Positions 1 through 64,000 of a DNA stretch of 64,000 bases are shown here, in pieces. Where the stretch lies: NCBI GenBank assembly GCA_964541145.1, contig CAZIOX010000006.1, forward strand, positions 1,899-65,898, read 5' to 3'. This stretch comes from an uncultured Candidatus Saccharibacteria bacterium (lineage in GTDB: Bacteria > Patescibacteriota > Saccharimonadia > Saccharimonadales > UBA4665). Each line of letters begins with the position of its first letter. Positions within the stretch are counted from its first letter, which is position 1. A model generated the notes under the pieces. The model was given only the letters and a program-made list of their open reading frames with translations. It did not search any database and had not been told where the DNA came from. A program made the translations under genes and the position numbers.

Positions 1-1279
<1,279 letters not shown>

Positions 1280-1553
1280 TCATATCGCACAGTACTCTTC
1301 CGGCTACATGTGCTACGTATGTCGTCGAAATAGAGAGAACTACATAGATTCAGTAGTGGTTATTACTACAAAAAAAATAGAAAGTGGGTTGATTCTTGAG
1401 TGTTTTCGGCTTACGCTTGTAGATAGTTCGTGCGCTTGCTTGAGCGGCGCTTGAAACAAAAATGCAACATACACAGCCAGAGTATCTATCGTATCGTTCG
1501 GTACTGGCACAGCGTTTCACACTCACCCGCCGCGGGTGGGCGCGCACGAAAAC

Positions 1554-1579
1554 AATCAGACCCGCTAGTGGGTCTGATT
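1554..1579. terminator. Hairpin between convergent ligA and the 970-aa gene
   Basis: aatcagaccc / gggtctgatt form a 10-bp stem with loop gctagt. The hairpin lies in the 343-nt convergent gap. The U-tract is weak. Confidence 0.4.
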
Positions 1580-1622
1580 GCATATAGGGGCACCCTCTTC
1601 TGTGCTCTGTGCGGGAGAATCG

Positions 1623-4535
1623 CTAGTCAACTTTGGTTCGCTGTGGGCCTACCTTGACGTCGTAGTTAAAGTGCCAAAATTCGCCGGAATATTGGTATAT
1701 GCCATATTTCCAACCATTCTCAACGAGAAATGTGTAGAATGCTCTGTTGGCACCCGGAACCTTGGGCAAGGAACATATCCCCCTCACCATAACACAATTT
1801 TTTCGGGTGATATCCACACCCAAATCCCAGTCGATCGCTATCCCCACTTCATGTTTTGAGCCGCCAGGGTACGACACCCCAGCAGGGCTGATTCGATTAC
1901 GGCATTCGTAGTTGTCTTCACAGAGCTCTTTCTGATGTAGAAAAGAACGATAGCTACTCTTAGCCTTGACAGTAAGGCCTGCTGCCTGAGCATCGGCAAC
2001 AAGTCGAGAAAACGCTTCCGATGCCTCAGCGCTCACTATAGCGTGTCTATCCGACCCAGGGATATAGTATTTTGAGTTTGGATTACTTTCATCGCTTGTG
2101 CTTGGCACTTCTGTGATAGCGCACAGCATAATCTCCCCAGTTTTTTTACCTTTTGAGTCAAGTACTGGGTAAAAGCCGAGACTAACTGTCCCAACTGCAC
2201 ATTCCTCTGGGCGCGTTGGTTTGGTGATTCCTTCGGCTGGGCTGGGCATAGGGGAGACAGTTTCAGCCGCACCGCTTGCTTTTTTCTGGAGTGCCTTGAC
2301 GAGTGCGGTGGCAAATCCGCGTCTGTCCTTGTCATTTTTCCCACCTGGCATTGAGTCTGCTGCCCGTTCATAATATCGGAGGGTAAGCGTGGCGGCCTCC
2401 TCGGCAGTTTTAGCATCTTTTATCTTGTTCCAGCCTTGGCCACCATTTTTTATTTCTTCCATGACAAAATCGAGCTGAACGTCTTCTGTGTCCCAAGGCA
2501 GACCTTTGGTTGCGGCAAACTTTTTCAAGGCTACGAGTCGAGGCCCCTCCCACTGAAACAGCCCTGCAGCCGGCCCGCCAACTTGATTTTTACCGGGTTC
2601 AAAGCTACTGTTTTCATCTCGTGCATTTGCCGAAAAACCTATGGCTATATGGGGGCTCATACCACGGTCTATGAGCTTCTTGGCTATGTTGGCTTGTTTT
2701 GCGAGATACTTGTCAATGCCTGCCATTACCTCGCTTAAACTCTTCAATGTTTGCTCTTTTGTCATTTTTTCTAACCCGCCTACAGAAGCTTGACTCGCGG
2801 AAGTACTTGTTTCTTTGGACTGTCCTGTACTTGGCGTCGGTGCTGGTGGCAACTGTTTCATCAGATTTTGGAGTTCAATATCGGGAAGAGTCGAAAGATC
2901 AACGGTAGCGAGCATGGCGACCATCAGTTTTCGTTGCTCGGGCGTAAAGCCTTCCCAGTTTTTGAATGAAGAATCTTTAAACTTTTCTTCGATCAGTTTT
3001 GACCGCTCTGCAATAAGCTGTTCGAGCCCCGTGCCGGTAGCCTCTAAAATGGCCTGCTGATCTTCGGGAGTAAATGATTCGCTGACGTTAAGAGTATTGG
3101 GTTTTTCCAACGCTGCTTGCAGGCGCGCTATAAGCTTAAGAGTGTTTTCTTTGCGTTCAGCTTGTGGTGTTTTGGCTTCATAGTCGGCCACTGTTTTTCT
3201 CAGCTCTGTATCGAGTGCTGGGTTTACTTCGGGCAGCTTCTTTTGATCAGCTTGAGCGGGTGTATCGTCGGCAATCTCTGCGCTTACTGCACTTGGACCA
3301 GCAGTGCTAGCGATAGCTGCGAGCCGCTCCTTGATGGTCAGCGGCTTCCCTGTATTGTTCTCCGGCACTTTTGACGTCGGTGCACTAACCACCGCAGTAC
3401 CCGAAACGGTCTTCAGTGTATCTTCGGGCGTAACTGTTACTGTAGGTGTTTCCTCTTGGTTCGTCTTCACGCCTCCCGTGACTACTAGTAACGGGGTATT
3501 CGTGCTGAATACCGGGAGAGTGGTGATGGCTTCCACTGTGCTCGGCGGCTGGGCGACGACCAGGCTTATCCCGGGTGTGAGGGAAGGGGTTTCGGCGGGC
3601 CTCCCCTCATTTGTCGCTGCCGCTGCGCTTGGGCTCAGCGCGACTTGGCCTACTATGCTGAGTCCGACTGCCGCCAGTGTTGCTTTCTTGGGTCCGATGT
3701 CATGAGCAACCTTACCCGCTGCCTGTGCCGTGCCTATGGCGTGTCCTGTCATACGAGTAACGCTTGACTCTGGTCGGGGTATAGACCCCAAAGATTTTAC
3801 TCCAACATACCCATGTCGTGCCAACTCGTCGTACACACCTTTTGGCAGATTACTCTCGGCTTGTTGAAGTAACAGCAGTAGGAGCTTGAGATCCTTTAGG
3901 GGGACATTTCGGATGGCACCAGGGAACTGAGCGATTCGACGCTCTAGCTCTGCGCCAGAGCCATCAACCCCACGAGAATTTGCAAGGTTTGACAGTGTAA
4001 GTGAATACGCTTCCACAATTTTTGGATCACCGTTTTTCTGCAGGGCAGCGGCCGCTTTTTCTATAAAGTGCTTTGTCGCCTGAAGAGCAGTTTCATCATC
4101 GACAGGTAACAGGCGCGCAACTTGAAGTGTTTCGTTGGTCACAGCGCCCTGTTCACAAAGTTCAATCTGTTTTCGGTACACGCCGCTCAGCAACGCATGC
4201 GGCCGCACTTTGGTATGGATATCCTTAACAAGAATTTGCAATTGATCGCCGCTATACAAGTCCTCAGGAAGCCCTTTTCCAGCAAGCGAATCCCTGTATC
4301 TACCAGTAATCGTCTTAACCGCTGGAACAACCACCTTCTTATGCACGGCCTCAGACCAGCCAATCCCCATGTCACGTGTATCGTATAGATCGCCGACCGT
4401 GTGCGGGAACCATCTCAGTCCATCAACAATTGCCGCCATACTCAGTTCCATAGCAGCTGTAGTAGCAGATGTAACGTGCTCTAACACCTCTGGTTGATAT
4501 ATTGTATGGGGAGAGAATGGAGCTTCGGTATGCAT
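1623..4535 (-). CDS. Membrane-anchored bifunctional cell-wall hydrolase (lysozyme-like domain plus peptidase M15/VanY-like domain), 970 aa
   Basis: About 290 aa at the N-terminus have no TM helix, followed by one hydrophobic helix (ATLAAVGLSIVGQVALSPSAAAA). Next come a T/P/S/V-rich linker and a K/E/Q coiled-coil-like stretch. A lysozyme-like block follows (GLFQWEGPRLVALKKFAATKGLPW..QLDFVMEEI), resembling the phage-tail-lysozyme family. The C-terminal M15 motifs are SKHEVGIAID (H-x6-D) and EFWHFNY. Confidence 0.75.
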   Translation of the reverse strand: MHTEAPFSPHTIYQPEVLEHVTSATTAAMELSMAAIVDGLRWFPHTVGDLYDTRDMGIGWSEAVHKKVVVPAVKTITGRYRDSLAGKGLPEDLYSGDQLQILVKDIHTKVRPHALLSGVYRKQIELCEQGAVTNETLQVARLLPVDDETALQATKHFIEKAAAALQKNGDPKIVEAYSLTLSNLANSRGVDGSGAELERRIAQFPGAIRNVPLKDLKLLLLLLQQAESNLPKGVYDELARHGYVGVKSLGSIPRPESSVTRMTGHAIGTAQAAGKVAHDIGPKKATLAAVGLSIVGQVALSPSAAAATNEGRPAETPSLTPGISLVVAQPPSTVEAITTLPVFSTNTPLLVVTGGVKTNQEETPTVTVTPEDTLKTVSGTAVVSAPTSKVPENNTGKPLTIKERLAAIASTAGPSAVSAEIADDTPAQADQKKLPEVNPALDTELRKTVADYEAKTPQAERKENTLKLIARLQAALEKPNTLNVSESFTPEDQQAILEATGTGLEQLIAERSKLIEEKFKDSSFKNWEGFTPEQRKLMVAMLATVDLSTLPDIELQNLMKQLPPAPTPSTGQSKETSTSASQASVGGLEKMTKEQTLKSLSEVMAGIDKYLAKQANIAKKLIDRGMSPHIAIGFSANARDENSSFEPGKNQVGGPAAGLFQWEGPRLVALKKFAATKGLPWDTEDVQLDFVMEEIKNGGQGWNKIKDAKTAEEAATLTLRYYERAADSMPGGKNDKDRRGFATALVKALQKKASGAAETVSPMPSPAEGITKPTRPEECAVGTVSLGFYPVLDSKGKKTGEIMLCAITEVPSTSDESNPNSKYYIPGSDRHAIVSAEASEAFSRLVADAQAAGLTVKAKSSYRSFLHQKELCEDNYECRNRISPAGVSYPGGSKHEVGIAIDWDLGVDITRKNCVMVRGICSLPKVPGANRAFYTFLVENGWKYGIYQYSGEFWHFNYDVKVGPQRTKVD

Positions 4536-4544
4536 GTGCTATTC

Positions 4545-6611
4545 CTATGTTACGGGTTGTTTCGGTGATGAAAGGAGTGAATGGAGTAGCTTTCTTATAC
4601 CCAACCTAAAGCCCTCGACCTGCTGGGGTAGTACTGCAGGCGCGACCGGGCGATCGAGAGGAGTCTCTGGCACTACCTGATCCTGCGGTTGCGGACTGCT
4701 AGAATCCCCGTCGGTCTTTGTTATGACAGGCGCATCTTGGAGTGGTTCGGAGTAGCTAGGGAGCGCAAGCACTTGACCCAGAAACTGCTCTGCGCTATCG
4801 ATGTTTGGGCGTGTGATCATAAGTATAGGATCAAGTCGTCGTACTTGACGCTCCAATGTTGCCGTAAAGGAGTCATGCGTCTCGGATGAAAGCGCAAGAA
4901 GCTCCCCTATCTCCCGATCGAGTCGTTCTACCTCTGCTTCTACTACACTATACTCAGTCCGATCTTTTTCGCGCACCTGCTCATAAGCACTCTTCGAGGC
5001 TTCGAGCTGCTTGATAGTCTGGTGGAGTTGTTCCAAGGTATCGGCAACTTCTACTGGTAGGTATCTGGAGCTATACGATTCATAGGTCATAAACAGGCGC
5101 CCCTTAGCATCTTCATCCCCGTGTTCCGCCCATTCTTCATCCGCCAACTGTTGGTCGTGCTGCGTTTGCAAATATGCACTACGGGTATCTACTTCGGTCT
5201 TTTTTGCTCGATGTATACCTGATATTTTCTCACCAATCTGCCGGGTGGCAGTTTGTATCTGATCATTGAGCTGCCGCAGGCGGGAGCTTGCCGCCTCCCA
5301 GGCTATATTCTTCTCCTGGCCAACCGCCAATAATCCTCGTAGTGTGCACCACGTCTCGTCTGCCATACCAGCGAGTTCTACATACCCTTCGCTGACAGCC
5401 CATACTTGCTGCTCCAGAGGTGTTAGTATTGCCAAATGTCGCTCAGACTCCGTTAAAATTTCACTAAGATAGCGTTTTTTCGTTTCTACTACAGTCATCT
5501 GCTCAGCTTCAAGCCTGGTGAGCACTCCGTCGACAACCTGCACGATAGCATATAGGTTGCTTATCTCCTCAGACATGCGAGCTGGTTGTTCTGGAATCTG
5601 TTGAGTATCACCACCGACACTGGATCCCGTCGCAGTCTCTCGTCCGAAAGATACGCCCAGCAGAAAACTCCGAACTCGATCCCTCTCTTCACTGCTTGGC
5701 GCCGCTGCAATATAGTCGAGTACCGGAATCTCTGGTAGCTCAGCCATATCTGGCATATCTAGCGTAGGGACTTCTTCTGAAGGGTAGCTTCCGCCTGTCA
5801 CAAAACTTTGGTATATACCCTGTAGGTCTTCGCTGTAGCGCTCTAGGGTAGCCAACAATACCTCACCGTATGCTCCAAACGTTTTTTCGCGTTCTGCGAG
5901 CGCCTGCTTCGCTTGCTGTACCACGGCACCGTGCTCAAGCCGAACTTTCTCTGCCTCTGCAAGATCATTTTCCGTACGACGGAGTTCCTTAATGCACTTT
6001 TCAGTCTTTGAAATGGTTTCTAGTACGTTGTTGTATGCACCTCCGTTGCCTTTTCCCTGACGCAACAAGTCACTCGCTGTTGCTGAGGCCGCATCTTGTT
6101 CCTGCTGGGTATCTGCACGAGCCTTATCAGTATCGGCCACGGCACGCTCGTGCTCTGTAGCACGGGTAGTGAGCTCGTTTTCGCAAACACCGACATGATC
6201 TCGTACTGCATCGTCCACGTTCCAGCCAAAGGCGAGTACTACCAAGCTCCCGCGTATGTCGCGTAGGGCTTCTTTTCGTGTCTTCAGAGCACAGTCAAAA
6301 CGATCCATCGCTTCTGTAACCGTCTGGCAGTCTGCTGTACATTTTTCTAAGATTGCCGCCGAAAGCTCGGTCAGACGCTTCCCCAATTCTAATGCCTCCT
6401 GAACTTTCTGAGCACACTGGATGGTTTCACCCGAAGCTTCTTCGGGGAGCATACCCACTCGCAGCATTGTTTTCCGGGTGGCGATCTCTTCTGGCGTAAA
6501 AATCCGGGGCGAAAAACAGTCAACCGGTCGCTCGATTTGTGTTGTAACGACCCTCGTATGACACGCCTCTGGGATCGGCATACCTAGGATTTCGGGTGCC
6601 TGTGTCGTCAT
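4545..6611 (-). CDS. Large coiled-coil protein, 688 aa, no TM helix seen
   Basis: I moved the start to ATG 6611 (MTTQAPEIL). It overlaps the upstream stop as ATGA (6608-6611) and is preceded by GGGAGG plus 7 nt. The protein has long E/A/L/R/Q heptad-like stretches and a P-rich C-terminus. Confidence 0.7.
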   Translation of the reverse strand: MTTQAPEILGMPIPEACHTRVVTTQIERPVDCFSPRIFTPEEIATRKTMLRVGMLPEEASGETIQCAQKVQEALELGKRLTELSAAILEKCTADCQTVTEAMDRFDCALKTRKEALRDIRGSLVVLAFGWNVDDAVRDHVGVCENELTTRATEHERAVADTDKARADTQQEQDAASATASDLLRQGKGNGGAYNNVLETISKTEKCIKELRRTENDLAEAEKVRLEHGAVVQQAKQALAEREKTFGAYGEVLLATLERYSEDLQGIYQSFVTGGSYPSEEVPTLDMPDMAELPEIPVLDYIAAAPSSEERDRVRSFLLGVSFGRETATGSSVGGDTQQIPEQPARMSEEISNLYAIVQVVDGVLTRLEAEQMTVVETKKRYLSEILTESERHLAILTPLEQQVWAVSEGYVELAGMADETWCTLRGLLAVGQEKNIAWEAASSRLRQLNDQIQTATRQIGEKISGIHRAKKTEVDTRSAYLQTQHDQQLADEEWAEHGDEDAKGRLFMTYESYSSRYLPVEVADTLEQLHQTIKQLEASKSAYEQVREKDRTEYSVVEAEVERLDREIGELLALSSETHDSFTATLERQVRRLDPILMITRPNIDSAEQFLGQVLALPSYSEPLQDAPVITKTDGDSSSPQPQDQVVPETPLDRPVAPAVLPQQVEGFRLGIRKLLHSLLSSPKQPVT

Positions 6612-7897
6612 CGTGAAGCCTCCCGAATATTTCCGCAGCTCCAATGAGTGTTGACCACTTTTATCCCAAGCTGATCGGCCGTTAGAGGCTTGTTGACTGC
6701 TGCATATACATCTGCTGGCGGAACAAAAGATCCAACATACACAACCTTCAGGCCGGGTGCTTGCTCACTCACCTGGGCAGCGAGCACTTTTTCTGCCGCC
6801 GCAGCTATGTCTGCGCCACAGGTAGTTTTACCCAGTGTCTTTAAGCCCTCTGCGGTAAGATATTTGAGATATTCTGTATTTTTTGGTTCAGCCGTGAGTC
6901 GTTTATTGAGGTTTTCTACTTCTTCTTTGGTAAAGATGGTTGGCCCGGTAGGCAGCGAAAACTGAGCATTCTCGTACCATGCCTGCGGGTTGGTAGCGCC
7001 CGTACCCGGAAGGGCGGCTAGTGAGATCAACGAACGGTTGATCGTTACCATGCCCTGGGCAGTATCTGCTTTGATAACATCGCCCACTGGCTTTTGTAAA
7101 CAGGCGGCAATTGGCACCGTACCCACATACCCGGCTTGCAGAAGACGCGCTTCTGTTGGTGGCTGCGGGGCGCTCGATGGGGCAGATGTGGCCGCTGGCG
7201 CACTCGTCGCGGCGCTGGCACCTGGACCTGGAGTGGTAGTGTGGGTGGATGGAGCTGGGTTGGCACTCGGCTTTTGGACATCTTTCGGCAGCAATAGACG
7301 TTGCAACTCAGGTTGGGTTTCGAAAAAGCCAGTTAGTACTTTGGGTTTATATGCGGGATCCGCCGCGGACTTTTGTACCTCTGCGTCAGTTGCTTTCACG
7401 GTTATTTTAAGTAACGAGTCGCCTTGGTAGTCGAGTGGTACGCTAACGATAGACTGTAGGCAGTCTGGCCCAACAATATTCGGTGCGCTTTGGGGAGGTT
7501 CTACGGGGATGAACTTTTCCTTTACAAAACTACGAGCTATTCCCAGAGCCTCACCTGGCGTCGTCTCTGTTTTGACGAGTGCTACGGTTCCGGCTACAGT
7601 CAGCCCCACGCACGCCACAGCCAGCCGTTTGCGAGCAGTCCCCCATAGCACTGGGCCTAGTGGACGCCGTCCTTCTTCTGTACTCACTTCATCTGGATTT
7701 GCTCGGCTGTCCCCCACGGGCATTCTCCGGGGGACTGCGATACCTGGAAATGGCTCTCCTCCAGTGTTACTTGAAGATGCAGGAGTCGACTGGTTTTGTA
7801 ATGCTTTAAAAAAGGCATCGAAAGACGCGGAATCATGAGCTGGGGTTCCGCTCTTTTCCTCTCCGTTAGGTCCATGTTGTTCGGGTCGAGTACTCAT
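6608..7897 (-). CDS. Single-pass membrane protein, 429 aa, unknown ectodomain
   Basis: The N-terminal ~90 aa look disordered, followed by a TM helix (LAVACVGLTVAGTVALV). The ectodomain contains an S/A/P/T low-complexity insert and several Cys. The gene starts 2 nt after the upstream stop. Confidence 0.7.
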   Translation of the reverse strand: MSTRPEQHGPNGEEKSGTPAHDSASFDAFFKALQNQSTPASSSNTGGEPFPGIAVPRRMPVGDSRANPDEVSTEEGRRPLGPVLWGTARKRLAVACVGLTVAGTVALVKTETTPGEALGIARSFVKEKFIPVEPPQSAPNIVGPDCLQSIVSVPLDYQGDSLLKITVKATDAEVQKSAADPAYKPKVLTGFFETQPELQRLLLPKDVQKPSANPAPSTHTTTPGPGASAATSAPAATSAPSSAPQPPTEARLLQAGYVGTVPIAACLQKPVGDVIKADTAQGMVTINRSLISLAALPGTGATNPQAWYENAQFSLPTGPTIFTKEEVENLNKRLTAEPKNTEYLKYLTAEGLKTLGKTTCGADIAAAAEKVLAAQVSEQAPGLKVVYVGSFVPPADVYAAVNKPLTADQLGIKVVNTHWSCGNIREASR

Positions 7898-7899
7898 AG

Positions 7900-8517
7900 C
7901 TAAAGACTCCGAACCATATTTATGCCATCGCCAATATAGTTGCGAATTTCGCTGATTGGGTCTGTGCTGCCGGTTGTCTTGGTATACACACCAACTGTAG
8001 TGCCGCTAACTAATATCACGCCAAGTACCACCGAGAACAGCCTCCGCACGATGGATCTCTGACGCCTCTCAGCAAATTTTGGCCGAGCAGCTCCGGTGTT
8101 TTGAGGCAGTCTATCTTGCCACGCACGATGGTGCGCTGAGGCAGAATCGGGCCGTCGAGCAACCACAACGTGATGAAAATGCTCGACGGAGTCTATGGCG
8201 GCACTGTCCGGCGCGGGCTGTCCATCACCTCTTGCCCTAGAACTGCCCATAAACGCACCGGCCACTGCTGCTCCACCTGCCGTAAGCGTTCCTTTAAGAT
8301 GGATTTCTACAGCGCTGCCATCTGATTCTGTTCGTTTTAAAACTAGTTTACTGTCTGTATTAGGGGTTGATGGAACTGTTGCTACGTGAGAAGCAGGGAG
8401 ATCCGAGCCCGGAGGAGGAGGCGACACTTGCTCCGTAGGTGTTAACACCGCTAGATGTTCGCCCAGCTCATTATGGTTGGGTATATACTCAAGCCAGTCG
8501 ATATTCTCGGATGTCAT
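7900..8517 (-). CDS. Single-pass membrane protein, 205 aa, C-terminal TM helix
   Basis: I moved the start to ATG 8517 (MTSENIDWLEY), which overlaps the upstream stop as ATGA (8514-8517). The TM helix LFSVVLGVILVSGTTVGV lies near the C-terminus. Confidence 0.6.
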   Translation of the reverse strand: MTSENIDWLEYIPNHNELGEHLAVLTPTEQVSPPPPGSDLPASHVATVPSTPNTDSKLVLKRTESDGSAVEIHLKGTLTAGGAAVAGAFMGSSRARGDGQPAPDSAAIDSVEHFHHVVVARRPDSASAHHRAWQDRLPQNTGAARPKFAERRQRSIVRRLFSVVLGVILVSGTTVGVYTKTTGSTDPISEIRNYIGDGINMVRSL

Positions 8518-9641
8518 AGCCGAGCCCCGCTTGTTGTTGCAGTGGGTGCGCTTTGGGGCGGCATGGAACACGTTATCTTTTCGTCCAGTATAGCTTCTTG
8601 ATGTGTGGTATTTACTCCTTTGTTTTTGAGATCTTCCATATACGTCTCATCAAACATCGGTGGCTCTGTCGTTGGATTGCCGTCTTTTGTGAACACCACC
8701 GTTACTGCTTTGCCGGCTGCACGATCGCCACCTGCCAAGCGTATCGCCTGACTTTCGTAGGCAGCAACGGTGTTTTTCTGAATCTCGGGCCAGTAGTTTG
8801 GTGAACACTTTTTCCGAATTGCATCCAAAATAAGACTCTCTCCCCGAGCAGACAGGTTTGCATCTATTGCGGCTCGATCCAATACTGTGAAGGATTTAAC
8901 AATACCATCACATATTTTTCCTCGATCCCCATTAAATATCAGAGCCCCAGTGCACGCTAGCTCCAGACCTGTTCCGTTCAGACCGGGGTTTTCGAGGAGC
9001 AGTTTGAGCGGGGCATCGTGATCGACTACGATCTCTCGCTCACCCGGCTTCATCACCGGTGCGACAATAACACTCAGTTTTTCCACTGGAACTTTAACCT
9101 CTACTGGAACGTACCTACTGTTTGGCGTTGCAGGTTTCTGAGTGATTTCTACGCTCTGCTTGAAAGCAGTCATGTCGCCTTTCTGGTCTATACAGTACGT
9201 TAAATTTATCAGTTCTTTTTTGGCGACTACGCTCGAGCCAAAGCCGGGTATCTCACGATCCATAACTTCCAGTCCGAATTGAGCCCGAGAGCCAGCAGCA
9301 TCGGCCAGCGCGTGGGTGGTACAGGCGAAGTCAACAGGCTCCAGCAAAAGCGTTTTTGCCTGTACGGCTGAGCTCTCTGGACGTAGCTCATTCTTGATTC
9401 CAGCATTATGCACAAACCCCAAACCCCAGCCTATTGCAGCGCCAGTAACGGCTAACGCGCCAACCGATCTTAAAAACTTGGAAGAAATCGTTCCCAGTTC
9501 GCGGTTTTGCCTAGCTACCTCTCCATCCAGGTTGCTTAGCATAGCATTTGTGGCAGCTGCCTCGCCAGTGGGATTTGCAGGAGGAAACTCATTTATTCCA
9601 GGCTGTTGTGGTGTCATGTTCAAACCTTTGTCATACGACAC
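8514..9641 (-). CDS. Single-pass membrane protein, 375 aa, Cys-containing ectodomain
   Basis: About 55 aa are cytoplasmic, followed by a TM helix (SVGALAVTGAAIGWGLGFV) and then a ~300-aa domain with 6 Cys. I recognised no family. Confidence 0.65.
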   Translation of the reverse strand: MSYDKGLNMTPQQPGINEFPPANPTGEAAATNAMLSNLDGEVARQNRELGTISSKFLRSVGALAVTGAAIGWGLGFVHNAGIKNELRPESSAVQAKTLLLEPVDFACTTHALADAAGSRAQFGLEVMDREIPGFGSSVVAKKELINLTYCIDQKGDMTAFKQSVEITQKPATPNSRYVPVEVKVPVEKLSVIVAPVMKPGEREIVVDHDAPLKLLLENPGLNGTGLELACTGALIFNGDRGKICDGIVKSFTVLDRAAIDANLSARGESLILDAIRKKCSPNYWPEIQKNTVAAYESQAIRLAGGDRAAGKAVTVVFTKDGNPTTEPPMFDETYMEDLKNKGVNTTHQEAILDEKITCSMPPQSAPTATTSGARL

Positions 9642-9716
9642 TTACGGCACTCTCTAGAGTGCGTCCAATCTGAAGGACCTTTATCTACGACAACTAGACA
9701 CGTGGACATAGTCGAC

Positions 9717-9730
9717 ACATCTATAGATGT
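9717..9730. promoter_or_regulatory. 14-nt perfect palindrome in the 348-nt gap upstream of the 375-aa gene
   Basis: acatctatagatgt is flanked by gtcgac on one side and gtcgtcc on the other. It is a possible operator, with no further support. Confidence 0.2.
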
Positions 9731-9989
9731 CGTCCATGCCGACTACCACGTGAGGGTAGTTGCATGGCCGGCAGATGGGAACCACCCCTTCATATCCACC
9801 GGTCATACAACTCTTGGCAATTGTGCTTTGCGCAAGTATGTTCTACAGTATACATTCATACGTTTTAGATGTCAATCATTTTTGTGTTGAGTCAAATGCA
9901 GTTCAATCGTATCGTTCAGCTAGATTATGACCACCTGGAAATACTGTGTGCAATCCACTACCTTTCAGAGCACGAGAAGGTTTGAAAAA

Positions 9990-11600
9990 TTATTTTTTAA
10001 GACCAGCCAGTACAGTGCAGGCCGTTGTGCCGATTGCGGCACTGTTGGCAATAGTTTTTTTAGCCAGTGCGTCTGTCTTCAAGGTGCCAGACTTGGCTTC
10101 TTCGACCCCCCTGCTGATAATGGCTTGTATCTGGGCTTCGAGAGAGCGTGCGGGAGTTTTGGCTTGGTCCTGGACATACAGTGGCATGGTAGCGCCCGCT
10201 TTTAGCGCGTCTATAAAATCTACCGGGAGGTTGCCACCGGCAGCTCGCGTGCCAATATCGTCCGTAAATATTGGCCCATTGAAGCCATACTGTTTTGCTA
10301 AGGTATAAAATACTGCTGACTTACTCGCAGGAATGCCTGCACCTTCACCGCTGCTGGGCATAAAGGCTCCCATCATGAGGCCGGTACGTTCATTTTTCGG
10401 CACAGAAACATATGGCACAAGATCACGCTTTTTCAGTTCAGTTAGAGGTGGAACTGTCCCCGGTGCATTGTCGGTGTTGTTCGTCATACCACCGCCACCA
10501 AAATGTTTATAGACTGGGTTTATACCGTTCCCAAGCATTGATTCAGCATAGACTGTGCCAAACTGTGCAGCCACAGCCGGATCGGCACTAAATATCCTTG
10601 TTTGACCGATGGCACTTTTTGAGCCATTCTGTGGTGTCACATCGAGAACGGGGGCAAAATTGGTGTTTATGCCATAGCTCTTGAGAAGCTTTGCCCGGGC
10701 ACTCATCAAAGTGGTGACTTCGCTCGTCGGTTTTTTTGCCATGTCTTGTTGTGATGGAAAGGATTTATTTGGCGCAGTCATAAACCGGTTGACTATTCCC
10801 CCCTCGTCATCGATAGCTATCACCAGCGGCACATCAACGGCTGCTGGTGCGGCGAGCGCACGAATACCACTGGTAGGTTCCGTCATCACGATGACACCTC
10901 CGATATCGTATTTTTGGATGAGTTTTATTACATTTTGCGCAGGTGTTTTTCCATCCATGCTACTGCCATCACCCCTCACTGGGATCATAATGGTTTGGGC
11001 GATAAGTTTTTCGATAGGCAAGGCAGCTAACTGTGTCTCACAAGAAGCGGGCGATGGAGCAATTGCGGCGCCAGGAACAGCCGTTTCATTTGGCACCGAT
11101 GGTACGCTAGGAGTGGCTGTAGTCGTCGGCTTGAGTTGGCTTGTTGCCGATGCAGAAGAGGTCGTACTCGGCATTGGACTGGTTGCGACGCTGGGACTGC
11201 CAGACAAAGAAGGATCGCTATATTTTTTTGACAACCAATAGCCTCCTGCTAGTAACGCGGCTACAGTTATCGCAGCTGCAGCCCTACGCCCCCCTCTTCC
11301 CGGCTGCAACTCCGACCCTGAAGAGTGCGGCGCAGATGACCAGGCCAGTTCAGTAGCGTTCTGTCGACCCATTTGTACGACAGTGGCGTACACCGCATCT
11401 GGCAAAAGTATTTTTCCAGTTTTAAAAAACGTTGCGAGTTGGTCTGGTTCAAGCATGTATCCATGCGCGGTAAGAGCATCTAAAACATCATTCGTTGATG
11501 GTTGCGACGTTTCTTCAGCAGTGATACCTGGCGAAATGTGTGACCCATCGCCTAGAAAAGTAATTGGTGAAACCGGTTGCTGGTTGGGTGTGTTCGGCAT
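9990..11600 (-). CDS. Membrane-anchored glycoside hydrolase family 3 (NagZ-like beta-N-acetylhexosaminidase fold) protein, 536 aa
   Basis: About 105 aa are cytoplasmic, followed by a TM helix (AAAAITVAALLAGGYWL) and an S/T/P linker. GH3 N-domain blocks are present: IGGVIVM, LVIAIDDEGG, NTNFAPVLDV, KHFGGGG and FNGPIFTDDIG. Confidence 0.8.
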   Translation of the reverse strand: MPNTPNQQPVSPITFLGDGSHISPGITAEETSQPSTNDVLDALTAHGYMLEPDQLATFFKTGKILLPDAVYATVVQMGRQNATELAWSSAPHSSGSELQPGRGGRRAAAAITVAALLAGGYWLSKKYSDPSLSGSPSVATSPMPSTTSSASATSQLKPTTTATPSVPSVPNETAVPGAAIAPSPASCETQLAALPIEKLIAQTIMIPVRGDGSSMDGKTPAQNVIKLIQKYDIGGVIVMTEPTSGIRALAAPAAVDVPLVIAIDDEGGIVNRFMTAPNKSFPSQQDMAKKPTSEVTTLMSARAKLLKSYGINTNFAPVLDVTPQNGSKSAIGQTRIFSADPAVAAQFGTVYAESMLGNGINPVYKHFGGGGMTNNTDNAPGTVPPLTELKKRDLVPYVSVPKNERTGLMMGAFMPSSGEGAGIPASKSAVFYTLAKQYGFNGPIFTDDIGTRAAGGNLPVDFIDALKAGATMPLYVQDQAKTPARSLEAQIQAIISRGVEEAKSGTLKTDALAKKTIANSAAIGTTACTVLAGLKK

Positions 11601-11612
11601 ATGCTATTTCTC

Positions 11613-12209
11613 CTATTGGCGAGCAGTTTCTTGGGTAAGCGGTACGGTCACTTGAGCTGTGTTGCGCACATTTGTTGGCACGGTGGGAGTAGGCAGTTTC
11701 GTAGGGTCTGAGGGAGGAGATGCTTTCGTGGGCAAAGGTGATCGTGTAGGTAGAGCCGGTTTTGTTGGTGTGGCCGAACGTGTAGGCGACTGAGTCGGAA
11801 CAGATTTTGGATAGTCGTCTTTTATGTCGATTGCGCTCAGTAAGCCGATGAAAGGCTCAAAAAAATTATTAATCACCCGTTCTGCGCGTACTTTTGGTAA
11901 ATCATGCACAGCGTTGACTCCAACATTGACACACGATGGTAAAAAGAACGTAGCTGCAACGAACCAGAAAACTCTACGTCCCTGGCCAGTTCGCTTCTCT
12001 GGTTTGGTACTTTGCTCAGCTAGGCGGATATCCCGAATAGCCTCTGCAATTAGCTGGATATCAGGACGCAGCACGAATCGACCTGTCTCTGTATAGATTT
12101 TATCTACCAGGTCATCCCCTACCGGCACACCACTAAACTCAAGAGCACCAATAACATCCGCTGGGTATAATGCTTCCTGACGATCTGCTTCTTTTCTCCG
12201 AAATCCCAT
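11613..12209 (-). CDS. Single-pass membrane protein, 198 aa, P/T-rich C-terminal tail
   Basis: AAGGAG lies 11 nt upstream of the ATG. The TM helix is VFWFVAATFFLPSCVNVGV, and the tail is PTRSATPTKPALPTRSPLPTK. This is the first gene after the promoter region, and its stop is 12 nt before the GH3 start. Confidence 0.65.
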   Translation of the reverse strand: MGFRRKEADRQEALYPADVIGALEFSGVPVGDDLVDKIYTETGRFVLRPDIQLIAEAIRDIRLAEQSTKPEKRTGQGRRVFWFVAATFFLPSCVNVGVNAVHDLPKVRAERVINNFFEPFIGLLSAIDIKDDYPKSVPTQSPTRSATPTKPALPTRSPLPTKASPPSDPTKLPTPTVPTNVRNTAQVTVPLTQETARQ

Positions 12210-12300
12210 GTAGTTCCGTGCTCCTTACTGGCGTTCTTTAGTGGCACCTAGACCTATTCGACTGTATTGAATTACTCTCTTTTCGTTGTTTGTCAAATAC

Positions 12301-12328
12301 ATTATACTCTCATGTGTATTTTTGACAA
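12301..12328 (-). promoter_or_regulatory. Sigma-70-like promoter candidate for the minus-strand cluster
   Basis: On the minus strand the sequence reads TTGTCA, 16 nt, TATAAT. It lies about 90 nt upstream of ATG 12209 in an AT-rich divergent gap. Confidence 0.4.
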
Positions 12329-12367
12329 GTCTACAATATTATTTAGTGAGCGTGTTTCTTGACAGAG

Positions 12368-12395
12368 TTGACTATTTTGATGTTTGTGGTATTAT
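12368..12395 (+). promoter_or_regulatory. Sigma-70-like promoter candidate for 12445..13248
   Basis: TTGACT, 16 nt, TATTAT, about 50 nt upstream of the ATG. Confidence 0.3.
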
Positions 12396-12444
12396 TTTGT
12401 ATATTGGTCAAATGTGTTTCCTGTAATAGAGAGTTGAGGTTTAT

Positions 12445-13248
12445 ATGTCTGGAAGTGATTTTGGTGGTAATTGGGCTGGGATAGATGTACATGGGATCAT
12501 GAGTAGGCTTGATGCATCGCAGCTTGCCGCGGCACCGGGCCGTACGTCCCAAGTACCTGACGAGGATCCTTACGAAGGCTTCTTTCATCACCCTGACCCT
12601 GATAGTTATGCCCGACCTATCCCCATTCAGCCGACAGGTGATGTCCACGGAGATGATAGGGGACTGCCAGTACCAATAGTTTTTGCGAGCGATGACGAAA
12701 ACCGAGAAACTGCGATTACCCCTAGTCTACCCGACCCAAAGCGCGGTTTTGGGCGACGTACGCCGATAGACACCGCTGCACCTCACATGCTGCCAAGACA
12801 ACCGAGTGCTGTCGGGCGACTCACGGCAGCAACTCGTGTAAAGTTGCTCGACAGTCTCAAGGGATGGCATACGCGCTATTCGCGCTACCTACTCGACCCG
12901 ACCGAAACCCGTCCCATGAAAATAACCCCCTATGCCCTCATAGGAGCACACGCCACAGCGCTTCTGGTGGACACGGGGAATACTCCTGTTGCGTCTACAC
13001 TCGACCGTTTCTTGAGCGAAGGCAGTACTATGACTTTTTCGGGCGGAGCGCTGGCAGCAACCATACTTTTTACTATGGCAGAAGTCCGCAACTACCCTGA
13101 CGAAAAACTCGAATCGCCCATCGCTCGCCGCGTTGCCGCTGCCGCTATCCGCAACACCCTACACCCTATCACGGCTCATAGAAAACGAACGGAAAATCGT
13201 ACCTACCGAAAAGAAGCCAAAACCTCCCATAAAGCCACCCTCATCTAA
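12445..13248 (+). CDS. Hypothetical protein, 267 aa, two hydrophobic segments in the C-terminal half
   Basis: GAGG lies 6 nt upstream of the ATG. The N-terminal half is P/D-rich, with hydrophobic segments ITPYALIGAHATALLV and GGALAATILFTMA. I recognised no family. Confidence 0.55.
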   Translation: MSGSDFGGNWAGIDVHGIMSRLDASQLAAAPGRTSQVPDEDPYEGFFHHPDPDSYARPIPIQPTGDVHGDDRGLPVPIVFASDDENRETAITPSLPDPKRGFGRRTPIDTAAPHMLPRQPSAVGRLTAATRVKLLDSLKGWHTRYSRYLLDPTETRPMKITPYALIGAHATALLVDTGNTPVASTLDRFLSEGSTMTFSGGALAATILFTMAEVRNYPDEKLESPIARRVAAAAIRNTLHPITAHRKRTENRTYRKEAKTSHKATLI

Positions 13249-13360
13249 TCGCACAGCTACATCAAGGCCATAGTTACCCTCTAAGGAGCACTATCAAACT
13301 AAATTTTTCTATATTCACGTAACATATGGTAAAGTTATTTATTATTAAGGAGGAAATGAA

Positions 13361-13798
13361 ATGATAGGCATGCGTGAAAGAGTAGTCGGTATGGGGCTTT
13401 TTGGTCTAGGTGCGTTAGGAACAGTGTATGTTGGTCAACTCGCTCTTGGAACAGTTTCGGACATTGATGCTATCCAAAACCGGCCAGCTCCAATTGTAGC
13501 TGCAACTGGAAGTGTGCCAGAAAATGTCTTTGGTACGACGCAAAATCTTGTGAAACGTTTTGGAGATATTGTGAGTGATGAATGGACAATGGCCCGGTCA
13601 GCAGTTAATTTGGGTACGCTCAGTACAAGTGAGAAGCAGATTGCATCAAAAACCGAACATGCCAACACACAGTTTTTCCTCGCCGGACTCTCAGCCGCAA
13701 TGTGTGTAGGTAGCGGTTTGGTCATTGCAGGCAAAAACCCTGCGCCACTTGCAAAAACTATCGTAAACCGTACACCTCTACTCCGCGGTCGTAGTTAG
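13361..13798 (+). CDS. Small membrane protein, 145 aa, 2 TM helices
   Basis: AAGGAGG lies 7 nt upstream of the ATG. The TM helices are GLFGLGALGTVYVGQLALG and FFLAGLSAAMCVGSGLVIAG. Confidence 0.6.
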   Translation: MIGMRERVVGMGLFGLGALGTVYVGQLALGTVSDIDAIQNRPAPIVAATGSVPENVFGTTQNLVKRFGDIVSDEWTMARSAVNLGTLSTSEKQIASKTEHANTQFFLAGLSAAMCVGSGLVIAGKNPAPLAKTIVNRTPLLRGRS

Positions 13799-13909
13799 CT
13801 TCGGCACGCTCTGTTATTCTAACTAGTCAGAAGTATCTTTTTCGCTATCTTTGGTAGGAACAGATGAAATACAGCATGCGAGCTCGAAGTCGTCCTGCCG
13901 CATTCGTTA

Positions 13910-13950
13910 CAAGATAAAACGACCAGTCGACGACTGGTCGTTTTATCTTG
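13910..13950. terminator. Bidirectional intrinsic terminator (41-nt perfect palindrome)
   Basis: caagataaaacgaccagtcg, a, cgactggtcgttttatcttg. The core is a GC-rich 10-bp stem followed by a U-tract on both strands. It abuts the CCA end of tRNA-Trp. Confidence 0.8.
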
Positions 13951-14023
13951 GCAGGGGCACGTGGAATCGAACCACGATCTAGGGTTTTGGAGACCCTTAT
14001 ACTAACCGTTGTACTATGCCCCT
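13949..14023 (-). tRNA. trnW: tRNA-Trp (anticodon CCA), CCA encoded
   Basis: The reverse complement is AGGGGCATAGTACAACGGTTAGTATAAGGGTCTCCAAAACCCTAGATCGTGGTTCGATTCCACGTGCCCCTGCCA. It folds as a cloverleaf with a 7-bp acceptor stem, anticodon loop CUCCAAA and T-loop TTCGATT. Confidence 0.95.
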
Positions 14024-14111
14024 TCGACAGGTTAGGTTAAACCGATTAAATTATAGCGTGTACTGCCCAGAATACCAACGCTGTAAAACAGTGGGGTATA
14101 CTATAAGTACT

Positions 14112-14792
14112 ATGAAATTCTCGACTCAACCAGTTGCAGCCGCAAATAAGGCAGTGTTTGATTTCCTCACAGCTCAGCTAACGACGGGTAAAAAAGTTTT
14201 ATGGCTGACGAGTGGCGGGTCATGTATTGCTCCTCAGGTAGACATCATGGAACGACTGAGACAAGCCAGCCCAAGCGTGTTACCAGCATTAACCATCCTC
14301 CCAGTTGACGAACGCTATGGCTCAAAAGGCCACAAACACTCAAACACAGCTCAGATGAGAACGGCTGGCTTTGATTCGTATACCGCCGCCTGGCATGATG
14401 TCCTCAAAAGAAATGAACCGGTGCAAGAAACAGTGTCATACTACTCTGAGCTTGTTTCAGACACACGTGCCGTCGCCGATGTAGTGGTGGCGACTCTTGG
14501 CATGGGTGCCGACGGCCATACCGCTGGCGTTTTACCCGGGAGCCCTGCCGTAACAGATACAGTTTCCACTGTGGTTGGGTATAGCTGGTCTGATTACGAG
14601 CGTATGACACTGGGCATATCCACACTTCTGAAGATCGACCATGTCTGGCTGCTCGCATACGGAGAAGGGAAAAAGCAAGCACTCGAACGGCTACATGCAA
14701 ACTCGGAGCCTATCGAAAAATTGCCTGCTAAAATCTTGTATGACATTGCGAACGTCACCGTCTATAATGACTACATAACTACGGAGGAATAG
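14112..14792 (+). CDS. pgl: 6-phosphogluconolactonase
   Basis: I moved the start to ATG 14112 (MKFSTQP) because the ORF-track start 14016 overlaps tRNA-Trp. Supporting motifs are LWLTSGGS, LPVDERYG and LGMGADGHTAGVLPGSP. Confidence 0.85.
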   Translation: MKFSTQPVAAANKAVFDFLTAQLTTGKKVLWLTSGGSCIAPQVDIMERLRQASPSVLPALTILPVDERYGSKGHKHSNTAQMRTAGFDSYTAAWHDVLKRNEPVQETVSYYSELVSDTRAVADVVVATLGMGADGHTAGVLPGSPAVTDTVSTVVGYSWSDYERMTLGISTLLKIDHVWLLAYGEGKKQALERLHANSEPIEKLPAKILYDIANVTVYNDYITTEE

Positions 14793-14795
14793 CGT

Positions 14796-15719
14796 ATGAA
14801 AATTGCCGTACACGGCCTGGGTCGGATGGGCATGCAGATTGCACGGAAGCTCGCCGAAAGTGGTGAACACGAAGTCTTTGCACACAACCGCAGTCCAGAG
14901 CCTATGGAGGTAGCATCTGGCTATGGGGCAAAACCCTTCCCTGTTGTAGACGATATCCCAGGTGCATTTGGTCAAGACCAGGCGGTGGTGTGGGTAATGC
15001 TGCCCGCTGAAATTACCGACCGAGTCGTCACTGAGTGGACGCAGCGATTGCCAGCTGGTTCAATCATCATCAACGGCGGCAACTCAGACTTTCGCAACAC
15101 ACGGACACTCAACGAAGCCGTGCGGGCAGCTGGTATGGAGCTGATCGACATCGGTGTAAGTGGTGGCATATGGGGGTACCAAAACGGCTTTCCGCTCATG
15201 TGTGGCAGCGACAGTGAAACGGCATTTGAGGTCATCAAACCCGCACTCGAAACCCTCGTTCGTCCGGGAGGAATGTACGCACGCTTCGGTGCCAGCGGCG
15301 CTGGACACTACGTAAAAATGGTACACAACGCTATCGAATACGGCATGATGCAAAGTCTCGGCGAAGGCTTCCGCCTCCTGCACGACGGCCACTATGCGGG
15401 ACAGATCGACCTGGCTGTGGCCGCAGACTTGTGGCAACACAACAGTGTTATTACGAGCTGGCTCACCGAACTCAGTCGTGACGCCCTCCGCGAAAATCCG
15501 GAACTCGAGGGCGTTTCGGGATACGTAGCAGAAAGTGGCGAAGCACGCTGGACACTCGAAGCCGCCAAAGAGCTCGGAATTGATCTGCCCGCTATTCAAG
15601 CCGCTTTCAATGTCCGACTGCGCTCACAACAGGGTGAAACCAACTTCGCTACCAAGGTCGTCGCCGCACAACGTAACAAGTTTGGCGGACACAATCTCAA
15701 CGGTGAAGGAGCGGCCTAA
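14796..15719 (+). CDS. gnd: 6-phosphogluconate dehydrogenase, short (~300 aa) decarboxylating type
   Basis: Rossmann N-terminus MKIAVHGLGRMGMQIARKL, plus GVSGGIWG and GAGHYVKMVHNAIEYG. Confidence 0.85.
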   Translation: MKIAVHGLGRMGMQIARKLAESGEHEVFAHNRSPEPMEVASGYGAKPFPVVDDIPGAFGQDQAVVWVMLPAEITDRVVTEWTQRLPAGSIIINGGNSDFRNTRTLNEAVRAAGMELIDIGVSGGIWGYQNGFPLMCGSDSETAFEVIKPALETLVRPGGMYARFGASGAGHYVKMVHNAIEYGMMQSLGEGFRLLHDGHYAGQIDLAVAADLWQHNSVITSWLTELSRDALRENPELEGVSGYVAESGEARWTLEAAKELGIDLPAIQAAFNVRLRSQQGETNFATKVVAAQRNKFGGHNLNGEGAA

Positions 15720-15745
15720 ATGACCGCCCGCGGAGAGGACGCATA

Positions 15746-17128
15746 GTGGACTACCGAGACAAACCGCTCCTGCTCGTCATTTTTGGAATTACCGGTGACC
15801 TCGCACAGCGCAAATTACTCCCTGCCCTGTACAATCTTAGACGCAAACATGCACTACCCGAACGCATTCGTATCGTTGGACTCAGTCGGCAAAGCGTCAG
15901 TACCAAAACAATTTACCAGGGGCTTACCGAACGTTTTGCGGGAACCGACTTTGACCCAGAGATTATCGACTATCTCACACGTATCACGGACATGGTGCAG
16001 CTCGACATGGCAAACCCAGACGATTACGCCCAGTTGCGGTTACAACTCCACGACATAACGAGAGAGCTCGGTGGTGGTGTCGGCCGGCTCTACTATCTTT
16101 CTATCCCCTCTCAGGCATTCAAGGAAGTCGTCACCCAGCTCGGTGCGACCGGTCACAATCAGCCGTTCGCTGAAGATGTCGACCAGCCGAGAATACTGGT
16201 CGAAAAGCCATTTGGCTACAACACAGCCTCTGCCAAAGAACTGATTGCCGCTATCGACAATAGCTTTGGCGAGCAACAAACATTTCGGATTGATCACTAC
16301 CTCGCAAAAGAAACAGCGCAAAATATCCTAACCTTTCGGTTCCGCAACCCGTTGTTCCAGGCCATGTGGAATACGCGGCACATCGACGCTATTCATCTAT
16401 CGGCTCGCGAAGCTATCGGTATAGAGGGGCGCTCGGGTTTTTATGAACAAACGGGCGCGCTCCGCGATATTTTGCAAAGCCATTTGCTGCAACTGCTCGC
16501 GCTGTTTACCATGGAAAGCCCTGCGCGGTTTACCAGCGCCGATATCCACCGAGCAAAACTACGGCTGCTCGACAGTGTTGCGACAATCGAACGTGAAGAG
16601 CTGTACGAAAAAGCCATTCGTGGCCAGTACTCAAGCTACCGTAGCGAGGTAAATAACCCTCATTCAAACACCGAAACGTATGCTAAGCTCCACCTGTCGA
16701 TCGACAATGAGCAGTGGCGAGGCGTCTCCGTCGTACTCGAAACTGGCAAGGCGCTGTCCGAAAAATGCACTGAGGTTACCATCCGTTTTCGACCGACGTC
16801 TGACATTTCTGGCACAAACGCGCTTATCTTCCGCCTGCAACCGAGAGAAGGCATAACGTTGAAGCTACAGGCCAAGCAACCCGGACTCGACAATGAAACC
16901 GAAGAAGTCGAAATGGACTTTGACTACGCAAAATCTTTTGGTGGCACCTCAGAAGCATACGAACGCGTCATCATCGATGCGGTTCGAGGTGACCAGGCAC
17001 TGTTCGCGTCGAGCGCGGAAGTGCTTTCTTCCTGGCGAATCGTAGAGAATGTTCTTGAAGCATGGTCCGAATCTGACAACGGATTACACCTGTACGAAAC
17101 TGGTGCATCGCCAGAAACAATTCTCTAA
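15746..17128 (+). CDS. zwf: Glucose-6-phosphate 1-dehydrogenase
   Basis: GTG start. Motifs are LVIFGITGDLAQRKLLPALYNL and RIDHYLAKE. Confidence 0.9.
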   Translation: MDYRDKPLLLVIFGITGDLAQRKLLPALYNLRRKHALPERIRIVGLSRQSVSTKTIYQGLTERFAGTDFDPEIIDYLTRITDMVQLDMANPDDYAQLRLQLHDITRELGGGVGRLYYLSIPSQAFKEVVTQLGATGHNQPFAEDVDQPRILVEKPFGYNTASAKELIAAIDNSFGEQQTFRIDHYLAKETAQNILTFRFRNPLFQAMWNTRHIDAIHLSAREAIGIEGRSGFYEQTGALRDILQSHLLQLLALFTMESPARFTSADIHRAKLRLLDSVATIEREELYEKAIRGQYSSYRSEVNNPHSNTETYAKLHLSIDNEQWRGVSVVLETGKALSEKCTEVTIRFRPTSDISGTNALIFRLQPREGITLKLQAKQPGLDNETEEVEMDFDYAKSFGGTSEAYERVIIDAVRGDQALFASSAEVLSSWRIVENVLEAWSESDNGLHLYETGASPETIL

Positions 17129-17155
17129 ATTTTGTAAAAATTTATACAAAAGCGC

Positions 17156-17184
17156 TTGTGCTTGTATGGGCTCGGGCGTACAAT
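17156..17184 (+). promoter_or_regulatory. Sigma-70-like promoter candidate for the alpha-glucan genes
   Basis: TTGTGC, 17 nt, TACAAT, about 45 nt upstream of ATG 17228. Confidence 0.3.
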
Positions 17185-17227
17185 GTATTCGTAAACACAA
17201 CAATCATACAAACATAGGGACGCGCAC

Positions 17228-18484
17228 ATGAGGGTACTAATGCTTGGGTGGGAACTTCCACCATACCACACCGGTGGTATGGGGATTATTTGTTATCAAA
17301 TGTGTAAACAGCTCGCCCGTAGCGGCGCAGATATTGAGTTCATCCTCCCCTTTACCGCAGATTTTTCGCACATCGATTTTATGCAAGTCAACCCGGCGCT
17401 TCCGGATGGGGTCGAGACCGTCATTGGTCAAACTGCTGGCAGTACCTATGATAGTCAGTATTTTGAATATGTTATGCCCGATGGTACGCGGCGCGGCGCG
17501 GCCATGTCCGAACACCAAACTGCGTATGCAAGCTATGTGAGTACACTGGTTCGGCGTAAAGAGTACGATGTCATCCATGCCCACGATTGGCTGACGTTCC
17601 GGGCAGCTCTCGCTGCCAAGCAAGCCACCGGTCTCCCCCTGTTCGTCCACATCCATTCCACCGAATATGATCGCTCAGGTGGCAACGAAGGCAACCCGCT
17701 GGTGCGCGAGATTGAGTACATTGGTCTACATCTCGCCGACAAAATTTTTGCCGTCAGTCAGGCCACCAAAGACACTATCGTCCGCGAGTATCACATCGAT
17801 CCAGAAAAGGTCGAAGTTGTTCACAATGCCATGGATTTTCAGCCGCACGAACTTGCCGAAGACAGCAGCGACAACTCCTTCCGCTACCTTCAGGCTATGC
17901 AGGCAGTCGGCTATGGTGTGGTGATCAGCGCCGGGCGCCTCACTATTCAAAAAGGCTTAACCCATTTACTCGAAGCCTTTCGTAAGGTGGTCGATATTCG
18001 TCCCAAAAGCTTATTGCTCATCGTCGGGTCGGGCGACCAATATCACGAGCTCCTTGAGCGAGCTGCCGACCTCGGCCTGAGCGGCAATGTCATTTTTACC
18101 CACCACCTCAACGGCACTGGGAAACAGTGGCGCGATGCGTTTCGAGTGGGGAACCTTTTTGTCATGCCAAGTGTGTCTGAGCCCTTTGGCATAACACCGT
18201 TCGAAGCACTTGCCTACGGCACGCCCGCTCTTGTCAGCTACCAAACGGGATCAAGTGAAATTCTCCACAATGTACTAAAAGTCGACTATTGGGACACCGA
18301 CGAAATGGCCAATCAAATCGTCGCCGTACTGAACAGCTCTGACCTTGCACAGAGCTTGACCGAAAACGGCCAACATGAACTGCATGCCCAAAACTGGGAA
18401 CATTCGGTGCAAACCATTACCCATCACTACCATCACCACACACCACGTCGCAAAACTCATGCAAGAGAGGCTGTGTATGCCTAA
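17228..18484 (+). CDS. GT-B glycosyltransferase (GT4/GT5-like, alpha-glucan/glycogen synthase-like)
   Basis: N-terminus MRVLMLGWELPPYHTGGMG and the C-terminal E-x7-E region PSVSEPFGITPFEALAYGTP. Confidence 0.75.
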   Translation: MRVLMLGWELPPYHTGGMGIICYQMCKQLARSGADIEFILPFTADFSHIDFMQVNPALPDGVETVIGQTAGSTYDSQYFEYVMPDGTRRGAAMSEHQTAYASYVSTLVRRKEYDVIHAHDWLTFRAALAAKQATGLPLFVHIHSTEYDRSGGNEGNPLVREIEYIGLHLADKIFAVSQATKDTIVREYHIDPEKVEVVHNAMDFQPHELAEDSSDNSFRYLQAMQAVGYGVVISAGRLTIQKGLTHLLEAFRKVVDIRPKSLLLIVGSGDQYHELLERAADLGLSGNVIFTHHLNGTGKQWRDAFRVGNLFVMPSVSEPFGITPFEALAYGTPALVSYQTGSSEILHNVLKVDYWDTDEMANQIVAVLNSSDLAQSLTENGQHELHAQNWEHSVQTITHHYHHHTPRRKTHAREAVYA

Positions 18485-19691
18485 CCAACGTGCCATAGTA
18501 CTGTACCTGCACGTCCACCAGCCCTACCGTGTGCGCCACTACACCATTTTTGACGCTGGCCGAAACCATGATTATTTCGACGCTCCAGCTGGTAGCCGCG
18601 AGTCAAACGCCGACATTGTGCGCAAAGTTGCACACAAGTCGTACGTCCCGACAAACCAGCGTTTACTCCGCATGCTGCACGAAAACCCCGCGTTCAAAGT
18701 ATCACTTTCTATCACCGGCACGGTACTTGAGCAGTTTGAACGGTATGCCCCCGATGTGCTCGCTAGTTTTCAGGAGCTCGTCGGTACTGGTCGTGTCGAG
18801 ATTGTCGCCGAAACGTACCATCACTCGCTGGCGTTTTTCTACAACCGCGACGAGTTTGAGGCACAGGTTGCCATGCACCGTGATATTATTCAGCGCTTGT
18901 TCGGCCTCACGCCCACCGCGTTTCGCAACACTGAGCTCAGCTACAACAACGATCTAGCCTACTGGGCAGACAAAGCGGGCTACAAGGCGATTTTGAGTGA
19001 AGGTTGGGATCCGGTACTGGGCTGGCGCAGTCCAAACTTCCTCTACCGTCCAGCGTATACCGAACACATCAAGCTTCTAACCAAAAACTACAAGCTAAGC
19101 GACGATATCGCCTTCCGTTTTAGCAACACTGCCTGGGAGGAACATCCTCTGACCGTCGACAAATTTATGTCCTGGACAAACGCGTCGTGGGAGCAGCCAC
19201 TCCTCAACCTGTTTATGGATTACGAAACGTTCGGTGAACACCAGTGGGAAGACAGCGGTATTTTTGACTTTCTCGAACACCTACCGAAGACATGGCTCGG
19301 CGTCGAAGGCCATACCTTCATGACTGTAACTGAAGCGGCCGAACACTTTGAACCCGCCGACACCATCGATTGCCCCCAGACGATTACCTGGGCAGATAAC
19401 GAACGTGATCTAACCGCCTGGCTCGGCAACTCTATGCAGCAAGGTGCCATACATAGTCTGTACGCCTTGGGTGAACAAATTACAGCTAGCCAAGACCTCG
19501 CACTGATCGAAGATTGGCGGAAGCTCCAAACGAGCGACCATTTCTACTACATGTGCACCAAATGGTTTAGCGATGGCGATGTCCATGCCTATTTCAGCCC
19601 ATATGCGTCGCCATACGAAGCGTATATTGCATTCATGAACGCCTATCATGACCTCAAATACCGTCTGGCCGAGAAAGGCATGGCAGTTTGA
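18477..19691 (+). CDS. Glycoside hydrolase family 57 (alpha-amylase/branching-enzyme-like)
   Basis: I moved the start to ATG 18477 (MPNQRAIVLYLHVHQPYR), which has an AGAGAGG SD and overlaps the previous gene by 8 nt. GH57-like blocks are HQPYR, FRNTELSY and MDYETFGEHQW. Confidence 0.75.
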   Translation: MPNQRAIVLYLHVHQPYRVRHYTIFDAGRNHDYFDAPAGSRESNADIVRKVAHKSYVPTNQRLLRMLHENPAFKVSLSITGTVLEQFERYAPDVLASFQELVGTGRVEIVAETYHHSLAFFYNRDEFEAQVAMHRDIIQRLFGLTPTAFRNTELSYNNDLAYWADKAGYKAILSEGWDPVLGWRSPNFLYRPAYTEHIKLLTKNYKLSDDIAFRFSNTAWEEHPLTVDKFMSWTNASWEQPLLNLFMDYETFGEHQWEDSGIFDFLEHLPKTWLGVEGHTFMTVTEAAEHFEPADTIDCPQTITWADNERDLTAWLGNSMQQGAIHSLYALGEQITASQDLALIEDWRKLQTSDHFYYMCTKWFSDGDVHAYFSPYASPYEAYIAFMNAYHDLKYRLAEKGMAV

Positions 19692-19790
19692 TGGCACGAG
19701 GGTGGCAGTGTTCTCTGGCTACTTTCGCCCTTTGGTGGACGCCACGTCGCAACGCAATCATACAACGTAATATAGAGAGGAGCCTTTCCC

Positions 19791-21722
19791 ATGGGTAGAC
19801 CTGTTATGCTCGGCAATGGCAGCCTCACCGTTGGTCTCAACGAACGGGGTCTTGTGCACGATTTTTATTATCCCTATGTCGGACTCGACAATCTGACGAC
19901 GGCACGAAGTACCCATCACAAGATTGGTGTGTATGTCGACGATCAATTTAGCTGGGTTGATGACCACAATTGGGAGCCAAGTGTCGACTTTGACACCGAC
20001 GCGCTGATCAGCCGAATTATCTTGCGAAACCCTTCTCTCCAAGTAGAACTAGAACTCCATGACTTCGTCGATCCCGAGTTCAACGCCTTTTGTCGGAAAG
20101 TTTTCGTGCGAAACCAGATAGACCAGACCCGTACCATCCGTGTCTTTTTTCACCAGGTGTTTGAAATATCACGAGGCGGCCGCGGCGACACTGCCCTGTA
20201 CGTACCCGATGGCAACTATTTGCTCGACTACAAAGGCCGCTGTAGCCTGCTCGTCTACAGCCAGACGGCCGACGGAGAAGCATTCGATCAGTACTCGGTC
20301 GGCAACTATGCTATCGAAGGTAAAGAAGGCACCTGGAAGGACGCTGAAGATGGCGAGCTCACCAATAACCCCATCGAGCATGGCGGTGTCGATTCTGTCA
20401 TTGCCAACACCCTTTCTATCCAGCCGCAATCAACTATGATCATCAACTACTGGGTCGTTGCGTCTGACTCGCAATACTCGGCTGAGCGCATCCATTTCCA
20501 GATTTTAAACCATGGCATGAACGCTCGCCTCGATAAAACCAAAGATTACTGGGCGGAATGGCTCTCCCAAGCCAACACTTCCATGGCAAACAGTCCTGAA
20601 CGAGACCTCAATGCTGTCAAAAAATCACTGATGGTTATCAAAGCGCACACTGATCGACGTGGCGGCATTATCGCCAGTTGTGACTCAAGCATATATAACT
20701 ACGGCCGGGACTACTACAGCTATGTCTGGCCTCGCGACGGCGCCTATGCCATGTGGCCGCTCATACGACTCGGTTACACTGAAGAGCCGAAAAAGTTTTT
20801 TGAATTTTGTCGCGACATCATGCACCCCGACGGTTACATGATGCACAAATATCAGCCCGATAAGGCCATCGGCAGTACCTGGCACCCGCTCATGCATGGC
20901 AAACGAGCCGAGTTGGCCATTCAAGAAGACGAGACCGCCATCGTTATTTTCATGCTGTCAGAGTTCTACAACGAAATCGGCGACCTAGATTTCGTCTCCT
21001 CTCTGTACACCACCCTCATCCAGCCAATGGCAAACTTTATGGCTGACTACATGGATGAGGAAACGGGCTTGCCCCACGCCAGCTACGACCTATGGGAAGA
21101 GAAATTCGCCACCCACACGTACACTGTCGCACTGACGCACCGTGCGCTCTTAGAAGCTGCTAATTTTGCTGATATGTTTGAGTATCCTGATAACGCGGTG
21201 CGTTGGCGTGAAACAGCCGAAAAAATCGCTCGTAACAGCGACATCTTCTTTGACCCCGAGAGACAGGCCTTCCGAAAAAGCTTTTTGCTCCAGCCAGATG
21301 GCTCACTCAGCTTTGACAACACGCTGGATATCTCAAGCGCATTTGGCGTCATGACGTACGCTCCTGCAACGTTTGGCAAAGAGCGCCTCCATAGTACCGT
21401 TAAGCTCATTGAAGAAACACTGCTCGACATTGCACCATCCGGCGGAACGTCTCGCTACGAACACGACCAGTACTTTGTGAGTGATCCAGCTTACCAGGGC
21501 AACCCCTGGTTCGTTACGACACTCTGGATCGCCCAATATTATTGCCGGGTTCAGAAAGAGCCTCGTGCCGCCGAGATCGTCAACTGGGCTCTCAGCAACA
21601 CTACCCCTAGTGGTGTGCTGGCCGAGCAAATCAACCCGAACACGGGAGCACCGCTGTCAGTTTTGCCACTCGTGTGGAGCCACGCCGAACTCATCAACAC
21701 CATTCTCGATCTGAAAAAATAG
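19791..21722 (+). CDS. Glycoside hydrolase family 15 (glucoamylase/glucodextranase-like)
   Basis: YSYVWPRDGAYA and SYDLWEEKFATHTYT, matching the GH15 catalytic-region motifs. 643 aa. Confidence 0.8.
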   Translation: MGRPVMLGNGSLTVGLNERGLVHDFYYPYVGLDNLTTARSTHHKIGVYVDDQFSWVDDHNWEPSVDFDTDALISRIILRNPSLQVELELHDFVDPEFNAFCRKVFVRNQIDQTRTIRVFFHQVFEISRGGRGDTALYVPDGNYLLDYKGRCSLLVYSQTADGEAFDQYSVGNYAIEGKEGTWKDAEDGELTNNPIEHGGVDSVIANTLSIQPQSTMIINYWVVASDSQYSAERIHFQILNHGMNARLDKTKDYWAEWLSQANTSMANSPERDLNAVKKSLMVIKAHTDRRGGIIASCDSSIYNYGRDYYSYVWPRDGAYAMWPLIRLGYTEEPKKFFEFCRDIMHPDGYMMHKYQPDKAIGSTWHPLMHGKRAELAIQEDETAIVIFMLSEFYNEIGDLDFVSSLYTTLIQPMANFMADYMDEETGLPHASYDLWEEKFATHTYTVALTHRALLEAANFADMFEYPDNAVRWRETAEKIARNSDIFFDPERQAFRKSFLLQPDGSLSFDNTLDISSAFGVMTYAPATFGKERLHSTVKLIEETLLDIAPSGGTSRYEHDQYFVSDPAYQGNPWFVTTLWIAQYYCRVQKEPRAAEIVNWALSNTTPSGVLAEQINPNTGAPLSVLPLVWSHAELINTILDLKK

Positions 21723-21861
21723 TCCTGTCAGTGCGCGGCACGGCCAGGACTGCTCAAGCTAACTAAGAGGGCCGCCCAAACTCGGTGTACATACCAAGTC
21801 GAGGGGGCAAATACGTTATATTTACCCATGAGTACTTAGCTTAGCCATGCGCCCTGCATGC

Positions 21862-21890
21862 AAAAAACCAGGAGGCGCTCCTGGTTTTTT
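21862..21890. terminator. Bidirectional intrinsic terminator between GH15 and rpmG
   Basis: aaaaaa ccaggag gcg ctcctgg tttttt. Confidence 0.8.
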
Positions 21891-21914
21891 GCAGTGCGTA
21901 GACCTAAGTCTGAC

Positions 21915-22118
21915 TTATTTTTTCGGTTTTACTTCGTTACGACCAAGGTTTTTCTTAGTTTCAGTAAAGATAACGTGCTTTCGTAGCTTTTTGCTGTACT
22001 TGCGGAGACTCAGCTTTTCCGGAGTGTTCATAGTATTCTTGGATGTGTAATATATACGCTCACCAGACTCTTCACTCACGAGCCCGATAAGTTTACGTTT
22101 TTCACCTTTTTTTGCCAT
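21915..22118 (-). CDS. rpmG: 50S ribosomal protein L33, Cys-less form with C-terminal extension
   Basis: [56 protein letters not shown] matches the L33 pattern. The protein contains no Cys. Confidence 0.8.
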
Positions 22119-22160
22119 ATCTGGTTCATTTTATCAGATATATGGTCGAATGTAAATAAA

Positions 22161-22185
22161 AATACCGAGTGATCAGCTCGGTATT
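22161..22185 (-). terminator. Hairpin plus U-tract downstream of tRNA-Thr(GGU)
   Basis: aataccgag / ctcggtatt form a 9-bp stem, and the minus strand continues TTTTATTT. It lies only about 40 nt upstream of rpmG. Confidence 0.45.
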
Positions 22186-22388
22186 ATTTATCCCCTGCAG
22201 GGAGGAGAATTTTTGCAAACGTTTCACTCTTGTTTAAGGAATGATAGGCTCGCTTCTGACAAAATCTGACCCGTTTTACCGTTTCAGCATGTCTCAGTAA
22301 GTGTTTTCGTTTTTACGCGACAATAGCTTACTAGTTCAAACATATCAAAGTACTTATGGTTTGTCAAGTACATTCCCAGGTAAGACCT

Positions 22389-22464
22389 TGGAGCCCCAAA
22401 CGGGATTCGAACCCGTGACCTCATCCTTACCATGGATGCGCTCTACCAACTGAGCTATCGGGGC
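22389..22464 (-). tRNA. trnT: tRNA-Thr (anticodon GGU), CCA encoded
   Basis: The reverse complement is GCCCCGATAGCTCAGTTGGTAGAGCGCATCCATGGTAAGGATGAGGTCACGGGTTCGAATCCCGTTTGGGGCTCCA. The cloverleaf is intact. Confidence 0.95.
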
Positions 22465-22533
22465 AAAAAAATTATGACTCATAAATAGTAGCAAAATCTT
22501 ACAGTTTTTGCTACACTTTGTATCTGAAAGCAT

Positions 22534-22610
22534 GCCACCTTAGCTCAGTTGGCCAGAGCGGCTGTTTTGTAAACAGCGGGTCGTGGGTTCGAATCCCTCA
22601 GGTGGCTCCA
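22534..22610 (+). tRNA. trnT: tRNA-Thr (anticodon UGU), CCA encoded
   Basis: GCCACCTTAGCTCAGTTGGCCAGAGCGGCTGTTTTGTAAACAGCGGGTCGTGGGTTCGAATCCCTCAGGTGGCTCCA. There is one U-U mismatch in the T stem. Confidence 0.9.
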
Positions 22611-22617
22611 TGTACAT

Positions 22618-22703
22618 GCAGGGTTAGTGAAGCGGTCAAACACGACAGACTGTAAATCTGTTGGCTTATGCCTTCGTAGGTTCGAATCCTACACCCTGCA
22701 CCA
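22618..22703 (+). tRNA. trnY: tRNA-Tyr (anticodon GUA), long variable arm, CCA encoded
   Basis: GCAGGGTTAGTGAAGCGGTCAAACACGACAGACTGTAAATCTGTTGGCTTATGCCTTCGTAGGTTCGAATCCTACACCCTGCACCA. Confidence 0.95.
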
Positions 22704-23044
22704 GCATCTTTTTGTCTACGTAGTAGATGAAAAGTTGCTGGAGCGGGCTGGAGGATGAGAACCGTACGGCGGAGCCGAGGTTCGTACAGGTGTGAGCGTG
22801 CAGGAGCTTGCTCCGAAAAGCGAATACCGTGCGAGCGAAGCGAATCCTACACCCTGCACCAGCATCTTTTTGTCTACGTAGTAGATGAAAAGTTGCTGGA
22901 GCGGGCTGGAGGATGAGAACCGTACGGCGGAGCCGAGGTTCGTACAGGTGTGAGCGTGCAGGAGCTTGCTCCGAAAAGCGAATACCGTGCGAGCGAAGCG
23001 AATCCTACACCCTGCACCAGCATCTTTTTGTCTACGTAGTAGAT
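22683..23044. repeat. Perfect tandem repeat, 158-bp unit, about 2.3 copies, beginning inside the T-loop of tRNA-Tyr
   Basis: Units start at 22683, 22841 and 22999 (the last is partial and ends near 23044). Each starts with cgaatcctacaccctgcacca, which is the last 21 nt of tRNA-Tyr. Copies 1 and 2 are identical by eye. Confidence 0.95.
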
Positions 23045-23240
23045 AAAGTCTATAAATATACCGCCCACTTTGCCGCAATCTTAAGCAAAGAGTCATGTGG
23101 GCACTGACGAATGAAATCGAATTATGTACCGTTCTACTGTACGTCGAAAGATTTATACCAAGGTACAAGGCACACCAATGCCGGTCGTAACTACTGCCGA
23201 TATTCCTTCGGGAAACGAAATAATCGCCATGAGCTGCTAA

Positions 23241-23894
23241 TCAGATAACAACTTTACGTGGACGGAGAATTCGACGGGGTTTACCGGATGGTACGATAAG
23301 CTTTTTGAGTTTTTCTGCGATTTCCTCTGCCTCGGCGTCCATACCGCGTTCGGCATAAGCTTTTTGTAGTAACGAATACGTTTCCTGATTGGGTTCCAGG
23401 TCTACCGCGCGTTTCAGGGCGTCGAACATCAGTTTTTCATTACCAAGCTTTTCACTCACTTTGGCGTACGCAACATGCCGCGCCGCGAGGTTTTCCTCTA
23501 GTTTTAGCGCTTGCTCAAAGGCAATCCCCGCTTTTTCATAATTTTCCGTTTCATAGTAGATGAGTCCAAGGTTGTGCAGGCTCGAGGGCGTCGCCTCTAT
23601 GCTGCTGGCTATCTCAAAACAGTCTATGGCGTCACGAAACTCTTTTTGCTTGGCATACAGTATACCGAGCCGGTTATAGGCGGCGGCGTTTTTTTCGTCA
23701 ATCTTCAGAATGGTCAGCAGTGCTTTCTCGGCGCGCAAGAAACGGTTTTCCCGCATACCTTGATGGGCAATATCCCACAATTTGCCAATTCTATCGCCGA
23801 CGCGCTTGGAAATATCACTATCTTCCTCGGCCTTTTTACGAGTGTGGAAGAGTCCCATAAAACCAAATGCGCTAACTAGTAAAAGCTCATACAC
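23241..23894 (-). CDS. TPR-repeat protein with N-terminal TM helix
   Basis: The N-terminal helix is MYELLLVSAFGFMGLF, followed by about five TPR-like 34-aa units (e.g. AAYNRLGILYAKQKEFRDAIDCFEIA). Confidence 0.7.
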   Translation of the reverse strand: MYELLLVSAFGFMGLFHTRKKAEEDSDISKRVGDRIGKLWDIAHQGMRENRFLRAEKALLTILKIDEKNAAAYNRLGILYAKQKEFRDAIDCFEIASSIEATPSSLHNLGLIYYETENYEKAGIAFEQALKLEENLAARHVAYAKVSEKLGNEKLMFDALKRAVDLEPNQETYSLLQKAYAERGMDAEAEEIAEKLKKLIVPSGKPRRILRPRKVVI

Positions 23895-24047
23895 AATGCG
23901 TACAGTATACCATACCCTCCCAACACGTCATTTCTCTGGACTAGACCACAAACGAGACGCTCTCTCGACCCCTGAATGTCGCCAGTTCACCGGTAGCTCT
24001 ATCCGCCACGCAATCCCGCAGCTAGCCAAAGACCAAGCACCGCACGA

Positions 24048-24917
24048 TTAGAGGCTCAGCAGTAGCTCATCGAGCACCAGTTTCGTATTTGCGTTTTTAG
24101 CCAAGCTGTCTTCTGCTACCAACGCTGCCCGCTGGACTTTCTCCCATCGCTGCACCTTGGCACCATCTGTACTTTGAACGCTCTGGGATAGCCCGGCCGC
24201 AGTTATCTTTAGCAGTGTTTGTACAAACTCACGCGCAGCTGCTTTATCCTTCAATACACCATCCACTAGTGTCAGTCGCTCAAAAACAGGTGATGACAGC
24301 GCCCGTTTGACGATATCGACTGGGAGTTTTTCACTCGACATCTCGCCGCTCAGCACTGCCCGCAGCGCCGAAATATCATCCCCCGCCAGCGCTTGTGCCC
24401 GAGTTACCTCTGCCGTAGAAAATCCCTGAGCAACAAAATATGTCGCGACATCAGCCGCTTCAGGCGCTAGAACCAATAGCCGTTGCACGCGCGAAAGAAT
24501 AGTTGGCAGAAGCTGAGCGGGTCGAGACGATGTCAAGATATAGACGGTTCCAAGCGGTGGTTCTTCGAGCAACTTTAGGAGAGCGTTCTGCGCTTCTCGG
24601 GTCATCATGTCGGCGTCCTGGAGAATGATTACACGGTTTATCTGGCTGTTAGACGGTACCTTCAAGCTCACAAATTGCTGAATTTCCCGGATGGCGGCAA
24701 TCGGTATTGCTCCGTCAACTGGCACGATAATTTTGCAGTAGGCATGCTGGTCGGTTTGTTCGGGCACAGTCTTCAGCAGTGAGACAGCGAGCTGACGCGC
24801 CAGCAAGGTTTTGCCAATCCCTTTTTTACCCGTTAACAGGGTTGCCTGAGATGGCGTCGCGCGATATTGATCGCAGGCTATAGCGGTGCGCTGGTGGAGG
24901 AGTAAGTCACTATTCAC
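24048..24917 (-). CDS. holB: DNA polymerase III delta' subunit (clamp-loader AAA+)
   Basis: LLTGKKGIGKTLLA (P-loop-like), DADMMTREAQNALLKLLEEPP and PTILSRV. Confidence 0.8.
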   Translation of the reverse strand: MNSDLLLHQRTAIACDQYRATPSQATLLTGKKGIGKTLLARQLAVSLLKTVPEQTDQHAYCKIIVPVDGAIPIAAIREIQQFVSLKVPSNSQINRVIILQDADMMTREAQNALLKLLEEPPLGTVYILTSSRPAQLLPTILSRVQRLLVLAPEAADVATYFVAQGFSTAEVTRAQALAGDDISALRAVLSGEMSSEKLPVDIVKRALSSPVFERLTLVDGVLKDKAAAREFVQTLLKITAAGLSQSVQSTDGAKVQRWEKVQRAALVAEDSLAKNANTKLVLDELLLSL

Positions 24918-25780
24918 GCCTCTACCTTTTCGCGAAAACTTGGTGGTGTTGGTACGCTAAACACTTTTCTTTCGTGTGTCACTGGCAGCGTACATTCGAG
25001 GGCATGCGCGTGCAAAAACATCCGGCCAGATGACTCTCCACCGTAGAGCACATCGCCGACGATCGGATGACCCTGGTGTGCCAGATGCACCCGGAGCTGG
25101 TGCGTCCGGCCAGTTTCTGGCTTGAGCTCGACTAGACTATAGCGGCCATCGGTAGATTCGGCGATTGTCCGGTAGACGGTAATAGCTGACTTTCCTTGAT
25201 TACCGACGCGAAACGTAGCTGGCGCTTTGGGATTGCGCTCGATAGGCATATCGATAACAGCTTCTATAGGATTCATGCGCCCTGCGACTACGGCATGGTA
25301 GGTCTTCTTTGTGCGACGCTGCGCAAACTGTTTTTGCAGCCAGCTGAGGGCTTCTGAAGTCTTGGCACAGATCATTACGCCACTGGTCGCTCGGTCAAGC
25401 CGATGAACAATACCTGCTCTACTGCCGTCCATATCTTTCAGTCGTGAACGAAGCCATGTTGCAACGGTGGGCTCTGGGTTGAAGACGCCTTTACTGTGGG
25501 TCAGTAGGCCGACGGGTTTGTTTACTACAACACAGTTGTCATCTTCGTATATTGTCTCGAGTTCAATGTCAGGAATCTGCGATTCAGCTGCCTCGTCGTA
25601 CTGAACTGTCACTACATCATCCGGCCGGAGTTTGTAGCCTACCTTCACCTGGGAACGGCCGTTTACAGAGACGCGTTCCGTCTCGATGAGTTTTGCTGCA
25701 TAGGCACGGCTCAGCTGCGGCAACATCGTCACCACCCGCTGATCCAACCGCTCTGCCCGACTCACTTCAAGATTTGACAT
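24914..25780 (-). CDS. rluD: RluA-family 23S rRNA pseudouridine synthase (RluD-like) with S4 domain
   Basis: I moved the start to ATG 25780 (MSNLEVSRAERLD). Supporting motifs are HRLDRATSGVMICAKT and GRTHQLRVHLAHQGHPIVGD. Confidence 0.8.
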   Translation of the reverse strand: MSNLEVSRAERLDQRVVTMLPQLSRAYAAKLIETERVSVNGRSQVKVGYKLRPDDVVTVQYDEAAESQIPDIELETIYEDDNCVVVNKPVGLLTHSKGVFNPEPTVATWLRSRLKDMDGSRAGIVHRLDRATSGVMICAKTSEALSWLQKQFAQRRTKKTYHAVVAGRMNPIEAVIDMPIERNPKAPATFRVGNQGKSAITVYRTIAESTDGRYSLVELKPETGRTHQLRVHLAHQGHPIVGDVLYGGESSGRMFLHAHALECTLPVTHERKVFSVPTPPSFREKVEA

Positions 25781-26159
25781 GCTTGTCCTTACTCTCACAA
25801 CACCAGAGATATGTATAGTCGTCATGAAACGGATCATGATCTGGAGACACTCCATGTTCAGCATCCGTTTTGTCGACAGCCTCACATAGATAGCCGATAG
25901 GTTCTTTAATGGCGCGAGTTGATTTCAACATATCTAGTACCATAGATGGCGTTAAGTTGCGGTCATCGTCAAATAGAAGATACGTAAGCCCATTTGAGCC
26001 AAAACAATACAAGCGGCTTGAAAATTGAACCGTATCAATCCAACCAATATTTGAAACAGATGATTTATGTATCTTTTCAGGTGTGATGAAATATTGCGCC
26101 ATTTCTGAAACATACTCAGAGTCTATAAGCCAATCCGTTTCAGTTATTATTATTTCCAT
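25767..26159 (-). CDS. Hypothetical protein, 130 aa, in a locally AT-rich segment
   Basis: The ORF is intact and overlaps the rluD start by 14 nt. The segment FGSNGLTYLLFDDD is faintly reminiscent of SUKH/SMI1-type immunity proteins, but this is a weak match made by eye only. Confidence 0.5.
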   Translation of the reverse strand: MEIIITETDWLIDSEYVSEMAQYFITPEKIHKSSVSNIGWIDTVQFSSRLYCFGSNGLTYLLFDDDRNLTPSMVLDMLKSTRAIKEPIGYLCEAVDKTDAEHGVSPDHDPFHDDYTYLWCCESKDKHVKS

Positions 26160-26185
26160 AGTGACATTTTAACAGAGGTGAAGAT

Positions 26186-27235
26186 TTATCGTAAGCCGAC
26201 GGCTTGCTGAATGCGTAGCAGAGTACCGGTCGCAATGTCGTTCATGGCACTTTCGTCGGATTGCAGTTTTTGCATAAGAACAGCGTCATCTACCTGCGAT
26301 AATCTTTGCTGAAAACTTACTAGAAAATCATGTACCTGTTCTGCTACTTCTTTCTTTAGATCCCCATAGCTTTCTTGACCATCGTGATGTGCAGCGACTG
26401 CTTCAATGGTTTCCCCCGAAAGCAGCGCGTGGAGCTGCAGCAAATTTGAGATTCCGGGTTGGTTTTCGTAGTCTAGGTGTACGGCGCCGATACAATCGGT
26501 TGTAGCGCTCATAATCTTTTTGGCGGCGGCATCCGGAGTGTCGCCGAGGAAAATTATGCCCTTGCCGGACTCTCCACTTTTACTCATCTTTTTTGTAGGG
26601 TCTTGAAGGTCCTTGATACGAAGTCCTTGATCCTTACCAAAAAATTCGTGCTGTTTCTGCACTGGCTCTGGCACCACAAATAGCTGACCATTAAACTTAT
26701 TATTCATTCTTTCAGCTATATCCCGCGCAAATTCCAGATGCTGTGTTTGGTCATCTCCCACCGGCACATACTTTGCCCCGTACAGCAAAATATCTGCCGC
26801 CATCAGCACTGGGTAGTCGAACAGCCCAACACTGATCGTGTCATTACTTAGTCGAGCAGATTTATCCTTGTACTGCGTCATACGCTCTAGCTGACCCATG
26901 CCAACGAACGAGTTTAGTATCACCGTCAGTTCTGAGTGAGCCGGCACGTAGCTCTGGCGGTAGATGTGCACGCTGGGGTTATCGAGCGGAAGACCAGCAG
27001 CCGCGTACAGTCGCAGATTGTGCATAATCTGGCTCTGGAGCTGACTATGGTCTATGGGCGTGGTAAAACTGTGTAGGTCAGGCACAAAAAGATGTACCGT
27101 ATATTCATCTGATCGTTTGCGCGCCATGTCTATGAGCGGCAGTAGCGCCCCAAAATAGTTGCCAATGTGTAGGTCGTTGTTTGCCCGCAGGCCTGTCAGG
27201 ATAACTGGTTTACTCATTTCTCTAGTATACCTCAT
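26186..27235 (-). CDS. trpS: Tryptophan--tRNA ligase
   Basis: HIGH-type motif DLHIGNYFG and KMSKS motif KKMSKS. An alternative start is ATG 27217 (MSKPVILTG). Confidence 0.9.
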   Translation of the reverse strand: MRYTREMSKPVILTGLRANNDLHIGNYFGALLPLIDMARKRSDEYTVHLFVPDLHSFTTPIDHSQLQSQIMHNLRLYAAAGLPLDNPSVHIYRQSYVPAHSELTVILNSFVGMGQLERMTQYKDKSARLSNDTISVGLFDYPVLMAADILLYGAKYVPVGDDQTQHLEFARDIAERMNNKFNGQLFVVPEPVQKQHEFFGKDQGLRIKDLQDPTKKMSKSGESGKGIIFLGDTPDAAAKKIMSATTDCIGAVHLDYENQPGISNLLQLHALLSGETIEAVAAHHDGQESYGDLKKEVAEQVHDFLVSFQQRLSQVDDAVLMQKLQSDESAMNDIATGTLLRIQQAVGLR

Positions 27236-27453
27236 GCAACTACTTCTGGCTCAACAGATGTACACGCTGCAATGGCTTCAGAGCATGCGCCCAGGCCTGC
27301 TTCTGTCGCCTCTTTTTTGAATATCATACTCTCTAGGGCTATGCCGGCAGCTGCTGGTATAGAAAGATTGTAGCGCGCAATATCAAACTCGCTCCCGCAC
27401 CGTCTCACACCCTCCAAGATGGCTTCAGCAACTCTGAGGCATGGCTCTTTCAA
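27232..27453 (-). CDS. Doubtful small ORF (73 codons, TTG start)
   Basis: The ORF is open and ends in an ATGA overlap with trpS. It has no ATG start and no recognisable motif. Confidence 0.2.
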   Translation of the reverse strand: MKEPCLRVAEAILEGVRRCGSEFDIARYNLSIPAAAGIALESMIFKKEATEAGLGACSEAIAACTSVEPEVVA

Positions 27454-27743
27454 AGCCGACAGCGGGCACAGTTCACACTAAAGTAGAGTTCTTGTTTTTA
27501 TTTCATGCACAGTACGTGGTGTTTTCAGGGTATTACCTATCTTTTTAGAATTATTAAAACCGCCTGGGTGGCGGTCTCTTTCGTGGGTTCAAATTTTTCA
27601 GCGCACAGAACAGACCGCCACAGAAGTGTCGGTAAACCAATAGAAACTGTCCTGAATGGCTTTCATTTCTCTACCATACCTGCCAGGCCATAAAAAGGCA
27701 GCTCAAACTCCCAAAAACCCCCAAAGAAATTTCTCATAAAACA

Positions 27744-27779
27744 TCAAAATAGATTGTCCGGCCGGACAATCTATTTTGA
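27744..27779. terminator. 36-nt perfect palindrome in a gene-free gap
   Basis: tcaaaatagattgtccgg / ccggacaatctattttga. The arms carry a U-tract in both directions. Confidence 0.5.
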
Positions 27780-27858
27780 ATCGGCGTGTCACTCGACACT
27801 ATAGATTTCTCCCGATGCACACTATTCACCATCACCACTCACAGTGGTCCAGTTGTTG

Positions 27859-28470
27859 TCAGCGGTACGCGACGGTGACCAAATCTGCAAAGTTTTGCAG
27901 TACAACTCTGGGTGAGTCTGGGGCTGGGCGAAACGTGGCTTGACGCAGGTCAGGCAGAACCGTGTATGCTACCTCTTCAGAACCTCCGCCCCGCGGCACT
28001 GTTGCGCGCAATGCACAAAGGGCGTCAAACAAATAGGCGGCGTTAGCGGTGACAATCTCCCCACTGTATTCGGCACAAATAACCTGCGTTTGTGGTGGTT
28101 GCCCAAGCCAAACTTGTGCGATCCGTCTCTGGATATCTGCTTTCCTGACATCTAGCGTCGGCAATTTCGGCATTCCGGGCACACGCATAACGGCTCCCAT
28201 AAAACCGTCCAGGCTACTTGCAACTCTTACGACCGTGCTGCCTAGCCCGTTGGGGTAACGAGCCAAATCTATCCCAACTGCGCGAAGCTCCTGATCCACT
28301 AGCTCCAGCATACTCGAGACCGAAAGCGACCCCGATGGTATGGTTTGCGTAACAACTGGAACATCTTTCAAGACCCTTCCAGCAAACATATCGATAGTCT
28401 CGAACGGGTCAAGGGTGGGTTTTTTGCGCATACTCTCTACGACTGCACTACATTCTGCACGAACAACCAT
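27859..28470 (-). CDS. Hypothetical protein, 203 aa
   Basis: Intact ORF directly downstream of rpsI on the same strand. No motif recognised. Confidence 0.5.
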   Translation of the reverse strand: MVVRAECSAVVESMRKKPTLDPFETIDMFAGRVLKDVPVVTQTIPSGSLSVSSMLELVDQELRAVGIDLARYPNGLGSTVVRVASSLDGFMGAVMRVPGMPKLPTLDVRKADIQRRIAQVWLGQPPQTQVICAEYSGEIVTANAAYLFDALCALRATVPRGGGSEEVAYTVLPDLRQATFRPAPDSPRVVLQNFADLVTVAYR

Positions 28471-28526
28471 GTGTAGTAAAAGAGCCTCTACGCAGAGGCT
28501 ATTTTACTATTCGGTTCAAGACCAGC

Positions 28527-28934
28527 TTAGCGTTTGGTGAACTGGCGTTGTTTGCGGGCGCCTTTGAGACCAAACTTCTTGCGTTCGCGTTCACGACTGT
28601 CGCGGCCAAGTAGCTCGGCGCGGCGAAGGGTTGCTTTGTAGTTTTCGTCTTTTTCGACGAGAGCTTTGGCAATCCCTAGTCGAATAGCGTCAGCCTGTCC
28701 AGCATGACCACCACCACTGACGACTACGGTGACATCGTAATCCTTCAGGGGAAGTTCAAGCACGCTAAACGGCTTCTGGATCTCTCCCACTAGCAGTTTG
28801 CTCTCGGCAAAATATTCGCCGACTGGCTTTTCATTTATCGTTATGTTGCCCTTGCCGTTCATAAGGCGTACTCGTGCAGTAGCGCTTTTACGACGGCCGA
28901 GAGCGTAGTAATAATGACCTTTTGCTTCAGCCAT
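28527..28934 (-). CDS. rpsI: 30S ribosomal protein S9
   Basis: MAEAKGHYYYALGRRK...GGGHAGQADAIRLGIAKAL...KQRQFTKR. Confidence 0.95.
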   Translation of the reverse strand: MAEAKGHYYYALGRRKSATARVRLMNGKGNITINEKPVGEYFAESKLLVGEIQKPFSVLELPLKDYDVTVVVSGGGHAGQADAIRLGIAKALVEKDENYKATLRRAELLGRDSRERERKKFGLKGARKQRQFTKR

Positions 28935-28936
28935 AG

Positions 28937-29377
28937 TTATTTCGCTCCTTTCAGGCTCAAAGTTTCTGGTTTCTGTGCGGCGTGATTGTGTTCGGCTCCA
29001 GCATAGATTTTCAAACGCGCCAGACGCCCATCACGCAGCTTGTTGACGGGTAGCATGCCGCGGACGGCTTTCATGATGACTTCAGTCGAATCGTTTGCCA
29101 TCAGGTCTTTCAGCTGACGCTCGCGGAGTCCACCTGGAAAACCACTGTGGTTGTAGTACATTTTTTTCTCTTCTTTACCGCCCGTCACTTGCAGATGATC
29201 GGCATTGATTACGACGACAAAGTCGCCACAGTCGATATGTGCAGTAAACATTGGCTTGCCTTTACCGGTGAGCAGTGTGGCGACATGGGTCGCTACACGA
29301 CCTAAGGTTGCCTCGGAGGCGTCAACGACGTACCACTTTCGGGTCACGTCACTGGGTTTTGCGGAATAGGTTTTCAT
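28937..29377 (-). CDS. rplM: 50S ribosomal protein L13
   Basis: MKTYSAKPSDVTRKWYVVDASEATLGRVAT. Confidence 0.95.
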   Translation of the reverse strand: MKTYSAKPSDVTRKWYVVDASEATLGRVATHVATLLTGKGKPMFTAHIDCGDFVVVINADHLQVTGGKEEKKMYYNHSGFPGGLRERQLKDLMANDSTEVIMKAVRGMLPVNKLRDGRLARLKIYAGAEHNHAAQKPETLSLKGAK

Positions 29378-29922
29378 TAGCGTTCACCACTCTTTCTAAC
29401 CTGAACCGCTGGCTTGTGGCTCAAGTGTTTATCGGCTGCCTTAACCGTGCGGCTTGCACCGGGAGTAGCCTTTTTAACTGGGGTGGATTTTACTTCGTCT
29501 TGTTTATGGTGCTGTTTAGCTGGCGCTTTCGTAGCGACCTCTTTCGCCACCGGAGCACTCTGAATGTCATCGACAAAGCTCACGCGTGCCATTTCAGCAT
29601 TGTCGCCGCGACGGTTATCTTCACGAGTAATCCGTAAATGCCCGCTCGTGCGGCCACCGAGTTTGGGCGTAATCTCATCGACTAGTCGATGAGCCGTGCT
29701 AACCGTCTGGAGCGACGCCAAAATCTGCCGACGATTGTGTAGGTCGCCTTTTTTGGCCTTGGTAATCAGTCGCTCCACATATGGTACAACAGCTTTTGCT
29801 TTCGGCAGGGTTGTAACAATTGAACCGTGAATAATGAGCGCTTCTGCAAGACTCTCGATGAGAGCTTCGCGCTGGTCACGCTCGCGGTGAAACTTCGTTC
29901 CTTTATATCCGTGTCTGTGCAT
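29377..29922 (-). CDS. rplQ: 50S ribosomal protein L17 with C-terminal extension
   Basis: MHRHGYKGTKFHRERDQREAL. Its stop overlaps the rplM start as TAATG. Confidence 0.9.
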   Translation of the reverse strand: MHRHGYKGTKFHRERDQREALIESLAEALIIHGSIVTTLPKAKAVVPYVERLITKAKKGDLHNRRQILASLQTVSTAHRLVDEITPKLGGRTSGHLRITREDNRRGDNAEMARVSFVDDIQSAPVAKEVATKAPAKQHHKQDEVKSTPVKKATPGASRTVKAADKHLSHKPAVQVRKSGER

Positions 29923-30861
29923 TTAAAGCTCCAATTCCGCCAGCTTATCTTTGACTTCGTCGAGTGCTTTGCTGCCAAAACCCTTGAGATCACGGAGTTC
30001 AGTGTCGCTCAAGGCAAACAAATCCTGGATGGTATGGATGTCGTTGTTTACCAGCGCGTTGGTCGTACGTGCTGTCAAGTTTAGGTCTTCGATAGAAGTG
30101 TTCAGCATAGAAGCGTCGTCTCCCATGAGGTCTATCTTTTCGGTGGCAGCTACAGCGGCCTCCTGGACAGGTAGCCGGGTTTTGCCAGCGAGAGCAGCAT
30201 ATTGATTGACAAGAATTGCGGCTGCTTCTTCGAAGGCATCACGTGGGGTGATCGTCTGGTCAGTGTCGACCGTAATACTGAGTTTGTCGAGGTCAGTGAC
30301 CTGTCCAACACGGGTCTTTTCTACCTTGTAGCGGACTCGTAGGACTGGGCTAAAGATTGCGTCAATCGCCACAAAATCACTTTGCTTTTTAGCGGTACTT
30401 TCTTCGATAGTTCGATAGCCGCGGCCGGTTTCGACGACGAGATCAATGGTTAGGCCAGCTTTATCATCGTCGATAGTGGCGATACTTTGCTCGGTGTTGA
30501 CGACTTCAATATCAGCATTACCCTGAATGTCTTTACCGGTAACCGCGCCTTTGCCTTTTTTGACAATTCGGATGGTTTGCGCGTCTTCACCATACACACG
30601 GAAGCGAAGCTGTTTGAGGTTGAGCATAATAGCCACCACATCTTCTTTGACGCCTTTGACGGTTGTAAATTCGTGCGTCACGCCATCAATTTTGAAGCTC
30701 GTGACAGCCGCCCCACTTATACTCGAAAGCAGTACGCGGCGCAAGCTGTTGCCAAGAGTCATGCCATAACCGCCCTGAATAGGCTCAATGACAAAGGTAC
30801 TGCTGGTAGCGCTATGGTCGTCTACGGCAACTAGTCCTGGTGTGTGAATCATTTTTGACAT
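29923..30861 (-). CDS. rpoA: DNA-directed RNA polymerase alpha subunit
   Basis: 312 aa. N-domain LGNSLRRVLLSSI and C-terminal-domain LNLTARTTNALVNNDIHTIQDL. Confidence 0.95.
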   Translation of the reverse strand: MSKMIHTPGLVAVDDHSATSSTFVIEPIQGGYGMTLGNSLRRVLLSSISGAAVTSFKIDGVTHEFTTVKGVKEDVVAIMLNLKQLRFRVYGEDAQTIRIVKKGKGAVTGKDIQGNADIEVVNTEQSIATIDDDKAGLTIDLVVETGRGYRTIEESTAKKQSDFVAIDAIFSPVLRVRYKVEKTRVGQVTDLDKLSITVDTDQTITPRDAFEEAAAILVNQYAALAGKTRLPVQEAAVAATEKIDLMGDDASMLNTSIEDLNLTARTTNALVNNDIHTIQDLFALSDTELRDLKGFGSKALDEVKDKLAELEL

Positions 30862-30881
30862 AGTTTCTTAGTGTCCTCCCT

Positions 30882-31499
30882 TTAGCGTGAGTAGTACTCG
30901 ACGATTAGTTGTTCATGTATCTCGGGTTCAGCGTCTTCGCGCACTGGCAAGCCCGTGACGGTAAACTGTACTTTTTTACGATCAATAGTTTGCCAACCAA
31001 CATTGGTGGTCGGAGCGGGGCTCACTTCGTCAAGCTTCTTGAAATATTCGTTAGCTTTACTGTGTTCGCGCAGCTCAATTTTATCGCCCAGCTTGAGACG
31101 AATAGAGGGTATGTCTACTCGGCGGCCATTGAGCATAAAATGTCCGTGGGTAACCAGCTGTCGTGCAGCCCGACGACTGGGAGCGAACCCAGCACGGTAT
31201 ACAGCGTTATCCAGCCTTCTCTCGAGAAAAACGAGTAGAATTGCACCTGACTGGCCTGGCATGCGATCGGCTTCGGCCATGAGGTTACTAAACTGTTTTT
31301 CGAGTAAGCCATACAGGCGCTTGACCTTCTGCTTTTCTCGCAGCTGCAAGGCATACTGGCTGGGCTTGTTGCGCATACGAGCGTTGGCGGCCTGGCCTGG
31401 CATGCTTGTCCGCTTCGCAAGTGCTTTGTGTGCTTTCGGGTGCAGTGCATAGCCTTCGCGCCGCGACATTTTGACGATAGAATGTGTATCCCGTGCCAT
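30882..31499 (-). CDS. rpsD: 30S ribosomal protein S4
   Basis: I moved the start to ATG 31499 (MARDTHSIVKMSRREG), which overlaps the rpsK stop as TAATG. The 287-aa ORF-track version runs through rpsK. Confidence 0.9.
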   Translation of the reverse strand: MARDTHSIVKMSRREGYALHPKAHKALAKRTSMPGQAANARMRNKPSQYALQLREKQKVKRLYGLLEKQFSNLMAEADRMPGQSGAILLVFLERRLDNAVYRAGFAPSRRAARQLVTHGHFMLNGRRVDIPSIRLKLGDKIELREHSKANEYFKKLDEVSPAPTTNVGWQTIDRKKVQFTVTGLPVREDAEPEIHEQLIVEYYSR

Positions 31500-31900
31500 T
31501 AGACCCTCCGTGCTTTCTTCGGTCGGACACCACCATGTGGCACGCCCGTAACGTCTAAAATACTGTCGACCTGAATACCAACGGTTTGCATAGCACGTAT
31601 GGCTGCATCGCGGCCAAGTCCAACGCCCTTTACAAAAACATTCACTCGGGCAAGACCATAGGCTTGTTTTGCAAGGTTGCCTGCCTTCTCGGCAGCGACT
31701 TGTGCGGCGTAGGCTGTGCCTTTTTTGGAACCACGGAAGCCACACGCTCCTGCGCTTGAAGCCGCCAGGGCTCCGCCGTGAGCATCGGTCAGAGTAACAA
31801 TCGTATTGTTGAACGTAGCTTGAATATGAAGCTGGCCAGCAGAGACACTGCGCTTTGCTTTTTTCTTCTTTGCTACTGGAGTAGTTGTTGCGTCTGCCAT
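31499..31900 (-). CDS. rpsK: 30S ribosomal protein S11
   Basis: IQATFNNTIVTLTDAHGGALAASSAG...GVPHGGVRPKKARRV. Confidence 0.95.
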   Translation of the reverse strand: MADATTTPVAKKKKAKRSVSAGQLHIQATFNNTIVTLTDAHGGALAASSAGACGFRGSKKGTAYAAQVAAEKAGNLAKQAYGLARVNVFVKGVGLGRDAAIRAMQTVGIQVDSILDVTGVPHGGVRPKKARRV

Positions 31901-31901
31901 A

Positions 31902-32288
31902 TTAGGTCTTTGAAGCTACTTTCTTAGCGGTACCACCGACAGTTATCTTGCGTCCTCGCCGAGTTCGCGCATTGGTTTTAGTGCGCTGGCCACGTGATGG
32001 CAGGTTGTTTTTATGACGTATGCCTCGGTAGCTACCGATGTCTTTCAGCCGCTTAATATTGCCACTGATAATCCGCTGGAGCTCACCTTCTACGGTGTAC
32101 TGTTCGTTGATATAGTCTTGAATGCGGCCTATTTCAGCGTCGGTCAAATCCTTGGTGCGAACGGTTCTCTCGACCTTGGCGGCTTCGAGTATGGTATCTG
32201 CGGTCTTTGGCCCAATGCCATACACATACGTCAAAGCAACCCAGATTTGCTTCTCAGCTGGAATAGTAACGCCTGATATACGCGCCAT
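31902..32288 (-). CDS. rpsM: 30S ribosomal protein S13
   Basis: MARISGVTIPAEKQIWVALTYVYGIG. Confidence 0.95.
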   Translation of the reverse strand: MARISGVTIPAEKQIWVALTYVYGIGPKTADTILEAAKVERTVRTKDLTDAEIGRIQDYINEQYTVEGELQRIISGNIKRLKDIGSYRGIRHKNNLPSRGQRTKTNARTRRGRKITVGGTAKKVASKT

Positions 32289-32290
32289 AC

Positions 32291-32407
32291 TTACCCCTGC
32301 CTCTGCTTATGCTTAGGTTTAAATTTGTTGATAACATACAGACGCCCCTTGCGACGAACTATCTTGTCGTCGGGGCTGATTTTCTTGACACTGGCACGTA
32401 CTTTCAT
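32291..32407 (-). CDS. rpmJ: 50S ribosomal protein L36, Cys-less form (38 aa; below the ORF-track length cutoff)
   Basis: My hand translation is [38 protein letters not shown] followed by a stop. GGTGGAG lies 5 nt upstream of the ATG. Confidence 0.9.
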
Positions 32408-32655
32408 TGCACTCCACCTTGGACTGCAAACGAGTTCCGTTCACTTGTTAGTTGGTATTTCATAGCTTTGGCACGTATATGACATTTGTTGCGACTGCAA
32501 CGAGTGGTCATCGTACGGATCGTACTCCCTTTCTTGGTGTTACGACACACTGCTTAATAGTTAATAATCGTGGTAGAACTTCAAGAGGATTGATCCGTAC
32601 TTCGGCTACTACGCTGTTCGTATAGCCCGTCCGGATGAACCAATCCCAAAGAAGT

Positions 32656-32877
32656 TCAACCTTTGCGGTACGTGATCCGTCCTTTGGACAGATCGTAGGG
32701 CGTGAGCTCTACCGTCACCGCGTCGCCCGGTACAATACGGATAAAGTGTTTCCGCATTTTACCAGCAACATGAGCTATAATCTGATGGCCGTTTTCAAGC
32801 TCGACTCGAAACTGAGTACCCGGGAGGGTCTCGACGATAACGCCGCTTAGCTCGATGACTTCTTTATTACCTGCCAT
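32656..32877 (-). CDS. infA: Translation initiation factor IF-1
   Basis: [43 protein letters not shown]. Confidence 0.95.
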
Positions 32878-32895
32878 AAATTATAACTTCAAGCC

Positions 32896-32925
32896 ATTAT
32901 AGCAGTTTTTACTACGAGCTGTAAA
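32896..32925 (-). promoter_or_regulatory. Internal promoter candidate for infA
   Basis: On the minus strand the sequence reads TTTACA, 18 nt, TATAAT, with the -10 element ending 18 nt before the ATG. No SD lies in between. Confidence 0.4.
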
Positions 32926-32938
32926 GAGTAAAATGGGG

Positions 32939-34453
32939 TTACTTTTGCTTCCGAGTGGATTTTTTTCGGTGCGGAAGGAACTTGAGCCGCTTTCCTGTCA
33001 CTGCACCCGACTCGCCGCCACCGGCACTGTCGTAGAAAAAGTCGTCTCTACTGTACTGATCATAAGTTATCATGAGGGCACGCGACTCGACGGCACGCAG
33101 TGTTTCGAGCGAGACAGCGACCAAGATCAATATGCTCGTACCCCCGAGACCCACGGCGATATTTGATGGTACAAAGAGCTGCGCCACGATGGGCAACAAC
33201 GCCAGGAGCCCCAGACTAATAGCGCCAAATAAGGTGATCTTGTTGACTGTTTTAGCAAGGTACCGCTCGGTCTGAGAGCCAGAGCGGACTCCTTCCAGGA
33301 AGCCGCCTTGCTTCTGAAGATTTTCGGCGATTTCTTTACTGTTAAACGTAATACTTGTATAGAAAAAGGTGAAAAGAAATACCAGCATAAAGTATGTGAC
33401 AGGATAGATGTAGGCGTGCCAGTCAGCGCTGGCAAATGTCTGAGCAGTCGGACTCTGGAACCAGGTTACCAGGTTTTGCCCTAATTGCTGCCACTGCGCG
33501 TTACTGTGCCCTGTCAAAAGCTGGCCGACGAAGCTCGGTACACTCAGAAAAGCCAGGGCAAAAATGACTGGCACCACCCCAGCAGTAATGAGTTTTACGG
33601 GAAGGGTCGTCGTGACTCCTCCGTAGGCTCGATTACCCTGGACGCGCTTGGCGTAGTTTATAGTAAGCCGACGAGAAGCTTCGTTTAGCATGACGACGAC
33701 CCAGGTTATCAAAATAACTGCCATCAGTATTGCGAGGGCATACCAGAACGACTTTTCATTGATAGGCAGCTCTCGACCAAAAATTTGCCATTTGTTCTGT
33801 TTGTCGTATATGCTTGAGGCGATCTGACTGATGGTGGCTGGTAGCGCGCTTACTATACCTACTGTAATAAGTAGTGAGATACCGTTGCCAACCGATTTTT
33901 CTGTGACAAGCTCACCCATCCACATGAGCAGCATCGAACCACCGGTTAGTGCGGCGACCATCAGGATCCATTGTGAGAGTGATGTGTTGGCAGTAATGTC
34001 GCCAATCCCGCCGACACTTTGAGCGTACTGGCGAACGAGATAAATAGACCCCACTGCCTGGACTATCGCCAGTGGTAAGGTAAGTAACCGAGTATATTGA
34101 TTGATCTTTTTTTGACCAGATTCGCCGTCTTTACGCATGTTTTCGAGTTTCGGAAGTGCTTTAGTGAGCAGCTGCATGATAATACTGGCGTTAATGTATG
34201 GCCCAAGCCCAGCAATCATTATGGAGAAGTTTGCCAGTGCGCCACCACTCAGAACGTTGATGAAGCTCAAAAACTGAGGAGTGTTTTGTGAAGAAAAAAG
34301 ATTTGTCAGCACTTGCTTGAGCGTCTCTGGATCGGCCAGAGGCACGGGTATGTGCGCCAAAATTCGAAATATGAGCAGTATACCCAACACCCCAAAAATA
34401 CGTTTACGCATATCGCCTTGTTTAAACGATGCGCCAATAACCTTCCAGTTCAC
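32939..34453 (-). CDS. secY: Preprotein translocase SecY with ~50-aa C-terminal extension
   Basis: GTG start with a GAGGGG SD. 504 aa and 10 TM helices. The tail reads DQYSRDDFFYDSAGGGESGAVTGKRLKFLPHRKKSTRKQK. Confidence 0.95.
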   Translation of the reverse strand: MNWKVIGASFKQGDMRKRIFGVLGILLIFRILAHIPVPLADPETLKQVLTNLFSSQNTPQFLSFINVLSGGALANFSIMIAGLGPYINASIIMQLLTKALPKLENMRKDGESGQKKINQYTRLLTLPLAIVQAVGSIYLVRQYAQSVGGIGDITANTSLSQWILMVAALTGGSMLLMWMGELVTEKSVGNGISLLITVGIVSALPATISQIASSIYDKQNKWQIFGRELPINEKSFWYALAILMAVILITWVVVMLNEASRRLTINYAKRVQGNRAYGGVTTTLPVKLITAGVVPVIFALAFLSVPSFVGQLLTGHSNAQWQQLGQNLVTWFQSPTAQTFASADWHAYIYPVTYFMLVFLFTFFYTSITFNSKEIAENLQKQGGFLEGVRSGSQTERYLAKTVNKITLFGAISLGLLALLPIVAQLFVPSNIAVGLGGTSILILVAVSLETLRAVESRALMITYDQYSRDDFFYDSAGGGESGAVTGKRLKFLPHRKKSTRKQK

Positions 34454-34494
34454 ACGTAACCCCTCGTTGTTATTTGATAGTGTATCTTTCTGTT

Positions 34495-34523
34495 AGTATA
34501 CACGCTTCGTTTCGGTCTGCAAA
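34495..34523 (-). promoter_or_regulatory. Promoter candidate for secY
   Basis: On the minus strand the sequence reads TTTGCA, 17 nt, TATACT, in the 111-nt gap after the transporter gene. Confidence 0.4.
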
Positions 34524-34564
34524 ACCCACACCTCTGGCAAATGTTCGCTATGTGCGACATGGTT

Positions 34565-35485
34565 TTAGTGCGAGCGCATCACATGGTGATGTTTATGATG
34601 AGACGAATCTTTGTACTGCACGATAAATACGCCCAGCAATATGCAGGTACCGCCGGCCACCATCGCCACCGACATTGTTTCGTGGAGAAATAGTATTGGC
34701 AGCAGTACAGCAACGAGTCCCTCCAAATACACCAGTGCGCTGATTGTGGCCGAACCGATTCGCTCATATGACCAGACAGTCAAAATACGCGAGACGAGTG
34801 AAACGGCCGCAAAACTATATGCAATCGCAAGCAGCCCGCTTGTAGTGATACGTGGCGCTTCCATGTGGCCTATCGACAGCCATAACACGCCGCTCACTGC
34901 CGCAACCACACCGCTCATTGCACCCGTCAGTGCGATGAGCGATACACCATGTACTTGGTTTGCTCTGCTCATCGCAATCGAAACCATGGGGTAACTCAAG
35001 GCATTTATGACACCGCACAGTGTTGCGAAGGGGTAAAACACAAAGGTTCCTTTGTGTTGCAGGGCAAAAGGCAGAAGCGCGACCATCGTTGCTCCGGCTG
35101 CAGCCAGTGTAATCCCTGCAATCGCCCGTCGAGAGACACGCTCGCCATTGAGTTTTACTGAGTACCACACTAACACCACGGGCGAAAGCAGCTGCAAAAT
35201 ACTGACATAACTCGCCTGACTATGCTGTAGCCCTAAAATAAACGCTAAAGATGCAATCGTCATCGCCGCACCAGCTGCCGCTGTCGGGGACAATGCTCGG
35301 CCAAACATAGCCGCGCGTTCACGCCATATCCAAGGCAAACACACTACTGCGACAGCCCCAAATCGTAGTGCATTAAGCAAAAACGGATGCCAGTCTGCAA
35401 CCGCATACCGCATAAACATTGCGTTGGGTGCAGCCAGCAAAACCCCAACCAGCGCAATGATAAACCATGTTTGTTTTGTTTTCAT
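34565..35485 (-). CDS. EamA/DMT-family transporter (10 TM) inserted between rplO and secY
   Basis: I moved the start to ATG 35485 (MKTKQTWFIIALVGVLLAAP). The protein shows two repeats of five hydrophobic helices and ends in a His-rich tail (KDSSHHKHHHVMRSH). Confidence 0.75.
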   Translation of the reverse strand: MKTKQTWFIIALVGVLLAAPNAMFMRYAVADWHPFLLNALRFGAVAVVCLPWIWRERAAMFGRALSPTAAAGAAMTIASLAFILGLQHSQASYVSILQLLSPVVLVWYSVKLNGERVSRRAIAGITLAAAGATMVALLPFALQHKGTFVFYPFATLCGVINALSYPMVSIAMSRANQVHGVSLIALTGAMSGVVAAVSGVLWLSIGHMEAPRITTSGLLAIAYSFAAVSLVSRILTVWSYERIGSATISALVYLEGLVAVLLPILFLHETMSVAMVAGGTCILLGVFIVQYKDSSHHKHHHVMRSH

Positions 35486-35550
35486 GCTATGTCCAGTATA
35501 GCACCACGCAACTCCAAACTCGATATGATGGCGAACACGGTAGAGACAGA

Positions 35551-35603
35551 ACACGCCCAGTGTGATGTACGAGGTCTAACCTCGTACATCACACTGGGCG
35601 TGT
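35551..35603. other. Perfect 24-bp hairpin (5-nt loop) upstream of the transporter gene
   Basis: acacgcccagtgtgatgtacgagg, tctaa, cctcgtacatcacactgggcgtgt. Confidence 0.9.
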
Positions 35604-35630
35604 GTAGGAGTGGGGTGATTAAATATAAAA

Positions 35631-35655
35631 AACAGCGCCTGTGACAGGCGCTGTT
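35631..35655 (-). terminator. Intrinsic terminator after rplO
   Basis: aacagcgcctg, tga, caggcgctgtt form an 11-bp stem. The minus strand continues TTTTATATTT. Confidence 0.7.
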
Positions 35656-35673
35656 TGAGGACGCAATATCGTC

Positions 35674-36141
35674 TTAGTTTTCGGTCTTTGCGATTTTTTG
35701 ACGCATAGGGCGTGGAACAATCGTGACACTTCCACCAGCCTTTTGGACAGCTTCGATCGCGTTGACACTTGCCCCCTGTAGCTGAACAGCAACGTTTTTT
35801 GTAACATCACCCCTGAAGAGCAGTTTAACGCGTGTAAATTCGCTCGTTACCAAACCTGCTTGTGCAAGCGTAGCGTTTGTTACCGTATCGGTGAAGGCAT
35901 TAAGCTGTTCGGTATACACATTTTCTGCCTTTGGCTTCAGACTACGAAACCCCCGGAGTTTTGGCAATCGCTGCATGAGTGGGTTCTGACCCCCTTCAAA
36001 CCCTGGCTTTTTGCTTGAACCAGTTCGCGCACCCTGACCTTTGGTACCGCGTCCGGCAGTTTTCCCCTGTCCAGCAGCAATACCACGACCAACGCGTCTC
36101 GCAGACTTTTTTGGTGCAGAAATCAGTTCATGGTATTTCAT
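35674..36141 (-). CDS. rplO: 50S ribosomal protein L15
   Basis: MKYHELISAPKKSARRVGRGIAAGQGKTAGRGTKGQ. Confidence 0.95.
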   Translation of the reverse strand: MKYHELISAPKKSARRVGRGIAAGQGKTAGRGTKGQGARTGSSKKPGFEGGQNPLMQRLPKLRGFRSLKPKAENVYTEQLNAFTDTVTNATLAQAGLVTSEFTRVKLLFRGDVTKNVAVQLQGASVNAIEAVQKAGGSVTIVPRPMRQKIAKTEN

Positions 36142-36233
36142 TTCTTTACTCCTCGTCCAATTTTTGTTGCGATTTTATCGCTGAAAGCAACAATCATACC
36201 TACAGCTTCTGAGTCAGATGTATGCTGTGTCAT
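36138..36233 (-). CDS. Bridging micro-ORF (31 aa) in the slot where rpmD (L30) normally sits
   Basis: My hand translation is MTQHTSDSEAVGMIVAFSDKIATKIGRGVKK followed by a stop. Its ATG overlaps the rpsE stop (ATGA) and its TGA overlaps the rplO ATG (ATGA). Confidence 0.35.
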   Translation of the reverse strand: MTQHTSDSEAVGMIVAFSDKIATKIGRGVKK

Positions 36234-37000
36234 ATCTTAGACTCCTTCTTTGGGGCGGTTTTTTTGACTACTGGCTTTGTAGGAGTAATTGCCGTTTTCA
36301 CCTCGGATGGTTTTTTAACAGGGAATTCTTTTGCTTCATTTTGTACTGCGGAAACTTTGGTGTCAGCTTTTTTGCCCGCTTGTAAACTAGCGCGATGCTT
36401 TGTGGTTATCCAGTTTTTGCTGGGTACCAATGCTTCGAGTGCTTGAATAGTAGCGTAGGCAATATTCGTTTTGTTGCTGCTGCCCAGTGATTTGCTGAGC
36501 GCATTGCTGACGCCTGCAACTTCTAAAATCGTTCGCACAACGCCACCCGCGATCAAACCAGTACCAGCTGAAGCTGGCATAATGAGTATACGTGCGCCAG
36601 CAACCTTTGCTTCGACCTCGTGTGGCAGCGTGTCTTTGTAGAGCACCACTTTTACGAGGTGTTTTTTGGCGACTTCAGTCGCTTTGCTGACGGCGGCTGT
36701 AACATCTGCGCCTTTGGCAGTGCCAATCCCTACCTTGCCCTTACGGTCACCAACAACCACAAGTGCACGGAACCGGAACCGACGGCCACCCTTCACTACG
36801 CGGGCAACGCGATCAATGTGCACGACTCTTTCGTCGAAAGCTTTTTCTTCGGGAGCTTGCTGATTGCGATTGTCGCGTCGCGAACCACGGCCACTGCCGC
36901 CACCCCTTTGACCACCACGCTGCCCACCACCGTAGCGTCCACCCTGATTTTGTGCAGCCTGTTCGGCTGCAGCTTGTGCAACCTGTGCTTCTTCGGCCAT
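36230..37000 (-). CDS. rpsE: 30S ribosomal protein S5 with G/R-rich N-terminal and K-rich C-terminal extensions
   Basis: The core is ERVVHIDRVARVVKGGRRFRFRALVVVGD. The protein is 256 aa, against about 170 aa for a typical S5. Confidence 0.95.
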   Translation of the reverse strand: MAEEAQVAQAAAEQAAQNQGGRYGGGQRGGQRGGGSGRGSRRDNRNQQAPEEKAFDERVVHIDRVARVVKGGRRFRFRALVVVGDRKGKVGIGTAKGADVTAAVSKATEVAKKHLVKVVLYKDTLPHEVEAKVAGARILIMPASAGTGLIAGGVVRTILEVAGVSNALSKSLGSSNKTNIAYATIQALEALVPSKNWITTKHRASLQAGKKADTKVSAVQNEAKEFPVKKPSEVKTAITPTKPVVKKTAPKKESKI

Positions 37001-37001
37001 A

Positions 37002-37355
37002 TTAGAACTCCAATCCTTTCTCGCGCGCTGCGTCAGCCAAAGCTTTTATGCGGCCATGGTATTTACGACCACTCCGGTCAAATACTATTTTATCAATCTT
37101 GGTTTTTTTGGCACGACTTGCGATCTCTGCGCCAACCCACGTAGCCTTTTCGGTCATCGTTCCAACGGCGTCTTTTGCACCAACAGTTGTAACAGCAACA
37201 AGAGTTTTGTGAGTTGTGTCGTCAATAATCTGAGCGCTGATATTGGCGTTACTTATCGAGACGCTCAGTCGTGGGCGCTCACTCGTGCCCTTCAGGGTTG
37301 CACGAATGCGGTTTTTTCGCTGAGCGCGCTGGACTAATTTTTGGCTAAGGCTCAT
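37002..37355 (-). CDS. rplR: 50S ribosomal protein L18
   Basis: RPRLSVSISNANISAQIIDD...GRKYHGRIKALADAAREKGLEF. Confidence 0.95.
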   Translation of the reverse strand: MSLSQKLVQRAQRKNRIRATLKGTSERPRLSVSISNANISAQIIDDTTHKTLVAVTTVGAKDAVGTMTEKATWVGAEIASRAKKTKIDKIVFDRSGRKYHGRIKALADAAREKGLEF

Positions 37356-37356
37356 G

Positions 37357-37896
37357 CTATTTATCCTTTCCTGACTTACCGGACTTACGCAATATGCGTT
37401 CGTCGACGTACTTTATACCTTTGCCCTTGTACGGTTCTGGTTTCTTAAGGGCACGAATTTCAGCAGCGACCTGGCCGACCTGTTGTTTGTCTATGCCGCT
37501 AATGGTCATTTTGTTCTGCTCCACTACAACCTGGACACCTTGCGGTACTTTATAGATGACATCGTGGCTGAAGCCAATATTGAGCTTCAGGTCGGTGCCC
37601 TGCATAGCCACGCGGTAGCCGACACCGTTTAGTTCAAGCTGCTTGCTGAAGCCTTGGCTGACGCCTTGCACCATGTTGTGTATGAGGGCGCGCATGAGGC
37701 CGTGGGCGGCACGTACCTTGGGCATATCATTTGCCCGGGCGACAGTGAGGACACCGTCCTCAACCTTTACGGTAATATTCTCCAATTGTGGAGTTTCCAG
37801 ATTACCGTTCGCCCCAGACACTTTGATAGCGTCTGAGTCGACAGTGATTGTCACACCGCTTGGGATCTGGATGGGTAGTTTTCCTACTCGACTCAT
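37357..37896 (-). CDS. rplF: 50S ribosomal protein L6
   Basis: MSRVGKLPIQIPSGVTITVD. Confidence 0.95.
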   Translation of the reverse strand: MSRVGKLPIQIPSGVTITVDSDAIKVSGANGNLETPQLENITVKVEDGVLTVARANDMPKVRAAHGLMRALIHNMVQGVSQGFSKQLELNGVGYRVAMQGTDLKLNIGFSHDVIYKVPQGVQVVVEQNKMTISGIDKQQVGQVAAEIRALKKPEPYKGKGIKYVDERILRKSGKSGKDK

Positions 37897-37907
37897 TATG
37901 ATTTAGA

Positions 37908-37975
37908 GTTAAGAAGTATGAGTTATGAGTTAAGAGTTTTATGCTCTTATCTCTTTTCTCTTATCTCTTATCTCT
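37908..37975. repeat. Imperfect inverted repeat built from GAGTTAAGAG / CTCTTATCTC motifs
   Basis: The arms are gagttaagaagtatgagttatgagttaagag and ctcttatctcttttctcttatctcttatctct, with about 22 of 31 positions pairable and a perfect inner 9/10 stem. The motif is the same as in the repeats flanking the four-helix-bundle gene at 53.4-53.8 kb. Confidence 0.7.
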
Positions 37976-38113
37976 CCTTTCCTTTAGTTTACGATTCTTA
38001 TTCATGGAACGTATTATACCGGCCACTGCTCCTGCTATAATTACTGCCCCGAGTAAAATTCCAATAAATGCTTCTTGTCGAACATTATCCATAGCAGTCG
38101 TGGCAAAGTACAT
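37961..38113 (-). CDS. Small membrane protein candidate (50 aa, 1 TM) between rpsH and rplF
   Basis: My hand translation is MYFATTAMDNVRQEAFIGILLGAVIIAGAVAGIIRSMNKNRKLKERRDKR followed by a stop. The ATG lies 4 nt after the rpsH stop, and no SD is seen. Confidence 0.4.
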   Translation of the reverse strand: MYFATTAMDNVRQEAFIGILLGAVIIAGAVAGIIRSMNKNRKLKERRDKR

Positions 38114-38117
38114 AGTA

Positions 38118-38519
38118 TTAGTACACTTGGCAGATTAATTCTCCGCCAACTCCTTGTGCTTTAGCTTCTTCACCGGTCATTAAACCCTTACTCGTTGAAA
38201 TGATGAGCACGCCACGACCTCGTTTGACCTGTGGTACTTCGCGGGCATTTGTGTAGGCGCGGCGACCAGGCTTGCTGAGGCGTTTGATTTCTGTAATCTT
38301 GGCGTTTTCGCCGTCTAGATTGATGGTGATGTGGAGTCGCTTGCCAACAGTAAGGTCTTCGGTGCGAACATCGTGCAGGAAGCCGTTGTTACGCAAGGAA
38401 ATTGCCACATTTTCTTTAATCTTACTGTGCGGTAAGCTTACCTCGTTTTTGCCGACGGCAATTGCGTTGCGGACACGGGTGAGCATGTCGGATATAGGAT
38501 CGGTAGTCGTTACGCTCAT
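38118..38519 (-). CDS. rpsH: 30S ribosomal protein S8
   Basis: MSVTTTDPISDMLTRVRNAIAVGK. Confidence 0.95.
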   Translation of the reverse strand: MSVTTTDPISDMLTRVRNAIAVGKNEVSLPHSKIKENVAISLRNNGFLHDVRTEDLTVGKRLHITINLDGENAKITEIKRLSKPGRRAYTNAREVPQVKRGRGVLIISTSKGLMTGEEAKAQGVGGELICQVY

Positions 38520-38617
38520 ACGTTATCTCCTTTCTGATTTAGCAGAGAGCAGGTAGTAGATGGCAGAAATGCAGCATCCTGATACTTGTTATCTGAAGAA
38601 TGAAGTAAAGCGTTCAT
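38516..38617 (-). CDS. Bridging micro-ORF (33 aa), S14 stop to S8 start
   Basis: My hand translation is [33 protein letters not shown] followed by a stop. Its ATG overlaps the rpsN TAA (TAATG) and its TGA overlaps the rpsH ATG (ATGA). Confidence 0.3.
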   Translation of the reverse strand: MNALLHSSDNKYQDAAFLPSTTCSLLNQKGDNV

Positions 38618-38886
38618 TACCAGCTCGCTTTCGTTACACCAGGGATTTCGCCCTTGCTTGCATGTTCACGGAAGGACAAACGGCTCAGGCCGAACTGTCG
38701 CATGTAAGCATGTGGTCGGCCGGTTTCGACACAGCGGTTCTTCTTACGGGTCGGTGAAGAGTTGCGTGGCAGTTTCGCCAAACCTTCGTAATCACCAAGC
38801 TCTTTCAGTTCTTTACGCTTCGCAGCGTACTGCTCTATCATCTTCAGGCGTTTTTTATCGCGGGCTAGGTTCGATTTTCGTGCCAT
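38617..38886 (-). CDS. rpsN: 30S ribosomal protein S14, long Cys-poor form (89 aa)
   Basis: I moved the start to ATG 38886 ([20 protein letters not shown]). The C-terminus is [27 protein letters not shown]. Confidence 0.9.
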
Positions 38887-38996
38887 TATATAGCTCCTTT
38901 CAGTCGTAGAGTCATGAAGCATGAAGCACCAGTCATGAAATCTGCTTTGCAGCTGGTAACCATACCTTGTCTCTTGTTTCTTGTCTCTTGTCTCAT
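38886..38996 (-). CDS. Bridging micro-ORF / 111-nt repeat element copy 1 (36 aa), L5 stop to S14 start
   Basis: My hand translation is [36 protein letters not shown] followed by a stop. It has an ATGA overlap with the rplE stop and a TAATG overlap with the rpsN start. It is about 80% identical, without gaps, to 43527..43637. Confidence 0.4.
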
Positions 38997-39592
38997 TTTG
39001 ATTCCTTTTCAAACGGCATACCAAACTTCTGCAGCAGTGCCTTACTGTGAGCCTTGTCTTCGCACTTCACGACAAATACAGCTTGCAAGCCGTGCGGCGT
39101 GGTCGTTTCCTCAAAGGTCAGCTCCGGGAAGACGCTCTGATCGGTCAGGCCAATACTGTAGTTCCCTTGCTTGTCAAATGCTTTTAGTTTCACCCCGCGG
39201 AAGTCGCGCAGACGCGGAAGTACGATGTTGATGAGTCTGTCCATAAACTCGTACATTCGCTCGCCCCGTAGTGTCAATCTTAACCCAATCATATTGCCTT
39301 CGCGCAACTTAAAGCCGGCGATAGAGTTTTTTGCGACGGTTTCAACTGGTTCCTGACCAGTGACTTTACGCAGCGTGTTTTTGGCGGCTTCAATCGTCTT
39401 CTTGTCTTCTTTGGCTCGACCAAGACCGACATTGACTACAATTTTTTCGAGCTTCGGCACCTGATGGGCGTTTTTCAGCCCAAGCTCTTTCATAAGCTCT
39501 GCCGCAAACTTCTCGTTGTACTCATTTTTCAGACGAGCAACATACGGTTTTATTGCCTTCTTGGGAGCAGGTTTTTTTGTCGTTTCAGCCAT
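38993..39592 (-). CDS. rplE: 50S ribosomal protein L5
   Basis: [39 protein letters not shown]. Confidence 0.95.
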
Positions 39593-39963
39593 TATAGTAC
39601 CTTCGCTCCTTTCTTAGTCGCAGGCTTCTTTGCTAGAACTTCGACCTTGATTTCCTTGCCGGTTGCCTTGTAGATGCGGGTTTTGCCGCCATCTTTATCG
39701 AGCGTGTAGCCTATGCGTGTTGGCTTCTTGGTGCTTGGATCGACCACAGCAACCTTGCTTACCCAAATAGGTTTCGTAATCTCTAGAATACCGCCTTGCG
39801 GATGTGCTTGGTTCGGCTTCTGGTGCTTTTTGACGATGTTTATACCTTCGACAGTCACCTTATTTTCGGCAGCGTGCGTGGTCAGGACCTTGCCTTGTTT
39901 GCCCTTGTACTTGCCGCTCAGAACTTGTACTACATCACCCTTCTTTAGTCGTATCTTGTACAT
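39592..39963 (-). CDS. rplX: 50S ribosomal protein L24 (possible 12-codon N-terminal extension to 39999)
   Basis: MYKIRLKKGDVVQVLSGKYKGKQGKV starts at ATG 39963. An in-frame ATG at 39999 overlaps the rplN stop (TAATG) and would add [12 protein letters not shown]. Confidence 0.9.
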   Translation of the reverse strand: MYKIRLKKGDVVQVLSGKYKGKQGKVLTTHAAENKVTVEGINIVKKHQKPNQAHPQGGILEITKPIWVSKVAVVDPSTKKPTRIGYTLDKDGGKTRIYKATGKEIKVEVLAKKPATKKGAKVL

Positions 39964-39998
39964 TTTCTTGTCTCTTGTTTCTTGTCTCTTGCTTGTCA

Positions 39999-40367
39999 TT
40001 ACAGTACCTCCGGTGCAAGGCTGATGATTTTGGCATAGCCCATGTCGCGCAGTTCGCGAGGTACCGGTCCAAAAATACGTGTTGCCTTTGGCTGCTTGTC
40101 GTCACCGACAATGACCGCTGCATTATCGTCAAACTTTATGGTGCTGCCATCTTTACGCTTGATTTCTTTCGTGGTGCGTACCACTACGGCACGTACCACT
40201 GATTTCTTTTTTACCCCACCACTTGGGTTCGCTTGCTTGACCGTGGCGGTTATGATGTCACCCACTCGAGCATATCGCCGACGCGTTCCACCAAGCACAC
40301 GTATGCAGAGAATTTCCTTGGCGCCGCTATTGTCGCAGACGACGAGGCGCGTTTCTTGCTGAATCAT
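39999..40367 (-). CDS. rplN: 50S ribosomal protein L14
   Basis: [27 protein letters not shown]. Confidence 0.95.
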
Positions 40368-40480
40368 TATTTGGCTCCTTCTAGTCGCAGAATCATGCAG
40401 CTTGAGTCTTGAGACAGGACAGCTGTTTTAGGGCTGAGAAGCGTTAACCGATGAGACATACTGCTTGATTTGTCATTCAT
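40367..40480 (-). CDS. Bridging micro-ORF (37 aa), S17 stop to L14 start
   Basis: My hand translation is [37 protein letters not shown] followed by a stop. It has ATGA and TAATG overlaps. Its 3' 30 nt resemble the 111-nt elements. Confidence 0.35.
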
Positions 40481-40788
40481 GATTCAGTCTCCTTTTTTGG
40501 CTTATCAGTTACGCCTGGCACTTCTACGGCAGCTTCGACGTGCTTCACTTCGGCAGTTTCAATGATGGATTGCAATGTAAACCTTTTTCGCTTGCTGATT
40601 GGTCGTGTTTCGACCACCACCACCTTGTCGCCGAGCTTTGCTTCGTTCTTTTCGTCATGCGCGATAAACTTTTTGCTCGTAGTATATTGCTTTCGGTAAA
40701 GCGGATGGGTCTTTTTCTCACGAACGGTAATGACAATGGTCTTGTCTGACTTGTCGCTGGAGACGACACCGGTAATTGTCTTGGCCAT
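40477..40788 (-). CDS. rpsQ: 30S ribosomal protein S17
   Basis: GVVSSDKSDKTIVITVREKKTHPLYRKQ. Confidence 0.95.
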   Translation of the reverse strand: MAKTITGVVSSDKSDKTIVITVREKKTHPLYRKQYTTSKKFIAHDEKNEAKLGDKVVVVETRPISKRKRFTLQSIIETAEVKHVEAAVEVPGVTDKPKKETES

Positions 40789-40988
40789 TATTTTGCCTCC
40801 TTGACTAGGTTATCGCTTAAGACGGTCAGCATACGAGCAAGATCCTTGCGCTTATTGCGAACGGTTCGCACATTTCGGTTGTCACCCATGTAAATGTGGC
40901 GACGCAGTTCGGCTATTTCGTCTTTTAACTTGGTTGTTTCTTTCGTGAGCTCAGCCGTGCTGAGTTTGCGAATATCAGCAATTTTCAT
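40788..40988 (-). CDS. rpmC: 50S ribosomal protein L29
   Basis: [35 protein letters not shown] overlaps occur at both ends. Confidence 0.9.
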   Translation of the reverse strand: MKIADIRKLSTAELTKETTKLKDEIAELRRHIYMGDNRNVRTVRNKRKDLARMLTVLSDNLVKEAK

Positions 40989-41401
40989 TATGCGCCCTCC
41001 TTCACCAAGAATTTTGTCTTTACGGGCAATTTATGACTTGCTAGACGCATGGCTTCTCGGGCGGTTTCTTCCGAAACGCCTTGCATTTCAAACAGCACCG
41101 TACCGGGTCGTACTTTGGCCACGAAAAACTCTGGGCTTCCTTTGCCACTACCCATTTTGACGTCAAGTGGCTTACGGGTAACTGGTGTATGCGGGAAAAT
41201 TCTGATCCAGATTTTGCCACCACGCTTGATATAGCGAGTCATGGCCTGACGGCTTGCCTCGATCTGTCGGCTCGTAATGCGTTCGTGCCCTTGTGCCTGC
41301 AGTGCGTATTCACCGTAAGCAATGTAGTTTCCAGCTGTCGCCACTCCACGAACTTTGCCTTTGCGAACTTTGCGGAATTTGGTTCTCTTTGGTAGTAACA
41401 T
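40988..41401 (-). CDS. rplP: 50S ribosomal protein L16
   Basis: I moved the start to ATG 41401 ([19 protein letters not shown]). Confidence 0.95.
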
Positions 41402-41402
41402 C

Positions 41403-42029
41403 TTAGTTTTCCCCCTTGTAGATCCAGACCTTGACGCCGATAACGCCGGCAATGGTCTGAGCCTGTACGCTGGCGAAGTCAATATTGGCACGGATAGTGT
41501 GCAGTGGCACTGACCCAACCGCTTCTTTTTCGCGACGTGACATTTCTGCGCCGTTCAAGCGACCAGCCACTTCTATACGCACACCCTTTGCGCCAGCGCG
41601 CATGGTAGCGGCGCTCGCACTTTTAATTGCTCGGCGGAAACTCATACGGCGTTCGAGCTGATGAGCAATGTTCTCGGCGACAAGCTTTGCATACATCTCT
41701 GGTTTTTTGACTTCCTCGATGTTGACACGAGCTGGTACGGCATAGATTTTTTCGATAGCTGCTTTGAGCTCCTGGGCACCTTGGCCACCACGGCCAATCA
41801 CCACACCAGCCTTGGCCGTTGCGATAGTGACTGTCACGAGGTTCGGTGAGCGCTCTATATCTACTTTATTGATTGCGCCACGTGAACCAAACTTGGCTTG
41901 GATTAGCTTGCGAACCTTGAGATCTTGAGCGAGGTAGTCAGCGTACTGACGCTTGCCAACGAACCACTTACTTCGCCAATCTTTGTTGGCCTGCAAGCGC
42001 ATAGAAATAGGATTTACTTTCTGGCCCAT
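41403..42029 (-). CDS. rpsC: 30S ribosomal protein S3
   Basis: [23 protein letters not shown]. Confidence 0.95.
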
Positions 42030-42418
42030 TACTTGCTCTCCTTCTTTACAGTCGGTTTCTCGACTGCTGGTTTTTTAGCAGGTCGTTGCTCGCCGTCTAC
42101 GAGTACGCGGATGTGTGAGGAACGCTTCATATAGGGCAATGCTCGCCCCATAGCCGCCGGTCGGAAACGCTTCATGCGAGGGCCATGATTTACTGTGATT
42201 TCAGTTATACGAAGTGTGTCTGCCTTGTAGTTGTGATTATGGGCAGCATTTGCCTGTGCACTTTTGACCGTCTTTAGAACGGATAGTGCAGCGCGGCGTG
42301 GGGTGTGTTCAAGGATAACGATGGCGTCTGCAACCGTGCGGCCACGAATGAGTGCCGCAACTGCTGCAACCTTACGTGGGCTCAAACGAACGCCTTTAGC
42401 TTCTGCTTTTACACTCAT
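42029..42418 (-). CDS. rplV: 50S ribosomal protein L22
   Basis: AKGVRLSPRKVAAVAALIRGRTVADAIVILEHTPRRAA. Confidence 0.95.
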   Translation of the reverse strand: MSVKAEAKGVRLSPRKVAAVAALIRGRTVADAIVILEHTPRRAALSVLKTVKSAQANAAHNHNYKADTLRITEITVNHGPRMKRFRPAAMGRALPYMKRSSHIRVLVDGEQRPAKKPAVEKPTVKKESK

Positions 42419-42420
42419 GT

Positions 42421-42693
42421 CTATTTGCCCTTCGCTAACTTCCCGCCATGAGAGCGGAACTTACGGGTTGGGCTGAATTCGCCCAGTTTGTGACCAACCA
42501 TGTTTTCTGTCACGAAAACTGGTACATGCACCTTACCATTATGAACGGCAAAAGTTTTGCCAACAAAGTCCGGTGCAATCGTGCTGGCACGCGCCCAAGT
42601 TTTTATAATGGTGCGATCCTCTGAGCCAAGCGCCGCAACTTTTTTCGCGAGCTTCGGATCGATAAATGGCCCTTTCTTCAGTGAACGACTCAT
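42421..42693 (-). CDS. rpsS: 30S ribosomal protein S19
   Basis: [19 protein letters not shown]...[17 protein letters not shown]. Confidence 0.95.
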
Positions 42694-42696
42694 AGC

Positions 42697-43527
42697 TTAT
42701 TTCCTCTTGGCCGCGTGGCGGCTTCTTACGATCATATTGCTTGTACTCTTACGTCGGCGCGTCTTAAACCCAAGTGTCTTCTGACCCCAAGGGGTACGAG
42801 GCGCTTTGGCCATACGGTGACGACCACCATCACCACCACCGTGCGGGTGATCGACTGCGTTCATGACGACACCACGGACACCAGGGCGCTTTCCCAGATG
42901 ACGGTTGCGGCCGGCTTTACCAATTTTGACATTTTGGTGCTGTTCATTGCCTACGACACCGACAGAGGCAGTGCACACGAGCGCAACTTTCCGAACCTCA
43001 CCACTCGGCATGCGTACCTGGGCATAGTCACCTTCTTTTGCCATCAACATAGCACTGTTGCCGGCACTGCGGACAGCTTGGGCGCCACGACCAGGCTTGA
43101 GTTCGAGTGCGTGAATGGTGGTGCCAACTGGTATATTTTTAAGCGGTAGCCGGTTGCCCATCTCAATAGCGGCCTCGGCGTGAGCTACAAGCTTTTGACC
43201 CTGATGCATGCCACCAGCTGCAAGCACATAGTGGTAGACACCTTTGTCGTCTTTGACGCGGGCAATACGAGCACTGCGGTTGGGATCGTATTCGATGTGT
43301 TCGACAACGCCTTCACCAGAAAAACTGAAGTTTACCACTCGGTAGTGCCGACGGGCACCACCGCCCTGGTGGCGAGTCGTTATGCGACCCTGGTTATTGC
43401 GACCACTGCCGCGCTTCATACTTTTTACAAGTGAGCGTACAGGTTTTTTAGTCGTCACGCCAGAGAAATCTTGACTAGACATACCGCGTCGACCTGGAGT
43501 CGTTGGGTTGTACTGTTTAATCGCCAT
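42697..43527 (-). CDS. rplB: 50S ribosomal protein L2
   Basis: I moved the start to ATG 43527 (MAIKQYNPTTPGRRGMS). Also present: VMNAVDHPHGGGDGG. Confidence 0.95.
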   Translation of the reverse strand: MAIKQYNPTTPGRRGMSSQDFSGVTTKKPVRSLVKSMKRGSGRNNQGRITTRHQGGGARRHYRVVNFSFSGEGVVEHIEYDPNRSARIARVKDDKGVYHYVLAAGGMHQGQKLVAHAEAAIEMGNRLPLKNIPVGTTIHALELKPGRGAQAVRSAGNSAMLMAKEGDYAQVRMPSGEVRKVALVCTASVGVVGNEQHQNVKIGKAGRNRHLGKRPGVRGVVMNAVDHPHGGGDGGRHRMAKAPRTPWGQKTLGFKTRRRKSTSNMIVRSRHAAKRK

Positions 43528-43637
43528 TATGCAGCTCCTTTCAGTCGCAGAGTCATGAAGCATGAGTTACGAGTCATGACAGATGCCATGCAGATGTTCT
43601 CTAGTTCTTGTCGGCTGTCTCTTGTTTCTTGTCTCAT
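43527..43637 (-). CDS. Bridging micro-ORF / 111-nt repeat element copy 2 (36 aa), L23 stop to L2 start
   Basis: My hand translation is [36 protein letters not shown] followed by a stop. It has an ATGA overlap with the rplW stop and a TAATG overlap with the rplB start. Confidence 0.4.
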   Translation of the reverse strand: MRQETRDSRQELENICMASVMTRNSCFMTLRLKGAA

Positions 43638-44059
43638 TTTGATTCCTTCTTACCGACGAGTTTTTTCAGACCCTTCGGCTTGGATACGTTTTCTTCAGAC
43701 TTTTTGTCTGCTTTCTTCGCAGCTTTGGCCTTTTCAGCTTCAGCTTTGGCAAGTTCTTCTTCGGCCGCGGCAAAAAATGGCAAATGGCTTCCGGCTTCCA
43801 GGGTCACATAGGCTTTTTTGGTGTCGGGCTGTGTACCTTTGCGATTGCTGCTGCGTTTGCCAGTTGTATTCATGACGCGCTTTACTTTGCCCTTGCGATT
43901 GACAACTCGAACGCTTTGTACCTTGACGTCAAACTGCTTTTCAACCGCATCTGCCACTTCGTATCTGTTGATTTCACTTGGGATGTCAATAACAAAGGTG
44001 TTCGTCGTTTGGCTTAGACCAAAGGCCTTCTCACTCAGTCGTGGTTTGAGAGTATGCAT
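43634..44059 (-). CDS. rplW: 50S ribosomal protein L23 with K/A/E-rich C-terminal extension
   Basis: I moved the start to ATG 44059 (MHTLKPRLSEKAFGLSQ), 1 nt after the rplD stop. Confidence 0.9.
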   Translation of the reverse strand: MHTLKPRLSEKAFGLSQTTNTFVIDIPSEINRYEVADAVEKQFDVKVQSVRVVNRKGKVKRVMNTTGKRSSNRKGTQPDTKKAYVTLEAGSHLPFFAAAEEELAKAEAEKAKAAKKADKKSEENVSKPKGLKKLVGKKESK

Positions 44060-44060
44060 A

Positions 44061-44720
44061 TTATTTCTCCTCCTTCGCGACTTTTGCGACTGGCTTGAGC
44101 CAAGATTCAACTGTTTTAAGTGCATCGGTCGTCAGCACAATGTGGTCGGCATTCAAAATGTCGAATACGTTGAGGTAGCTGGCGCTCACCAGCATGACAT
44201 TTTGGAGGTTAGCAGTCGCGTTTACGAGTTCTGGTGTTTTACTATCCACGACGACGAGAGCGTCGCGCGTGACACCGAGTTTGATGAGCAGTTTTGCCAT
44301 TTCGGCAGTTTTACCTTCTTTGCTCGAAAGTTTTTCGACGACAATGAGTTTGCCATTTTGATTGGCTAAGCTCAGTGCCTGTCGCAGCGCCACGCGCTTG
44401 CTGGTAGTGGAAATCTTGACAGTGTAGTTTTCTAGTCCAGTAGGACCAAAGACAATACCACCGCCACGCCAAATTGGGTTGCGTGAGCTACCGAAACGCG
44501 CCCGACCGGTGCCCTTCTGCTTCCATGGCTTCTTACCGCCACCACGAACGAGTCCACGAGTTTTTACGACGGCGAGATTCTCGCGACCATTTGCAAGATA
44601 CGCATCATAGGCTTGTTTGAGTAACTGATGGTTTTTTACTTCCACGCCGAACACTTCACGGCTTAGTTTGGCTGCGGTTGCAGCTTTGGTGCCTGCAGCA
44701 CTAAATGTAGGAGTAGCCAT
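44061..44720 (-). CDS. rplD: 50S ribosomal protein L4
   Basis: [29 protein letters not shown]. Confidence 0.95.
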
Positions 44721-44869
44721 TAGAACGCACCTCCTTTTTGGATTAGCGTGTCACCTCTGACCTGTGTGGTAACAGTAGTAATGAACCTGTCACTATTGGT
44801 GCGAGATTCATGACTAATGGTTACAGGCGAATGTTTGGTGACAGGTAACAGGGAAATGGATAATTTCAT
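44720..44869 (-). CDS. Bridging micro-ORF (49 aa), L3 stop to L4 start
   Basis: My hand translation is MKLSISLLPVTKHSPVTISHESRTNSDRFITTVTTQVRGDTLIQKGGAF followed by a stop. The ATG lies 2 nt after the rplC TAA, and the TAA overlaps the rplD ATG (TAATG). Confidence 0.3.
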   Translation of the reverse strand: MKLSISLLPVTKHSPVTISHESRTNSDRFITTVTTQVRGDTLIQKGGAF

Positions 44870-44871
44870 AG

Positions 44872-45492
44872 TTATTTCTCCTCCCCGCGGATAACAACGA
44901 TCCCTTTACGTGGACCAGGCACGGCACCGACGACGCCGATGTAGCCTTTTTCTGCGTCAACGATAGCTACCGTAAGATTACGTACCGTAACTTGGTCGTG
45001 TCCAAGGTGACCCGCCATTTTTTTACCAGGTAAAATATGCTGTGGATACATAGAACCGATAGAACCAGGCCGGCGATAGCTGCGACCACCGTGCGTTTTG
45101 CGTCCACGGTGGAAGTTGTGGCGACGGATAGTGCCAGCCCATCCCTTGCCTTTGCTTGTGCCAGTCACATGCACGGTGTCCCCAACTGAAAAGACCTCGG
45201 CGTTGATGGTTTCTCCAACTTTGAGGTCTCCGGTGATTTGTGGGACGCGAAACTCGCGCATAATACGCACGACCTGCTTAGCTCCCTTAAGATGTCCGAC
45301 TTGCGGCTTTGCTACTTTGTGTTCTTTTACTTCCTCGCAGCCGATTTGGATGGCAGTATAGCCGTCTACTTCATCGGTTTTCACCTGTGTAATCACACAG
45401 GGACTAGCGGAAAGCAAGGTGACAGCCTGTAGAGTACCGTCGCTACCGATGGTACTTGTCATGCCAACCTTTCTCGTAATGAGTGCCTTCAT
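44872..45492 (-). CDS. rplC: 50S ribosomal protein L3
   Basis: MKALITRKVGMTSTIG starts at ATG 45492. An alternative in-frame ATG at 45510 would add MTWCKT. Confidence 0.95.
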   Translation of the reverse strand: MKALITRKVGMTSTIGSDGTLQAVTLLSASPCVITQVKTDEVDGYTAIQIGCEEVKEHKVAKPQVGHLKGAKQVVRIMREFRVPQITGDLKVGETINAEVFSVGDTVHVTGTSKGKGWAGTIRRHNFHRGRKTHGGRSYRRPGSIGSMYPQHILPGKKMAGHLGHDQVTVRNLTVAIVDAEKGYIGVVGAVPGPRKGIVVIRGEEK

Positions 45493-45745
45493 AGTTTTGC
45501 ACCACGTCATATGCTACCAGATGACGTGCTCCTTTATGGTTAATATTTGTCGAACGGCTGCTTTTTGGATCTTGTACACTGATACAAAAAACGTGGTGGT
45601 CGACGGTTTCTACCCCTGTTACGAGCGGACCTTTCCGACATCACCAACACAACGAGTGTTCGTACGTACCTTACAGATTACCATGTAAAGATAACACCTG
45701 TCAACCTGTTGTATAAACTACATGATCTAAGCGGTCAAACACTGC

Positions 45746-46066
45746 CTATAGCGTTATAAAAAGTCCAAACGGAGCCAAGAACCCAAAAAATCCCGCTATG
45801 ATCAATACGGCAATTTCTATACGCCGTTCCATCCGAAAATGTTCGTGAGAGGCAAAAAACAGCCCTACGGCTAAACCAATCGGCAGAGGTACGTGCAAGT
45901 TGCTGCCAGTTTTTGTTATTTTGATCCACAGAGATGCCAAGATAACATACAAGGTTAGTTTTAGCACAAAAGCTCCATCGCTGTTTGAAGTCTTTTTGCT
46001 AGCAGGTTTTTTTGAGGCGGCAACCTTAGAAACAGATTTTGTACCATTTTTTTTGTTTTTGTTCAT
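45746..46066 (-). CDS. Small membrane protein, 106 aa, K-rich N-terminus, about 3 TM
   Basis: MNKNKKNGTKSVSKVAASKKPASKK is followed by LTLYVILASLWI, LPIGLAVGLFFA and IAVLIIAGFFGFLAPFGLFI. Confidence 0.6.
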   Translation of the reverse strand: MNKNKKNGTKSVSKVAASKKPASKKTSNSDGAFVLKLTLYVILASLWIKITKTGSNLHVPLPIGLAVGLFFASHEHFRMERRIEIAVLIIAGFFGFLAPFGLFITL

Positions 46067-46148
46067 CTACAAACAGTATACCAGGTCATCACTCTCATCT
46101 CAAGGCATTGACGCTTACCAGTTATGAGACTACCCACACCTGCGTGGA

Positions 46149-47657
46149 CTAGGCGGCTCTATCAAGTAGCTCGTCGAGTTCATACGACTTTTGTTTCGAG
46201 TAGCCGATAATGCCGGCGCCGATGTTGTTGACGCGTTTCTGTATACACTTCAGCCCTCCCAATCGTTCTCCGCCTACCTTGTAGCCGTCATGTGAAGCGC
46301 GTTTGCCGACACGAGCACGGTGACGATCGGCTCTTGTTTGAATCATGATCTCGACTGGCGTGCCATCGAAGTCAATTGCAGCCTTGACAACTCGAAATTC
46401 TTTTTTATGCGTTCTTAGATCCTCTTTGATCGTACTGACATCGAGTCCAACTTCGCACATCTCATTTTTGATTGTTTCGATATAGGCCTTGTCGCCACGA
46501 ACATCGAGACCGGCTACGGTTGGGTCGTTCGACGCCAGGGTGGCATGGTTGCTTTCATAAATGTTTAGCTGCATTTGGCAGAATACATCACAGAGCTGCG
46601 TCATATTATCTACGACAATAGTCAGCCCAACCATGTCCAGCACTTTTTGTCCTGGTCGCTTAAACATTTTCATGGCATATGATCCGAGCGATTTTCGTCT
46701 CCAAACCACTTGAAACGGATCCTCACCCTGTATATCACGCTGGAGCCTAGATTCACCGACAATGATGTCGTGGTCGGTGTTATCTTCAAAGCAGTGTTTG
46801 CTGACGAGAGAACCGCCAAATATGTCGTGTAGAACGCTATCGACGATCTGTAGGGTTTCCTTGCGATCATACGGCTCAAGTCTCTTTTGAGCTTCCTCGA
46901 CAACACTGTGTAGACCCAGCTTTTTGAGACGAAGCACGTTTGCGGCGCTCCTGAGAGCCATTGCAACACCATCAAAGCCCATTGCTTCGTTTATCTTTGC
47001 AAACACCTGGGAGTCAAAAATGTGACGGAGAATCGTTGTGTCTTTGCGCGCTGGCGTTTTCAGCCTATCGATATGCCTGATAGATTCTTTATTAACTGCT
47101 TCGACATTCACGTGATTCAACATGGCATCAATACGTTCAAGGGGCGCGGGAGGCAAGTCAAAGTTCCATAGCGCCTTTGAGACAGGTTCATCATCGTTTG
47201 AGTCGATAATGCTTGCGATCTCTGTTCCTTGTAGTGTGTGGTCACGGATTACATCGAGATGCGTACGAAGCTCTCGACCGTCAACCAAAAAAGCAGCTGT
47301 TTTACGCCATCGTTTGGGTGGTTGAGTACTCCGATATTCACGCAATGCTTGTATTGCCAGTGTCTGCTCACTAACCTCAATTTCTGAGCTTGGCTGGCTC
47401 ATTACCGCTTCACCGATCGCCTGGAGTAGCGTAGCCCGCTTAATACCCTTTCCAATGCCCTTTCCATCGCTAAAATCGCATAATTCTACATACGTACGTA
47501 GTGTATATTGCAAAATACGCAGCGCTGAATCTGGATCATTGAGTTCATCCGTGTAGCCTACGAGTGTTTTCACCTCTGGGAGAAAGTCAGGTGCGACGTG
47601 CTCAAGCGAGGCCACTACGCCTTCTGTACCAGGCAGATCAAACCTTGAAATAGCCAT
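46149..47657 (-). CDS. Divergent RelA/SpoT-like (alarmone-synthetase-fold) nucleotidyl/pyrophosphotransferase with a ~330-aa unknown N-terminal region
   Basis: The C-terminal third carries synthetase-type blocks: RRKSLGSYAMKMFKR (R-x-K-x3-S-x3-K), LDMVGLTIVV (D-x2-G), PVEIMIQTR (the EIQIRT equivalent) and ASHDGYK (H-x2-YK). The GY-x-S-x-H block is replaced by EFRVVK. No HD hydrolase motif is seen. Confidence 0.65.
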   Translation of the reverse strand: MAISRFDLPGTEGVVASLEHVAPDFLPEVKTLVGYTDELNDPDSALRILQYTLRTYVELCDFSDGKGIGKGIKRATLLQAIGEAVMSQPSSEIEVSEQTLAIQALREYRSTQPPKRWRKTAAFLVDGRELRTHLDVIRDHTLQGTEIASIIDSNDDEPVSKALWNFDLPPAPLERIDAMLNHVNVEAVNKESIRHIDRLKTPARKDTTILRHIFDSQVFAKINEAMGFDGVAMALRSAANVLRLKKLGLHSVVEEAQKRLEPYDRKETLQIVDSVLHDIFGGSLVSKHCFEDNTDHDIIVGESRLQRDIQGEDPFQVVWRRKSLGSYAMKMFKRPGQKVLDMVGLTIVVDNMTQLCDVFCQMQLNIYESNHATLASNDPTVAGLDVRGDKAYIETIKNEMCEVGLDVSTIKEDLRTHKKEFRVVKAAIDFDGTPVEIMIQTRADRHRARVGKRASHDGYKVGGERLGGLKCIQKRVNNIGAGIIGYSKQKSYELDELLDRAA

Positions 47658-47902
47658 ACTTATATTTTAGCATACTATCCTGATTTTGTCCAGTTTCTAT
47701 ATCCGTCCACCATACATTGGACTGTTGTATTGGTAATCGTAACAAGTCCTATAAGTTCAGATTAGCTTTTTTGGCACTGAGCCCTAGGTAGCACATAGCA
47801 CGCGTCAAATGATCCCATATGACCTGATTCTCATCAAATAAAATGGAAGACAGTATCCATACTCATAAACTTGAGAAATGTTCATGTAAGATGCTATGTG
47901 TA

Positions 47903-48346
47903 TCATAGTTGTTTCTGGTATTCATCACCCAATCTCTTACTGGGCATGTAGCCAAATGAACGGAGTAAGTCTCTCATCCCAACTCTTTCTTCTTCTACGC
48001 TTGCACGCACAATATTGGTTCCACTAGCCAGTGCCGCCGCCTCGATCGCTTCTAGAAGGTTTTTTGCCCGACCTTCGCGCTGGTTTTTTGGGTTCGTGGC
48101 TAAGAACACTATTTCCAATGCCTCACCTATTGTATGGGTGGCCGCAGCAGCAGCTGTGACACACCCACTTGTTGGATCTTCCACTATAAATAAATCTGTA
48201 GCGACACATTCTCCAAGGGTTCTTAATAGACCTTCGTCCATCCCAAACGGCTCACGGAAAAGTTCGAGTACACCATTAAAAAGGTTTTGATCCGTTAAAA
48301 ATTTTTCGGAGCCAATATTTTTGACAACTGAATTTAATTCAGACAT
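47903..48346 (-). CDS. GNAT-family N-acetyltransferase, 147 aa
   Basis: The acetyl-CoA motif-A-like block is IVFLATNPKNQREGRAKNLLEAIEAAA (Q/R-x-x-G-x-A). Confidence 0.65.
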   Translation of the reverse strand: MSELNSVVKNIGSEKFLTDQNLFNGVLELFREPFGMDEGLLRTLGECVATDLFIVEDPTSGCVTAAAAATHTIGEALEIVFLATNPKNQREGRAKNLLEAIEAAALASGTNIVRASVEEERVGMRDLLRSFGYMPSKRLGDEYQKQL

Positions 48347-48449
48347 GAAACTTATTGTATCATGTTTTTTTATTTTTGTCTACTAAACTGCCTATATGAC
48401 GCGTACCGGCTATTGTCTTTACGCAAGCTTTTCGTGTTTTCCAAGAATG

Positions 48450-48782
48450 TTACATCTTGATTTCGACGTCGCAGCCAGCGGGGAGGGAGAGGTTCATGAG
48501 GCTGTCGATGGTCTTTGGAGTCGGTTCAAACACGTCGATGAGGCGCTTGTGGACGCGCATTTCGAACTGTTCACGGCCTTTTTTATAGACGTGCGGGCTT
48601 TTTACCACCGTAAAGGTACTTTTGCGCGTGGGTAGTGGTATAGGTCCAGCAAGGCTAGCGCCAGTGCGCAAGGCTGTGTCGACAATCTGCTTGGCTGCTT
48701 GGTCAATGATTTTGTGGTCGTAGGCCTTCAGGCGTATACGAATACGTTGTTTGCCTGTTGGTGCTTGGGTGGCGTCTGCCAT
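48450..48782 (-). CDS. rpsJ: 30S ribosomal protein S10
   Basis: [41 protein letters not shown]. Confidence 0.95.
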
Positions 48783-48996
48783 GGTAAAACCTCCGGTTTT
48801 TTTAGGTTACTGGTTATAGACTATAGGTTATGGGCTTCATTCCCACAAAAGCTATTGCCTGGTGCAAACGGCCGGCTTCACCCGACTGGGCTTTGTAACA
48901 CCTTACGAATCCACCTGGGAACACGCACGGCTTTTAGTCAAAGCTACTAGTTTACCTGTGTATCGTATCATTTTTGTTAGATAAAAGCAAAGCCGC

Positions 48997-49407
48997 CTAG
49001 CGTTGCTTCTTGCGAAAGCGTATAACATGGGCAGCTTTTTTGTGGATTGACCGCTTGGGCGGTTGCGCAGAATATTCGGCGAAGATGGTGTCGATAAAGT
49101 CATCCATTTCTGTGTCAGTCATATCTGAGGCAGCCCCTTCGCCACCAAGATCGTCACGGTACTCTACCGTAGCTATACCAGTGCGAAAACTGTGCATGCG
49201 GTCGTAGGCACGACGAGCAACGGGGTCTTTGAGGGTGGCGTACGCTTTATTGAGCTGCTGCATATGTTCTAGCGACCCTCCTGCATCAGGGTGCTGGTGT
49301 TTGGCGAGTTTCATAAAAGCAGCTCGAATCTCAGTAGGCAAAGCACCCGGCTCTACCCCTAACAACTTGTACAGGTCAATAAAACTTTCGTAAGCTCCCT
49401 CTGCCAT
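48997..49407 (-). CDS. J-domain (DnaJ-like) protein, 136 aa, no Zn-finger or C-terminal DnaJ domains
   Basis: DLYKLLGVEPGALPTEIRAAFMKLAKHQHPDAGG, which contains the HPD motif. The acidic middle is followed by a basic tail (RFRKKQR). Confidence 0.8.
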   Translation of the reverse strand: MAEGAYESFIDLYKLLGVEPGALPTEIRAAFMKLAKHQHPDAGGSLEHMQQLNKAYATLKDPVARRAYDRMHSFRTGIATVEYRDDLGGEGAASDMTDTEMDDFIDTIFAEYSAQPPKRSIHKKAAHVIRFRKKQR

Positions 49408-49512
49408 AACGTCTTAGTATACTCGACTTATGTAAAAATCGCGCTATCTTCAGGCGCCGCCACGAGTGATAGAAGTTTTTGCTATGTTAAGTTTAGCCTG
49501 CTTCAGCACGAA

Positions 49513-49550
49513 AGAGAAGCGCTCTGTCAAATGAGACGGAGCGCTTCTCT
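49513..49550 (-). terminator. 12-bp hairpin after tuf
   Basis: agagaagcgctc / gagcgcttctct with a 14-nt loop. The U-tract on the minus strand is weak. Confidence 0.4.
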
Positions 49551-49575
49551 GTTCTGGGATGACTCCCAGGTGAAA

Positions 49576-50760
49576 CTATTTCGTGATAGCGGTCACGACG
49601 CCGGCACCAACAGTGCGACCACCTTCGCGAATAGCGAAGCGTAGACCCTGCTCCATTGCAATAGGAGCAAGTAGTTTGACTTTGAAGGTGATAGTGTCAC
49701 CCGGCATGACCATTTCTTTGTCAGCTGGGAGCTCAACTTCACCAGTCACGTCCGTGGTGCGGAAGTAGAACTGAGGCTTGTAGCCCTTGAAGAATGGCGT
49801 GTGACGACCACCTTCTTCTTTGCTAAGGATGTAAACCTCGGCGTCAAATTCGGTGTGAGGGGTGATTGTACCTGGCTTGGCAAGTACTTGACCGCGCTCG
49901 ATGTCATCGCGCTCAATACCGCGTAGTAGTACACCGGCATTGTCGCCGGCTTGACCTTGGTCAAGAGATTTCTTGAAGGCTTCTATACCTGTTACGACAG
50001 ACTTCGTGGTTGGGCGAATACCGACAATTTCTACTTCGTCGTTTATCTTGACAATACCTTGTTCAATACGGCCAGTTGCGACGGTGCCGCGACCCTTGAT
50101 ACTGAACACGTCTTCGATAGGCATAATGAACGGCTTGTCAAGGTCTCTGGTTGGCTCTGGAAGGTAGTCGTCCATGGCCTGTACCAGTTCCATAACGGCG
50201 TCTTCATTTGCGGCATCGCCTTCGACAGCCTTGGCTGCTGAACCCTTGATGATTGGACAGTCCCGATCGAAACCATTTTTCTCGAGAAGTTCGCGAATTT
50301 CTTCTTCAACGAGTTCGACGAGGTCGGCGTCAGCGAGATCCATTTTGTTCATGAAGACCAAGATCTTTGGTACACCAACCTGACGCGCAAGCAGTACGTG
50401 CTCGCGAGTTTGCGGCATAGGGCCGTCGGCAGCAGAAACGACGAGGATTGCGCCGTCAACCTGAGCAGCACCGGTAATCATGTTCTTGACATAGTCGGCG
50501 TGGCCCGGCATGTCGACGTGTGCGTAGTGGCGCTTTTCGCTTTCGTACTCTTGGTGAGAGGTGGCGATGGTTATACCGCGAGCCTTTTCTTCTGGGGCGT
50601 TGTCGATTTGCGCGTAGTCAACCTTTTTGTTGGTGTCGCTGGGAAGTTTTTTCGCCAATACAGAAGTGATAGCAGCGGTTAGTGTTGTTTTGCCGTGGTC
50701 GACGTGACCCATCGTACCAACGTTGACGTGCGGCTTGCTTCGGTCAAATGTTCCTGCCAT
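49576..50760 (-). CDS. tuf: Elongation factor Tu
   Basis: [18 protein letters not shown] and NKMD motifs. 394 aa. Confidence 0.98.
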
Positions 50761-50971
50761 AAAAGGTAGTACTCCTAATATTATGTTAATAGTTGTTCAC
50801 GCGGTCCATATTGCTCTGCTGTACTTTTCTCATACGCTCGTACATACCACAGCAACGCCCTCACGCGAGATACGGTGTTATTGTACCGTAGGACGCCTAC
50901 AGAAAGCAAGGCATTTTGGCTGACTAATCGTATTGTATTTTTAGATCGAGTTTATCAGCTATTTGGAAGAT

Positions 50972-51226
50972 TCACTTTTCCAGACGATCTTGTTGGTTGT
51001 CTCGTGCCACATTGTCGGAAATGATGTCTTCTATGCGCTTCATGTGCGAGTCAAGTACGCTGTATATATGGTTGAGCTTACTGTCTATCTCGTCAAACCA
51101 CTTGTCGTGTTGAACCAGCTTTTGTTCAACGCCGAACAAGCGGGTGTCCATGGCATCAAATCGATTATTTACCAAAGTGAACTGTTCAGAAATGGTCTGC
51201 GACACGTCAGACACGACTCCAATCAC
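50972..51226 (-). CDS. Small coiled-coil protein candidate, 84 aa, GTG start
   Basis: The sequence is heptad-like (FDAMDTRLFGVEQKLVQHDKWFDEIDSKLNHIYSVLDSHMKRIEDI). It lies between fusA and tuf, in the same frame as the fusA stop. Confidence 0.4.
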   Translation of the reverse strand: MIGVVSDVSQTISEQFTLVNNRFDAMDTRLFGVEQKLVQHDKWFDEIDSKLNHIYSVLDSHMKRIEDIISDNVARDNQQDRLEK

Positions 51227-51274
51227 ACCATCAAGATCTGTCGGGTTTTGCCCATAGTAGGGTAGCGCTTCGTC

Positions 51275-53362
51275 TTATTTCGAGTTTTTGGCGATGATGG
51301 CTTCGGCGACATTGTTAGGTACGTCGGCGTAGTGCGCAAGCTCCATGCTTGAGCTGGCTCGGCCTTGGCTCATCGAGCGCAGGTTTGTGGTGTAGCCAAA
51401 CATCTCTCCAAGTGGAACGAACGCTGTAATTTCCTTGATCCCAGACGAAAGATCCTCCATGGACTCGATGCGCCCGCGCTTGCTGTTTAGGTCGCCTATG
51501 ACGTCGCCCATAAACTCTTCAGGGGTGACGACGACGACTTTCATAACTGGCTCAAGCAGAACGGGGCCAGCTTTTTTGAAGCCGTCCTGGAAGCCCATAC
51601 TACCGGCTATGCTAAAGGCCATTTCGTTACTATCGACTTCGTGGTAACTGCCGTCGTACAACTCAACTTTCACGTCTACGACCGGGTAGCCAGCGATAAC
51701 ACCGTTGCTCATGGCTTCTTCTATACCCTTGCGCACGGCGGGGATGTATTCGGAAGGCACCACGCCACCCTTGATAGAGTTTATGAACTCAAAGCCAGCG
51801 CCCTGTTCGTTTTGACTCAGTCGCAACCAGACATCACCGTACTGACCGCGTCCACCACTCTGGCGGACAAACTTGCCTTGGGCTTCCACGGCATCTTTAC
51901 GGATGGTTTCACGGTAAGCCACTTGTGGCTGTCCGATGTTGGCCTCCACGCTAAACTCGCGTTTCATACGGTCGACGAGGATTTCGAGGTGTAACTCACC
52001 CATGCCAGAGATGATAGTCTGGCCGGTTTCGTCGTCAACACGAACGCGGAAAGTGGGGTCTTCTTCGGCGAGTCGCTGGAGTGCGAGGCTCATTTTCTCT
52101 TGGTCGGCCTTGGTCTTTGGCTCGATGGCAATAGACACGGGTGGCTCTGGGAAGGTAATGTTTTCGAGCTGAATGGGGTGTGCTGGGTCGCAGAGTGTAT
52201 TGCCAGTGGTCGTGCCTTTGAGGCCTACGATAGCAGCGATGTCACCAGCGACTACTTCGGTCACGTCTTCGCGCTTGTCGGCTTGCATGCGGACAATGCG
52301 ACCGACACGCTCTTTTTCGCCCGTTGAGCTGTTCAGCACATATGAGCCGGCCTGAAGTACGCCGGAATACACACGGAAGTAGGCGAGCTTACCAACAAAT
52401 GGGTCGGTGGTGATTTTGAAGGCCAGGCCAGCGAGCGGTTCGCTCGTGTCGTGTTTGCGCTCGATCTCTTCACCAGTTTTCGGGTGCACGCCCCAGGCGT
52501 TGCTGCGGTCATCTGGTGCTGGTAGATAATCGTTGACCATGTCTAGCACTTTTTCGACGATGACGCCGCGGCCATCACCACCGGTGACGGCATAGAATTT
52601 ACCGCTCAGCACCGCACTGCGTATGGCTTGCTTGATATCTTCCACGCTCAAACCTTCTTCGCCAACCTCAAAGTACTTTTCGAGCATGGCTTCGTCTTCG
52701 GCGACAGCGTTTTCGATAAGCAGACTGCGGTATCGCTTCACCTGTTCCATCATGTCAGCCGGAATATCACCCTCGACGAGTTCGTGGTCGTGGAACTCGG
52801 TGTAGGTGTAGCTCTTCATCGCGACAAGGTCGACAACTCCATTAATACTCTGTTCAAAACCGATGGGGAGATGTACGGGGAAGGCACGCTTGCTCAACCG
52901 GTTATGAATACTCTCGAGCGATTTGTAGAAGTCGCCACCAGTTTGGTTGATTTTATTGATGAAACAGATACGTGGCACACCGTACTTGTCTGCCTGACGC
53001 CAAACCGTTTCGGATTGGCTTTCGACGCCCATTTTGCCGTCGAAAACCACACAGGCTCCGTCGAGAACACGAAGTGAACGTTCCACTTCGGCAGTAAAGT
53101 CGATGTGGCCTGGCGTGTCGATAATGTTGATCTGCTTGCCCTTCCAAAAGCAGGTCACAGCAGCTGACACGATGGTAATGCCGCGTTCACGCTCCTGGTC
53201 CATCCAGTCGGTTGTAGTGCCACCTTCGTGCACGGCACCAATTTTGTGCTTCAGACCCGTTCGGTACAAAATACCTTCGGTCGTCGTCGTTTTGCCCGCG
53301 TCGATGTGGGCTATGATACCCATGTTGCGGATGTCTTTCATCAAAACTTTTTTATCTGCCAT
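51275..53362 (-). CDS. fusA: Elongation factor G
   Basis: AHIDAGKTTTTE, DTPGHIDF and NKIN motifs. 695 aa. Confidence 0.98.
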   Translation of the reverse strand: MADKKVLMKDIRNMGIIAHIDAGKTTTTEGILYRTGLKHKIGAVHEGGTTTDWMDQERERGITIVSAAVTCFWKGKQINIIDTPGHIDFTAEVERSLRVLDGACVVFDGKMGVESQSETVWRQADKYGVPRICFINKINQTGGDFYKSLESIHNRLSKRAFPVHLPIGFEQSINGVVDLVAMKSYTYTEFHDHELVEGDIPADMMEQVKRYRSLLIENAVAEDEAMLEKYFEVGEEGLSVEDIKQAIRSAVLSGKFYAVTGGDGRGVIVEKVLDMVNDYLPAPDDRSNAWGVHPKTGEEIERKHDTSEPLAGLAFKITTDPFVGKLAYFRVYSGVLQAGSYVLNSSTGEKERVGRIVRMQADKREDVTEVVAGDIAAIVGLKGTTTGNTLCDPAHPIQLENITFPEPPVSIAIEPKTKADQEKMSLALQRLAEEDPTFRVRVDDETGQTIISGMGELHLEILVDRMKREFSVEANIGQPQVAYRETIRKDAVEAQGKFVRQSGGRGQYGDVWLRLSQNEQGAGFEFINSIKGGVVPSEYIPAVRKGIEEAMSNGVIAGYPVVDVKVELYDGSYHEVDSNEMAFSIAGSMGFQDGFKKAGPVLLEPVMKVVVVTPEEFMGDVIGDLNSKRGRIESMEDLSSGIKEITAFVPLGEMFGYTTNLRSMSQGRASSSMELAHYADVPNNVAEAIIAKNSK

Positions 53363-53374
53363 AGAAGCTCCTTG

Positions 53375-53404
53375 GAGTTAAGAGATAGGAGATAAGAGAT
53401 AAGA
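53375..53404. repeat. Inverted repeat, left arm (3 nt from the stop of the four-helix-bundle gene)
   Basis: gagttaagagataggagataagagataaga. 28 of 30 positions match the reverse complement of 53774..53803. Confidence 0.9.
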
Positions 53405-53407
53405 CTC

Positions 53408-53773
53408 TTATTTCGTACCATTTGTTTTGTTAATTAAGCCTGTTAGTACTTTGTGGCACGCTATGCTCGCTTCATCCAGCTCTTGGTATACATGATTTTG
53501 TATATAGCGAACGTCCTTTGCCACCAATAGCTGCGCTTGAACCTCATGCAATGAAGCCCGCGCCATATCGTAAAAGTGCGTTCGATCTGCCATAGTTCTT
53601 CGGCCAAATCCTTCTGCTATATTCGAAACAATTGATACGGTTGATCGCCGGATTTGATTGGTAAGACCGAAAATCTCATCTTTTGGAAAATCTTTGGTAA
53701 TCTTATAGATTTCTAAAGTTAAAGCATGTGACTTTTGCCAAGCAATGAGGTCTCGAAATGTATGGATGCTCAT
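53408..53773 (-). CDS. Four-helix-bundle protein of the '23S rRNA intervening-sequence protein' family
   Basis: FRDLIAWQKSHALTLEIYKITKDFPKDEIFGLTNQIRRSTVSIVSNIAEGFGR matches the family signature (W-Q-K-A, Q-x-R-R-A-x-x-S-I-x-x-N-I-A-E-G). 121 aa. Confidence 0.8.
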   Translation of the reverse strand: MSIHTFRDLIAWQKSHALTLEIYKITKDFPKDEIFGLTNQIRRSTVSIVSNIAEGFGRRTMADRTHFYDMARASLHEVQAQLLVAKDVRYIQNHVYQELDEASIACHKVLTGLINKTNGTK

Positions 53774-53803
53774 TCTTAACTCTTATCTCATATCTCTTAA
53801 CTC
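53774..53803. repeat. Inverted repeat, right arm (abuts the ATG of the four-helix-bundle gene)
   Basis: tcttaactcttatctcatatctcttaactc. Confidence 0.9.
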
Positions 53804-53818
53804 TACTCTTTTGCGGCT

Positions 53819-54298
53819 TTAGCCCCTAGCAAAATGCGCGAACGCACGGTTCGCTTCGGCCATGCGGTGGGTGTCTTCACGCTTTTTCACTGCACTGCCC
53901 TGGTTGTTGTAGGCGTCCATGAGTTCTAGAGCGATGCGGTCAGCCATGCTCATGCCTTTACGGGCGCGGGCAGCAGCTACGAACCACATCGTAGTGAGGT
54001 GGTTTTGACGCTGACCCTTTACCTCAAATGGAATCTGGTAGTTGGCACCACCGACACGGCGAGAGCGAGTCTCGACATTGGGGCGGATGTTACTGAAAGC
54101 CTGCTCGAACACGTCGAGTGGGTTGTCTACCTTTAGTTTTTTGGCAGCAGTTTCCATGCCCGTGTAGACGAGGCGTTCGGCGACTTGCTTTTTACCATCG
54201 CGCATAACGCGGTTTATCAGCCGCTGCACGGGTACGCTGTTGTACACGCGGTCAGCGGGAATATCACGAACAAGTGAGGCGGTTACTTTCCTAGGCAT
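53819..54298 (-). CDS. rpsG: 30S ribosomal protein S7
   Basis: MPRKVTASLVRDIPADRVYNSVPVQRLINRVMRDGKK. Confidence 0.95.
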   Translation of the reverse strand: MPRKVTASLVRDIPADRVYNSVPVQRLINRVMRDGKKQVAERLVYTGMETAAKKLKVDNPLDVFEQAFSNIRPNVETRSRRVGGANYQIPFEVKGQRQNHLTTMWFVAAARARKGMSMADRIALELMDAYNNQGSAVKKREDTHRMAEANRAFAHFARG

Positions 54299-54465
54299 TA
54301 TTTTTTTCCTCCATTTTTCATTTGGGCAACAATTTTGTCTGACTCTGACACAATAGCCACACCGATAATCACCCCTAGAACACGTACCATGTCTGAGACA
54401 GCGAGCAGCGAAACGGCGACAACTATAGCAGCACCTAAGAATACAATAAGGTACTTAGCGTTCAT
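54298..54465 (-). CDS. Small 2-TM membrane protein B (55 aa) between rpsL and rpsG
   Basis: My hand translation is MNAKYLIVFLGAAIVVAVSLLAVSDMVRVLGVIIGVAIVSESDKIVAQMKNGGKK followed by a stop. AAGGAG lies 8 nt upstream of the ATG. The TAA overlaps the rpsG ATG, and the last codons carry the GGAGG SD for rpsG. Confidence 0.55.
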   Translation of the reverse strand: MNAKYLIVFLGAAIVVAVSLLAVSDMVRVLGVIIGVAIVSESDKIVAQMKNGGKK

Positions 54466-54628
54466 GCTTCTTCTCCTTCTGCGCATCAGTGATCCATGCG
54501 ATAGATAGCAGGACAATTATAAGAACGAGAGCGATCTGTAGCCAACGAAGCTTTTGTGCCGAAGTCACTATGAGCACCGTATTGAGTGCAAGAATGCTTA
54601 CGAGTCGCTGAATGTCTTTCGGGCTCAT
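54455..54628 (-). CDS. Small 2-TM membrane protein A (57 aa) between rpsL and rpsG
   Basis: My hand translation is [57 protein letters not shown] followed by a stop. The ATG overlaps the rpsL TAA (TAATG), and the SD AAGGAGAG lies within the last rpsL codons. Confidence 0.55.
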   Translation of the reverse strand: MSPKDIQRLVSILALNTVLIVTSAQKLRWLQIALVLIIVLLSIAWITDAQKEKKHER

Positions 54629-55041
54629 TATTTGCTCTCCTTCTTAGCGCCATATTTGCTGCGGCCTTGTTTGCGGTTTTGGACTCCTTGGAGATCGAGG
54701 GTGCCGCGGACGATGTGGTAGCGTACGCCCGGAAGATCCTTCACGCGACCGCCACGAATCATAACGACGGCGTGTTCTTGCAAGTTGTGGCCTTCGCCGC
54801 CAATATATGCCCAGACTTCGTAGCCATTGCCAAGACGCACGCGGGCAACCTTACGCAGAGCTGAGTTTGGTTTCTTTGGGGTTTTGGTAGTGACCTTCAC
54901 ACACACGCCACGCTTAAACGGTGCAGCTTTCTCGTAATGTTTTGTTTTTAAGTTGTTGGTGACGCGCATAAGCGCTGGTGACTTCGTTTTGTGAGTCACC
55001 TTGGTGCGCGGTTTGCGTACCAATTGGTTGATTGTAGGCAC
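54628..55041 (-). CDS. rpsL: 30S ribosomal protein S12
   Basis: GTG start. [12 protein letters not shown]...[15 protein letters not shown]. Confidence 0.95.
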
Positions 55042-55552
55042 TGAGCCCTTCCTTTCTGCGGATAAACATTGTATGGTACCGCCCTCTCGAACTTGTTCAA
55101 GGATCTATACGGTATACCCGACGGCTATGGGTGTATGCATACATGCTGAAATAAATTCAATATGATACCCCATACAGCTCTTGTTTTTTCCGATATTACA
55201 TTCGTGAAGAGAAATCTATATCAGGCAAACGTACGAAGCGCCTGAACAGAAACATCTCCTCTGCCGCCAATCTTTCCCGGCATATTGCCATGAAAGAAGC
55301 TCGAATTTGATATAACCTGCATATTGTACCAGTAAGTGCACCCCTACGCAAGGCATCCATTGGACATTTTACGTATTGTTAGTCTGCGAATCACCACGGA
55401 AATAAGCGTTTTTCTCACAAGATTTGAAAAAACTTGAGAGCCGCTCGAAAGAGAAGTCACTCACTCTGGTAAAAGGAGTGCCTCGCCCGCACTAGTGGAA
55501 TGTCGTGACGGGGTGAGTACTTGATCATCGTCGAAATACGTTCTTTGTCGTA

Positions 55553-55581
55553 CAGAAGCCCCGGACTGGCCGGGGCTTCTG
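55553..55581 (-). terminator. 12-bp GC-rich hairpin 50 nt after the rpoC stop
   Basis: cagaagccccgg, actgg, ccggggcttctg. No clear U-tract. Confidence 0.4.
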
Positions 55582-55631
55582 CGATTGTTTGTATGTTACC
55601 TGCCGGGGATGCTCAGACGAGCTCTTCCGGC

Positions 55632-58600
55632 TTAGTTTGAGCCGTCGCCCGAACCGTCAGAAATACCATCGGCAATGCTTTCGACATCCTGAGGTTCGTC
55701 ATCGTCGATGTCTGGCCGCATGTCGGCGACCATAACCGTTGGCTCCTCGACTTGCTGCCGAGCAACAAACTGTTCTCCCTCATAGCTGTCGTCACCTTCA
55801 TCGAGTGCGTTGGAAGCGCCGTACCCAGTACCAACTGGGATTTTGCGACCCAAAATGACATTTTCTTTGAGGCCGAAGAGCTTATCGATGCGACCACTAG
55901 TCGCAGCACCAATCAAAACACGAGTCGTGTCCTGGAAGCTTGCGGCACTCAAGAACGAGTCAGTTGACAAGCTTGCTTTGGTGATACCAAGTAGCAGCTG
56001 GTTGACCTTAGCAGGCTGTTGGGAGGCCGCAACAAGGGCTTCGTTCGCCTCGGCTACAGCGAGCTTGCTGACTACGTCACCCGTTACGAACTCGCTATCT
56101 CCCGCATCTTCCACCTGCACGCGACTGAACATCTGGCGAACGATAATCTCGAGGTGCTTGTCTGAGATATTTTGTCCCTGACCAGCAAAAATACCAAGAA
56201 TTTCGTTCATGATGTATCGCTGCGTTGCCTCAACACCCTGCAGGCGAACCAAATCGTGCAAGTTGATCGAACCGTTCGTCAAACGCTGACCAGCGACGAC
56301 GGTGTCACCATCCTGGATAAGCATTTGCTTGAACCCTGGTATTTCGTAGCGCACCAGGCTCTTGGCGGTCGGGGTAATGATGACTGACTTATCAGTAAAC
56401 TCAGCCTTACCTGCCATCGGTGAGATAACCGGTTCTGCCCCACCCTCGTGACTAGCCAGAACATCGCCAATCGCCACATCTGAGCCAGTTGCAATCGACG
56501 GCTGACGACCGGTGAGTTCAATCTCAACCTTTTCTTGGTCGTCGGCTGTCACCTGGACGATGTAATGATCGCCTTCCTCCCAGGTGTTAGCGACACCAGC
56601 GATGTCAGTCAGGTACGCCTGACCTTTTGGCTGGCGGGCTTCAAAGAGTTCTTCGATACGACTGAGCCCCTGGGCAGTATCGTCGGCGACCGCAGCACCA
56701 GACCGGTGCTTGGAGTCGAGCGACAGCTGCGTACCAGGCTCGCCGATGGACTGCGCCGCAATGACACCAATCGGGTTATGACTGGCTACCAAATGCCCTG
56801 TCGCTGGGTCAACCCCATAGCTCTTTTGCGGCACACCATGTACTGAAGTAGCGCTGAGAGCACTTCGGATCTTGACACCATCGAGTTTTTCGTCGGCGTC
56901 AACTGCCTCCGCAATGTCTTTCGTAAAGACTTCTCCGGCAGCAATATAACCCGCTACCTCTTCAGCAGCATAGCGGCCTTCGAGTCGAGATGCGTACGAC
57001 ACGCCGATAGCGGCAGCATCTTCGCGAAGCATCTTGAAACCTGGATCTGTTGCGTCGTCCGCATCATCATCAATGGTAAAGACGTCTTGCGAAACATCAA
57101 CGAGACGGCGCGTCAGGTAGCCTGCGTCAGCAGTCTTTAGGGCAATGTCAATGACCGCTTTTCGGGTACCGCGGGTACCAGTAAAGTACTCGAGTGGGTT
57201 CAGCCCGTGCATATAACCAGCCTTAACCGGTAGTTCAATGATATGCCCGGCAGCATCCTGGAACACACCCAGCATACCGACTGACATTTTCATCTGGGAA
57301 ATATTGCCGCGGGCGCCAGAAGTAATAGCGATGGCCATTGAACCGTCTTGCCCCTGCATTTGTTCGGAAAGCATGTTTTGGACGCGGGTATCTATTTTTG
57401 TCCAGTTTTCGACGGTCAAACGGTGTCGTTCGTCGTCGGTAATGAAGCCCTGGTCGTATTGATCGGAGATGTTAGCACTCTTCGTTTCACCCTCATCGAT
57501 AACCTTTTCGAGTCCATCGATTGGTACGAAGTCGCCCATGCCCATACTGAGTCCCGACATCGTAGCGTAGCGAAAACCGAGATCTTTGAGGTCATCGGCG
57601 ATTTGCGCGGTCTTTTCCTGGCCGTATTTCTGGTACACAGCTGCCATGACTTTTTGCAGTCGCTTTTTGGTCATTGGCTCATCATGGAACGTAAAATCTT
57701 CTGGGAAAATTTCGTTGAAGTAAATTCGACCAAGGGTGGTGTCACGGATTTCGCCCCTAAACTGCACTTTTACACGGTCCTGTAGGTTGATGACATTGGC
57801 ATCAAACGCCATCGAAGCTTCATCAAGGCTTGAAAAGGCTCGTGGAGTTTGGGCTGCATTTGGGCGCTCGTATGTCAGATAGTAGCAGCCGAGAACTATG
57901 TCTTGTTCGATGTGCAGAATAGGCGAGCCATCGGCTGGCTTGAGCAAATTACGGCTGGCCGACATAATATCGCGGGCCTCTGCTTGAGCAGCATCGCTCA
58001 GTGGCAAATGTACCGCCATCTGGTCGCCGTCAAAGTCAGCATTGAAACCTTTACATACCAAGGGGTGTAGCTGAATAGCGCGCCCTTCGATAAGTACCGG
58101 CTGAAATGCCTGAATACTGAGTCGGTGCAGCGAAGGAGCACGGTTCAAAAGCACATATTTGCCTTTGATGACATCGTCAAGGGCGTCCCACACTTCGGTT
58201 TCACCCGTTTCAATCATGCGGGTAGCGCTCCGAATATTGTGGGCTTGTTCACGGAAAATAAGCTCACCGATGACAAATGGTTTGAACAGTTCCAGCGCCA
58301 TCATCTTCGGCAGACCACATTGGTTTATCGTCAGCTCTGGCCCCGCAACGATGACAGAACGTCCAGAGTAATCGACACGCTTGCCGAGCAAGTTTTGGCG
58401 GAATCGACCCTGCTTACCTTTGAGCATGTCGCTCAGGCTCTTGAGCCGACGGCGCTGGCCGGTTGCGGCGACCGCACGTCCACTACGGGCATTGTTGTTG
58501 TCGATCAGCGCATCGACCGCTTCTTGTAGCATTCTCTGCTCATTTCGTCTAATGACCTCTGGGGCATTTAACTCCATCAATTTTTTCAGACGGTTGTTGC

Positions 58601-59591
58601 GGTTGATGACGCGGCGATACAGGTCGTTGAGGTCGCTAGTGGCAAATCGACCGCCAGTGAGCTGCACCATTGGACGGAGGTCCGGGGGAATGACCGGCAG
58701 AACGCTGAGGCACATGCTTTCAGGCTTTATGCCAGCTCGCTCCATACTTTCGAGGAGGCGCAAACGCTTCATGAGCTTCTTCTTGCGCTGTCCCTTTGCC
58801 TCTTCGGCCTCGGTAGTCAGGTTGGCAATAAGTTCGGCAAGATCGATCTCCTGCAGCAGGTCGCGTAGTGCGGCGCCACCCATGCCGACGGTAATCATAG
58901 CGCGCAGTTCGCTCGGCAAGTTGCGGTAATCGGTCTCGTTCATGAGGCTCAGTTTGACCAGACTATCGAGTTGAGTTTTGAGCAGTTCCCAGTCAGTATC
59001 GAGCGCTTCGAGTTCTTTCGTCTGAGCTTCCGCCAAAGCCTTGACATCGGCACCTTCGGCCGCTGCCTCTGTTTCGTACCGAAGTTTAATGGCCTGCTGT
59101 GCGGCTTGCCACTCAGCTTCTTTGTCCGCCCTGTATTGATCTCGGAGGGCTTCGTTGACACTCTTGACGATGTAGCTTGCAAAATACGCCACACGTTCGA
59201 GGTTTTTCACCGTCATACCGAGCAGTAGCCCTACAGCACTCGGGGTGCCACGCAGGAACCAAATGTGGGCAACAGGAACAGCCAAGTTGATGTGACCCAT
59301 GCGTTCACGTCGGACAATGCTGCGCGTTACCAGCTCACCGTTTTTGTCGACAGCGGCTTCGCGAGAACGAACACCTTTGTATTTGGCATCGTGTGGGTTG
59401 ATGTCTTTAACTGGTCCAAAGATGCGTTCGCAGAACAAGCCGTCCCGCTCTGGTTTTTGCGTACGGTAGTTAATGGTTTCTGGCTTGAGAACCTCACCGT
59501 AGCTCCAGTCTTCGATGTCGCGACTACTTGCGACGGCCAAGCGTACTGCATCAAAATCGGCAATATTTGTTCCGTAAGAATAGCGACGCAT
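55632..59591 (-). CDS. rpoC: DNA-directed RNA polymerase beta' subunit
   Basis: 1319 aa, with NADFDGDQMAVHLPLS. The start abuts the rpoB stop. Confidence 0.98.
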   Translation of the reverse strand: MRRYSYGTNIADFDAVRLAVASSRDIEDWSYGEVLKPETINYRTQKPERDGLFCERIFGPVKDINPHDAKYKGVRSREAAVDKNGELVTRSIVRRERMGHINLAVPVAHIWFLRGTPSAVGLLLGMTVKNLERVAYFASYIVKSVNEALRDQYRADKEAEWQAAQQAIKLRYETEAAAEGADVKALAEAQTKELEALDTDWELLKTQLDSLVKLSLMNETDYRNLPSELRAMITVGMGGAALRDLLQEIDLAELIANLTTEAEEAKGQRKKKLMKRLRLLESMERAGIKPESMCLSVLPVIPPDLRPMVQLTGGRFATSDLNDLYRRVINRNNRLKKLMELNAPEVIRRNEQRMLQEAVDALIDNNNARSGRAVAATGQRRRLKSLSDMLKGKQGRFRQNLLGKRVDYSGRSVIVAGPELTINQCGLPKMMALELFKPFVIGELIFREQAHNIRSATRMIETGETEVWDALDDVIKGKYVLLNRAPSLHRLSIQAFQPVLIEGRAIQLHPLVCKGFNADFDGDQMAVHLPLSDAAQAEARDIMSASRNLLKPADGSPILHIEQDIVLGCYYLTYERPNAAQTPRAFSSLDEASMAFDANVINLQDRVKVQFRGEIRDTTLGRIYFNEIFPEDFTFHDEPMTKKRLQKVMAAVYQKYGQEKTAQIADDLKDLGFRYATMSGLSMGMGDFVPIDGLEKVIDEGETKSANISDQYDQGFITDDERHRLTVENWTKIDTRVQNMLSEQMQGQDGSMAIAITSGARGNISQMKMSVGMLGVFQDAAGHIIELPVKAGYMHGLNPLEYFTGTRGTRKAVIDIALKTADAGYLTRRLVDVSQDVFTIDDDADDATDPGFKMLREDAAAIGVSYASRLEGRYAAEEVAGYIAAGEVFTKDIAEAVDADEKLDGVKIRSALSATSVHGVPQKSYGVDPATGHLVASHNPIGVIAAQSIGEPGTQLSLDSKHRSGAAVADDTAQGLSRIEELFEARQPKGQAYLTDIAGVANTWEEGDHYIVQVTADDQEKVEIELTGRQPSIATGSDVAIGDVLASHEGGAEPVISPMAGKAEFTDKSVIITPTAKSLVRYEIPGFKQMLIQDGDTVVAGQRLTNGSINLHDLVRLQGVEATQRYIMNEILGIFAGQGQNISDKHLEIIVRQMFSRVQVEDAGDSEFVTGDVVSKLAVAEANEALVAASQQPAKVNQLLLGITKASLSTDSFLSAASFQDTTRVLIGAATSGRIDKLFGLKENVILGRKIPVGTGYGASNALDEGDDSYEGEQFVARQQVEEPTVMVADMRPDIDDDEPQDVESIADGISDGSGDGSN

Positions 59592-62500
59592 TTAGGCCTC
59601 CTTCCCTTCTTCTGTGTCTGTTGTATCATCGTCGTTTCCATCGGTGGTTGCTGCAACAAATGACGGCTCATCACTGAAATCGCTTGCTACATCACCTTCT
59701 TCAAACTCAAACCCTTCGCTAGCTGCTTCTTCGTCGCTGACATCGATATCAGAAATAGCCGATGTTGGAACCTCGAGTGTTGCAGGGTGGGTTGCTTCTT
59801 CGTGAATGTTGGTCGAAAGAATCGCCTCGGCATCAACCACGTGGTCGCTCGCCACGAGATCAACCTTGAGTCCAAGTCCTTGTAGCTCTTTTACTAAGAC
59901 GTTGAAGCTTTCTGGCACTTTTGGTCCGACGATCTCGGTCTTCTTGATGATACTTTCGTATGCTTTTGATCGACCGTAAACATCGTCTGATTTGATTGTC
60001 AACATTTCCTGCAAAGTATTCGCAGCACCGTAGGCTTCGAGCGCCCAGACTTCCATTTCACCGAAGCGTTGACCACCGTTTTGAGCTTTACCGCCCAATG
60101 GTTGCTGCGTCACCATGGTGTATGGACCAGTTGAACGGGCGTGGATTTTGTCGGCCACCATGTGGTTGAGCTTGATCATGTACATGCTACCGACAGTGGT
60201 GCGCTCTTTGTAGGCACCTCCCGTACGACCGTCGTAGAGCTGCTGTTTGCCGTCTTCGGGGAAGCCAGCCTCTTTCAGGAGTTCTTTGATCTTTGCCATA
60301 GGTACGCCATTGAAACTTGGGCTTGCCACTTTCATGCCAAGCGCTCGAGCAGCCATGCCTAAATGGGTTTCAAAAAGCTGTCCAATGTTCATACGACTTG
60401 GCACGCCGAGCGGGTTCAAAATGATGTCGACTGGAGTGCCATCCTCAGTAAAGGGCATGTCCTCCACAGGCAAAATCCGCGCAATCACACCTTTGTTACC
60501 GTGCCGACCACCCAGCTTGTCGCCCACGCTAATTTTGCGCATTTGAGCGACGAACACCTGGATCTGCATAAGAACACCTGCTTTGAGCTCATGACCGTTT
60601 TCGCGTGAGAAAATCTTCACACCGACCACTTTACCGTGCTTGCCATTGCTCATGCGCTGTGAGGTATCCCGAACTTCTTTGGCTTTTTCACCAAAAATTG
60701 CGCGTAGGAGACGTTCTTCACTGCTAAGCTCTTGTTCGCCTTTTGGCGTGATTTTACCAACCAGGATATCACCAGGGTGTACCTCGGCTCCAATCCGGAC
60801 GATTCCTTCGTCATCGAGATGCCGCAGTGCGTCTTCGGATACGTTCGGGATGTCACGCGTAACGATCTCTGGACCAAGTTTGGTTTCTCGCACCTCAATC
60901 ATGTAGTCGACGATATGCACCGATGTCAGCGTGTCGTCTTCGACCAACTTACGGCTGATGATGATTGCATCTTCAAAGTTGTATCCAGCCCATGGCATAA
61001 ATGCTACGAGCAAATCTTTGCCCAGCGCGAGCTCGCCGCCCTCTACACTCATACCTTCGATCAAGGGATCGCCCGCTTTCACTGCGTCGCCTGTATTCAC
61101 AACAACAAACTGATTTATACTGGTTCCTTCGTTGCTACGGACAAAATGCTGCGGTTCATAGGTGACCGTGCCGTCTTTGTACTTCACTACGACTTGGTCG
61201 GCATCGGCTTTGGTAACCTGACCATCTTGATCAGCTAGCACAAGCTGACCGGTGTTACGAGCAGCAGCTGCCTCCACCCCAGTTCCGACAATGGGACTCT
61301 GGGGACGAATAAGCGGCACAGCCTGCCGTTGCTGGTTACTACCCATCAGCGCACGGTACACGTAGTTTTTCTCGATAAACGGAATTAGCCCAGCGCTAGA
61401 ACCTATAATCTGATTCTTAGCCGCGTCGATGTGTGTCACATCCTCTCTGTCGACAGTGGCGGACTTCAAGCCGGCCCGTGCACTAACGCGTTCCTGAGCG
61501 ATCTTTCCGTTCTTATCAAGCTCGACACCGGCGCCCGCAATCACCGACTGTTCTTCGGCAGCCGCATCGAGGTATACAATCTCTTCGGTGACTTTGCTGT
61601 TCACTACCTTGCGGTAGGGTGTTTCGATAAATCCATAATCGTTAATACGCGCAAAGTTCGCGAGGTTCAAAACCAAGCCAACGTTTGCCCCCTCAGGAGT
61701 TTCAACAGCGCAAATGCGGCCGTAATGTGTTGCGTGCGCGTCGCGAACTTCAAACCCAGCTCGTTCTCGGCTCAAACCGCCTGGCCCCATTGAGCTAAGA
61801 CGACGCTTATGAGCGAGTTCGGAAAGCGGATTGATCTGATCCATAAACTGCGAAAGCTGCGAACTCGCGAAAAACTCGCGTACTGCTGCCACCACTGGAC
61901 GAGCATTGATAAGCTGACCGGGTTGTACCGTCTCGATTTCGCTCATACTCATGCGGTCTTGAGTGTTACGAACCATGCGCAGCAGGCCAATCCGGAACTG
62001 ACGCTGCACAAGCTCACCCACCATCTTTATACGTCGGTTGCTGAGGGAGTCGATGTCATCGCCCGGCTCCTGCGTAACATTCATGCGAATAAGTTCAGCG
62101 ATGATCGCGACCAGATCCTCGAGCCGCATAATTCGGTTTTCGGCCGTGTTTGCAACATCCAGACCCAAGCGCTGGTTGATCTTGTAACGTCCGACTCGAG
62201 AGAAATCAAACCGCTTGAAGTTGTAGAACATATTTTCAAGCAGGGTGCGCGCGTTGTCCACAGTAGCCAGGTCGCCAGGTCGCAGGCGTCGGTACACTTC
62301 GATCAGGGCTTCAGCGTGCCCCTTGCTAGGATCTTTGTCGAGCGTTGCTTCCAGGAAACTACCCTTTGACTGGTCAACATGTTTGAAGGCTTCTTTCATG
62401 CTGGCTTCGGTCATACCAAGGGCGCGTAGCAGTGTCGTAACGGGGATTTTGCGCTTCCGGTCAATCTTGACATACATCGCACTATTTGCGGCAGTCTCAA

Positions 62501-63011
62501 ACTCGAGCCAGGCGCCACGTCCAGGTATGACTTTTGCGCTGTAGAGGTTGCGCGTGCCATGAAGTTCAGCAGTATAAAATACGCCAGCCGAGCGAATCAA
62601 CTGGCTTACGACAACACGTTCTGCGCCATTGATGATGAACGTGCCGCGCTTGGTCATCCAGGGGTAATCACCCAAGTAAATCTCGTGTTCTTTTACTTCG
62701 CCGGTGACTTTATTTGTTAGCTCAACAGTTGCCTTGAGTGGCGCTTCATAACTCACATTGTTTTCTCGAGCTTCCCCCTCGGTCATTTTGGGATCTTCAA
62801 AATGATACTGTTTAAACGTTAAGCTCAGCTTTGTGCCAGTGTAGTCATCTACTGGACTTATCTCCGCCAAAAGCTCACCTAGGCCTTCATCTATCAGCCA
62901 TTGAAACGACTTGTTTTGGTGGTCTACAAGATTTGGCAAGTCAAGACCTGAGTCCTGGTTGTCAGTAAAGTAGACACGAGTTGTCTTGCTCGAACCTGTC
63001 GATTTTGCCAT
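59592..63011 (-). CDS. rpoB: DNA-directed RNA polymerase beta subunit
   Basis: I prefer the start at ATG 63011 (MAKSTGSSK), with AAGGAG 11 nt upstream. The GTG at 63023 sits too close to the SD. The acidic C-terminal tail is DDDTTDTEEGKEA. Confidence 0.97.
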   Translation of the reverse strand: MAKSTGSSKTTRVYFTDNQDSGLDLPNLVDHQNKSFQWLIDEGLGELLAEISPVDDYTGTKLSLTFKQYHFEDPKMTEGEARENNVSYEAPLKATVELTNKVTGEVKEHEIYLGDYPWMTKRGTFIINGAERVVVSQLIRSAGVFYTAELHGTRNLYSAKVIPGRGAWLEFETAANSAMYVKIDRKRKIPVTTLLRALGMTEASMKEAFKHVDQSKGSFLEATLDKDPSKGHAEALIEVYRRLRPGDLATVDNARTLLENMFYNFKRFDFSRVGRYKINQRLGLDVANTAENRIMRLEDLVAIIAELIRMNVTQEPGDDIDSLSNRRIKMVGELVQRQFRIGLLRMVRNTQDRMSMSEIETVQPGQLINARPVVAAVREFFASSQLSQFMDQINPLSELAHKRRLSSMGPGGLSRERAGFEVRDAHATHYGRICAVETPEGANVGLVLNLANFARINDYGFIETPYRKVVNSKVTEEIVYLDAAAEEQSVIAGAGVELDKNGKIAQERVSARAGLKSATVDREDVTHIDAAKNQIIGSSAGLIPFIEKNYVYRALMGSNQQRQAVPLIRPQSPIVGTGVEAAAARNTGQLVLADQDGQVTKADADQVVVKYKDGTVTYEPQHFVRSNEGTSINQFVVVNTGDAVKAGDPLIEGMSVEGGELALGKDLLVAFMPWAGYNFEDAIIISRKLVEDDTLTSVHIVDYMIEVRETKLGPEIVTRDIPNVSEDALRHLDDEGIVRIGAEVHPGDILVGKITPKGEQELSSEERLLRAIFGEKAKEVRDTSQRMSNGKHGKVVGVKIFSRENGHELKAGVLMQIQVFVAQMRKISVGDKLGGRHGNKGVIARILPVEDMPFTEDGTPVDIILNPLGVPSRMNIGQLFETHLGMAARALGMKVASPSFNGVPMAKIKELLKEAGFPEDGKQQLYDGRTGGAYKERTTVGSMYMIKLNHMVADKIHARSTGPYTMVTQQPLGGKAQNGGQRFGEMEVWALEAYGAANTLQEMLTIKSDDVYGRSKAYESIIKKTEIVGPKVPESFNVLVKELQGLGLKVDLVASDHVVDAEAILSTNIHEEATHPATLEVPTSAISDIDVSDEEAASEGFEFEEGDVASDFSDEPSFVAATTDGNDDDTTDTEEGKEA

Positions 63012-63310
63012 ACGCGCGTGCACTCCTTCGAGAGTTATAATTTATACTAGTTTATCCACATCAAGCATGAACGTTGCCGATCTCAGAGGAGATATGGTAC
63101 GCATGATCGATGTTAGTTTTGCTCGAAGATACCTAAGTGGGAGATTTTGGTGCTGATACCCCTCGGTGAGGGTAAACACTGCTTTGGCGCCACAGCAGCA
63201 CAGCCCAACTTACACTACTTCTTACATATAGCATACAGAGTCAAGCAAAGTGAGTCAAGGATTTCGGTGATATACATCACAGCTTTTCCAATACACCCCG
63301 CTTCTGCCGC

Positions 63311-63410
63311 CACCTATCAGCCAACCTATCGTACCTATACCTATCGGGTACGACCCGATAGGTTAGGCTGGGTTATAGACCTATTGGGTACGACCCGATA
63401 GGTGGCTGGG
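63311..63410. repeat. Array of ACCTATC motifs plus two 40-nt-spaced stem-loops between clpP and rpoB
   Basis: acctatc or acctata occurs at 63311, 63323, 63332 and 63338. The hairpins are ctatcggg tacga cccgatag (63341-63361) and ctattggg tacga cccgatag (63381-63401), each followed by gt..gctggg. Confidence 0.85.
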
Positions 63411-63430
63411 TATCAGGTTCTCTCACAGGA

Positions 63431-64000
63431 CTAATGTTTTGGGGGTGTAGAGATGACTTTATCGACAATGCCGTATTTGAGCGCCTCCTGGGCGGTCATC
63501 CAGCGGTCACGTTCCATGTCTTCATGGATTTTTTCGGGCTTTTGGCCAGTATTTTTTGCCATGATGCATTCAAGCAGTTTCTTTATGCGCAGAGACTCAC
63601 GCAGGTCAATTTCCTGGTCAGTCACCTTTCCGCGCGTGCCGCTGCTGGGCTGATGAATCATAACTGTCGCGTTTGGCAACAGATAACGCTTTCCTTTCGT
63701 TCCGCTACTCAGTAGAAAAGCAGCAGCACTTGCCTGCACCCCAATACCGACCGTTTGCACGTCGTTTGCGATGTACTGCATAGTATCGTAGATAGCTAGC
63801 GCGTCGTAGACACTGCCGCCGGGACTATTTATGTATAGGTATATATCTTTTTTTGCGTCCTCACTCTGTAGAAACAAGAGTTGTGCCACGATAAGGTTCG
63901 CCGTGGCTTCGTTGACATCGCTTCCCAGGAATATTATTCGCTCCTTCAAGAGACGGCTAAATATATCATAGGCGCGCTCATAGCGACCTTCGCTTTCGAT
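63431..64000 (-). CDS. clpP: ATP-dependent Clp protease proteolytic subunit (5' end outside window)
   Basis: The frame stays open to the window end (..[22 protein letters not shown]). Also present: YINSPGGSV, a Ser in GVQASAAAF, a His in MIHQP, and [11 protein letters not shown]. Confidence 0.9.

Follow-up and report, generated by a model that had tools for sequence, protein, structure and literature searches.

Palindromic repeat inserts at ribosomal-protein gene junctions of Candidatus Saccharibacteria are maintained as open frames bridging stop and start codons

The window, a 64,000-nucleotide stretch of a Candidatus Saccharibacteria genome (hereafter W), carries a ribosomal-protein (r-protein) cluster in which long spacers separate several genes (Table 1), the remaining junctions being -1 to +3 nt. 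A sequence-only reading had claimed that every long spacer between 36138 and 44869 is a micro-ORF running from the upstream stop to the downstream start, and we found all of these micro-ORFs on the minus strand. Its further statements, that the other junctions are short or overlapping with the sole exception of S8>L6, which holds a 50-aa TM ORF, and that the last codons of each micro-ORF spell the SD of the next gene, also agreed with our analysis, since K/E/R-G-x is encoded at the C terminus of every listed micro-ORF. The pattern is real in this range, but it also extends beyond it: the spacer between EamA and SecY is bridged by an ORF whose start lies 4 nt past the EamA stop and whose end overlaps the GTG start of secY (34453) as GTGA. 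One supposed spacer, L14>L24, turned out to be an N-terminal extension of L24, whose ATG at 39999 sits in a TAATG overlap with the L14 stop; the extension also occurs in the relatives L003 and L002, in the latter without an internal Met. Nor are the spacers separate cases, because L23>L2 and L5>S14 are alike and share motifs with L14>L24 and S8>L6.

Table 1. Spacers, inserts, and related elements of W
Feature	Position	Strand	Length and type	ORF
S7>fusA cargo-bearing element	53375..53803	-	30-nt inverted repeat	enclosed 23S-rRNA-IVS-protein gene
L3>L4 insert	44720..44871	-	151-nt spacer (44871-44721); family-C hairpin element	bridging, 44869-44720, 49 aa; ATG 2 nt past the L3 TAA, TAATG end on L4
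L23>L2 insert	43527..43637	-	106-nt spacer; family-A element	bridging, 36 aa; ATGA...TAATG
S17>L14 insert	40367..40480	-	109-nt spacer	bridging, 37 aa; ATGA...TAATG
L24 N-terminal extension	39964..39999	-	(GAGACAA)-type heptamer repeats	12 in-frame codons
L5>S14 insert	38886..38996	-	106-nt spacer; second family-A copy	bridging, 36 aa; ATGA...TAATG
S14>S8 insert	38516..38617	-	97-nt spacer; family B, hairpin core deleted	bridging, 33 aa; TAATG...ATGA
S8>L6 spacer	37897..38117	-	221 nt; TM ORF, then hairpin	not bridged
S5>L15 insert	36138..36233	-	88-nt spacer	bridging, 31 aa; ATGA...ATGA
EamA>SecY spacer	34450..34560	-	111 nt	bridging, 36 aa; orphan peptide

We compared junction gaps in 80 Saccharibacteria loci, in which relatives are labelled L001, L002, and so on. 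Most relatives have tight r-protein junctions (-4, -1, or +1 to +3 nt), and spacers of 80 to 300 nt, at junctions that differ by species, are found in W, L001 to L003, L005, L017, L024, L026, L033, L038, and L058. The suggestion that the spacers are inserted sequence was borne out, as relatives have TAATG or ATGA overlaps at the same junctions: TAATG overlaps are present at L23>L2 in L004, L005, L011, and L012, at L5>S14 in L002 and L004, and at S5>L15 in L001 and L002, whereas the gap is 1 nt at L5>S14 in L001 and at S17>L14 in L002 and L003, and 2 nt at L3>L4 in L001, L002, and L004. When junctions are set side by side, the 5' edge of the spacer retains the SD and TAATG/ATGA, and its 3' edge consists of a new SD and TAATG. 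Besides, blastn placed the spacers in families of imperfect hairpin repeats across junctions and genomes, about 25 sequence clusters in total. Since the occupied junction varies by species and the spacers belong to repeat clusters, they are lineage-specific insertions; the sequence-only reading had missed that they are hairpin-repeat families, that is, mobile-element-like inserts.

Family A, with five copies and zero indels, is represented at L23>L2 by a (GAGACAA)n 5' arm, a (TCATGAC)n 3' arm, and then SD and TAATG. The L5>S14 copy shows 77% to about 80% identity to it (over 126 nt for the latter value) and 83% identity to the copies in L003, which has three that are 91-97% identical. The S17>L14 insert has the 3' SD module CTGCGACTaGAAGGAGC in common with family A, and clusters with the spacer at the same junction of L001 (94 nt; 15 nt different). 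Copies homologous to the L3>L4 insert were found at L23>L2 of L001 and L22>S3 of L002, and this insert contains the SD of the L4 ATG (44720), AGGAGG, 9 nt upstream. The S14>S8 insert is 86% identical to that of L003 outside one clean 66-nt (22-codon) deletion, across which the ORF is still open. The S5>L15 insert is an orphan sequence, and the same junction is occupied by a family-A copy in L003. Elsewhere, a nested palindrome of 72 nt is found in either orientation, each of which leaves the ORF open, in-frame fusions are seen in the L24 extension (W, L002, and L003) and at L4>L23 and S19>L22 of L058, and non-hairpin inserts encode 69-97 aa in L005, L010, L011, L025, and L058. Structure was significant (z < -2) in 29 of 64 spacers, including L3>L4 of W (z = -2.9 to -3.0), but not in the degenerate L23>L2 hairpin of W (+0.5 to +1.4), in S14>S8 (+0.3 to +0.5), or in S5>L15. 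As most translated spacers of W fold no better than shuffles, the word "hairpin" is better taken as a statement on their origin than on their current form. A search for marks of mobility returned no transposase, donor element, or clear terminal inverted repeats with target-site duplication, and the (T)AATG direct repeat on either side may owe its presence to function instead of target-site duplication.

Bridging was evaluated statistically with long spacers from 15 genomes (69 initially, 64 after artefact loci were dropped), against dinucleotide shuffles of either the whole spacer or the spacer with its ends fixed. Conceptual translation runs through 57 of the 64, compared with 2.6 ± 1.5 in shuffles and 7.2 ± 2.5 with ends fixed, so that the shuffling check proposed in the sequence-only reading revealed a huge enrichment; strict bridges numbered 47 of 69, versus 1.1 ± 1.0 and 4.6 ± 2.0, respectively. 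Exact bridges make up 48 of the 64 spacers, with the stop overlapping the downstream start in 43 and the start overlapping the upstream stop in 33. When junction-by-cluster events are counted as independent, 46 of 51 are translated through (40 of 42 without S8>L6). For W, the per-spacer bridge probability was 0-0.17 under whole-spacer shuffling and 0.12-0.21 with ends fixed, and the six ends-fixed values multiply to approximately 1.6e-5, although its spacers are not mutually independent. Stops take up 203 and 173 of the 2286 codons in the other two sense frames, indicating that the spacer sequences are not stop-poor. Outside the r-protein cluster, the 64-kb window has about 17 further same-strand spacers of at least 80 nt, all of them unbridged. 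We confirmed that the bridging pattern is real and far above chance; the view that seven spacers are nonaccidental stands against the shuffles, except that L14>L24 is not one of them.

The reading frame is also conserved. The gap length modulo 3 equals 1 in 49 of 69 spacers, and indels within families, those in heptamer arrays included, measure 3, 15, 66, 72, and 84 nt, in line with the frame and length conservation that had been put forward for orthologous spacers. Stops in homologous spacers of relatives, named beforehand as what would speak against the claim, are rare: neutral substitution on its own would have left 12.4 of the 38 family members intact, yet 37 are open throughout, and old copies with 15-50 differences from the consensus are still open. 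The inserts are repeats that were inserted, and their openness and phase are kept by selection in a context-dependent manner.

The dependence on context is illustrated by S8>L6, where five of the seven untranslated spacers lie; in insert-free relatives, this junction alone possesses its own SD, within a gap of 11-19 nt. In W, an orphan 50-aa TM ORF (38113-37961), for which no homologue was found in the other loci compared, accompanies an untranslated hairpin (about 37975-37905; z = -3.1) whose arms, (GAGATAA)n and (CTCTTAAC)n, contain TAA; this hairpin type also occurs in L001, L002, and L003. Untranslated hairpins are tolerated at this junction within the same operon. For the genome-wide distribution of the elements, the sampling covered 64 kb of W and, from one complete genome, 60 kb. 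In a 961-kb genome, a family also found at r-protein junctions bridges three gene pairs (an unknown gene and an MBL-fold gene, the transketolase N and C subunits, and an ABC ATPase and permease), and a fourth copy, which is the strongest hairpin (-58 kcal/mol), lies in an uncoupled 173-nt gap with stops in all three frames and without the SD module. In W, the arms of the S7>fusA element (53803-53774 and 53404-53375; 93% complementary) are of the same heptamer type and show 83% identity to the S8>L6 arm. They enclose a cargo gene (53773-53408) matching PF05635 (Pfam E = 1.8e-36), the SD and ATG of fusA follow the 3' arm, and neither of the 45-nt flanks is bridged.

Taken together, we consider it probable that stop/start overlaps are colonised by palindromic elements resembling Rickettsia palindromic elements (RPEs), MITEs, or IVS, and that these survive there only in the form of bridging mini-cistrons, which is consistent with the termination-reinitiation relay proposed from the sequence. 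Several families of imperfect hairpins of 60-170 nt, many with arms of ~7-nt repeats, have inserted lineage-specifically at the TAATG and ATGA overlaps that join translationally coupled Saccharibacteria genes. At the 5' edge, two ancestral features remain and now start the mini-cistron, namely the SD within the final part of the upstream gene and the start overlapping its stop; the 3' edge of the insert brings a new SD and, 5-9 nt later, a stop overlapping the downstream ATG. A ribosome ending the upstream gene might then reinitiate immediately, read through the insert while melting the hairpin, terminate on the downstream start, and reinitiate once more, so that the insert would be nearly neutral for downstream expression. 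At coupled junctions, copies gaining stops or frameshifts would be purged by selection, whereas copies in uncoupled intergenic DNA may close freely. We infer that the ORFs are translated, that selection acts on termination-reinitiation in preference to hairpin melting or anti-polarity alone, and that the elements are actively mobile. In E. coli and Haloferax, coupling breaks down once the spacing reaches 20-38 nt (PMC10666635), and the end geometry of the mini-cistrons is known to support it, but most downstream genes have their own SD. Of the translated spacers, 86% have a good SD ahead of the downstream start, at a median distance of 7 nt; de novo initiation might therefore be enough, and the hand-off may be unnecessary or not the sole initiation route. 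Sequestration of the SD and start is only marginally higher than at ordinary tight junctions (0.61 versus 0.54; p = 0.04), which leaves strict RBS masking unsupported.

The same SDs, 5-9 nt from the start, would fit a second, less probable explanation, in which the benefit is continuous ribosome coverage: the hairpin is melted and the RNA covered, preventing RNase III cleavage, Rho-dependent polarity, or pausing, and downstream genes initiate mainly from their own SD. This accords with untranslated hairpins being the most structured (mean z = -3.8 versus -1.8) and with long double-stranded stems, in IVS as in Correia elements, being a classical target of RNase III (PMC4990558, PMC10969869). 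However, it does not explain why the stop falls on the downstream start in 43 of 48 exact bridges rather than anywhere beyond the hairpin, or why ORFs outlast the hairpin, as in S14>S8 of W after the 66-nt core deletion and in family A of W with z near 0; moreover, the untranslated hairpins at S8>L6 apparently do not break the operon. It is quite unlikely that the bridges merely record a historical filter without present function, by which inserts just past the start of an essential gene survive the moment of insertion only if in frame and open and are seen today as young relics. In-frame fusions such as those of L24 and L058 do exist, and the L003 family-A copies are young, judging from their identity, but diverged copies stay open, and later indels and nested insertions come in multiples of three; besides, most copies carry the stop, SD, and start module, with which openness would be unneeded for survival unless constraint were ongoing.

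The sequence-only reading had also allowed for a class of conserved micropeptides, which could be, for example, small ribosome-associated or membrane peptides. Several micro-ORFs are indeed called by gene finders, and the 69-97-aa non-hairpin inserts and the 50-aa TM ORF of W could be real small proteins, yet we reject such a class as very improbable. The peptides are translated palindromic DNA, a single junction carries differing families by species (five clusters in six genomes at L3>L4), the invariant residues fall on the SD module (LLNQKG = CTGCTAAATCAGAAAGGAG), and the family-B peptide of W lost 22 codons; the W peptides have no homologues in the 80 loci and no Pfam domains, and they form unnamed clusters of one or two members or are absent among 15 billion proteins. 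Least credible of all is a role of the spacers in regulation, as r-protein autoregulatory leaders, attenuators, or other regulatory RNA, or as internal promoters or terminators, with incidental ORFs, for although r-protein operons elsewhere have structured autoregulatory sites and many inserts are structured, an Rfam search of the cluster gave no family match, promoter-like sites were at expectation (7 versus 7.8 ± 2.9, none in a spacer on the coding strand), the only noncoding terminator-like hairpins of the coding strand follow L15, the presence, position, and family of inserts differ among close relatives, nonribosomal operons carry the same families, and an incidental ORF cannot yield the observed excess of bridges.

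Several known systems resemble the bridging mini-cistrons in part. In Beggiatoaceae and cyanobacteria, heptamer (TAACTGA) direct repeats lie immediately upstream of starts, including those in r-protein operons (PMC4679880); a 7-nt periodicity is found here as well, and the 3' arm of S8>L6 has TAACTCA units, but those repeats have stops in several frames and neither a hairpin partner nor a bridging ORF, and a tie between the two is speculative. Like MITE, Correia, ERIC, REP, BIME, and neisserial REP2 sequences, our elements are short, nonautonomous, multicopy inverted repeats that form RNA hairpins and can lie within operons; Correia elements are cut by RNase III, and REP2 supplies an RBS and start fused to genes (PMC10969869, PMC3184786). 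In contrast to those palindromes, the elements described here could be traced to neither a parent IS nor a transposase and showed no unambiguous target-site duplication, and selection acts on an element-spanning ORF, a trait undescribed for those families. The S7>fusA element, a 429-nt unit with a 30-nt stem around a PF05635 gene, is similar to 23S rRNA IVS with an S23p/PF05635 ORF, of which that of Coxiella measures 428 nt and is excised by RNase III (PMC4990558). In its arms it shares a heptamer-arm family with the S8>L6 hairpin. However, its place is an mRNA operon, with protein genes on both sides, and not a 23S rRNA helix, and the short bridging elements have no cargo gene.

Both ends of the mini-cistrons match the -4/-1 geometry of coupling at ATGA and TAATG overlaps (Huber et al. 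2019, 2023), which couples translation experimentally and fails when the genes are 20-38 nt apart (PMC6728339, PMC10666635). Known coupling joins two real genes directly, whereas here two serial junctions flank a repeat-derived filler ORF of 31-97 codons, and our literature search found no described precedent for a relay through such an ORF. RPEs, as well as pneumococcal BOX, RUP, and SPRITE and Bordetella repeats, can fuse in frame with host ORFs, and RPEs are multicopy palindromes of ~100-150 nt in a reduced genome whose open frame is tolerated in translated sequence (PMC10969869, PMC3184786). They belong to a different phylum and are likened here by description, the shared traits being the in-frame fusions to L24, L23, and L22 and the nested palindrome that is open both ways. 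Nevertheless, RPEs lie inside genes and join the host protein, whereas the elements described here occupy gene junctions with an SD and stop/start module, and most of them (48/64) form a separate stop-to-start mini-cistron.

The r-protein genes from L3 to L15 all lie on the minus strand of the window (45510-35674), and the ORF list and junction sequences bore out a sequence-only reading according to which the long spacers between them are filled by micro-ORFs that overlap, or nearly overlap, both neighbors (see the table below; X>Y denotes the interval from the stop of gene X to the start of gene Y). The remaining junctions of the cluster are short or overlapping (-1 to +3 nt), as had also been claimed, and the ATG at 39999 in L14>L24 adds 12 in-frame codons to L24. 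This L24 extension (39964-39999 in the source genome, W) is a basic N-terminal stretch derived from about five GAGACAA heptamers, which is also found in two relatives (L002 and L003); since the L002 extension contains no internal Met, it must be part of mature L24. The exception named in that reading, S8>L6, indeed holds a 50-aa TM ORF (38113-37961, minus strand), which has a basic tail and a single predicted TM helix, begins 4 nt past the S8 stop, and runs into the 5' arm of the S8>L6 hairpin, where it ends. No homologue of this ORF was present in 80 r-protein loci from other genomes, and its only Pfam match was sub-threshold (FeoB_associated, E = 0.0056).

Micro-ORFs and the intervening-sequence (IVS)-like unit in the window
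Feature	Position	Strand	Size or description
L3>L4 micro-ORF	44869-44720	-	49 aa
L23>L2 micro-ORF	43637-43527	-	36 aa
S17>L14 micro-ORF	40480-40367	-	37 aa
L5>S14 micro-ORF	38996-38886	-	36 aa
S14>S8 micro-ORF	38617-38516	-	33 aa
S5>L15 micro-ORF	36233-36138	-	31 aa
IVS-like unit	53375-53803	-	429 nt, between rpsG (S7) and fusA
PF05635 "23S rRNA intervening-sequence protein" gene	53773-53408	-	Pfam E = 1.8e-36

Shuffling supported the claim that the bridging of six of the seven W spacers is not due to chance. The bridging probability per spacer was 0 to 0.17 when whole spacers were shuffled and 0.12 to 0.21 when their ends were kept fixed; simple multiplication of the six ends-fixed values gives about 1.6e-5, although the spacers are not independent: L23>L2 and L5>S14 share about 80% identity across 126 nt, and four spacers have a purine-rich heptamer motif in common. 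Outside the cluster, the only other bridged spacer was EamA>SecY (34560-34450), and about 17 same-strand spacers of at least 80 nt were unbridged. In W, folding better than that of shuffled sequences was limited to L3>L4 and the S8>L6 hairpin, which rules out that every W spacer is a stable hairpin; the remaining W inserts are decayed hairpins. A copy at 28937 of D6, the repeat motif of the shared 3' SD module, was ruled out as an element, being the SD of the L13>S9 junction.

Several other features of the window were observed. A DnaJ-domain gene (49407-48997, minus) lies between tuf and rpsJ and breaks the usual tuf-S10-L3 linkage, and the interval from rpsJ to rplC holds, also on the minus strand, genes for a GNAT acetyltransferase (48346-47903) and a 502-aa protein without a Pfam match (47657-46149), together with a 106-aa membrane-like ORF (46066-45746). 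In the region 34565-35673 (minus), an EamA-family transporter gene is located between rplO and secY, and in the L15>EamA spacer (MFE, -73 kcal/mol) a near-perfect hairpin of over 20 bp (35600-35554) lies downstream of a canonical intrinsic terminator (35656-35630). At 22683-23047, a 158-nt unit is present in about 2.3 tandem copies (100%, 100%, and 98% identity) starting inside the 3' end of tRNA-Tyr (22618-22703), which may reflect either duplication of an integration site or an error of assembly.

An S17 scan with one genome per species yielded the 80 loci, nearly all from Candidatus Saccharibacteria, of which the closest were 82 to 87% identical to W in S17, and a junction map was built by locating 19 r-protein genes and secY in every locus. 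In most species the junctions measured -4, -1, or +1 to +3 nt; spacers of 80 to 300 nt occurred in a minority (W, L001, L002, L003, L005, L017, L024, L026, L033, L038, and L058), and at different junctions in different species. The contigs of insert-bearing Saccharimonadales derive from samples of the wastewater and activated-sludge type. Tight junctions are thus the rule and the positions of long spacers vary among species, indicating that the latter are lineage-specific insertions. Side-by-side alignment gave the ancestral junction as "...aaggagNNNaaaTAATGgc...". Where an insert is present, its 5' edge retains the ancestral SD and the stop-overlapping ATG, now the start of the micro-ORF, and its 3' edge provides a new SD and, after 5 to 9 nt, a stop overlapping the downstream ATG.

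The sequence-only reading had overlooked the repeat nature of the spacers, which became apparent when they were compared as DNA and grouped into families. The inserts form recurring families across junctions and genomes (25 sequence clusters; families of 3 to 17 members) and fold as long imperfect hairpins, the arms of which are often arrays of a unit of about 7 nt, e.g., (GAGACAA)n/(TCATGAC)n or (ACAAACT)n; 29 of 64 spacers folded significantly better than shuffled sequences (z < -2). Identity was 80 to 85% across species and reached 91 to 97% among the three family-A copies of L003, each at a different junction, a near-identity that points to recent spread. In L038, a 72-nt palindrome is nested in two family-F copies (11844-11917 and 12951-12996) in opposite orientations, with 82% identity to the reverse complement; each adds exactly 24 codons, and the bridging ORF is open in both. 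A metagenome DNA scan with the family-B 3' module (CTCTGCTAAATCAGAAAGRAG) returned one chance match within an unrelated coding region. Taken together, these comparisons show that the spacers are inserted palindromic repeats.

We then scored bridging strictly, requiring the ATG to lie at -4 to +5 relative to the stop of the upstream gene and the ORF to end no more than 3 nt from the start of the downstream one. By this definition, 47 of 69 spacers of at least 80 nt were bridged, against 1.1 ± 1.0 expected from whole shuffles and 4.6 ± 2.0 with ends fixed. A refined count admitted short overlaps and in-frame fusions and left out L076 and L080 (non-Saccharibacteria) as well as L009 (CAVRJI010000001.1), a frameshifted MAG whose apparent spacers are coding in every other locus and whose map lacks several r-protein genes; this pattern fits assembly indel errors, so the locus is unfit for junction statistics. 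In the refined count, 57 of 64 spacers were read from sequence as translated through (48 exact, 6 overlapping, 2 fusions, and 1 near), far more than the shuffle expectations of 2.6 ± 1.5 and 7.2 ± 2.5. Counted as independent junction-by-cluster events, 46 of 51 were translated through, or 40 of 42 without S8>L6. Stops made up 8.9% and 7.6% of codons in the other two sense frames, and the spacer sequences are therefore not stop-poor.

The length of the inserts is also constrained. The gap left a remainder of 1 on division by three in 49 of 69 spacers, i.e., its length is phase-locked, and indels within families measured 3, 15, 66, 72, and 84 nt, including those inside heptamer arrays, and thus keep the frame; indels in multiples of three were among the checks that the sequence-only reading had proposed. 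S14>S8 of W, for example, is 86% identical to its orthologue in L003 but has lost 66 nt in a clean deletion, which took the hairpin core and kept the ORF. Divergent copies also mostly remained open: among all 38 family members, and not intact copies alone, 37 were open compared with 12.4 expected at a neutral rate of 5.8%, the stop-creating share of the substitutions observed in the two other frames. Of the 48 exact bridges, 33 have a start that overlaps the stop of the upstream gene (-4 in 17 and -1 in 16), the rest starting at 0 to +8, and 43 have a stop that overlaps the start of the downstream gene (33 TAATG-type and 10 ATGA-type), the other 5 ending 1 to 2 nt short of it. These results show that selection maintains an open frame across the whole interval between the upstream stop and the downstream start.

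This selection depends on context. Five of the seven untranslated spacers lie at S8>L6, the one junction that in insert-free relatives is an 11- to 19-nt gap with its own SD; the hairpin arms there, (GAGATAA)n, include TAA. S8>L6 is also a hotspot of 1.2- to 7-kb insertions (L030, L031, L036, L040, L049, L065, L066, L069, L078, and L079), mostly in rumen and gut Saccharibacteria, and the untranslated hairpins are found there in the W clade. A search of public data with a family-B peptide profile gave nine unnamed clusters, three of them on one 961,725-nt contig (Ga0500616_0000005), where family-B copies bridge an unknown gene and an MBL-fold gene, the N and C subunits of transketolase, and an ABC ATPase and an ABC-2 permease; GAPDH>RpiB of the same contig is bridged by a different element. 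Openness is therefore not specific to ribosomal operons. A fourth family-B copy on this contig precedes a gene without an SD, in a gap of 173 nt; it has the strongest hairpin (-58 kcal/mol), all three of its frames are interrupted by stops, and the SD/stop-start module is absent. The contrast between this closed copy and the open bridging ones shows that openness belongs to copies at tight junctions and not to the element itself.

Bridging was likewise seen at junctions with copies in the alpha operon (L17>L13, S11>S4, and rpoA>L17), and S3>[54 aa]>L16 recurred in independent metagenome contigs. One metagenome contig carries the chain L3>[53]>L4>[37]>L23>[33]>L2>[127]>[30]>[110]>S19, in which consecutive ORFs overlap or are separated by no more than 3 nt. 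In L089, a metagenome contig, the interval from rplB to rpsS holds two unannotated genes of 127 and 110 aa, which a 30-aa ORF connects (2905-3699), and micro-ORFs are present at L3>L4, L4>L23, and L23>L2.

With regard to mechanism, the sequence-only reading had proposed either a relay of termination-reinitiation events or a class of conserved micropeptides; this interpretation is partly supported, in that comparative evidence backs the relay and the micropeptide class is rejected. In the relay, a ribosome that finishes the upstream gene would begin again at the retained ancestral start, read through the insert, and, on terminating at the downstream start, reinitiate there. Overlaps of -4/-1 permit termination-reinitiation, which a spacing of 20 to 38 nt nearly abolishes (PMC10666635; PMC6728339), so a 100-nt insert would uncouple its neighbors unless itself translated. 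Both ends of the mini-cistrons have the stop/start geometry of TeRe-coupled pairs (-4/-1 or a few nt).

Translation through the insert might instead serve to maintain ribosome cover on the RNA and to prevent the hairpin from folding, a role that cannot be separated from hand-off of the ribosome and that fits the presence of an SD of their own in 86% of translated spacers and an only marginally raised SD sequestration (0.61, versus 0.54 at ordinary tight junctions; p = 0.04). However, coverage would not require the ORF stop to fall precisely on the downstream start, nor the ORFs to persist after hairpin loss, and as judged from these sequence features, precise stop placement and persistence favor hand-off. 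Masking of the RBS by the hairpin was set aside as the main mechanism, the difference in sequestration being marginal. Promoter- and terminator-like sites were not enriched in a scan, and no spacer contained one on the coding strand; Rfam covariance models at the gathering score found only four tRNAs in the 64-kb window, with no hit in the cluster and no r-protein leader. As for a conserved small-protein family, each peptide is merely the translation of a palindrome: the family found at one junction differs between genomes (L3>L4 has five clusters in six genomes), the invariant residues coincide with the SD module, and the W peptides were singletons or absent in a 15-billion-protein collection, without homologues in the 80 loci or a Pfam match.

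Besides the repeats, non-hairpin ORFs of 69 to 97 aa without obvious mutual similarity overlap both neighboring r-protein genes at L2>S19 and S8>L6 in L005, L5>S14 in L010 and L058, S8>L6 in L011, and L2>S19 in L025. These ORFs may encode true small proteins that are carried along in the operon.

It is possible, if somewhat doubtful, that the inserts constitute a mobile palindromic guild specialised for translationally coupled Saccharibacteria operons, each copy being a portable "stop-start adaptor." Such a copy would reuse the ancestral start, keep its hairpin body open, and supply an SD and a stop overlapping the next start; the version with an IVS protein would be the autonomous form and the short hairpins the non-autonomous forms of one element type, and untranslated copies could be RNase III cut sites segmenting operon mRNAs. 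If so, a two-step termination-reinitiation relay would hide selfish DNA from operon stoichiometry.

The inserts amount to a natural replicated experiment on translational coupling: stop/start overlaps were invaded independently at least 42 times, also in essential ribosomal operons and between genes for subunits of the same complex, and in nearly every case the insert was retained as an ORF phase-locked to both neighbors. They provide population-genetic evidence of strong selection on uninterrupted ribosome passage across junctions in reduced genomes, as well as ready-made constructs bearing on termination-reinitiation versus independent initiation, and they suggest a compact design of synthetic coupling elements. 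Natural competence has been demonstrated in Saccharibacteria (PMC10633639). They also show a route by which selfish palindromic DNA can persist in genomes of about 1 Mb with almost no intergenic space, and they explain a class of "hypothetical" 30- to 60-aa genes called by gene finders in Patescibacteria, with the caution that bridging ORFs are fillers and not micropeptide families.

The IVS-like unit has, alone among the copies in the window and loci, a cargo gene, and in this unit only, a 30-nt inverted repeat (93% complementary) encloses a PF05635 (S23p) ORF, like the long stem of a 23S rRNA IVS; its arms are of the same heptamer type as those of the S8>L6 hairpin, and no IVS-protein gene was found in the 80 loci. 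It is strikingly like the 428-nt IVS of Coxiella, which is excised by RNase III (PMC4990558). Unlike that IVS, which sits in a 23S rRNA helix, it lies in an mRNA operon between rpsG and fusA, and the window holds no rRNA.

Like MITEs, the inserts have terminal inverted repeats, with arms pairing over 20 to 30 nt (clearest in the nested 72-nt element), and they show presence/absence polymorphism and near-identical copies, as in family A at three junctions of L003. (T)AATG stands at both ends of many copies, the same bases being functional stop/start overlaps, and the intergenic fourth copy of family B described above (locus L083) has no flanking (T)AATG; no unambiguous target-site duplication was found. 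No transposase was seen in the window or loci. Neither palindromic repeats or MITEs in Saccharibacteria/CPR nor bridging cistrons across inserts had been described in the literature searched.

Closest in behavior are the Rickettsia palindromic elements (RPEs) and other in-frame repeats. RPEs are multicopy, hairpin-forming palindromes of about 100 to 150 nt, as are the inserts here; this likeness is one of behavior, and the host phylum here (Patescibacteria) is a different one. RPEs and other in-frame repeats become part of host proteins (PMC10969869; PMC3184786), whereas the inserts are mostly separate cistrons at junctions (48/64), in-frame fusions amounting to only 2/64 plus the L24 extension. 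The inserts are in-frame palindromic repeats combined with probable termination-reinitiation coupling, each of which is of a known kind.

Follow-up and report, generated by a model that had tools for sequence, protein, structure and literature searches.

A 111-nt repeat family at ribosomal-protein gene junctions of Saccharibacteria carries an open bridging frame that probably keeps neighbouring genes translationally linked

The 64 000-nt stretch of DNA analysed here (the window) comes from a Saccharibacterium and holds its S10-spc ribosomal-protein operon, in which two related 111-nt elements fill gene junctions: element A between L5 and S14 (L5>S14; 38886..38996, minus strand) and element B between L23 and L2 (L23>L2; 43527..43637, minus strand). 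Judged by alignment, both are decayed members of a 111-nt family. The explanation that we favour, and consider likely as a whole, is that this family is a Saccharibacteria-specific, non-autonomous repeat that sits in highly expressed operons of co-directional genes, at a start codon or stop-start overlap. The elements probably keep the neighbouring genes translationally linked.

The sequence statements of the initial annotation are all confirmed. Its by-eye estimate that A and B are about 80% identical is slightly high but survives formal alignment: the two align without gaps at 86 of 111 positions (77.5%), or at 80% over 126 nt with flanks included (repeat family D2). The alignment also displays the common 5' sequence ATGAGACAAGARACAAGA, the common 3' sequence TCATGCTTCATGACTCTRCGACTGAAAGGAGCT..ATAATG, the divergent middle and the related 36-codon peptides that had been described. 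The mini-ORF of A begins with its ATG on the L5 stop (ATGA) and ends with its TAA on the S14 start (TAATG), and the paralogous mini-ORF of B has the same overlaps. Within A lie four GAGACAA heptamers (38967-38994), a decayed central hairpin (38939-38955), four 3' heptamers of TCATGAC type (38909-38938) and the 3' module ACGACTGAAAGGAGC (38893-38907) with the Shine-Dalgarno sequence (SD) AAGGAG at 38894-38899. The corresponding parts of B are at 43608-43635, 43580-43596 (also decayed), 43550-43579 and 43534-43548, the last reading GCGACTGAAAGGAGC; all of these features are on the minus strand. The CATGA/TCATGA repeats noticed earlier are the four tandem 3' heptamers, TCATGAC. L5 and L23 do end identically, in AAGGAATCAAAATGA (38993..39007 and 43634..43648, minus strand), which encodes K-E-S-K-stop, and the same 15-mer lies upstream of the S5>L15 copy in the related locus L089. 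Two features had gone unseen, namely the decay of the window copies and the SD (AAGGA, 6-nt spacer) that the K-E-S-K codons hold for the mini-ORF of A and likewise supply to that of B. Read on the mRNA strand, a generic copy opens with an ATG that overlaps the stop codon of the upstream gene (as ATGA or TAATG), and the SD serving this ATG lies within the last codons of that gene. Four GAGACAA heptamers, a short central hairpin and four (T)CATGAC(T) heptamers follow, the 3' set being only imperfectly complementary to the 5' set and having a single in-frame TGA removed, and the copy ends in the strong SD GCGACTGAAAGGAGC and a TAATG in which the mini-ORF stops and the downstream gene starts.

A family HMM trained only on copies from other genomes, with the window copies left out, finds A (E = 6.4e-29), B (E = 2.3e-27) and a third element, C, between S17 and L14 (E = 5.4e-13). 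The remaining matches in the window are weak (E from 3e-4 to about 9), and nearly all of them, at junctions other than these three, are heptamer arrays or SD segments. Element C (40367..40480, minus strand) bridges its junction with a mini-ORF of 37 codons, again through ATGA and TAATG overlaps, and accounts for the degenerate 3' module previously reported upstream of rplN. From its match at 40365-40439 to model positions 39-113, it is an older, more diverged family member with only the 3' two-thirds still recognisable. Altogether the family has 14 members on nine contigs, at nine different junctions: L23>L2, L5>S14, S17>L14, S5>L15, S13>S11, L13>S9, L3>L4, atpH>atpA and, in L006, S14>S8, where only the 3' module is in common with the rest. 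Outside the window, copies occur in L083 (L23>L2, L5>S14 and S5>L15, 95-96% identical to one another), L086 (L5>S14), L087 (S13>S11 and L13>S9, 93% identical), L089 (S5>L15), L090 (L3>L4), L081 (L13>S9) and L082 (atpH>atpA). All 14 are in a single orientation, and in 13 of them the mini-ORF joins the flanking genes, nearly always via ATGA/TAATG overlaps. This distribution bears out the proposed spread of a small repeat among ribosomal-protein junctions, as does its variable occupancy: relatives with about 90% protein identity have spacers at other junctions than the window, while the junctions occupied in the window are tight overlaps (-4 to +5 nt) in those relatives, and vice versa. Empty sites are plain TAATG/ATGA overlaps.

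Other junctions of the window carry further elements, all on the minus strand. The 5' module AGACAAGAAACAAGAGACA matches four times (38968-38986, 38975-38993, 39969-39987 and 43616-43634; 0.04 expected), and its suspected third occurrence is indeed in frame with L24, as a solo GAGACAA-type heptamer array (39964..39999) placed immediately behind the TAATG start downstream of L14. An SD (GGAGG) lies 6 nt upstream of that ATG, and the array most likely adds 12 residues to the N-terminus of L24; L009 and L083 have heptamer arrays at the same junction. Between L3 and L4, an element of a different family with CCTGTCAC/GTGACACG arms (44720..44869) forms a 49-codon mini-ORF ending in TAATG and folds well (z = -3.9), with relatives at L22>S3 in L009 and at L3>L4 in L060. 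Bridging mini-ORFs also occur at S14>S8 (38516..38617; 33 codons, TAATG at the start and ATGA at the end, a sequence singleton) and at S5>L15 (36138..36233; 31 codons, ATGA at both ends), a junction occupied by a 111-nt family copy in L083 and L089 and empty in L009. The S8>L6 spacer (37897..38117) contains a 50-aa ORF (37961-38113) and then a GAGATAA/TTAACTC heptamer hairpin (37897-37975; z = -3.1), and is non-bridging, with stops in all frames.

A cargo-bearing relative lies between S7 and EF-G (53363..53818, minus strand). Its parts are a heptamer arm on the 5' side (53774-53818), an ORF of 121 aa (53408-53773) that matches PF05635, named ‘23S rRNA intervening-sequence protein’ (E = 1.8e-36), and a 3' inverted heptamer arm with the SD AAGGAG before the EF-G ATG (53363-53407). 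The arms form a 28-bp pairing (-39 kcal/mol) and, joined together, align with the S8>L6 hairpin within the window; relatives also hold a PF05635 gene between S7 and EF-G. Similarity to the 3' half of the 111-nt family is found in the 3' flank of the PF05635 gene, with E = 2.4e-9 in L102 and E = 3.4e-7 in L096; on the other side of the gene, the 5' flank matches the family 5' heptamers (E about 1e-3). On these alignments the family arms are homologous to the cassette flanks, and because of this match the 111-nt elements are probably ORF-less miniatures of a heptamer-armed PF05635 cassette. Neither the arm match nor the unrelated families with the same architecture, described below, had been seen in the initial annotation.

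The bridging frame is open throughout the family. Copies with broken frames in non-bridging contexts had been named as grounds for rejecting the idea, and the result favours it: frame 0 has no internal stop in any of the 12 full-length copies examined, against four to five stops in frame 1. The preserved start/stop overlaps also hold up: the start lies on the upstream stop in all but one of these copies, and each of the 12 has its final TAATG on the start of the downstream gene. The third 3' heptamer never has TGA and shows two different changes in its place (TGC or TAC). In A and B considered by themselves, an open frame is not significant when the consensus is mutated at random (P = 0.41 and 0.46). 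A bridging ORF is present in 22 of the 32 junction spacers that are 60 nt or longer, compared with 3.3 expected from shuffles of the interiors (P about 8e-19), and 18 of 28 independent sequence clusters have bridging members, including other heptamer-armed families that are unrelated in sequence and have the same architecture. The other 10 spacers are non-bridging, including a GAGATAA family with TAA in every frame, so bridging is not universal in the wider class. Related loci were mostly fetched via ribosomal-protein genes or mini-ORFs already called by gene callers, and copies in non-genic contexts would therefore be under-sampled; of the context-blind checks, a DNA-pattern scan of metagenomes and nhmmer over about 330 kb, the scan gave two matches, both bridging.

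An open frame in all copies, recurring N- and C-terminal peptide motifs and the annotation of several copies as hypothetical proteins by gene callers would also fit a selected small-protein family, such as ribosome-associated peptides, duplicated within the operon. We regard this as highly improbable given how the copies have diverged: differences fall evenly over codon positions (8/9/8 for A against B; 12/13/15 for the variable columns of the family), and synonymous and non-synonymous counts equal the random expectation. The conserved peptide ends are the heptamers and SD read in frame, and the reading frame through the GCGAC..AAGGAG module varies from family to family, giving ATKRS/ATERS in the L060 family instead of LRLKGA. 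At sites of the same kind, unrelated families encode peptides that do not resemble each other, and close relatives differ in both presence and position. As substitutions ignore codon position, the bridging peptide itself is, on these counts, under no selection. The central stem covaries, with 93.9% of cells paired and nine cells changed on both sides, a level reached by none of 500 shuffles, and is lost in both window copies. This covariation, together with moderately better folding than shuffles in less-decayed copies (z -2.2 to -4.2), long stems in related families (z down to -5.4) and the 28-bp duplex of the PF05635 cassette arms, a type cut by RNase III in 23S rRNA intervening sequences (PMC4990558), speaks for a cis-acting RNA with an incidental open frame, be it a leader for ribosomal-protein autoregulation or a hairpin for RNase III, mRNA processing or mRNA stability. 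That account is unlikely, although the least so of the three alternatives considered. A and B lack the stem, and their folding is no stronger than that of shuffled sequences (z = -0.5 and +1.7); the family arms pair at only five of seven positions per heptamer with A.A mismatches, making them a poor RNase III substrate; and a purely structural role leaves the excess of bridging frames unexplained. Rfam searches returned nothing at the gathering threshold, and the occupied junction shifts among close relatives, which fits poorly with a dedicated regulator of one gene. Of the two earlier suggestions, a mobile coupling cassette or a duplicated regulatory RNA, the spread of a cassette is supported and the regulatory RNA is not. 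RNA processing could nevertheless operate alongside bridging, especially in the strong-stem families.

It is also very unlikely that the elements have no mobility and arose by local duplication or gene conversion between junctions sharing SD-N7-ATG homology, with heptamer slippage, relatives then differing by loss. Copies do group by genome, not junction, as seen within L083 and L087 and in A and B, each about 85% identical to L083 copies yet 77% to each other. The SD...ATG motif of the empty junction recurs on either side of every copy, so homology is available for recombination, and the upstream 15-mer travels with the window copies. Against this stand the presence of copies in three operons (S10-spc, alpha/L13-S9 and atp) at the nine junctions, the same sporadic pattern in several sequence-unrelated families and the match of the arms to a gene-carrying cassette elsewhere. 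For the 111-nt family we found no transposase, no clear target-site duplication, no donor and no related transposase-bearing IS or RAYT. The repeated ATG and SD at both ends could reflect duplication of the target, homology used in recombination or simply functional constraint, and the clustering by genome could stem from gene conversion instead of transposition. Because SD-ATG recombination is still intragenomic spread, the duplication account differs from the favoured one, a non-autonomous repeat, mainly in mechanism.

Several known systems resemble parts of this picture. The elements share with MITEs and REP-type repeats (Correia/NEMIS, ERIC, REP/BIME), which are often co-transcribed in operons and can supply or alter expression signals (PMC10969869), a small, non-autonomous form with inverted ends and a location within operons. 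They differ in their strictly single orientation and in the transposase, RAYT and target-site results given above, and MITEs and REP elements do not generally carry a bridging ORF that overlaps both of its neighbours. Rickettsia RPEs, small palindromic repeats of about 100-150 bp, are compatible with translation so that copies survive in expressed coding sequence (PMC10969869). The array at the L24 N-terminus and, in L060, an element that appears fused to the C-terminus of S17 are similar in-frame insertions; RPEs, however, are in-frame fusions within genes, whereas most elements here are separate mini-cistrons with double stop/start overlaps and their own SD, and no sequence relationship is expected. 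Intervening sequences of 23S rRNA have been described as selfish, sporadic in distribution and excised by RNase III (PMC4990558; PMC11270868). Like those with PF05635 (‘S23p’, four-helix-bundle, Avd-like), the cargo-bearing relatives place a long stem of inverted ends around a PF05635 ORF in a very highly transcribed unit, and the 111-nt elements correspond to the ORF-less hairpin form of roughly 100 nt. The present elements lie within mRNAs, at junctions between genes, instead of in helix 25 or 45 of 23S rRNA, have tandem-heptamer arms and, in a subset, are predicted to be translated through.

Mycobacterial interspersed repetitive units (MIRUs; Supply et al. 1997, summarised in PMC12548453) are short, apparently mobile operon repeats between genes that insert at start codons, with an ORF oriented as the flanking genes and coupled downstream by a stop/start overlap, an arrangement thought to minimise the cost of insertion and its impact on expression. 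By analogy, MIRUs are the closest known counterpart, and the same working principle may apply to the 111-nt elements, in a different phylum and with a different sequence. MIRUs are typically tandem units (VNTR loci), unlike the single unit per site found here with internal inverted heptamer arms, a central hairpin, the element's own strong SD and a match to PF05635 cassette flanks. The elements here are also concentrated in ribosomal-protein, str and atp operons.

We infer from sequence both the coupling function and the mobility mechanism, and likewise that the mini-ORF is translated and that this affects the downstream gene. Termination-reinitiation coupling requires overlaps or very short gaps (PMC10666635). 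Ribosomes ending an upstream ribosomal-protein gene would re-initiate on the mini-ORF, translate through the weak, mismatched hairpin, terminate on TAATG and re-initiate on the downstream gene, aided by the element's own SD, with the bridging peptide as a by-product. Being translated through with re-initiation, an insertion of about 110 nt would leave translational coupling intact and so be tolerated.

Few known gene arrays are as conserved or as tightly packed as ribosomal-protein operons, and the stop/start overlaps between their genes are thought to enforce balanced synthesis of the ribosomal proteins. In the present organism, whose genome is strongly reduced, the S10-spc operon of Saccharibacteria (TM7) occupies the minus strand of the window in the order L3, L4, L23, L2, S19, L22, S3, L16, L29, S17, L14, L24, L5, S14, S8, L6, L18, S5, L15, an EamA-type gene and SecY. 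The elements studied here lie at junctions of this operon, written as upstream gene>downstream gene: element A at L5>S14 (38886-38996, minus strand), element B at L23>L2 (43527-43637, minus strand) and element C in the S17>L14 spacer (40367-40480). A scan with one genome per species found close relatives by S3 protein only among Saccharibacteria; the related locus L009 is the best S3 match with 90% identity, and metagenome contig L083 is equally close. S10 (48450-48782) and L3 (44872-45510) stand about 2.9 kb apart (45511-48449, minus strand), which is unusual for an S10 operon, with three non-ribosomal ORFs between them: a GNAT acetyltransferase (47903-48346), a 502-aa ORF without a Pfam match (46149-47657) and a 106-aa hydrophobic ORF (45746-46066). 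The EamA-type transporter gene (329 aa; 34565-35603, minus strand) is inserted between L15 and SecY, has a perfect 25-bp hairpin at its 5′ end (35551-35603) that overlaps the predicted start by 4 nt, and is followed 4 nt past its stop by a 36-codon ORF (34450-34560) overlapping the SecY start; two related loci (L010 and L026) also have L15-SecY spacers of about 1.1-1.2 kb.

The initial annotation had presented A and B as paralogues of equal length that preserve start/stop overlaps, and its sequence statements proved correct when re-checked. Both elements are 111 nt long, align without gaps and consist of a 36-codon ATG-to-TAA frame, with the ATG on the upstream stop (ATGA) and the TAA on the downstream start (TAATG). 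Their identity, put at about 80% by eye, is 77.5% (86/111) by formal alignment and reaches 80% over 126 nt with flanks. The 25 differences are distributed 8/9/8 over codon positions 1/2/3 and fall mainly in the middle, as had been noted, because the central stem has been lost from both copies. The 5′ module does recur, the 19-mer AGACAAGAAACAAGAGACA being found four times in the window against 0.04 expected, and the occurrence at 39969-39987 is in the L24 reading frame. The degenerate 3′ module reported upstream of rplN corresponds to element C, which keeps a recognisable 3′ part in a 37-codon frame with both overlaps as in A and B. A window search for the 3′ module CGACTGAAAGGAGC, allowing three mismatches, returned 11 matches against 6 expected, and those other than the three element copies resemble Shine-Dalgarno (SD) sequences and are due to chance. 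A candidate copy at L13>S9 (28937-28963) was rejected as an ordinary SD inside the L13 C-terminus (nhmmer E = 1.6).

Beyond the window, a metagenome scan with a 24-nt DNA pattern of the 3′ module found only two loci, at L13>S9 (L081) and atpH>atpA (L082), where the copies are longer (about 150 nt) and both terminate in TAATG at the downstream start. A profile search with the mini-peptide gave a higher yield, adding six more called ORFs. Copies were found at L5>S14 (L083-L086), at L13>S9 and S13>S11 (L087 and L088), at S5>L15 (L089) and at L3>L4 (L090), and contig L083 carries three (L23>L2, L5>S14 and S5>L15) with a mutual identity of 95-96%. A family HMM made from seven 111-nt copies, all from outside the window, matched A (E = 6.4e-29), B (E = 2.3e-27) and, at model positions 39-113, C (E = 5.4e-13). 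It found no further full copies in the 64-kb window, and the remaining matches were weak (E from 3e-4 to about 9), nearly all being heptamer arrays or SD segments at other junctions (S8>L6, L14>L24 and the arms of the PF05635 cassette described below). Co-directional genes flank each of the 14 cluster members, and a single orientation is common to them all. ATGA or TAATG at the 5′ end together with TAATG at the 3′ end characterizes A, B, C and nine of the ten copies elsewhere; the exception, at atpH>atpA, starts 18 nt past the atpH stop. A literature search turned up no paper on such elements from Saccharibacteria.

From 5′ to 3′, the family layout is an ATG, four tandem heptamers GAGACAA, a central hairpin, four tandem heptamers TCATGAC, GCGACTGAAAGGAGC, 5-7 nt and TAATG. 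The hairpin has 6-7 bp of the form CAGnnGC-loop-GCnnCTG, and its stem undergoes compensatory changes across genomes (CTG/CAG, TCG/CGA, TTG/CAA and TAG/CTA), with 93.9% of cells paired and nine cells altered on both sides, values reached by none of 500 shuffles. Between the 5′ GAGACAA and 3′ CATGACTC heptamers, five of seven positions pair per unit and A.A mismatches are left; as candidate terminal inverted repeats of the MITE kind, the arms stand out in the consensus, but their pairing is weak in A and B (z about 0). Less-decayed copies have folding z-scores of -2.2 to -4.2, calculated, like those of other families, with mononucleotide shuffles that are slightly less conservative than the shuffle test used for A, B and C. 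None of these three folds better than shuffles as a single sequence, as the loss of the central stem explains for A and B. A and B are old, decayed members of the family, and folded structure is not a property of the window copies but is confined to less-decayed relatives and the covarying central stem.

Copies in non-bridging contexts with broken frames had been named in the initial annotation as the result that would count against a bridging family; frame 0 is open, with no internal stop, in all 12 copies, while frame 1 has 4-5. The 3′ heptamer contains a TGA that the 7-nt period would bring into frame once per three units, and the third 3′ heptamer is always without it, the triplet having become either TGC or TAC. 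Read from the sequences, the sole would-be in-frame TAG of the L009 family is likewise CAG. A comparison of structural covariation with codon-level conservation had also been proposed. The central stem covaries, as described, and no codon-level selection on the mini-peptide was found: variable columns number 12/13/15 by codon position, and the window copies depart from the consensus by 5 synonymous/15 non-synonymous and 6/11 changes, matching the expectation for random change. The GCGAC..AAGGAG module is read as LRLKGA in the 111-nt family and as ATKRS/ATERS in the family of the related locus L060, and therefore is conserved at the nucleotide level. The conserved GCGAC that precedes the SD is unlikely to pair with the 16S 3′ tail, since the position is beyond the mature 3′ end. 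Retention of the open frame in A and B alone is not significant (P = 0.41 and 0.46), and the case for selection on it rests on the many families rather than on these two copies.

Those families include many sequence-unrelated spacers built to a common plan of 5′ tandem heptamers, inverted 3′ heptamers and an SD, often with GCGAC before it. Among 32 spacers with a length of 60 nt or more, 22 have a bridging frame, defined as one that opens within a few nucleotides of the preceding stop and closes on the start of the next gene, compared with 3.3 predicted by shuffles in which 6 nt were kept at each spacer end (P about 8e-19). When a larger set of 52 spacers was grouped into 28 clusters, 18 clusters had bridging members. 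Some families are untranslatable, such as GAGATAA with its TAA in all frames, and do not bridge. Within the window, bridging mini-ORFs are essentially limited to the S10-spc operon, the few matches outside it having non-ATG starts and lying inside or beside unrelated genes, and all heptamer arrays of at least three units are within ribosomal-protein or str operons. What makes the elements interesting is the family and this wider class. The S8>L6 junction, which most often has a non-bridging spacer across relatives, holds in the window a 50-aa ORF (37961-38113, minus strand) with a predicted membrane helix (MYFATTAMDNV...IIAGAVAGIIRSMNKNRKLKERRDKR) and in L083 a different, 36-aa hydrophobic bridging ORF. 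At S17>L14 in L060 (about 9446-9557), an element 3′ module CCCTGCGACCGAAGGGAGCC lies within the S17 frame just before the L14 ATGA overlap, as if the element had been taken up as a C-terminal extension of S17; in the same locus, GAGTCAA heptamer arrays make up the 5′ end of L5, at L24>L5, and that of the S19>L22 spacer. Upstream of rpoB, a 28-nt palindromic unit TATACCTATCGGGTACGACCCGATAGGT occurs twice in the window, 40 nt apart (63336-63403, plus strand); the two copies may represent a further small repeat or a pair of terminators.

We mapped every operon junction in 14 related loci and the window, a sample centred on ribosomal-protein operons. Genes are by default spaced at -4 to +5 nt, and spacers of about 100-160 nt are sporadic, at junctions that differ by locus: L3>L4, L23>L2, S17>L14, L5>S14, S14>S8, S8>L6 and S5>L15 in the window; S19>L22, L22>S3, S3>L16, L29>S17, S14>S8 and S8>L6 in L009; and L3>L4, L23>L2, L22>S3, S8>L6, L18>S5 and S5>L15 in L060. 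S17>L14 and S14>S8 are tight in L083 but spacer-bearing in the window, and S5>L15 has a family copy in L083 versus an unrelated spacer in the window. Empty sites read ...AAGGAG-N7-TAATG..., with the SD within the last codons of the upstream gene, and filled sites read ...AAGGA-N6-ATG[element]...AAGGAGC-N5-7-TAATG.... Comparing the two, ATG (and SD-N7-ATG) is present at both element ends; these are also functional signals, so that a target-site duplication, as expected of a MITE, is indistinguishable from constraint. The repeated SD...ATG could serve as recombination homology. Similarity among copies follows the genome and not the junction, A and B each being about 85% identical to the L083 copies and 77% to each other. 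Such a pattern is expected if the copies decayed independently from a common source, and gene conversion inside L083 is compatible with it too.

The initial annotation had left two readings of these elements, a mobile coupling cassette and a duplicated regulatory RNA. The latter is not supported, as A, B and C fold no better than shuffles and an Rfam scan of the whole window at the gathering score found only four tRNAs and no known RNA family or ribosomal-protein leader. (The tRNA at 22618-22700, in a cluster spanning 22392-22700, contains the beginning of a 158-nt unit that forms 2.3 perfect tandem repeats at 22683-23047 on the plus strand.) The cassette reading is supported by a repeat family that has a single orientation, variable occupancy, overlaps at both ends and a frame kept open without selection on the peptide; the coupling itself we infer. 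The mini-ORF is preceded by an embedded SD, and the 3′ end of the element carries a strong one. Ribosomes terminating on the upstream gene would re-initiate at the mini-ORF, translate across a deliberately weak hairpin, stop at TAATG and re-initiate on the next gene, so that coupling would outlive the insertion. Such bridging fits the need of termination-reinitiation coupling for overlaps or very short gaps, as described in one account (PMC10666635). The principle would be common to mycobacterial MIRUs, in the sense that the family works like a MIRU and not that it is one: here each site holds a single unit, which contains 7-nt repeats, and whole units are not arranged in tandem. Rickettsia palindromic elements are, like those here, compatible with translation (PMC10969869), but they lie in frame within genes, whereas the full elements here are separate cistrons; the in-frame likeness extends only to the solo array of heptamers that begins L24 (39964-39999) and the possible S17 C-terminal fusion in L060. 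Unlike a MITE, the 111-nt family has no autonomous transposase-encoding relative that we could find. No transposase was seen in the loci examined, where the only longer relative found has an ORF for a PF05635 four-helix bundle.

In the window this cassette lies at S7>EF-G (53363-53818, minus strand) and encodes an Avd-like '23S rRNA intervening-sequence protein' (PF05635, E 1.8e-36). Inverted heptamer arms flank the ORF and form a 28-bp pairing (-39 kcal/mol), with an SD between them and the EF-G start, and the same layout of inverted arms around a PF05635 ORF is present in five related loci (L092, L095, L096, L098 and L102). With the ORF removed and the arms joined, the cassette aligns with the window S8>L6 hairpin. 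The gene is kept at S7>EF-G in many Saccharibacteria but is not limited to this junction, because a 60%-identical homologue, likewise enclosed by inverted heptamer arms, lies at atpG>atpD in another lineage. The arms in L096 and L102 belong to the GAGACAA / CTCATGA type, and GCGAC..AAGGGAGC comes after them. With the HMM of the 111-nt family, matches were obtained to the 3′ flank of the PF05635 gene (E = 2.4e-9 in L102 and 3.4e-7 in L096) and, at about 1e-3, to the 5′ flank, and by these matches the 111-nt elements look like the two arms of a PF05635-type cassette minus its ORF. The neighbouring S12>S7 spacer (54299-54627, minus strand) is 329 nt long and holds two small hydrophobic ORFs, one of 57 aa (54455-54628) whose start lies on the S12 stop and one of 72 aa (54298-54516) whose end lies on the S7 start; relatives have unrelated heptamer-type bridging elements there, or nothing.

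23S rRNA intervening sequences are hairpins, in some cases with a PF05635 ORF, that RNase III cuts out (PMC4990558), PF05635 is homologous to Avd of diversity-generating retroelements (PMC10053308), and Saccharibacteria rRNA genes are reported to contain short insertions (250 bp or less) without homing-endonuclease genes (PMC11270868). Intervening sequences are inserted in helix 25 or 45, whereas the elements here are in protein-coding operons and the window has no rRNA; the stem of inverted ends typical of intervening sequences, optionally around a PF05635 ORF, is present in the cargo-bearing relatives but not in the 111-nt elements. We consider it rather unlikely that all heptamer-armed hairpins are one mobile system with a PF05635 gene in its full-length form. 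An element of the rRNA-intervening-sequence type would then colonise the most highly expressed mRNA junctions of Saccharibacteria (S7>EF-G, atpG>atpD and ribosomal-protein junctions), the PF05635 protein would work on the arms in mobility, protection or processing, and ORF-less miniatures such as the 111-nt family would have become self-neutralising 'translational bridges'. If true, a very large protein family whose role is unknown would gain its first functional context, and rRNA intervening sequences would be tied to the life cycle of a mobile element. The match to the PF05635 gene flanks is a testable lead on rRNA intervening-sequence biology and on a widespread protein family.

Conserved, tightly packed ribosomal-protein operons have been repeatedly invaded by repeats of roughly 110 nt, and the invaders that persist start on the upstream stop, keep an open frame, carry a strong SD and stop on the downstream start, which would keep ribosomes flowing. 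For annotation, 'hypothetical proteins' of 30-50 codons in these operons are repeat-derived, and apparent N- or C-terminal extensions of L24, L5 and S17 may be absorbed repeats. If re-initiation across the mini-ORFs is correctly inferred, the strategy that has been proposed for the MIRUs of mycobacteria would have a second, independent example in the family, from a distant phylum, and the family's many junctions would amount to a natural experiment on translational coupling.

Follow-up and report, generated by a model that had tools for sequence, protein, structure and literature searches.

Results

Gene content of the rpsJ-rplC interval

The window analyzed here is a 64,000-nt stretch of DNA from Candidatus Saccharibacteria (TM7) (GCA_964541145.1, contig CAZIOX010000006.1, positions 1,899-65,898 of the forward strand). 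Within it, rpsJ and rplC are separated by genes for a GNAT protein, a 502-aa RelA/SpoT-like (RSH-like) protein and a small protein with three transmembrane segments, and every gene lies on the minus strand:

48450..48782, minus strand: rpsJ (ribosomal protein S10), upstream flank (Pfam Ribosomal_S10, 2.7e-35; NCBIfam rpsJ_bact, 1.2e-42; PRK00596, 1.4e-46)
47903..48346, minus strand: GNAT ORF, 147 aa (Pfam Acetyltransf_1)
46149..47657, minus strand: RSH-like ORF, 502 aa (family profile, family members, predicted structure and Foldseek)
45746..46066, minus strand: small membrane protein ORF, 106 aa (basic N-terminus and three hydrophobic stretches)
44872..45492 (alternative start 45510), minus strand: rplC (ribosomal protein L3), first gene of the downstream operon (NCBIfam L3_bact, 1.9e-67)

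With the rplC start set at 45492, the intergenic gaps from rpsJ to rplC measure exactly 103, 245, 82 and 253 nt, with GC contents of 0.350, 0.367, 0.476 and 0.439, and the island as a whole has a GC content of 0.449 (44.9%) vs 0.503 (50.3%) for the window. These values bear out the initial annotation of this DNA, which had described three same-strand genes splitting rpsJ from rplC at just these distances and an island lower in GC; its assignment of folds (GNAT, divergent RelA/SpoT-like enzyme, small membrane protein) likewise proved right, as judged by Pfam, the family profile, Foldseek and the hydrophobic stretches. The GNAT and membrane genes fall more than 2 sd under the mean gene GC, and the GNAT gene is also atypical in GC3 (0.365, or -2.3 sd), whereas the RSH-like gene is native-like in composition (GC 0.481 and GC3 0.473 vs window means of 0.506 and 0.514). 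That the membrane gene is low in GC is consistent with the Lys-rich and hydrophobic make-up of its product. A search for marks of mobile elements around the island returned short chance repeats only, with no integrase and no nearby tRNA.

The interval is open across Saccharibacteria and its cargo varies

The initial annotation had called for a comparison of this junction in relatives, and among 63 species-representative Saccharibacteria genomes we find that rpsJ and rplC are split lineage-wide, with variable contents: the gap ranges from 140 to 4794 nt with a median of 1438 nt, and is shorter than 300 nt in only 4 genomes. Clustering of the 181 gap ORFs with 4 window proteins left 88 singletons, and relatives carry mostly metabolic genes at this site (NUDIX, adenosine deaminase, HAD, CTP synthase, PfkB), though a beta-lactamase also occurs. 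The three genes of the window have differing phylogenetic distributions, which we describe in turn.

The small membrane protein has a basic N-terminus, three hydrophobic helices and an HEHF..DRKIEYA motif, and its homologues share invariant D30, K36, W47, P62, G64, R81 and G101 (alignment A6). It matched no Pfam or PDB family and is called 'hypothetical protein' in the sources, and tblastn places matches to it within the rpsJ-rplC gap in 39 of the 63 genomes, whatever other cargo the gap holds. By position, strand and length only, SEML1_0475 appears to be homologous to this family; Tn-seq in Southlakia epibionticum classes as non-essential a hypothetical gene of 321 nt that lies between rpsJ and rplC (PMC10633639 Table S1). 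The small membrane protein seems to be a dispensable, lineage-specific protein.

The GNAT protein, by contrast in its distribution, occurs in this strain only, with no homologues among 5.8 billion proteins and none in phage or plasmid collections. It scores 23.1 bits against Pfam Acetyltransf_1 (cut-off 20.7, E 9.3e-5) and carries a motif A, QREGRA, at residues ~89-94 that matches the Q/R-x-x-G-x-G/A pattern; its single-sequence AF2 model has a pLDDT of 48. A search of PDB chains at E<=1 returned one unrelated ATPase only, leaving the solved GNAT toxins unmatched, and a search of NCBIfam at E<=0.1 returned no RimI/J/L model, the best match being ablB at 21.7 bits against a cut-off of 205, so that the proposal of a RimI/J/L-like ribosomal-protein acetyltransferase in the initial annotation gained no support. 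No RHH/DUF1778-type gene lies upstream, where the 103-nt gap holds a promoter-like site only. The protein is probably a recently acquired or fast-evolving acetyltransferase.

The RSH-like protein combines a decayed hydrolase with an intact synthetase site

The RSH-like protein of the window is invisible to Pfam, NCBIfam, PADLOC and a single-sequence PDB search, and the RelA_SpoT model of Pfam (PF04607) gives no match to it at E<=0.1. Its relatives reveal its origin: Pfam RelA_SpoT matches 51 of 80 family members at E<=0.01 (best 1.5e-9), and a family profile matches RelSeq (2e-7), S. aureus Rel (4e-7), FaRel2 (7e-7) and RelA (4e-6). The AF2 model has a pLDDT of 94.6, and the top 15 Foldseek matches in the PDB are all SpoT, RelA or Rel, that is, long RSHs, aligned in their N-terminal halves over ~450 columns (393-493), with CapRel at rank 19 (E 0.13). 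Model and matches alike place an HD-type domain ahead of a synthetase domain, as in long RSHs:

46818..47657, minus strand: all-helical pseudo-hydrolase (HD-like) domain, ~aa 1-280 (AF2, Foldseek, residue alignment)
46149..46817, minus strand: synthetase (pyrophosphokinase) domain with a short C-terminal helical tail, ~aa 281-502 (conserved catalytic residues, family profile)

In the synthetase domain, R320, K322, D341 and E436 are invariant in all 80 family members, K330 is kept in 78 and H456 in 79, and the family thereby conserves the equivalents of RelSeq R241, K243, K251, D264 and E323. Substrate-contact positions are altered: the equivalent of RelSeq R269 is T in 71/80 members, that of H312 is K in 78/80, and that of Y308 is F in about half, with an aromatic residue (F/Y) at this base-stacking position in 67/80. 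The hydrolase site, tested at the positions of RelSeq H53, H77, D78, E81, D82, D144 and N148, is lost in the window protein, which has Y51, Q79, A80, E83, A84, R194 and R198 instead. Across the family the HD ligands H, H and D are retained in just 34-39 of 80 members and the ED pair is mostly D/Q-R, while HPxRV...LHD motifs (HD1/2/5/6-like) remain recognizable in relatives. The C-terminal regulatory region of long RSHs (TGS, helical, ZFD/CC, RRM/ACT) is absent: the window protein ends at residue 502, ~60 aa past the synthetase core, and Pfam finds no TGS or ACT match in any member. The RSH-like protein derives from the N-terminal half of long RelA/SpoT homologues, with a decayed hydrolase and an intact synthetase active site.

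The RSH-like family recurs beside ribosomal operons

The family comprises ~240 representative clusters in Saccharibacteria, with proteins of ~500 aa upward and versions of ~707-729 aa at the rplJ site, and for the members that we checked the sources give either the label 'hypothetical protein' or no name. It is present in only some Saccharibacteria, at the rpsJ-rplC site in 2 of 63 genome loci. The gene directly follows rpsJ in the window and in loci L003/4, L007, L016, L085, L086/87, L140 and L141, and lies between tmk and rplJ in ~45 other loci; in L094 and L100 an Rfam L10 leader follows immediately downstream of it. Members share 26-54% identity with the window protein, and their position is stable and vertically inherited, but the neighbours differ per locus (GNAT, PfkB, none, a 141-aa unknown, a 280-aa gene on the opposite strand), and we found neither a conserved adjacent antitoxin gene nor a fused C-terminal antitoxin domain. 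Two family members were seen on IMG/VR contigs, one of them near phage-like PDDEXK and AAA_24 genes.

Some Saccharibacteria have been stated to be unable to make (p)ppGpp (PMC6031116), a claim for which a family so easily overlooked is relevant; in that genome our analysis covered the rpsJ-rplC locus. One cultivated Saccharibacterium encodes a canonical HD-SYN-TGS Rel (PMC10633639 Table S2), so the RSH-like family need not be the sole alarmone synthetase, a role that the initial annotation had offered as one possibility.

Promoter-like sites and a conserved leader RNA divide the interval

Within the gaps we identified four promoter-like sites and a structured RNA:

48354..48382, minus strand: GNAT promoter-like site, TAGACA-17-TACAAT with extended -10, ending 7 nt before the ATG, without a Shine-Dalgarno sequence (leaderless-type)
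47664..47692, minus strand: RSH-like gene promoter-like site, TGGACA-17-TAAAAT with extended -10, ending 6 nt before the ATG, without a Shine-Dalgarno sequence
46075..46103, minus strand: membrane gene promoter-like site, TTGAGA-17-TATACT with extended -10, ending 8 nt before the ATG
45675..45704, minus strand: conserved rplC operon promoter, TTGACA, 18 nt, tgGTAATCT (conservation across loci)
45580..45652, minus strand: conserved structured 5' leader RNA of rplC (covariation and covariance model)

The three top sigma-70-like matches of the region each score 10/12, have an extended -10, lie on the minus strand and stop 6-8 nt short of the start codons of the GNAT, RSH-like and membrane genes; all promoter assignments given here, that of rplC included, are consensus matches and not mapped transcription starts. 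The same 10/12 arrangement is absent at every other gene start of the 57 in the window, and among homologues of the membrane protein a -10 hexamer lies 5-9 nt before the start in 11 of 29, against a background of 1.5%. Judged by sequence, then, the GNAT, RSH-like and membrane genes each carry a promoter-like site placed for a leaderless mRNA, which lends substance to the suggestion in the initial annotation that the gaps hold independent promoters. On the other flank, Wang et al. (2023) successfully drove hph with the TM7x rpsJ promoter, a strong one by their prediction (PMC10633639).

The 253-nt gap upstream of rplC contains both the conserved promoter and the leader RNA, and in most of 80 loci a constant spacing of ~93 nt separates the TTGACA from the leader's GAAACC core. 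The leader folds as an irregular long hairpin around a conserved loop, UAACAGGGGUAGAAACC, followed by a U-run. In the alignment 93% of cells are paired vs 84.6% in shuffles and <=54% in slid controls, double changes number 59 vs 19.9 in shuffles, and compensatory changes occur in 8 of 14 pairs. The leader in the window is no more stable than shuffled sequence (z = +0.78), and its support comes from conservation and covariation only. A covariance model scores 57.8 bits at the locus, its sole match in the window, and gives 79 matches across 91 sources (1.09 Mb), one per locus, with all of those inspected directly upstream of rplC. A conserved, covarying structure thus lies immediately 5' of a ribosomal-protein operon, and a search of Rfam 15 returned nothing for it either at the gathering score or at E<=10. 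Because the conserved promoter and the covarying leader are specific to the region upstream of rplC, we conclude that rplC heads its own operon.

Discussion

Our findings suggest that the rpsJ-rplC spacer is probably an operon boundary at which separately transcribed accessory genes have gathered, and not a toxin or defence cassette. The 3-kb stretch would divide two transcription units, rpsJ on one side and the rplC-headed operon on the other, rather than belong to one unit, and in Saccharibacteria such a spacer would have come to tolerate the insertion of accessory genes that are individually transcribed. The leader RNA, by analogy with the L4-controlled S10 leader of E. coli, is a candidate attenuator responsive to a ribosomal protein that would bind it.

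The RSH-like protein is most likely a transcription-controlled pyrophosphokinase or alarmone synthetase. It would move pyrophosphate from ATP to the 3'-OH of a nucleotide acceptor, for which (p)ppGpp is the default guess as product; the acceptor-site residues are altered, however, and since the positions equivalent to R269, H312 and Y308 differ from those of characterized synthetases, the product could be another. Because the protein lacks the ribosome-sensing domains, it would be unable to sense the ribosome and its output would be governed mainly by its own transcription. Control of this kind would fit the constant place of the gene beside ribosomal operons. The alternative raised in the initial annotation, housekeeping genes placed here for co-regulation, comes closer to the truth for the RSH-like gene, although it is wrong as stated. 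These spacers may also be merely stable, permissive sites, with no selection for co-expression behind the closeness to ribosomal operons.

The favoured reading of the initial annotation, that the GNAT, RSH-like and membrane proteins together serve as a toxin-antitoxin, stress or anti-phage module directed against translation, through acetylation of aminoacyl-tRNA and through pyrophosphorylation of tRNA or synthesis of (pp)pApp, gains no support here and we consider it very unlikely. Both the GNAT and RSH folds include toxins and the family profile reaches the toxSAS FaRel2, but the architecture is that of the N-terminal half of a long RSH rather than of a single-domain SAS, CapRel ranks far down the structural matches, and PADLOC at E<=1 has no match for any of the genes. 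The three genes never co-occur elsewhere. The GNAT gene, whose GC3 is atypical, is confined to one strain and lacks both an upstream RHH/DUF1778 gene and any relevant PDB match, and the RSH-like gene, for all its atypical acceptor site, has no constant neighbour fit to be an antitoxin. The two members on IMG/VR contigs would suit a defence function, as would an own promoter for each gene, but the family's vertical inheritance at a stable position, the absence of mobile-element marks and the mostly metabolic cargo of relatives at this site all speak against it. Recent horizontal acquisition of the island in one piece into an intact junction is scarcely credible. It would account for the low GC of the island and of the GNAT and membrane genes, but the junction was already open in nearly all Saccharibacteria; the membrane and RSH-like genes are old residents, which contradicts it for two of the three genes, the former having a low GC that its amino acid composition fits and the latter a native composition; and flanking repeats, integrase and tRNA are all absent.

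A different question is whether the RSH-like family makes an alarmone at all. It might instead be a pyrophosphokinase for a macromolecular or otherwise unusual acceptor, such as the tRNA CCA end, a ribosome component or adenine nucleotides, and so a translation regulator outside any toxin-antitoxin system. Such a built-in regulator would explain the recurrence of the gene at two different ribosomal-protein operon boundaries, and the specific substitutions at the equivalents of RelSeq R269, H312 and Y308 around an invariant ATP/Mg catalytic core point the same way, as does the separate canonical Rel of the cultivated Saccharibacterium, which may already supply (p)ppGpp. Acceptor specificity is unreadable from sequence, however, an aromatic residue is still retained at the base-stacking position in most members, and the genomic position may be neutral, so that we regard this as quite improbable. 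We would place a broader proposal among the unlikely but conceivable ones: that the protein represents a new RSH class, with a non-canonical product or a modification of the translation machinery as its output, which replaces ribosome-sensed stringent control with a transcription-wired circuit at ribosomal-operon boundaries, beside a new Saccharibacteria-specific rplC attenuator.

Whichever acceptor it uses, the transcription-controlled pyrophosphokinase or alarmone synthetase that we favour belongs to a hidden family of RelA/SpoT-derived enzymes missed by standard annotation, and its altered substrate contacts, together with the loss of ribosome sensing, offer a testable case of alarmone rewiring in minimal genomes. 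To our knowledge, almost nothing has been established about growth control in Saccharibacteria and other CPR/Patescibacteria, which live as reduced epibionts. We likewise know of no ribosomal-protein leader RNA described in the Saccharibacteria phylum, and the rplC leader is a strong candidate for a new one. The operon map is redrawn as well, with rplC and not rpsJ at the head of the large ribosomal-protein operon. As a lineage-wide permissive insertion site between essential genes, the rpsJ-rplC interval could also aid genetic engineering, the more so as a resident small gene, apparently of the membrane-protein family by its position, strand and length, is dispensable by Tn-seq (PMC10633639).

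Comparison with known systems sets each element of the locus apart from its nearest counterpart. With 147 aa, the GNAT protein shares its fold, acetyl-CoA motif A and small size with both TacT/AtaT/ItaT/KacT and RimI/RimJ/RimL, but differs from the toxins in lacking both an RHH/DUF1778 antitoxin upstream and any sequence match to those that are solved, and from the Rim enzymes in matching none of their NCBIfam models. The RSH-like protein resembles toxSAS and CapRel enzymes (FaRel, FaRel2, PhRel2, CapRel, Tas1) in having an RSH synthetase fold without ribosome-sensing domains, and differs from them in its additional 280-aa pseudo-HD domain, the absence of an adjacent antitoxin or SAH gene and its stable chromosomal position. 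With long RSHs (RelSeq, 1vj7; S. aureus Rel, 7oiw; SpoT, 7qpr; RelA, 5iqr) it shares a helical HD-type domain followed by a synthetase, and with E. coli RelA in particular the pairing of a dead hydrolase domain with a synthetase; unlike them, it lacks the TGS, helical, zinc-finger and RRM/ACT C-terminal domains, has lost the HD metal ligands, as has about half of its family, and carries the R269-to-T and H312-to-K changes family-wide. The rplC leader has no sequence or Rfam similarity to known ribosomal-protein leaders, is so far found at Saccharibacteria loci only, and precedes rplC where the E. coli S10-operon leader precedes rpsJ. Nonetheless, like the S10-operon leader with its L4-mediated attenuator and the L10 leader (RF00557), it is a conserved structured 5' leader before the first gene of a large ribosomal-protein operon, and its hairpin and following U-run resemble an attenuator.

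Results

The rpsJ–rplC junction is split throughout the lineage

On its minus strand the window carries the str/S10 ribosomal gene cluster of a Saccharibacteria (TM7) genome, in the order rpoB, rpoC, rpsL, rpsG, fusA, tuf, a J-domain protein gene, rpsJ, three extra genes, rplC, and rplD onward, and the best matches of its L3 protein all lie in Candidatus Saccharibacteria/Saccharimonadales genomes, at no more than 91% identity. The initial annotation described three genes of lower GC separating rpsJ from rplC, and this arrangement was borne out, with gaps of exactly 103, 245, 82, and 253 nt (GC 0.35-0.48) and an island GC of 0.449 versus 0.503 for the window.

The rpsJ–rplC junction in the window
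48450-48782, minus strand: rpsJ
47903-48346, minus strand: ORF, GNAT protein, 147 aa
46149-47657, minus strand: ORF, divergent RelA/SpoT-type (RSH-like) protein, 502 aa
45746-46066, minus strand: ORF, small membrane protein, 106 aa
45492, minus strand: start of rplC

To compare this junction among relatives, we fetched 80 species-representative Saccharibacteria loci by L3 and located tuf, S10, L3, and L4 among them. In the 63 loci holding both genes, rpsJ and rplC lie 140-4794 nt apart (median 1438), with fewer than 300 nt between them in only 4, and the tuf–rpsJ distance is likewise enlarged in the lineage (median 632 nt). The split is therefore real yet no peculiarity of this genome, and its cargo is variable and mostly metabolic. 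Clustering the 181 ORFs found in these gaps together with four window proteins left 88 singletons. At the Pfam level, the 96 larger ORFs carry chiefly metabolic families: NUDIX (12), adenosine deaminase, HAD phosphatases, CTP synthase, PfkB kinases, beta-lactamase, and lysyl-PG synthase. Because the gaps of 63 relatives are wide and their contents very variable, we regard the split as a lineage-wide trait and the site as a hot spot, which is permissive because rplC heads its own operon. A predicted strong rpsJ promoter of TM7x, chosen to drive hph, worked in that role (Wang et al., 2023; PMC10633639), which fits rpsJ being a separate unit. The stretch is best read as a spacer between operons that gathers accessory genes independent of one another.

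Between tuf and rpsJ lies the inserted gene of a 136-aa J-domain protein (48997-49407, minus strand; Pfam DnaJ, 9.7e-15), with homologues at the same place in some relatives (L006, L007, L028, L030, L031, L059, L086, and L140). The translation gene cluster is interrupted again between rpsG and fusA, where a low-GC (0.404) gene (53408-53773, minus strand) encodes a 121-aa four-helix-bundle "23S rRNA-intervening sequence protein" (Pfam PF05635, 1.8e-36), and the fusA–tuf spacer holds an 84-aa ORF (50972-51226, minus strand) without a Pfam match. Just 5' of rpoB, clpP (63431-63949, minus strand; Pfam CLP_protease, 2e-72) stands in place of rplL, which puts rplKAJL elsewhere in this genome.

The 502-aa protein belongs to a divergent RSH family

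Searches with the single 502-aa sequence against Pfam, NCBIfam, PADLOC, PHROGs, and PDB sequences returned nothing meaningful, and a word-indexed search returned one relative (54% identity); homology was revealed only by an exhaustive HMMER scan and a family profile. The profile scan collected 240 representative clusters, mostly of ~500-610 aa among the matches listed. Related loci were then sought with a 10-sequence alignment, the 80-sequence alignment being too diverse. The RelA/SpoT assignment proposed initially is borne out by the family, in which 51 of 80 members match Pfam RelA_SpoT and 7 match HD; the 502-aa protein itself has no meaningful Pfam or NCBIfam match. Source names exist for two of ten members looked up, both "hypothetical protein".

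The family profile matches the solved long RSH RelSeq (2e-7), S. aureus Rel, FaRel2, and RelA. R320, K322, D341, and E436 are invariant in the 80-member alignment, and G325, K330, K425, R449, and H456 nearly so; profile alignments place the catalytic residues on RelSeq R241, K243, D264, and E323. At three RelSeq positions that contact the substrates the family has residues of its own: R269 is T in 71 of 80 members, H312 is K in 78, and Y308 is F in 34 and Y in 33. AlphaFold with the family alignment gave a confident model of the 502-aa protein (pLDDT 94.6, pTM 0.93), for which the top 15 Foldseek PDB matches are long RSHs (the N-terminal halves of SpoT, RelA, and Rel; 393-493 columns), whereas CapRel, whose fused type the initial annotation had linked to phage defence, ranks 19th (E 0.13). 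Relatives retain the HD-domain motifs HPxRV, AALLHD, a KSAEMLDNL motif, and YAPL, without the ED pair, and in the 502-aa protein every HD metal ligand is lost (Y51, Q79, A80, R194, and R198) and C-terminal sensor domains are absent. The best-supported picture is a putative, undescribed pyrophosphokinase family derived from long RSHs.

A canonical RelA/SpoT with HD_4, RelA_SpoT, and TGS domains (SEML1_0554, 511 aa) is present in the cultivated Saccharibacterium Southlakia epibionticum ML1, where it is non-essential (PMC10633639, Tables S1 and S2); the RSH-like family therefore forms a separate, divergent branch that should not be equated with the organism's Rel. RSH classification papers (PMC3153485 and PMC7229694) make no mention of Saccharibacteria or CPR. 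One soil Saccharibacterium has been stated to be unable to make (p)ppGpp (Starr et al., 2018; PMC6031116), and a family invisible to annotation bears on statements of this kind.

The RSH-like gene borders ribosomal operons at two sites

The closest RSH-like relatives also lie between rpsJ and rplC (L003/4, L007, L016, L085, L086/87, L140, and L141), and their immediate neighbours there differ. The gene adjoins the GNAT gene in the window and the gene of a 141-aa protein of unknown function in L086; its neighbours in L003 (PfkB) and L140 (a 280-aa gene) are encoded on the opposite strand, and L085 and L141 have none. About 45 more distant loci (L089-L137) share a conserved block of rplA, (thyA, dcd), tmk, RSH-like gene, rplJ, rplL, and dnaX, in which the gene of the RSH-like protein (525-729 aa) follows the thymidylate kinase gene and precedes the L10 leader/rplJ; this is its place in most other Saccharibacteria that carry it. 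The Rfam L10 leader directly follows it in L094 and L100.

RSH-like genes at the rplJ site in two relatives' loci
5575-7152 in L094: RSH-like gene; L10 leader at 7185-7305
5395-7518 in L114: RSH-like gene

The rplJ site is again a ribosomal operon boundary, here beside nucleotide-metabolism genes; an ORF cluster opposite rplJ (c4) is probably an antisense artefact of ORF picking. At both sites, rpsJ–rplC and tmk–rplJ, the RSH-like gene therefore abuts the point where a ribosomal operon begins. This position may reflect selection for co-expression with ribosome synthesis, or only the stability and permissiveness of such spacers.

Two family members occur on IMG/VR contigs. One, L138 (508-2809; UViG_3300008472_000016), lies on a contig labelled viral, where it directly follows a NUDIX hydrolase gene and precedes the phage-type genes PDDEXK and AAA_24 at a contig end; this stretch, with its recombination genes, may be host flank. 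NUDIX is also the commonest rpsJ–rplC cargo (12 of 96), and the hydrolase activity that an RSH with a dead HD domain lacks could be supplied by a NUDIX enzyme.

The three island genes appear to be independent units

The three best promoter-like sites of the region, each scoring 10/12 and sigma-70-like with an extended -10, end 6-8 nt before the ATGs of the three island genes.

Promoter-like sites of the island genes
48354-48382, minus strand: GNAT
47664-47692, minus strand: RSH-like protein
46075-46103, minus strand: membrane protein

No Shine-Dalgarno sequence follows any of these sites, most other window genes carry one, and none of the 54 other gene starts in the window has a 10/12 site in the same arrangement. 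The number of promoter-like sites in the region (8 versus 6.5 expected) is not above chance, and their information lies in position and strand only. In 11 of 29 homologues of the membrane protein gene, the start is preceded at a distance of 5-9 nt by a -10 box, against a background of 1.5%. The independent promoters proposed initially are thus supported by consensus matches, and the island mRNAs would be leaderless and monocistronic.

The 106-aa protein begins with a basic stretch and contains three hydrophobic helices. Its family, which matches none in Pfam or PDB, is restricted to Saccharibacteria and occurs in the gap of 39 of 63 genomes, usually just 5' of the rplC promoter. In S. epibionticum ML1 a 321-nt hypothetical gene lies between rpsJ and rplC (SEML1_0474-0476; PMC10633639, Tables S1 and S2) and is non-essential by Tn-seq (PMC10633639); its position and length suggest homology to the 106-aa protein. 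The GNAT passes its Pfam threshold (23.1 versus 20.7 bits) with motif A present. It has no homologues in a 5.8-billion-protein set, phages, or plasmids, and no RimI/J/L match; its single-sequence AlphaFold model (pLDDT 48) is too poor for a fold search or for comparison with TacT/AtaT or RimI. Its GC3 falls short of the mean by 2.3 sd. The gene probably represents an acquisition that is either recent or evolving fast.

The initial annotation raised the possibility that the three genes form a translation-targeting toxin-antitoxin or defence module. PADLOC gave no hit, the three genes do not co-occur, the GNAT has no antitoxin-like partner, a repeat search found no island boundaries, and the composition of the RSH-like gene is native. 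On these grounds we see no evidence that the island is a toxin-antitoxin, defence, or mobile unit.

A conserved candidate leader RNA precedes rplC

Across the phylum, the 253-nt gap that precedes rplC shows conserved sequence.

Elements upstream of rplC in the window
45704-45699, minus strand: -35 box TTGACA, followed by an 18-nt spacer and the extended -10 tgGTAATCT
45580-45652, minus strand: leader RNA, within a conserved stretch at 45493-45704

Just 5' of the -35 box, a motif at 45708-45721 (minus strand) is conserved across relatives, with a consensus of approximately GTAGAATTTGCAAC (gtagtttatacaac in the window), and may be a UP element or a regulator site. Minus-strand ORFs of 73-87 aa upstream of rplC in three relatives (L005 807-1028, L007 6721-6945, and L016 5143-5406) were rejected as genes, being conserved leader DNA on the wrong strand.

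The leader has an invariant GAAACC core, which TTGACA precedes by ~93 nt. When 59 leaders are aligned, they show an irregular hairpin in which CUUGGUG pairs with CACCAAG, with additional inner helices, a conserved loop (UAACAGGGGUAGAAACC), and a U-run after the hairpin. Pairing holds in 93% of cells, a level reached by 0 of 500 shuffles (84.6% in shuffles), and falls to at most 54% when partners are slid; double-change cells number 59 versus 19.9 expected, and compensatory changes are seen at 8 of the 14 pairs. The window leader is no more stable than shuffles (z = +0.78), so thermodynamics alone would have missed it. We trained a covariance model on 44 sequences and ran it over both strands of 91 sources (1.09 Mb), nearly all of them Saccharibacteria loci. 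It gave 79 hits, one per locus, and nothing elsewhere in these sources; every inspected hit lies directly upstream of rplC, many in loci outside the training set, and the leader is the sole match in the window (57.8 bits). Rfam holds no match to it. By analogy with the E. coli S10 leader, which is controlled by L4, we infer that it may act as a ribosomal-protein-responsive attenuator, making it a candidate for a new member of this class. In Saccharibacteria the leader stands before rplC.
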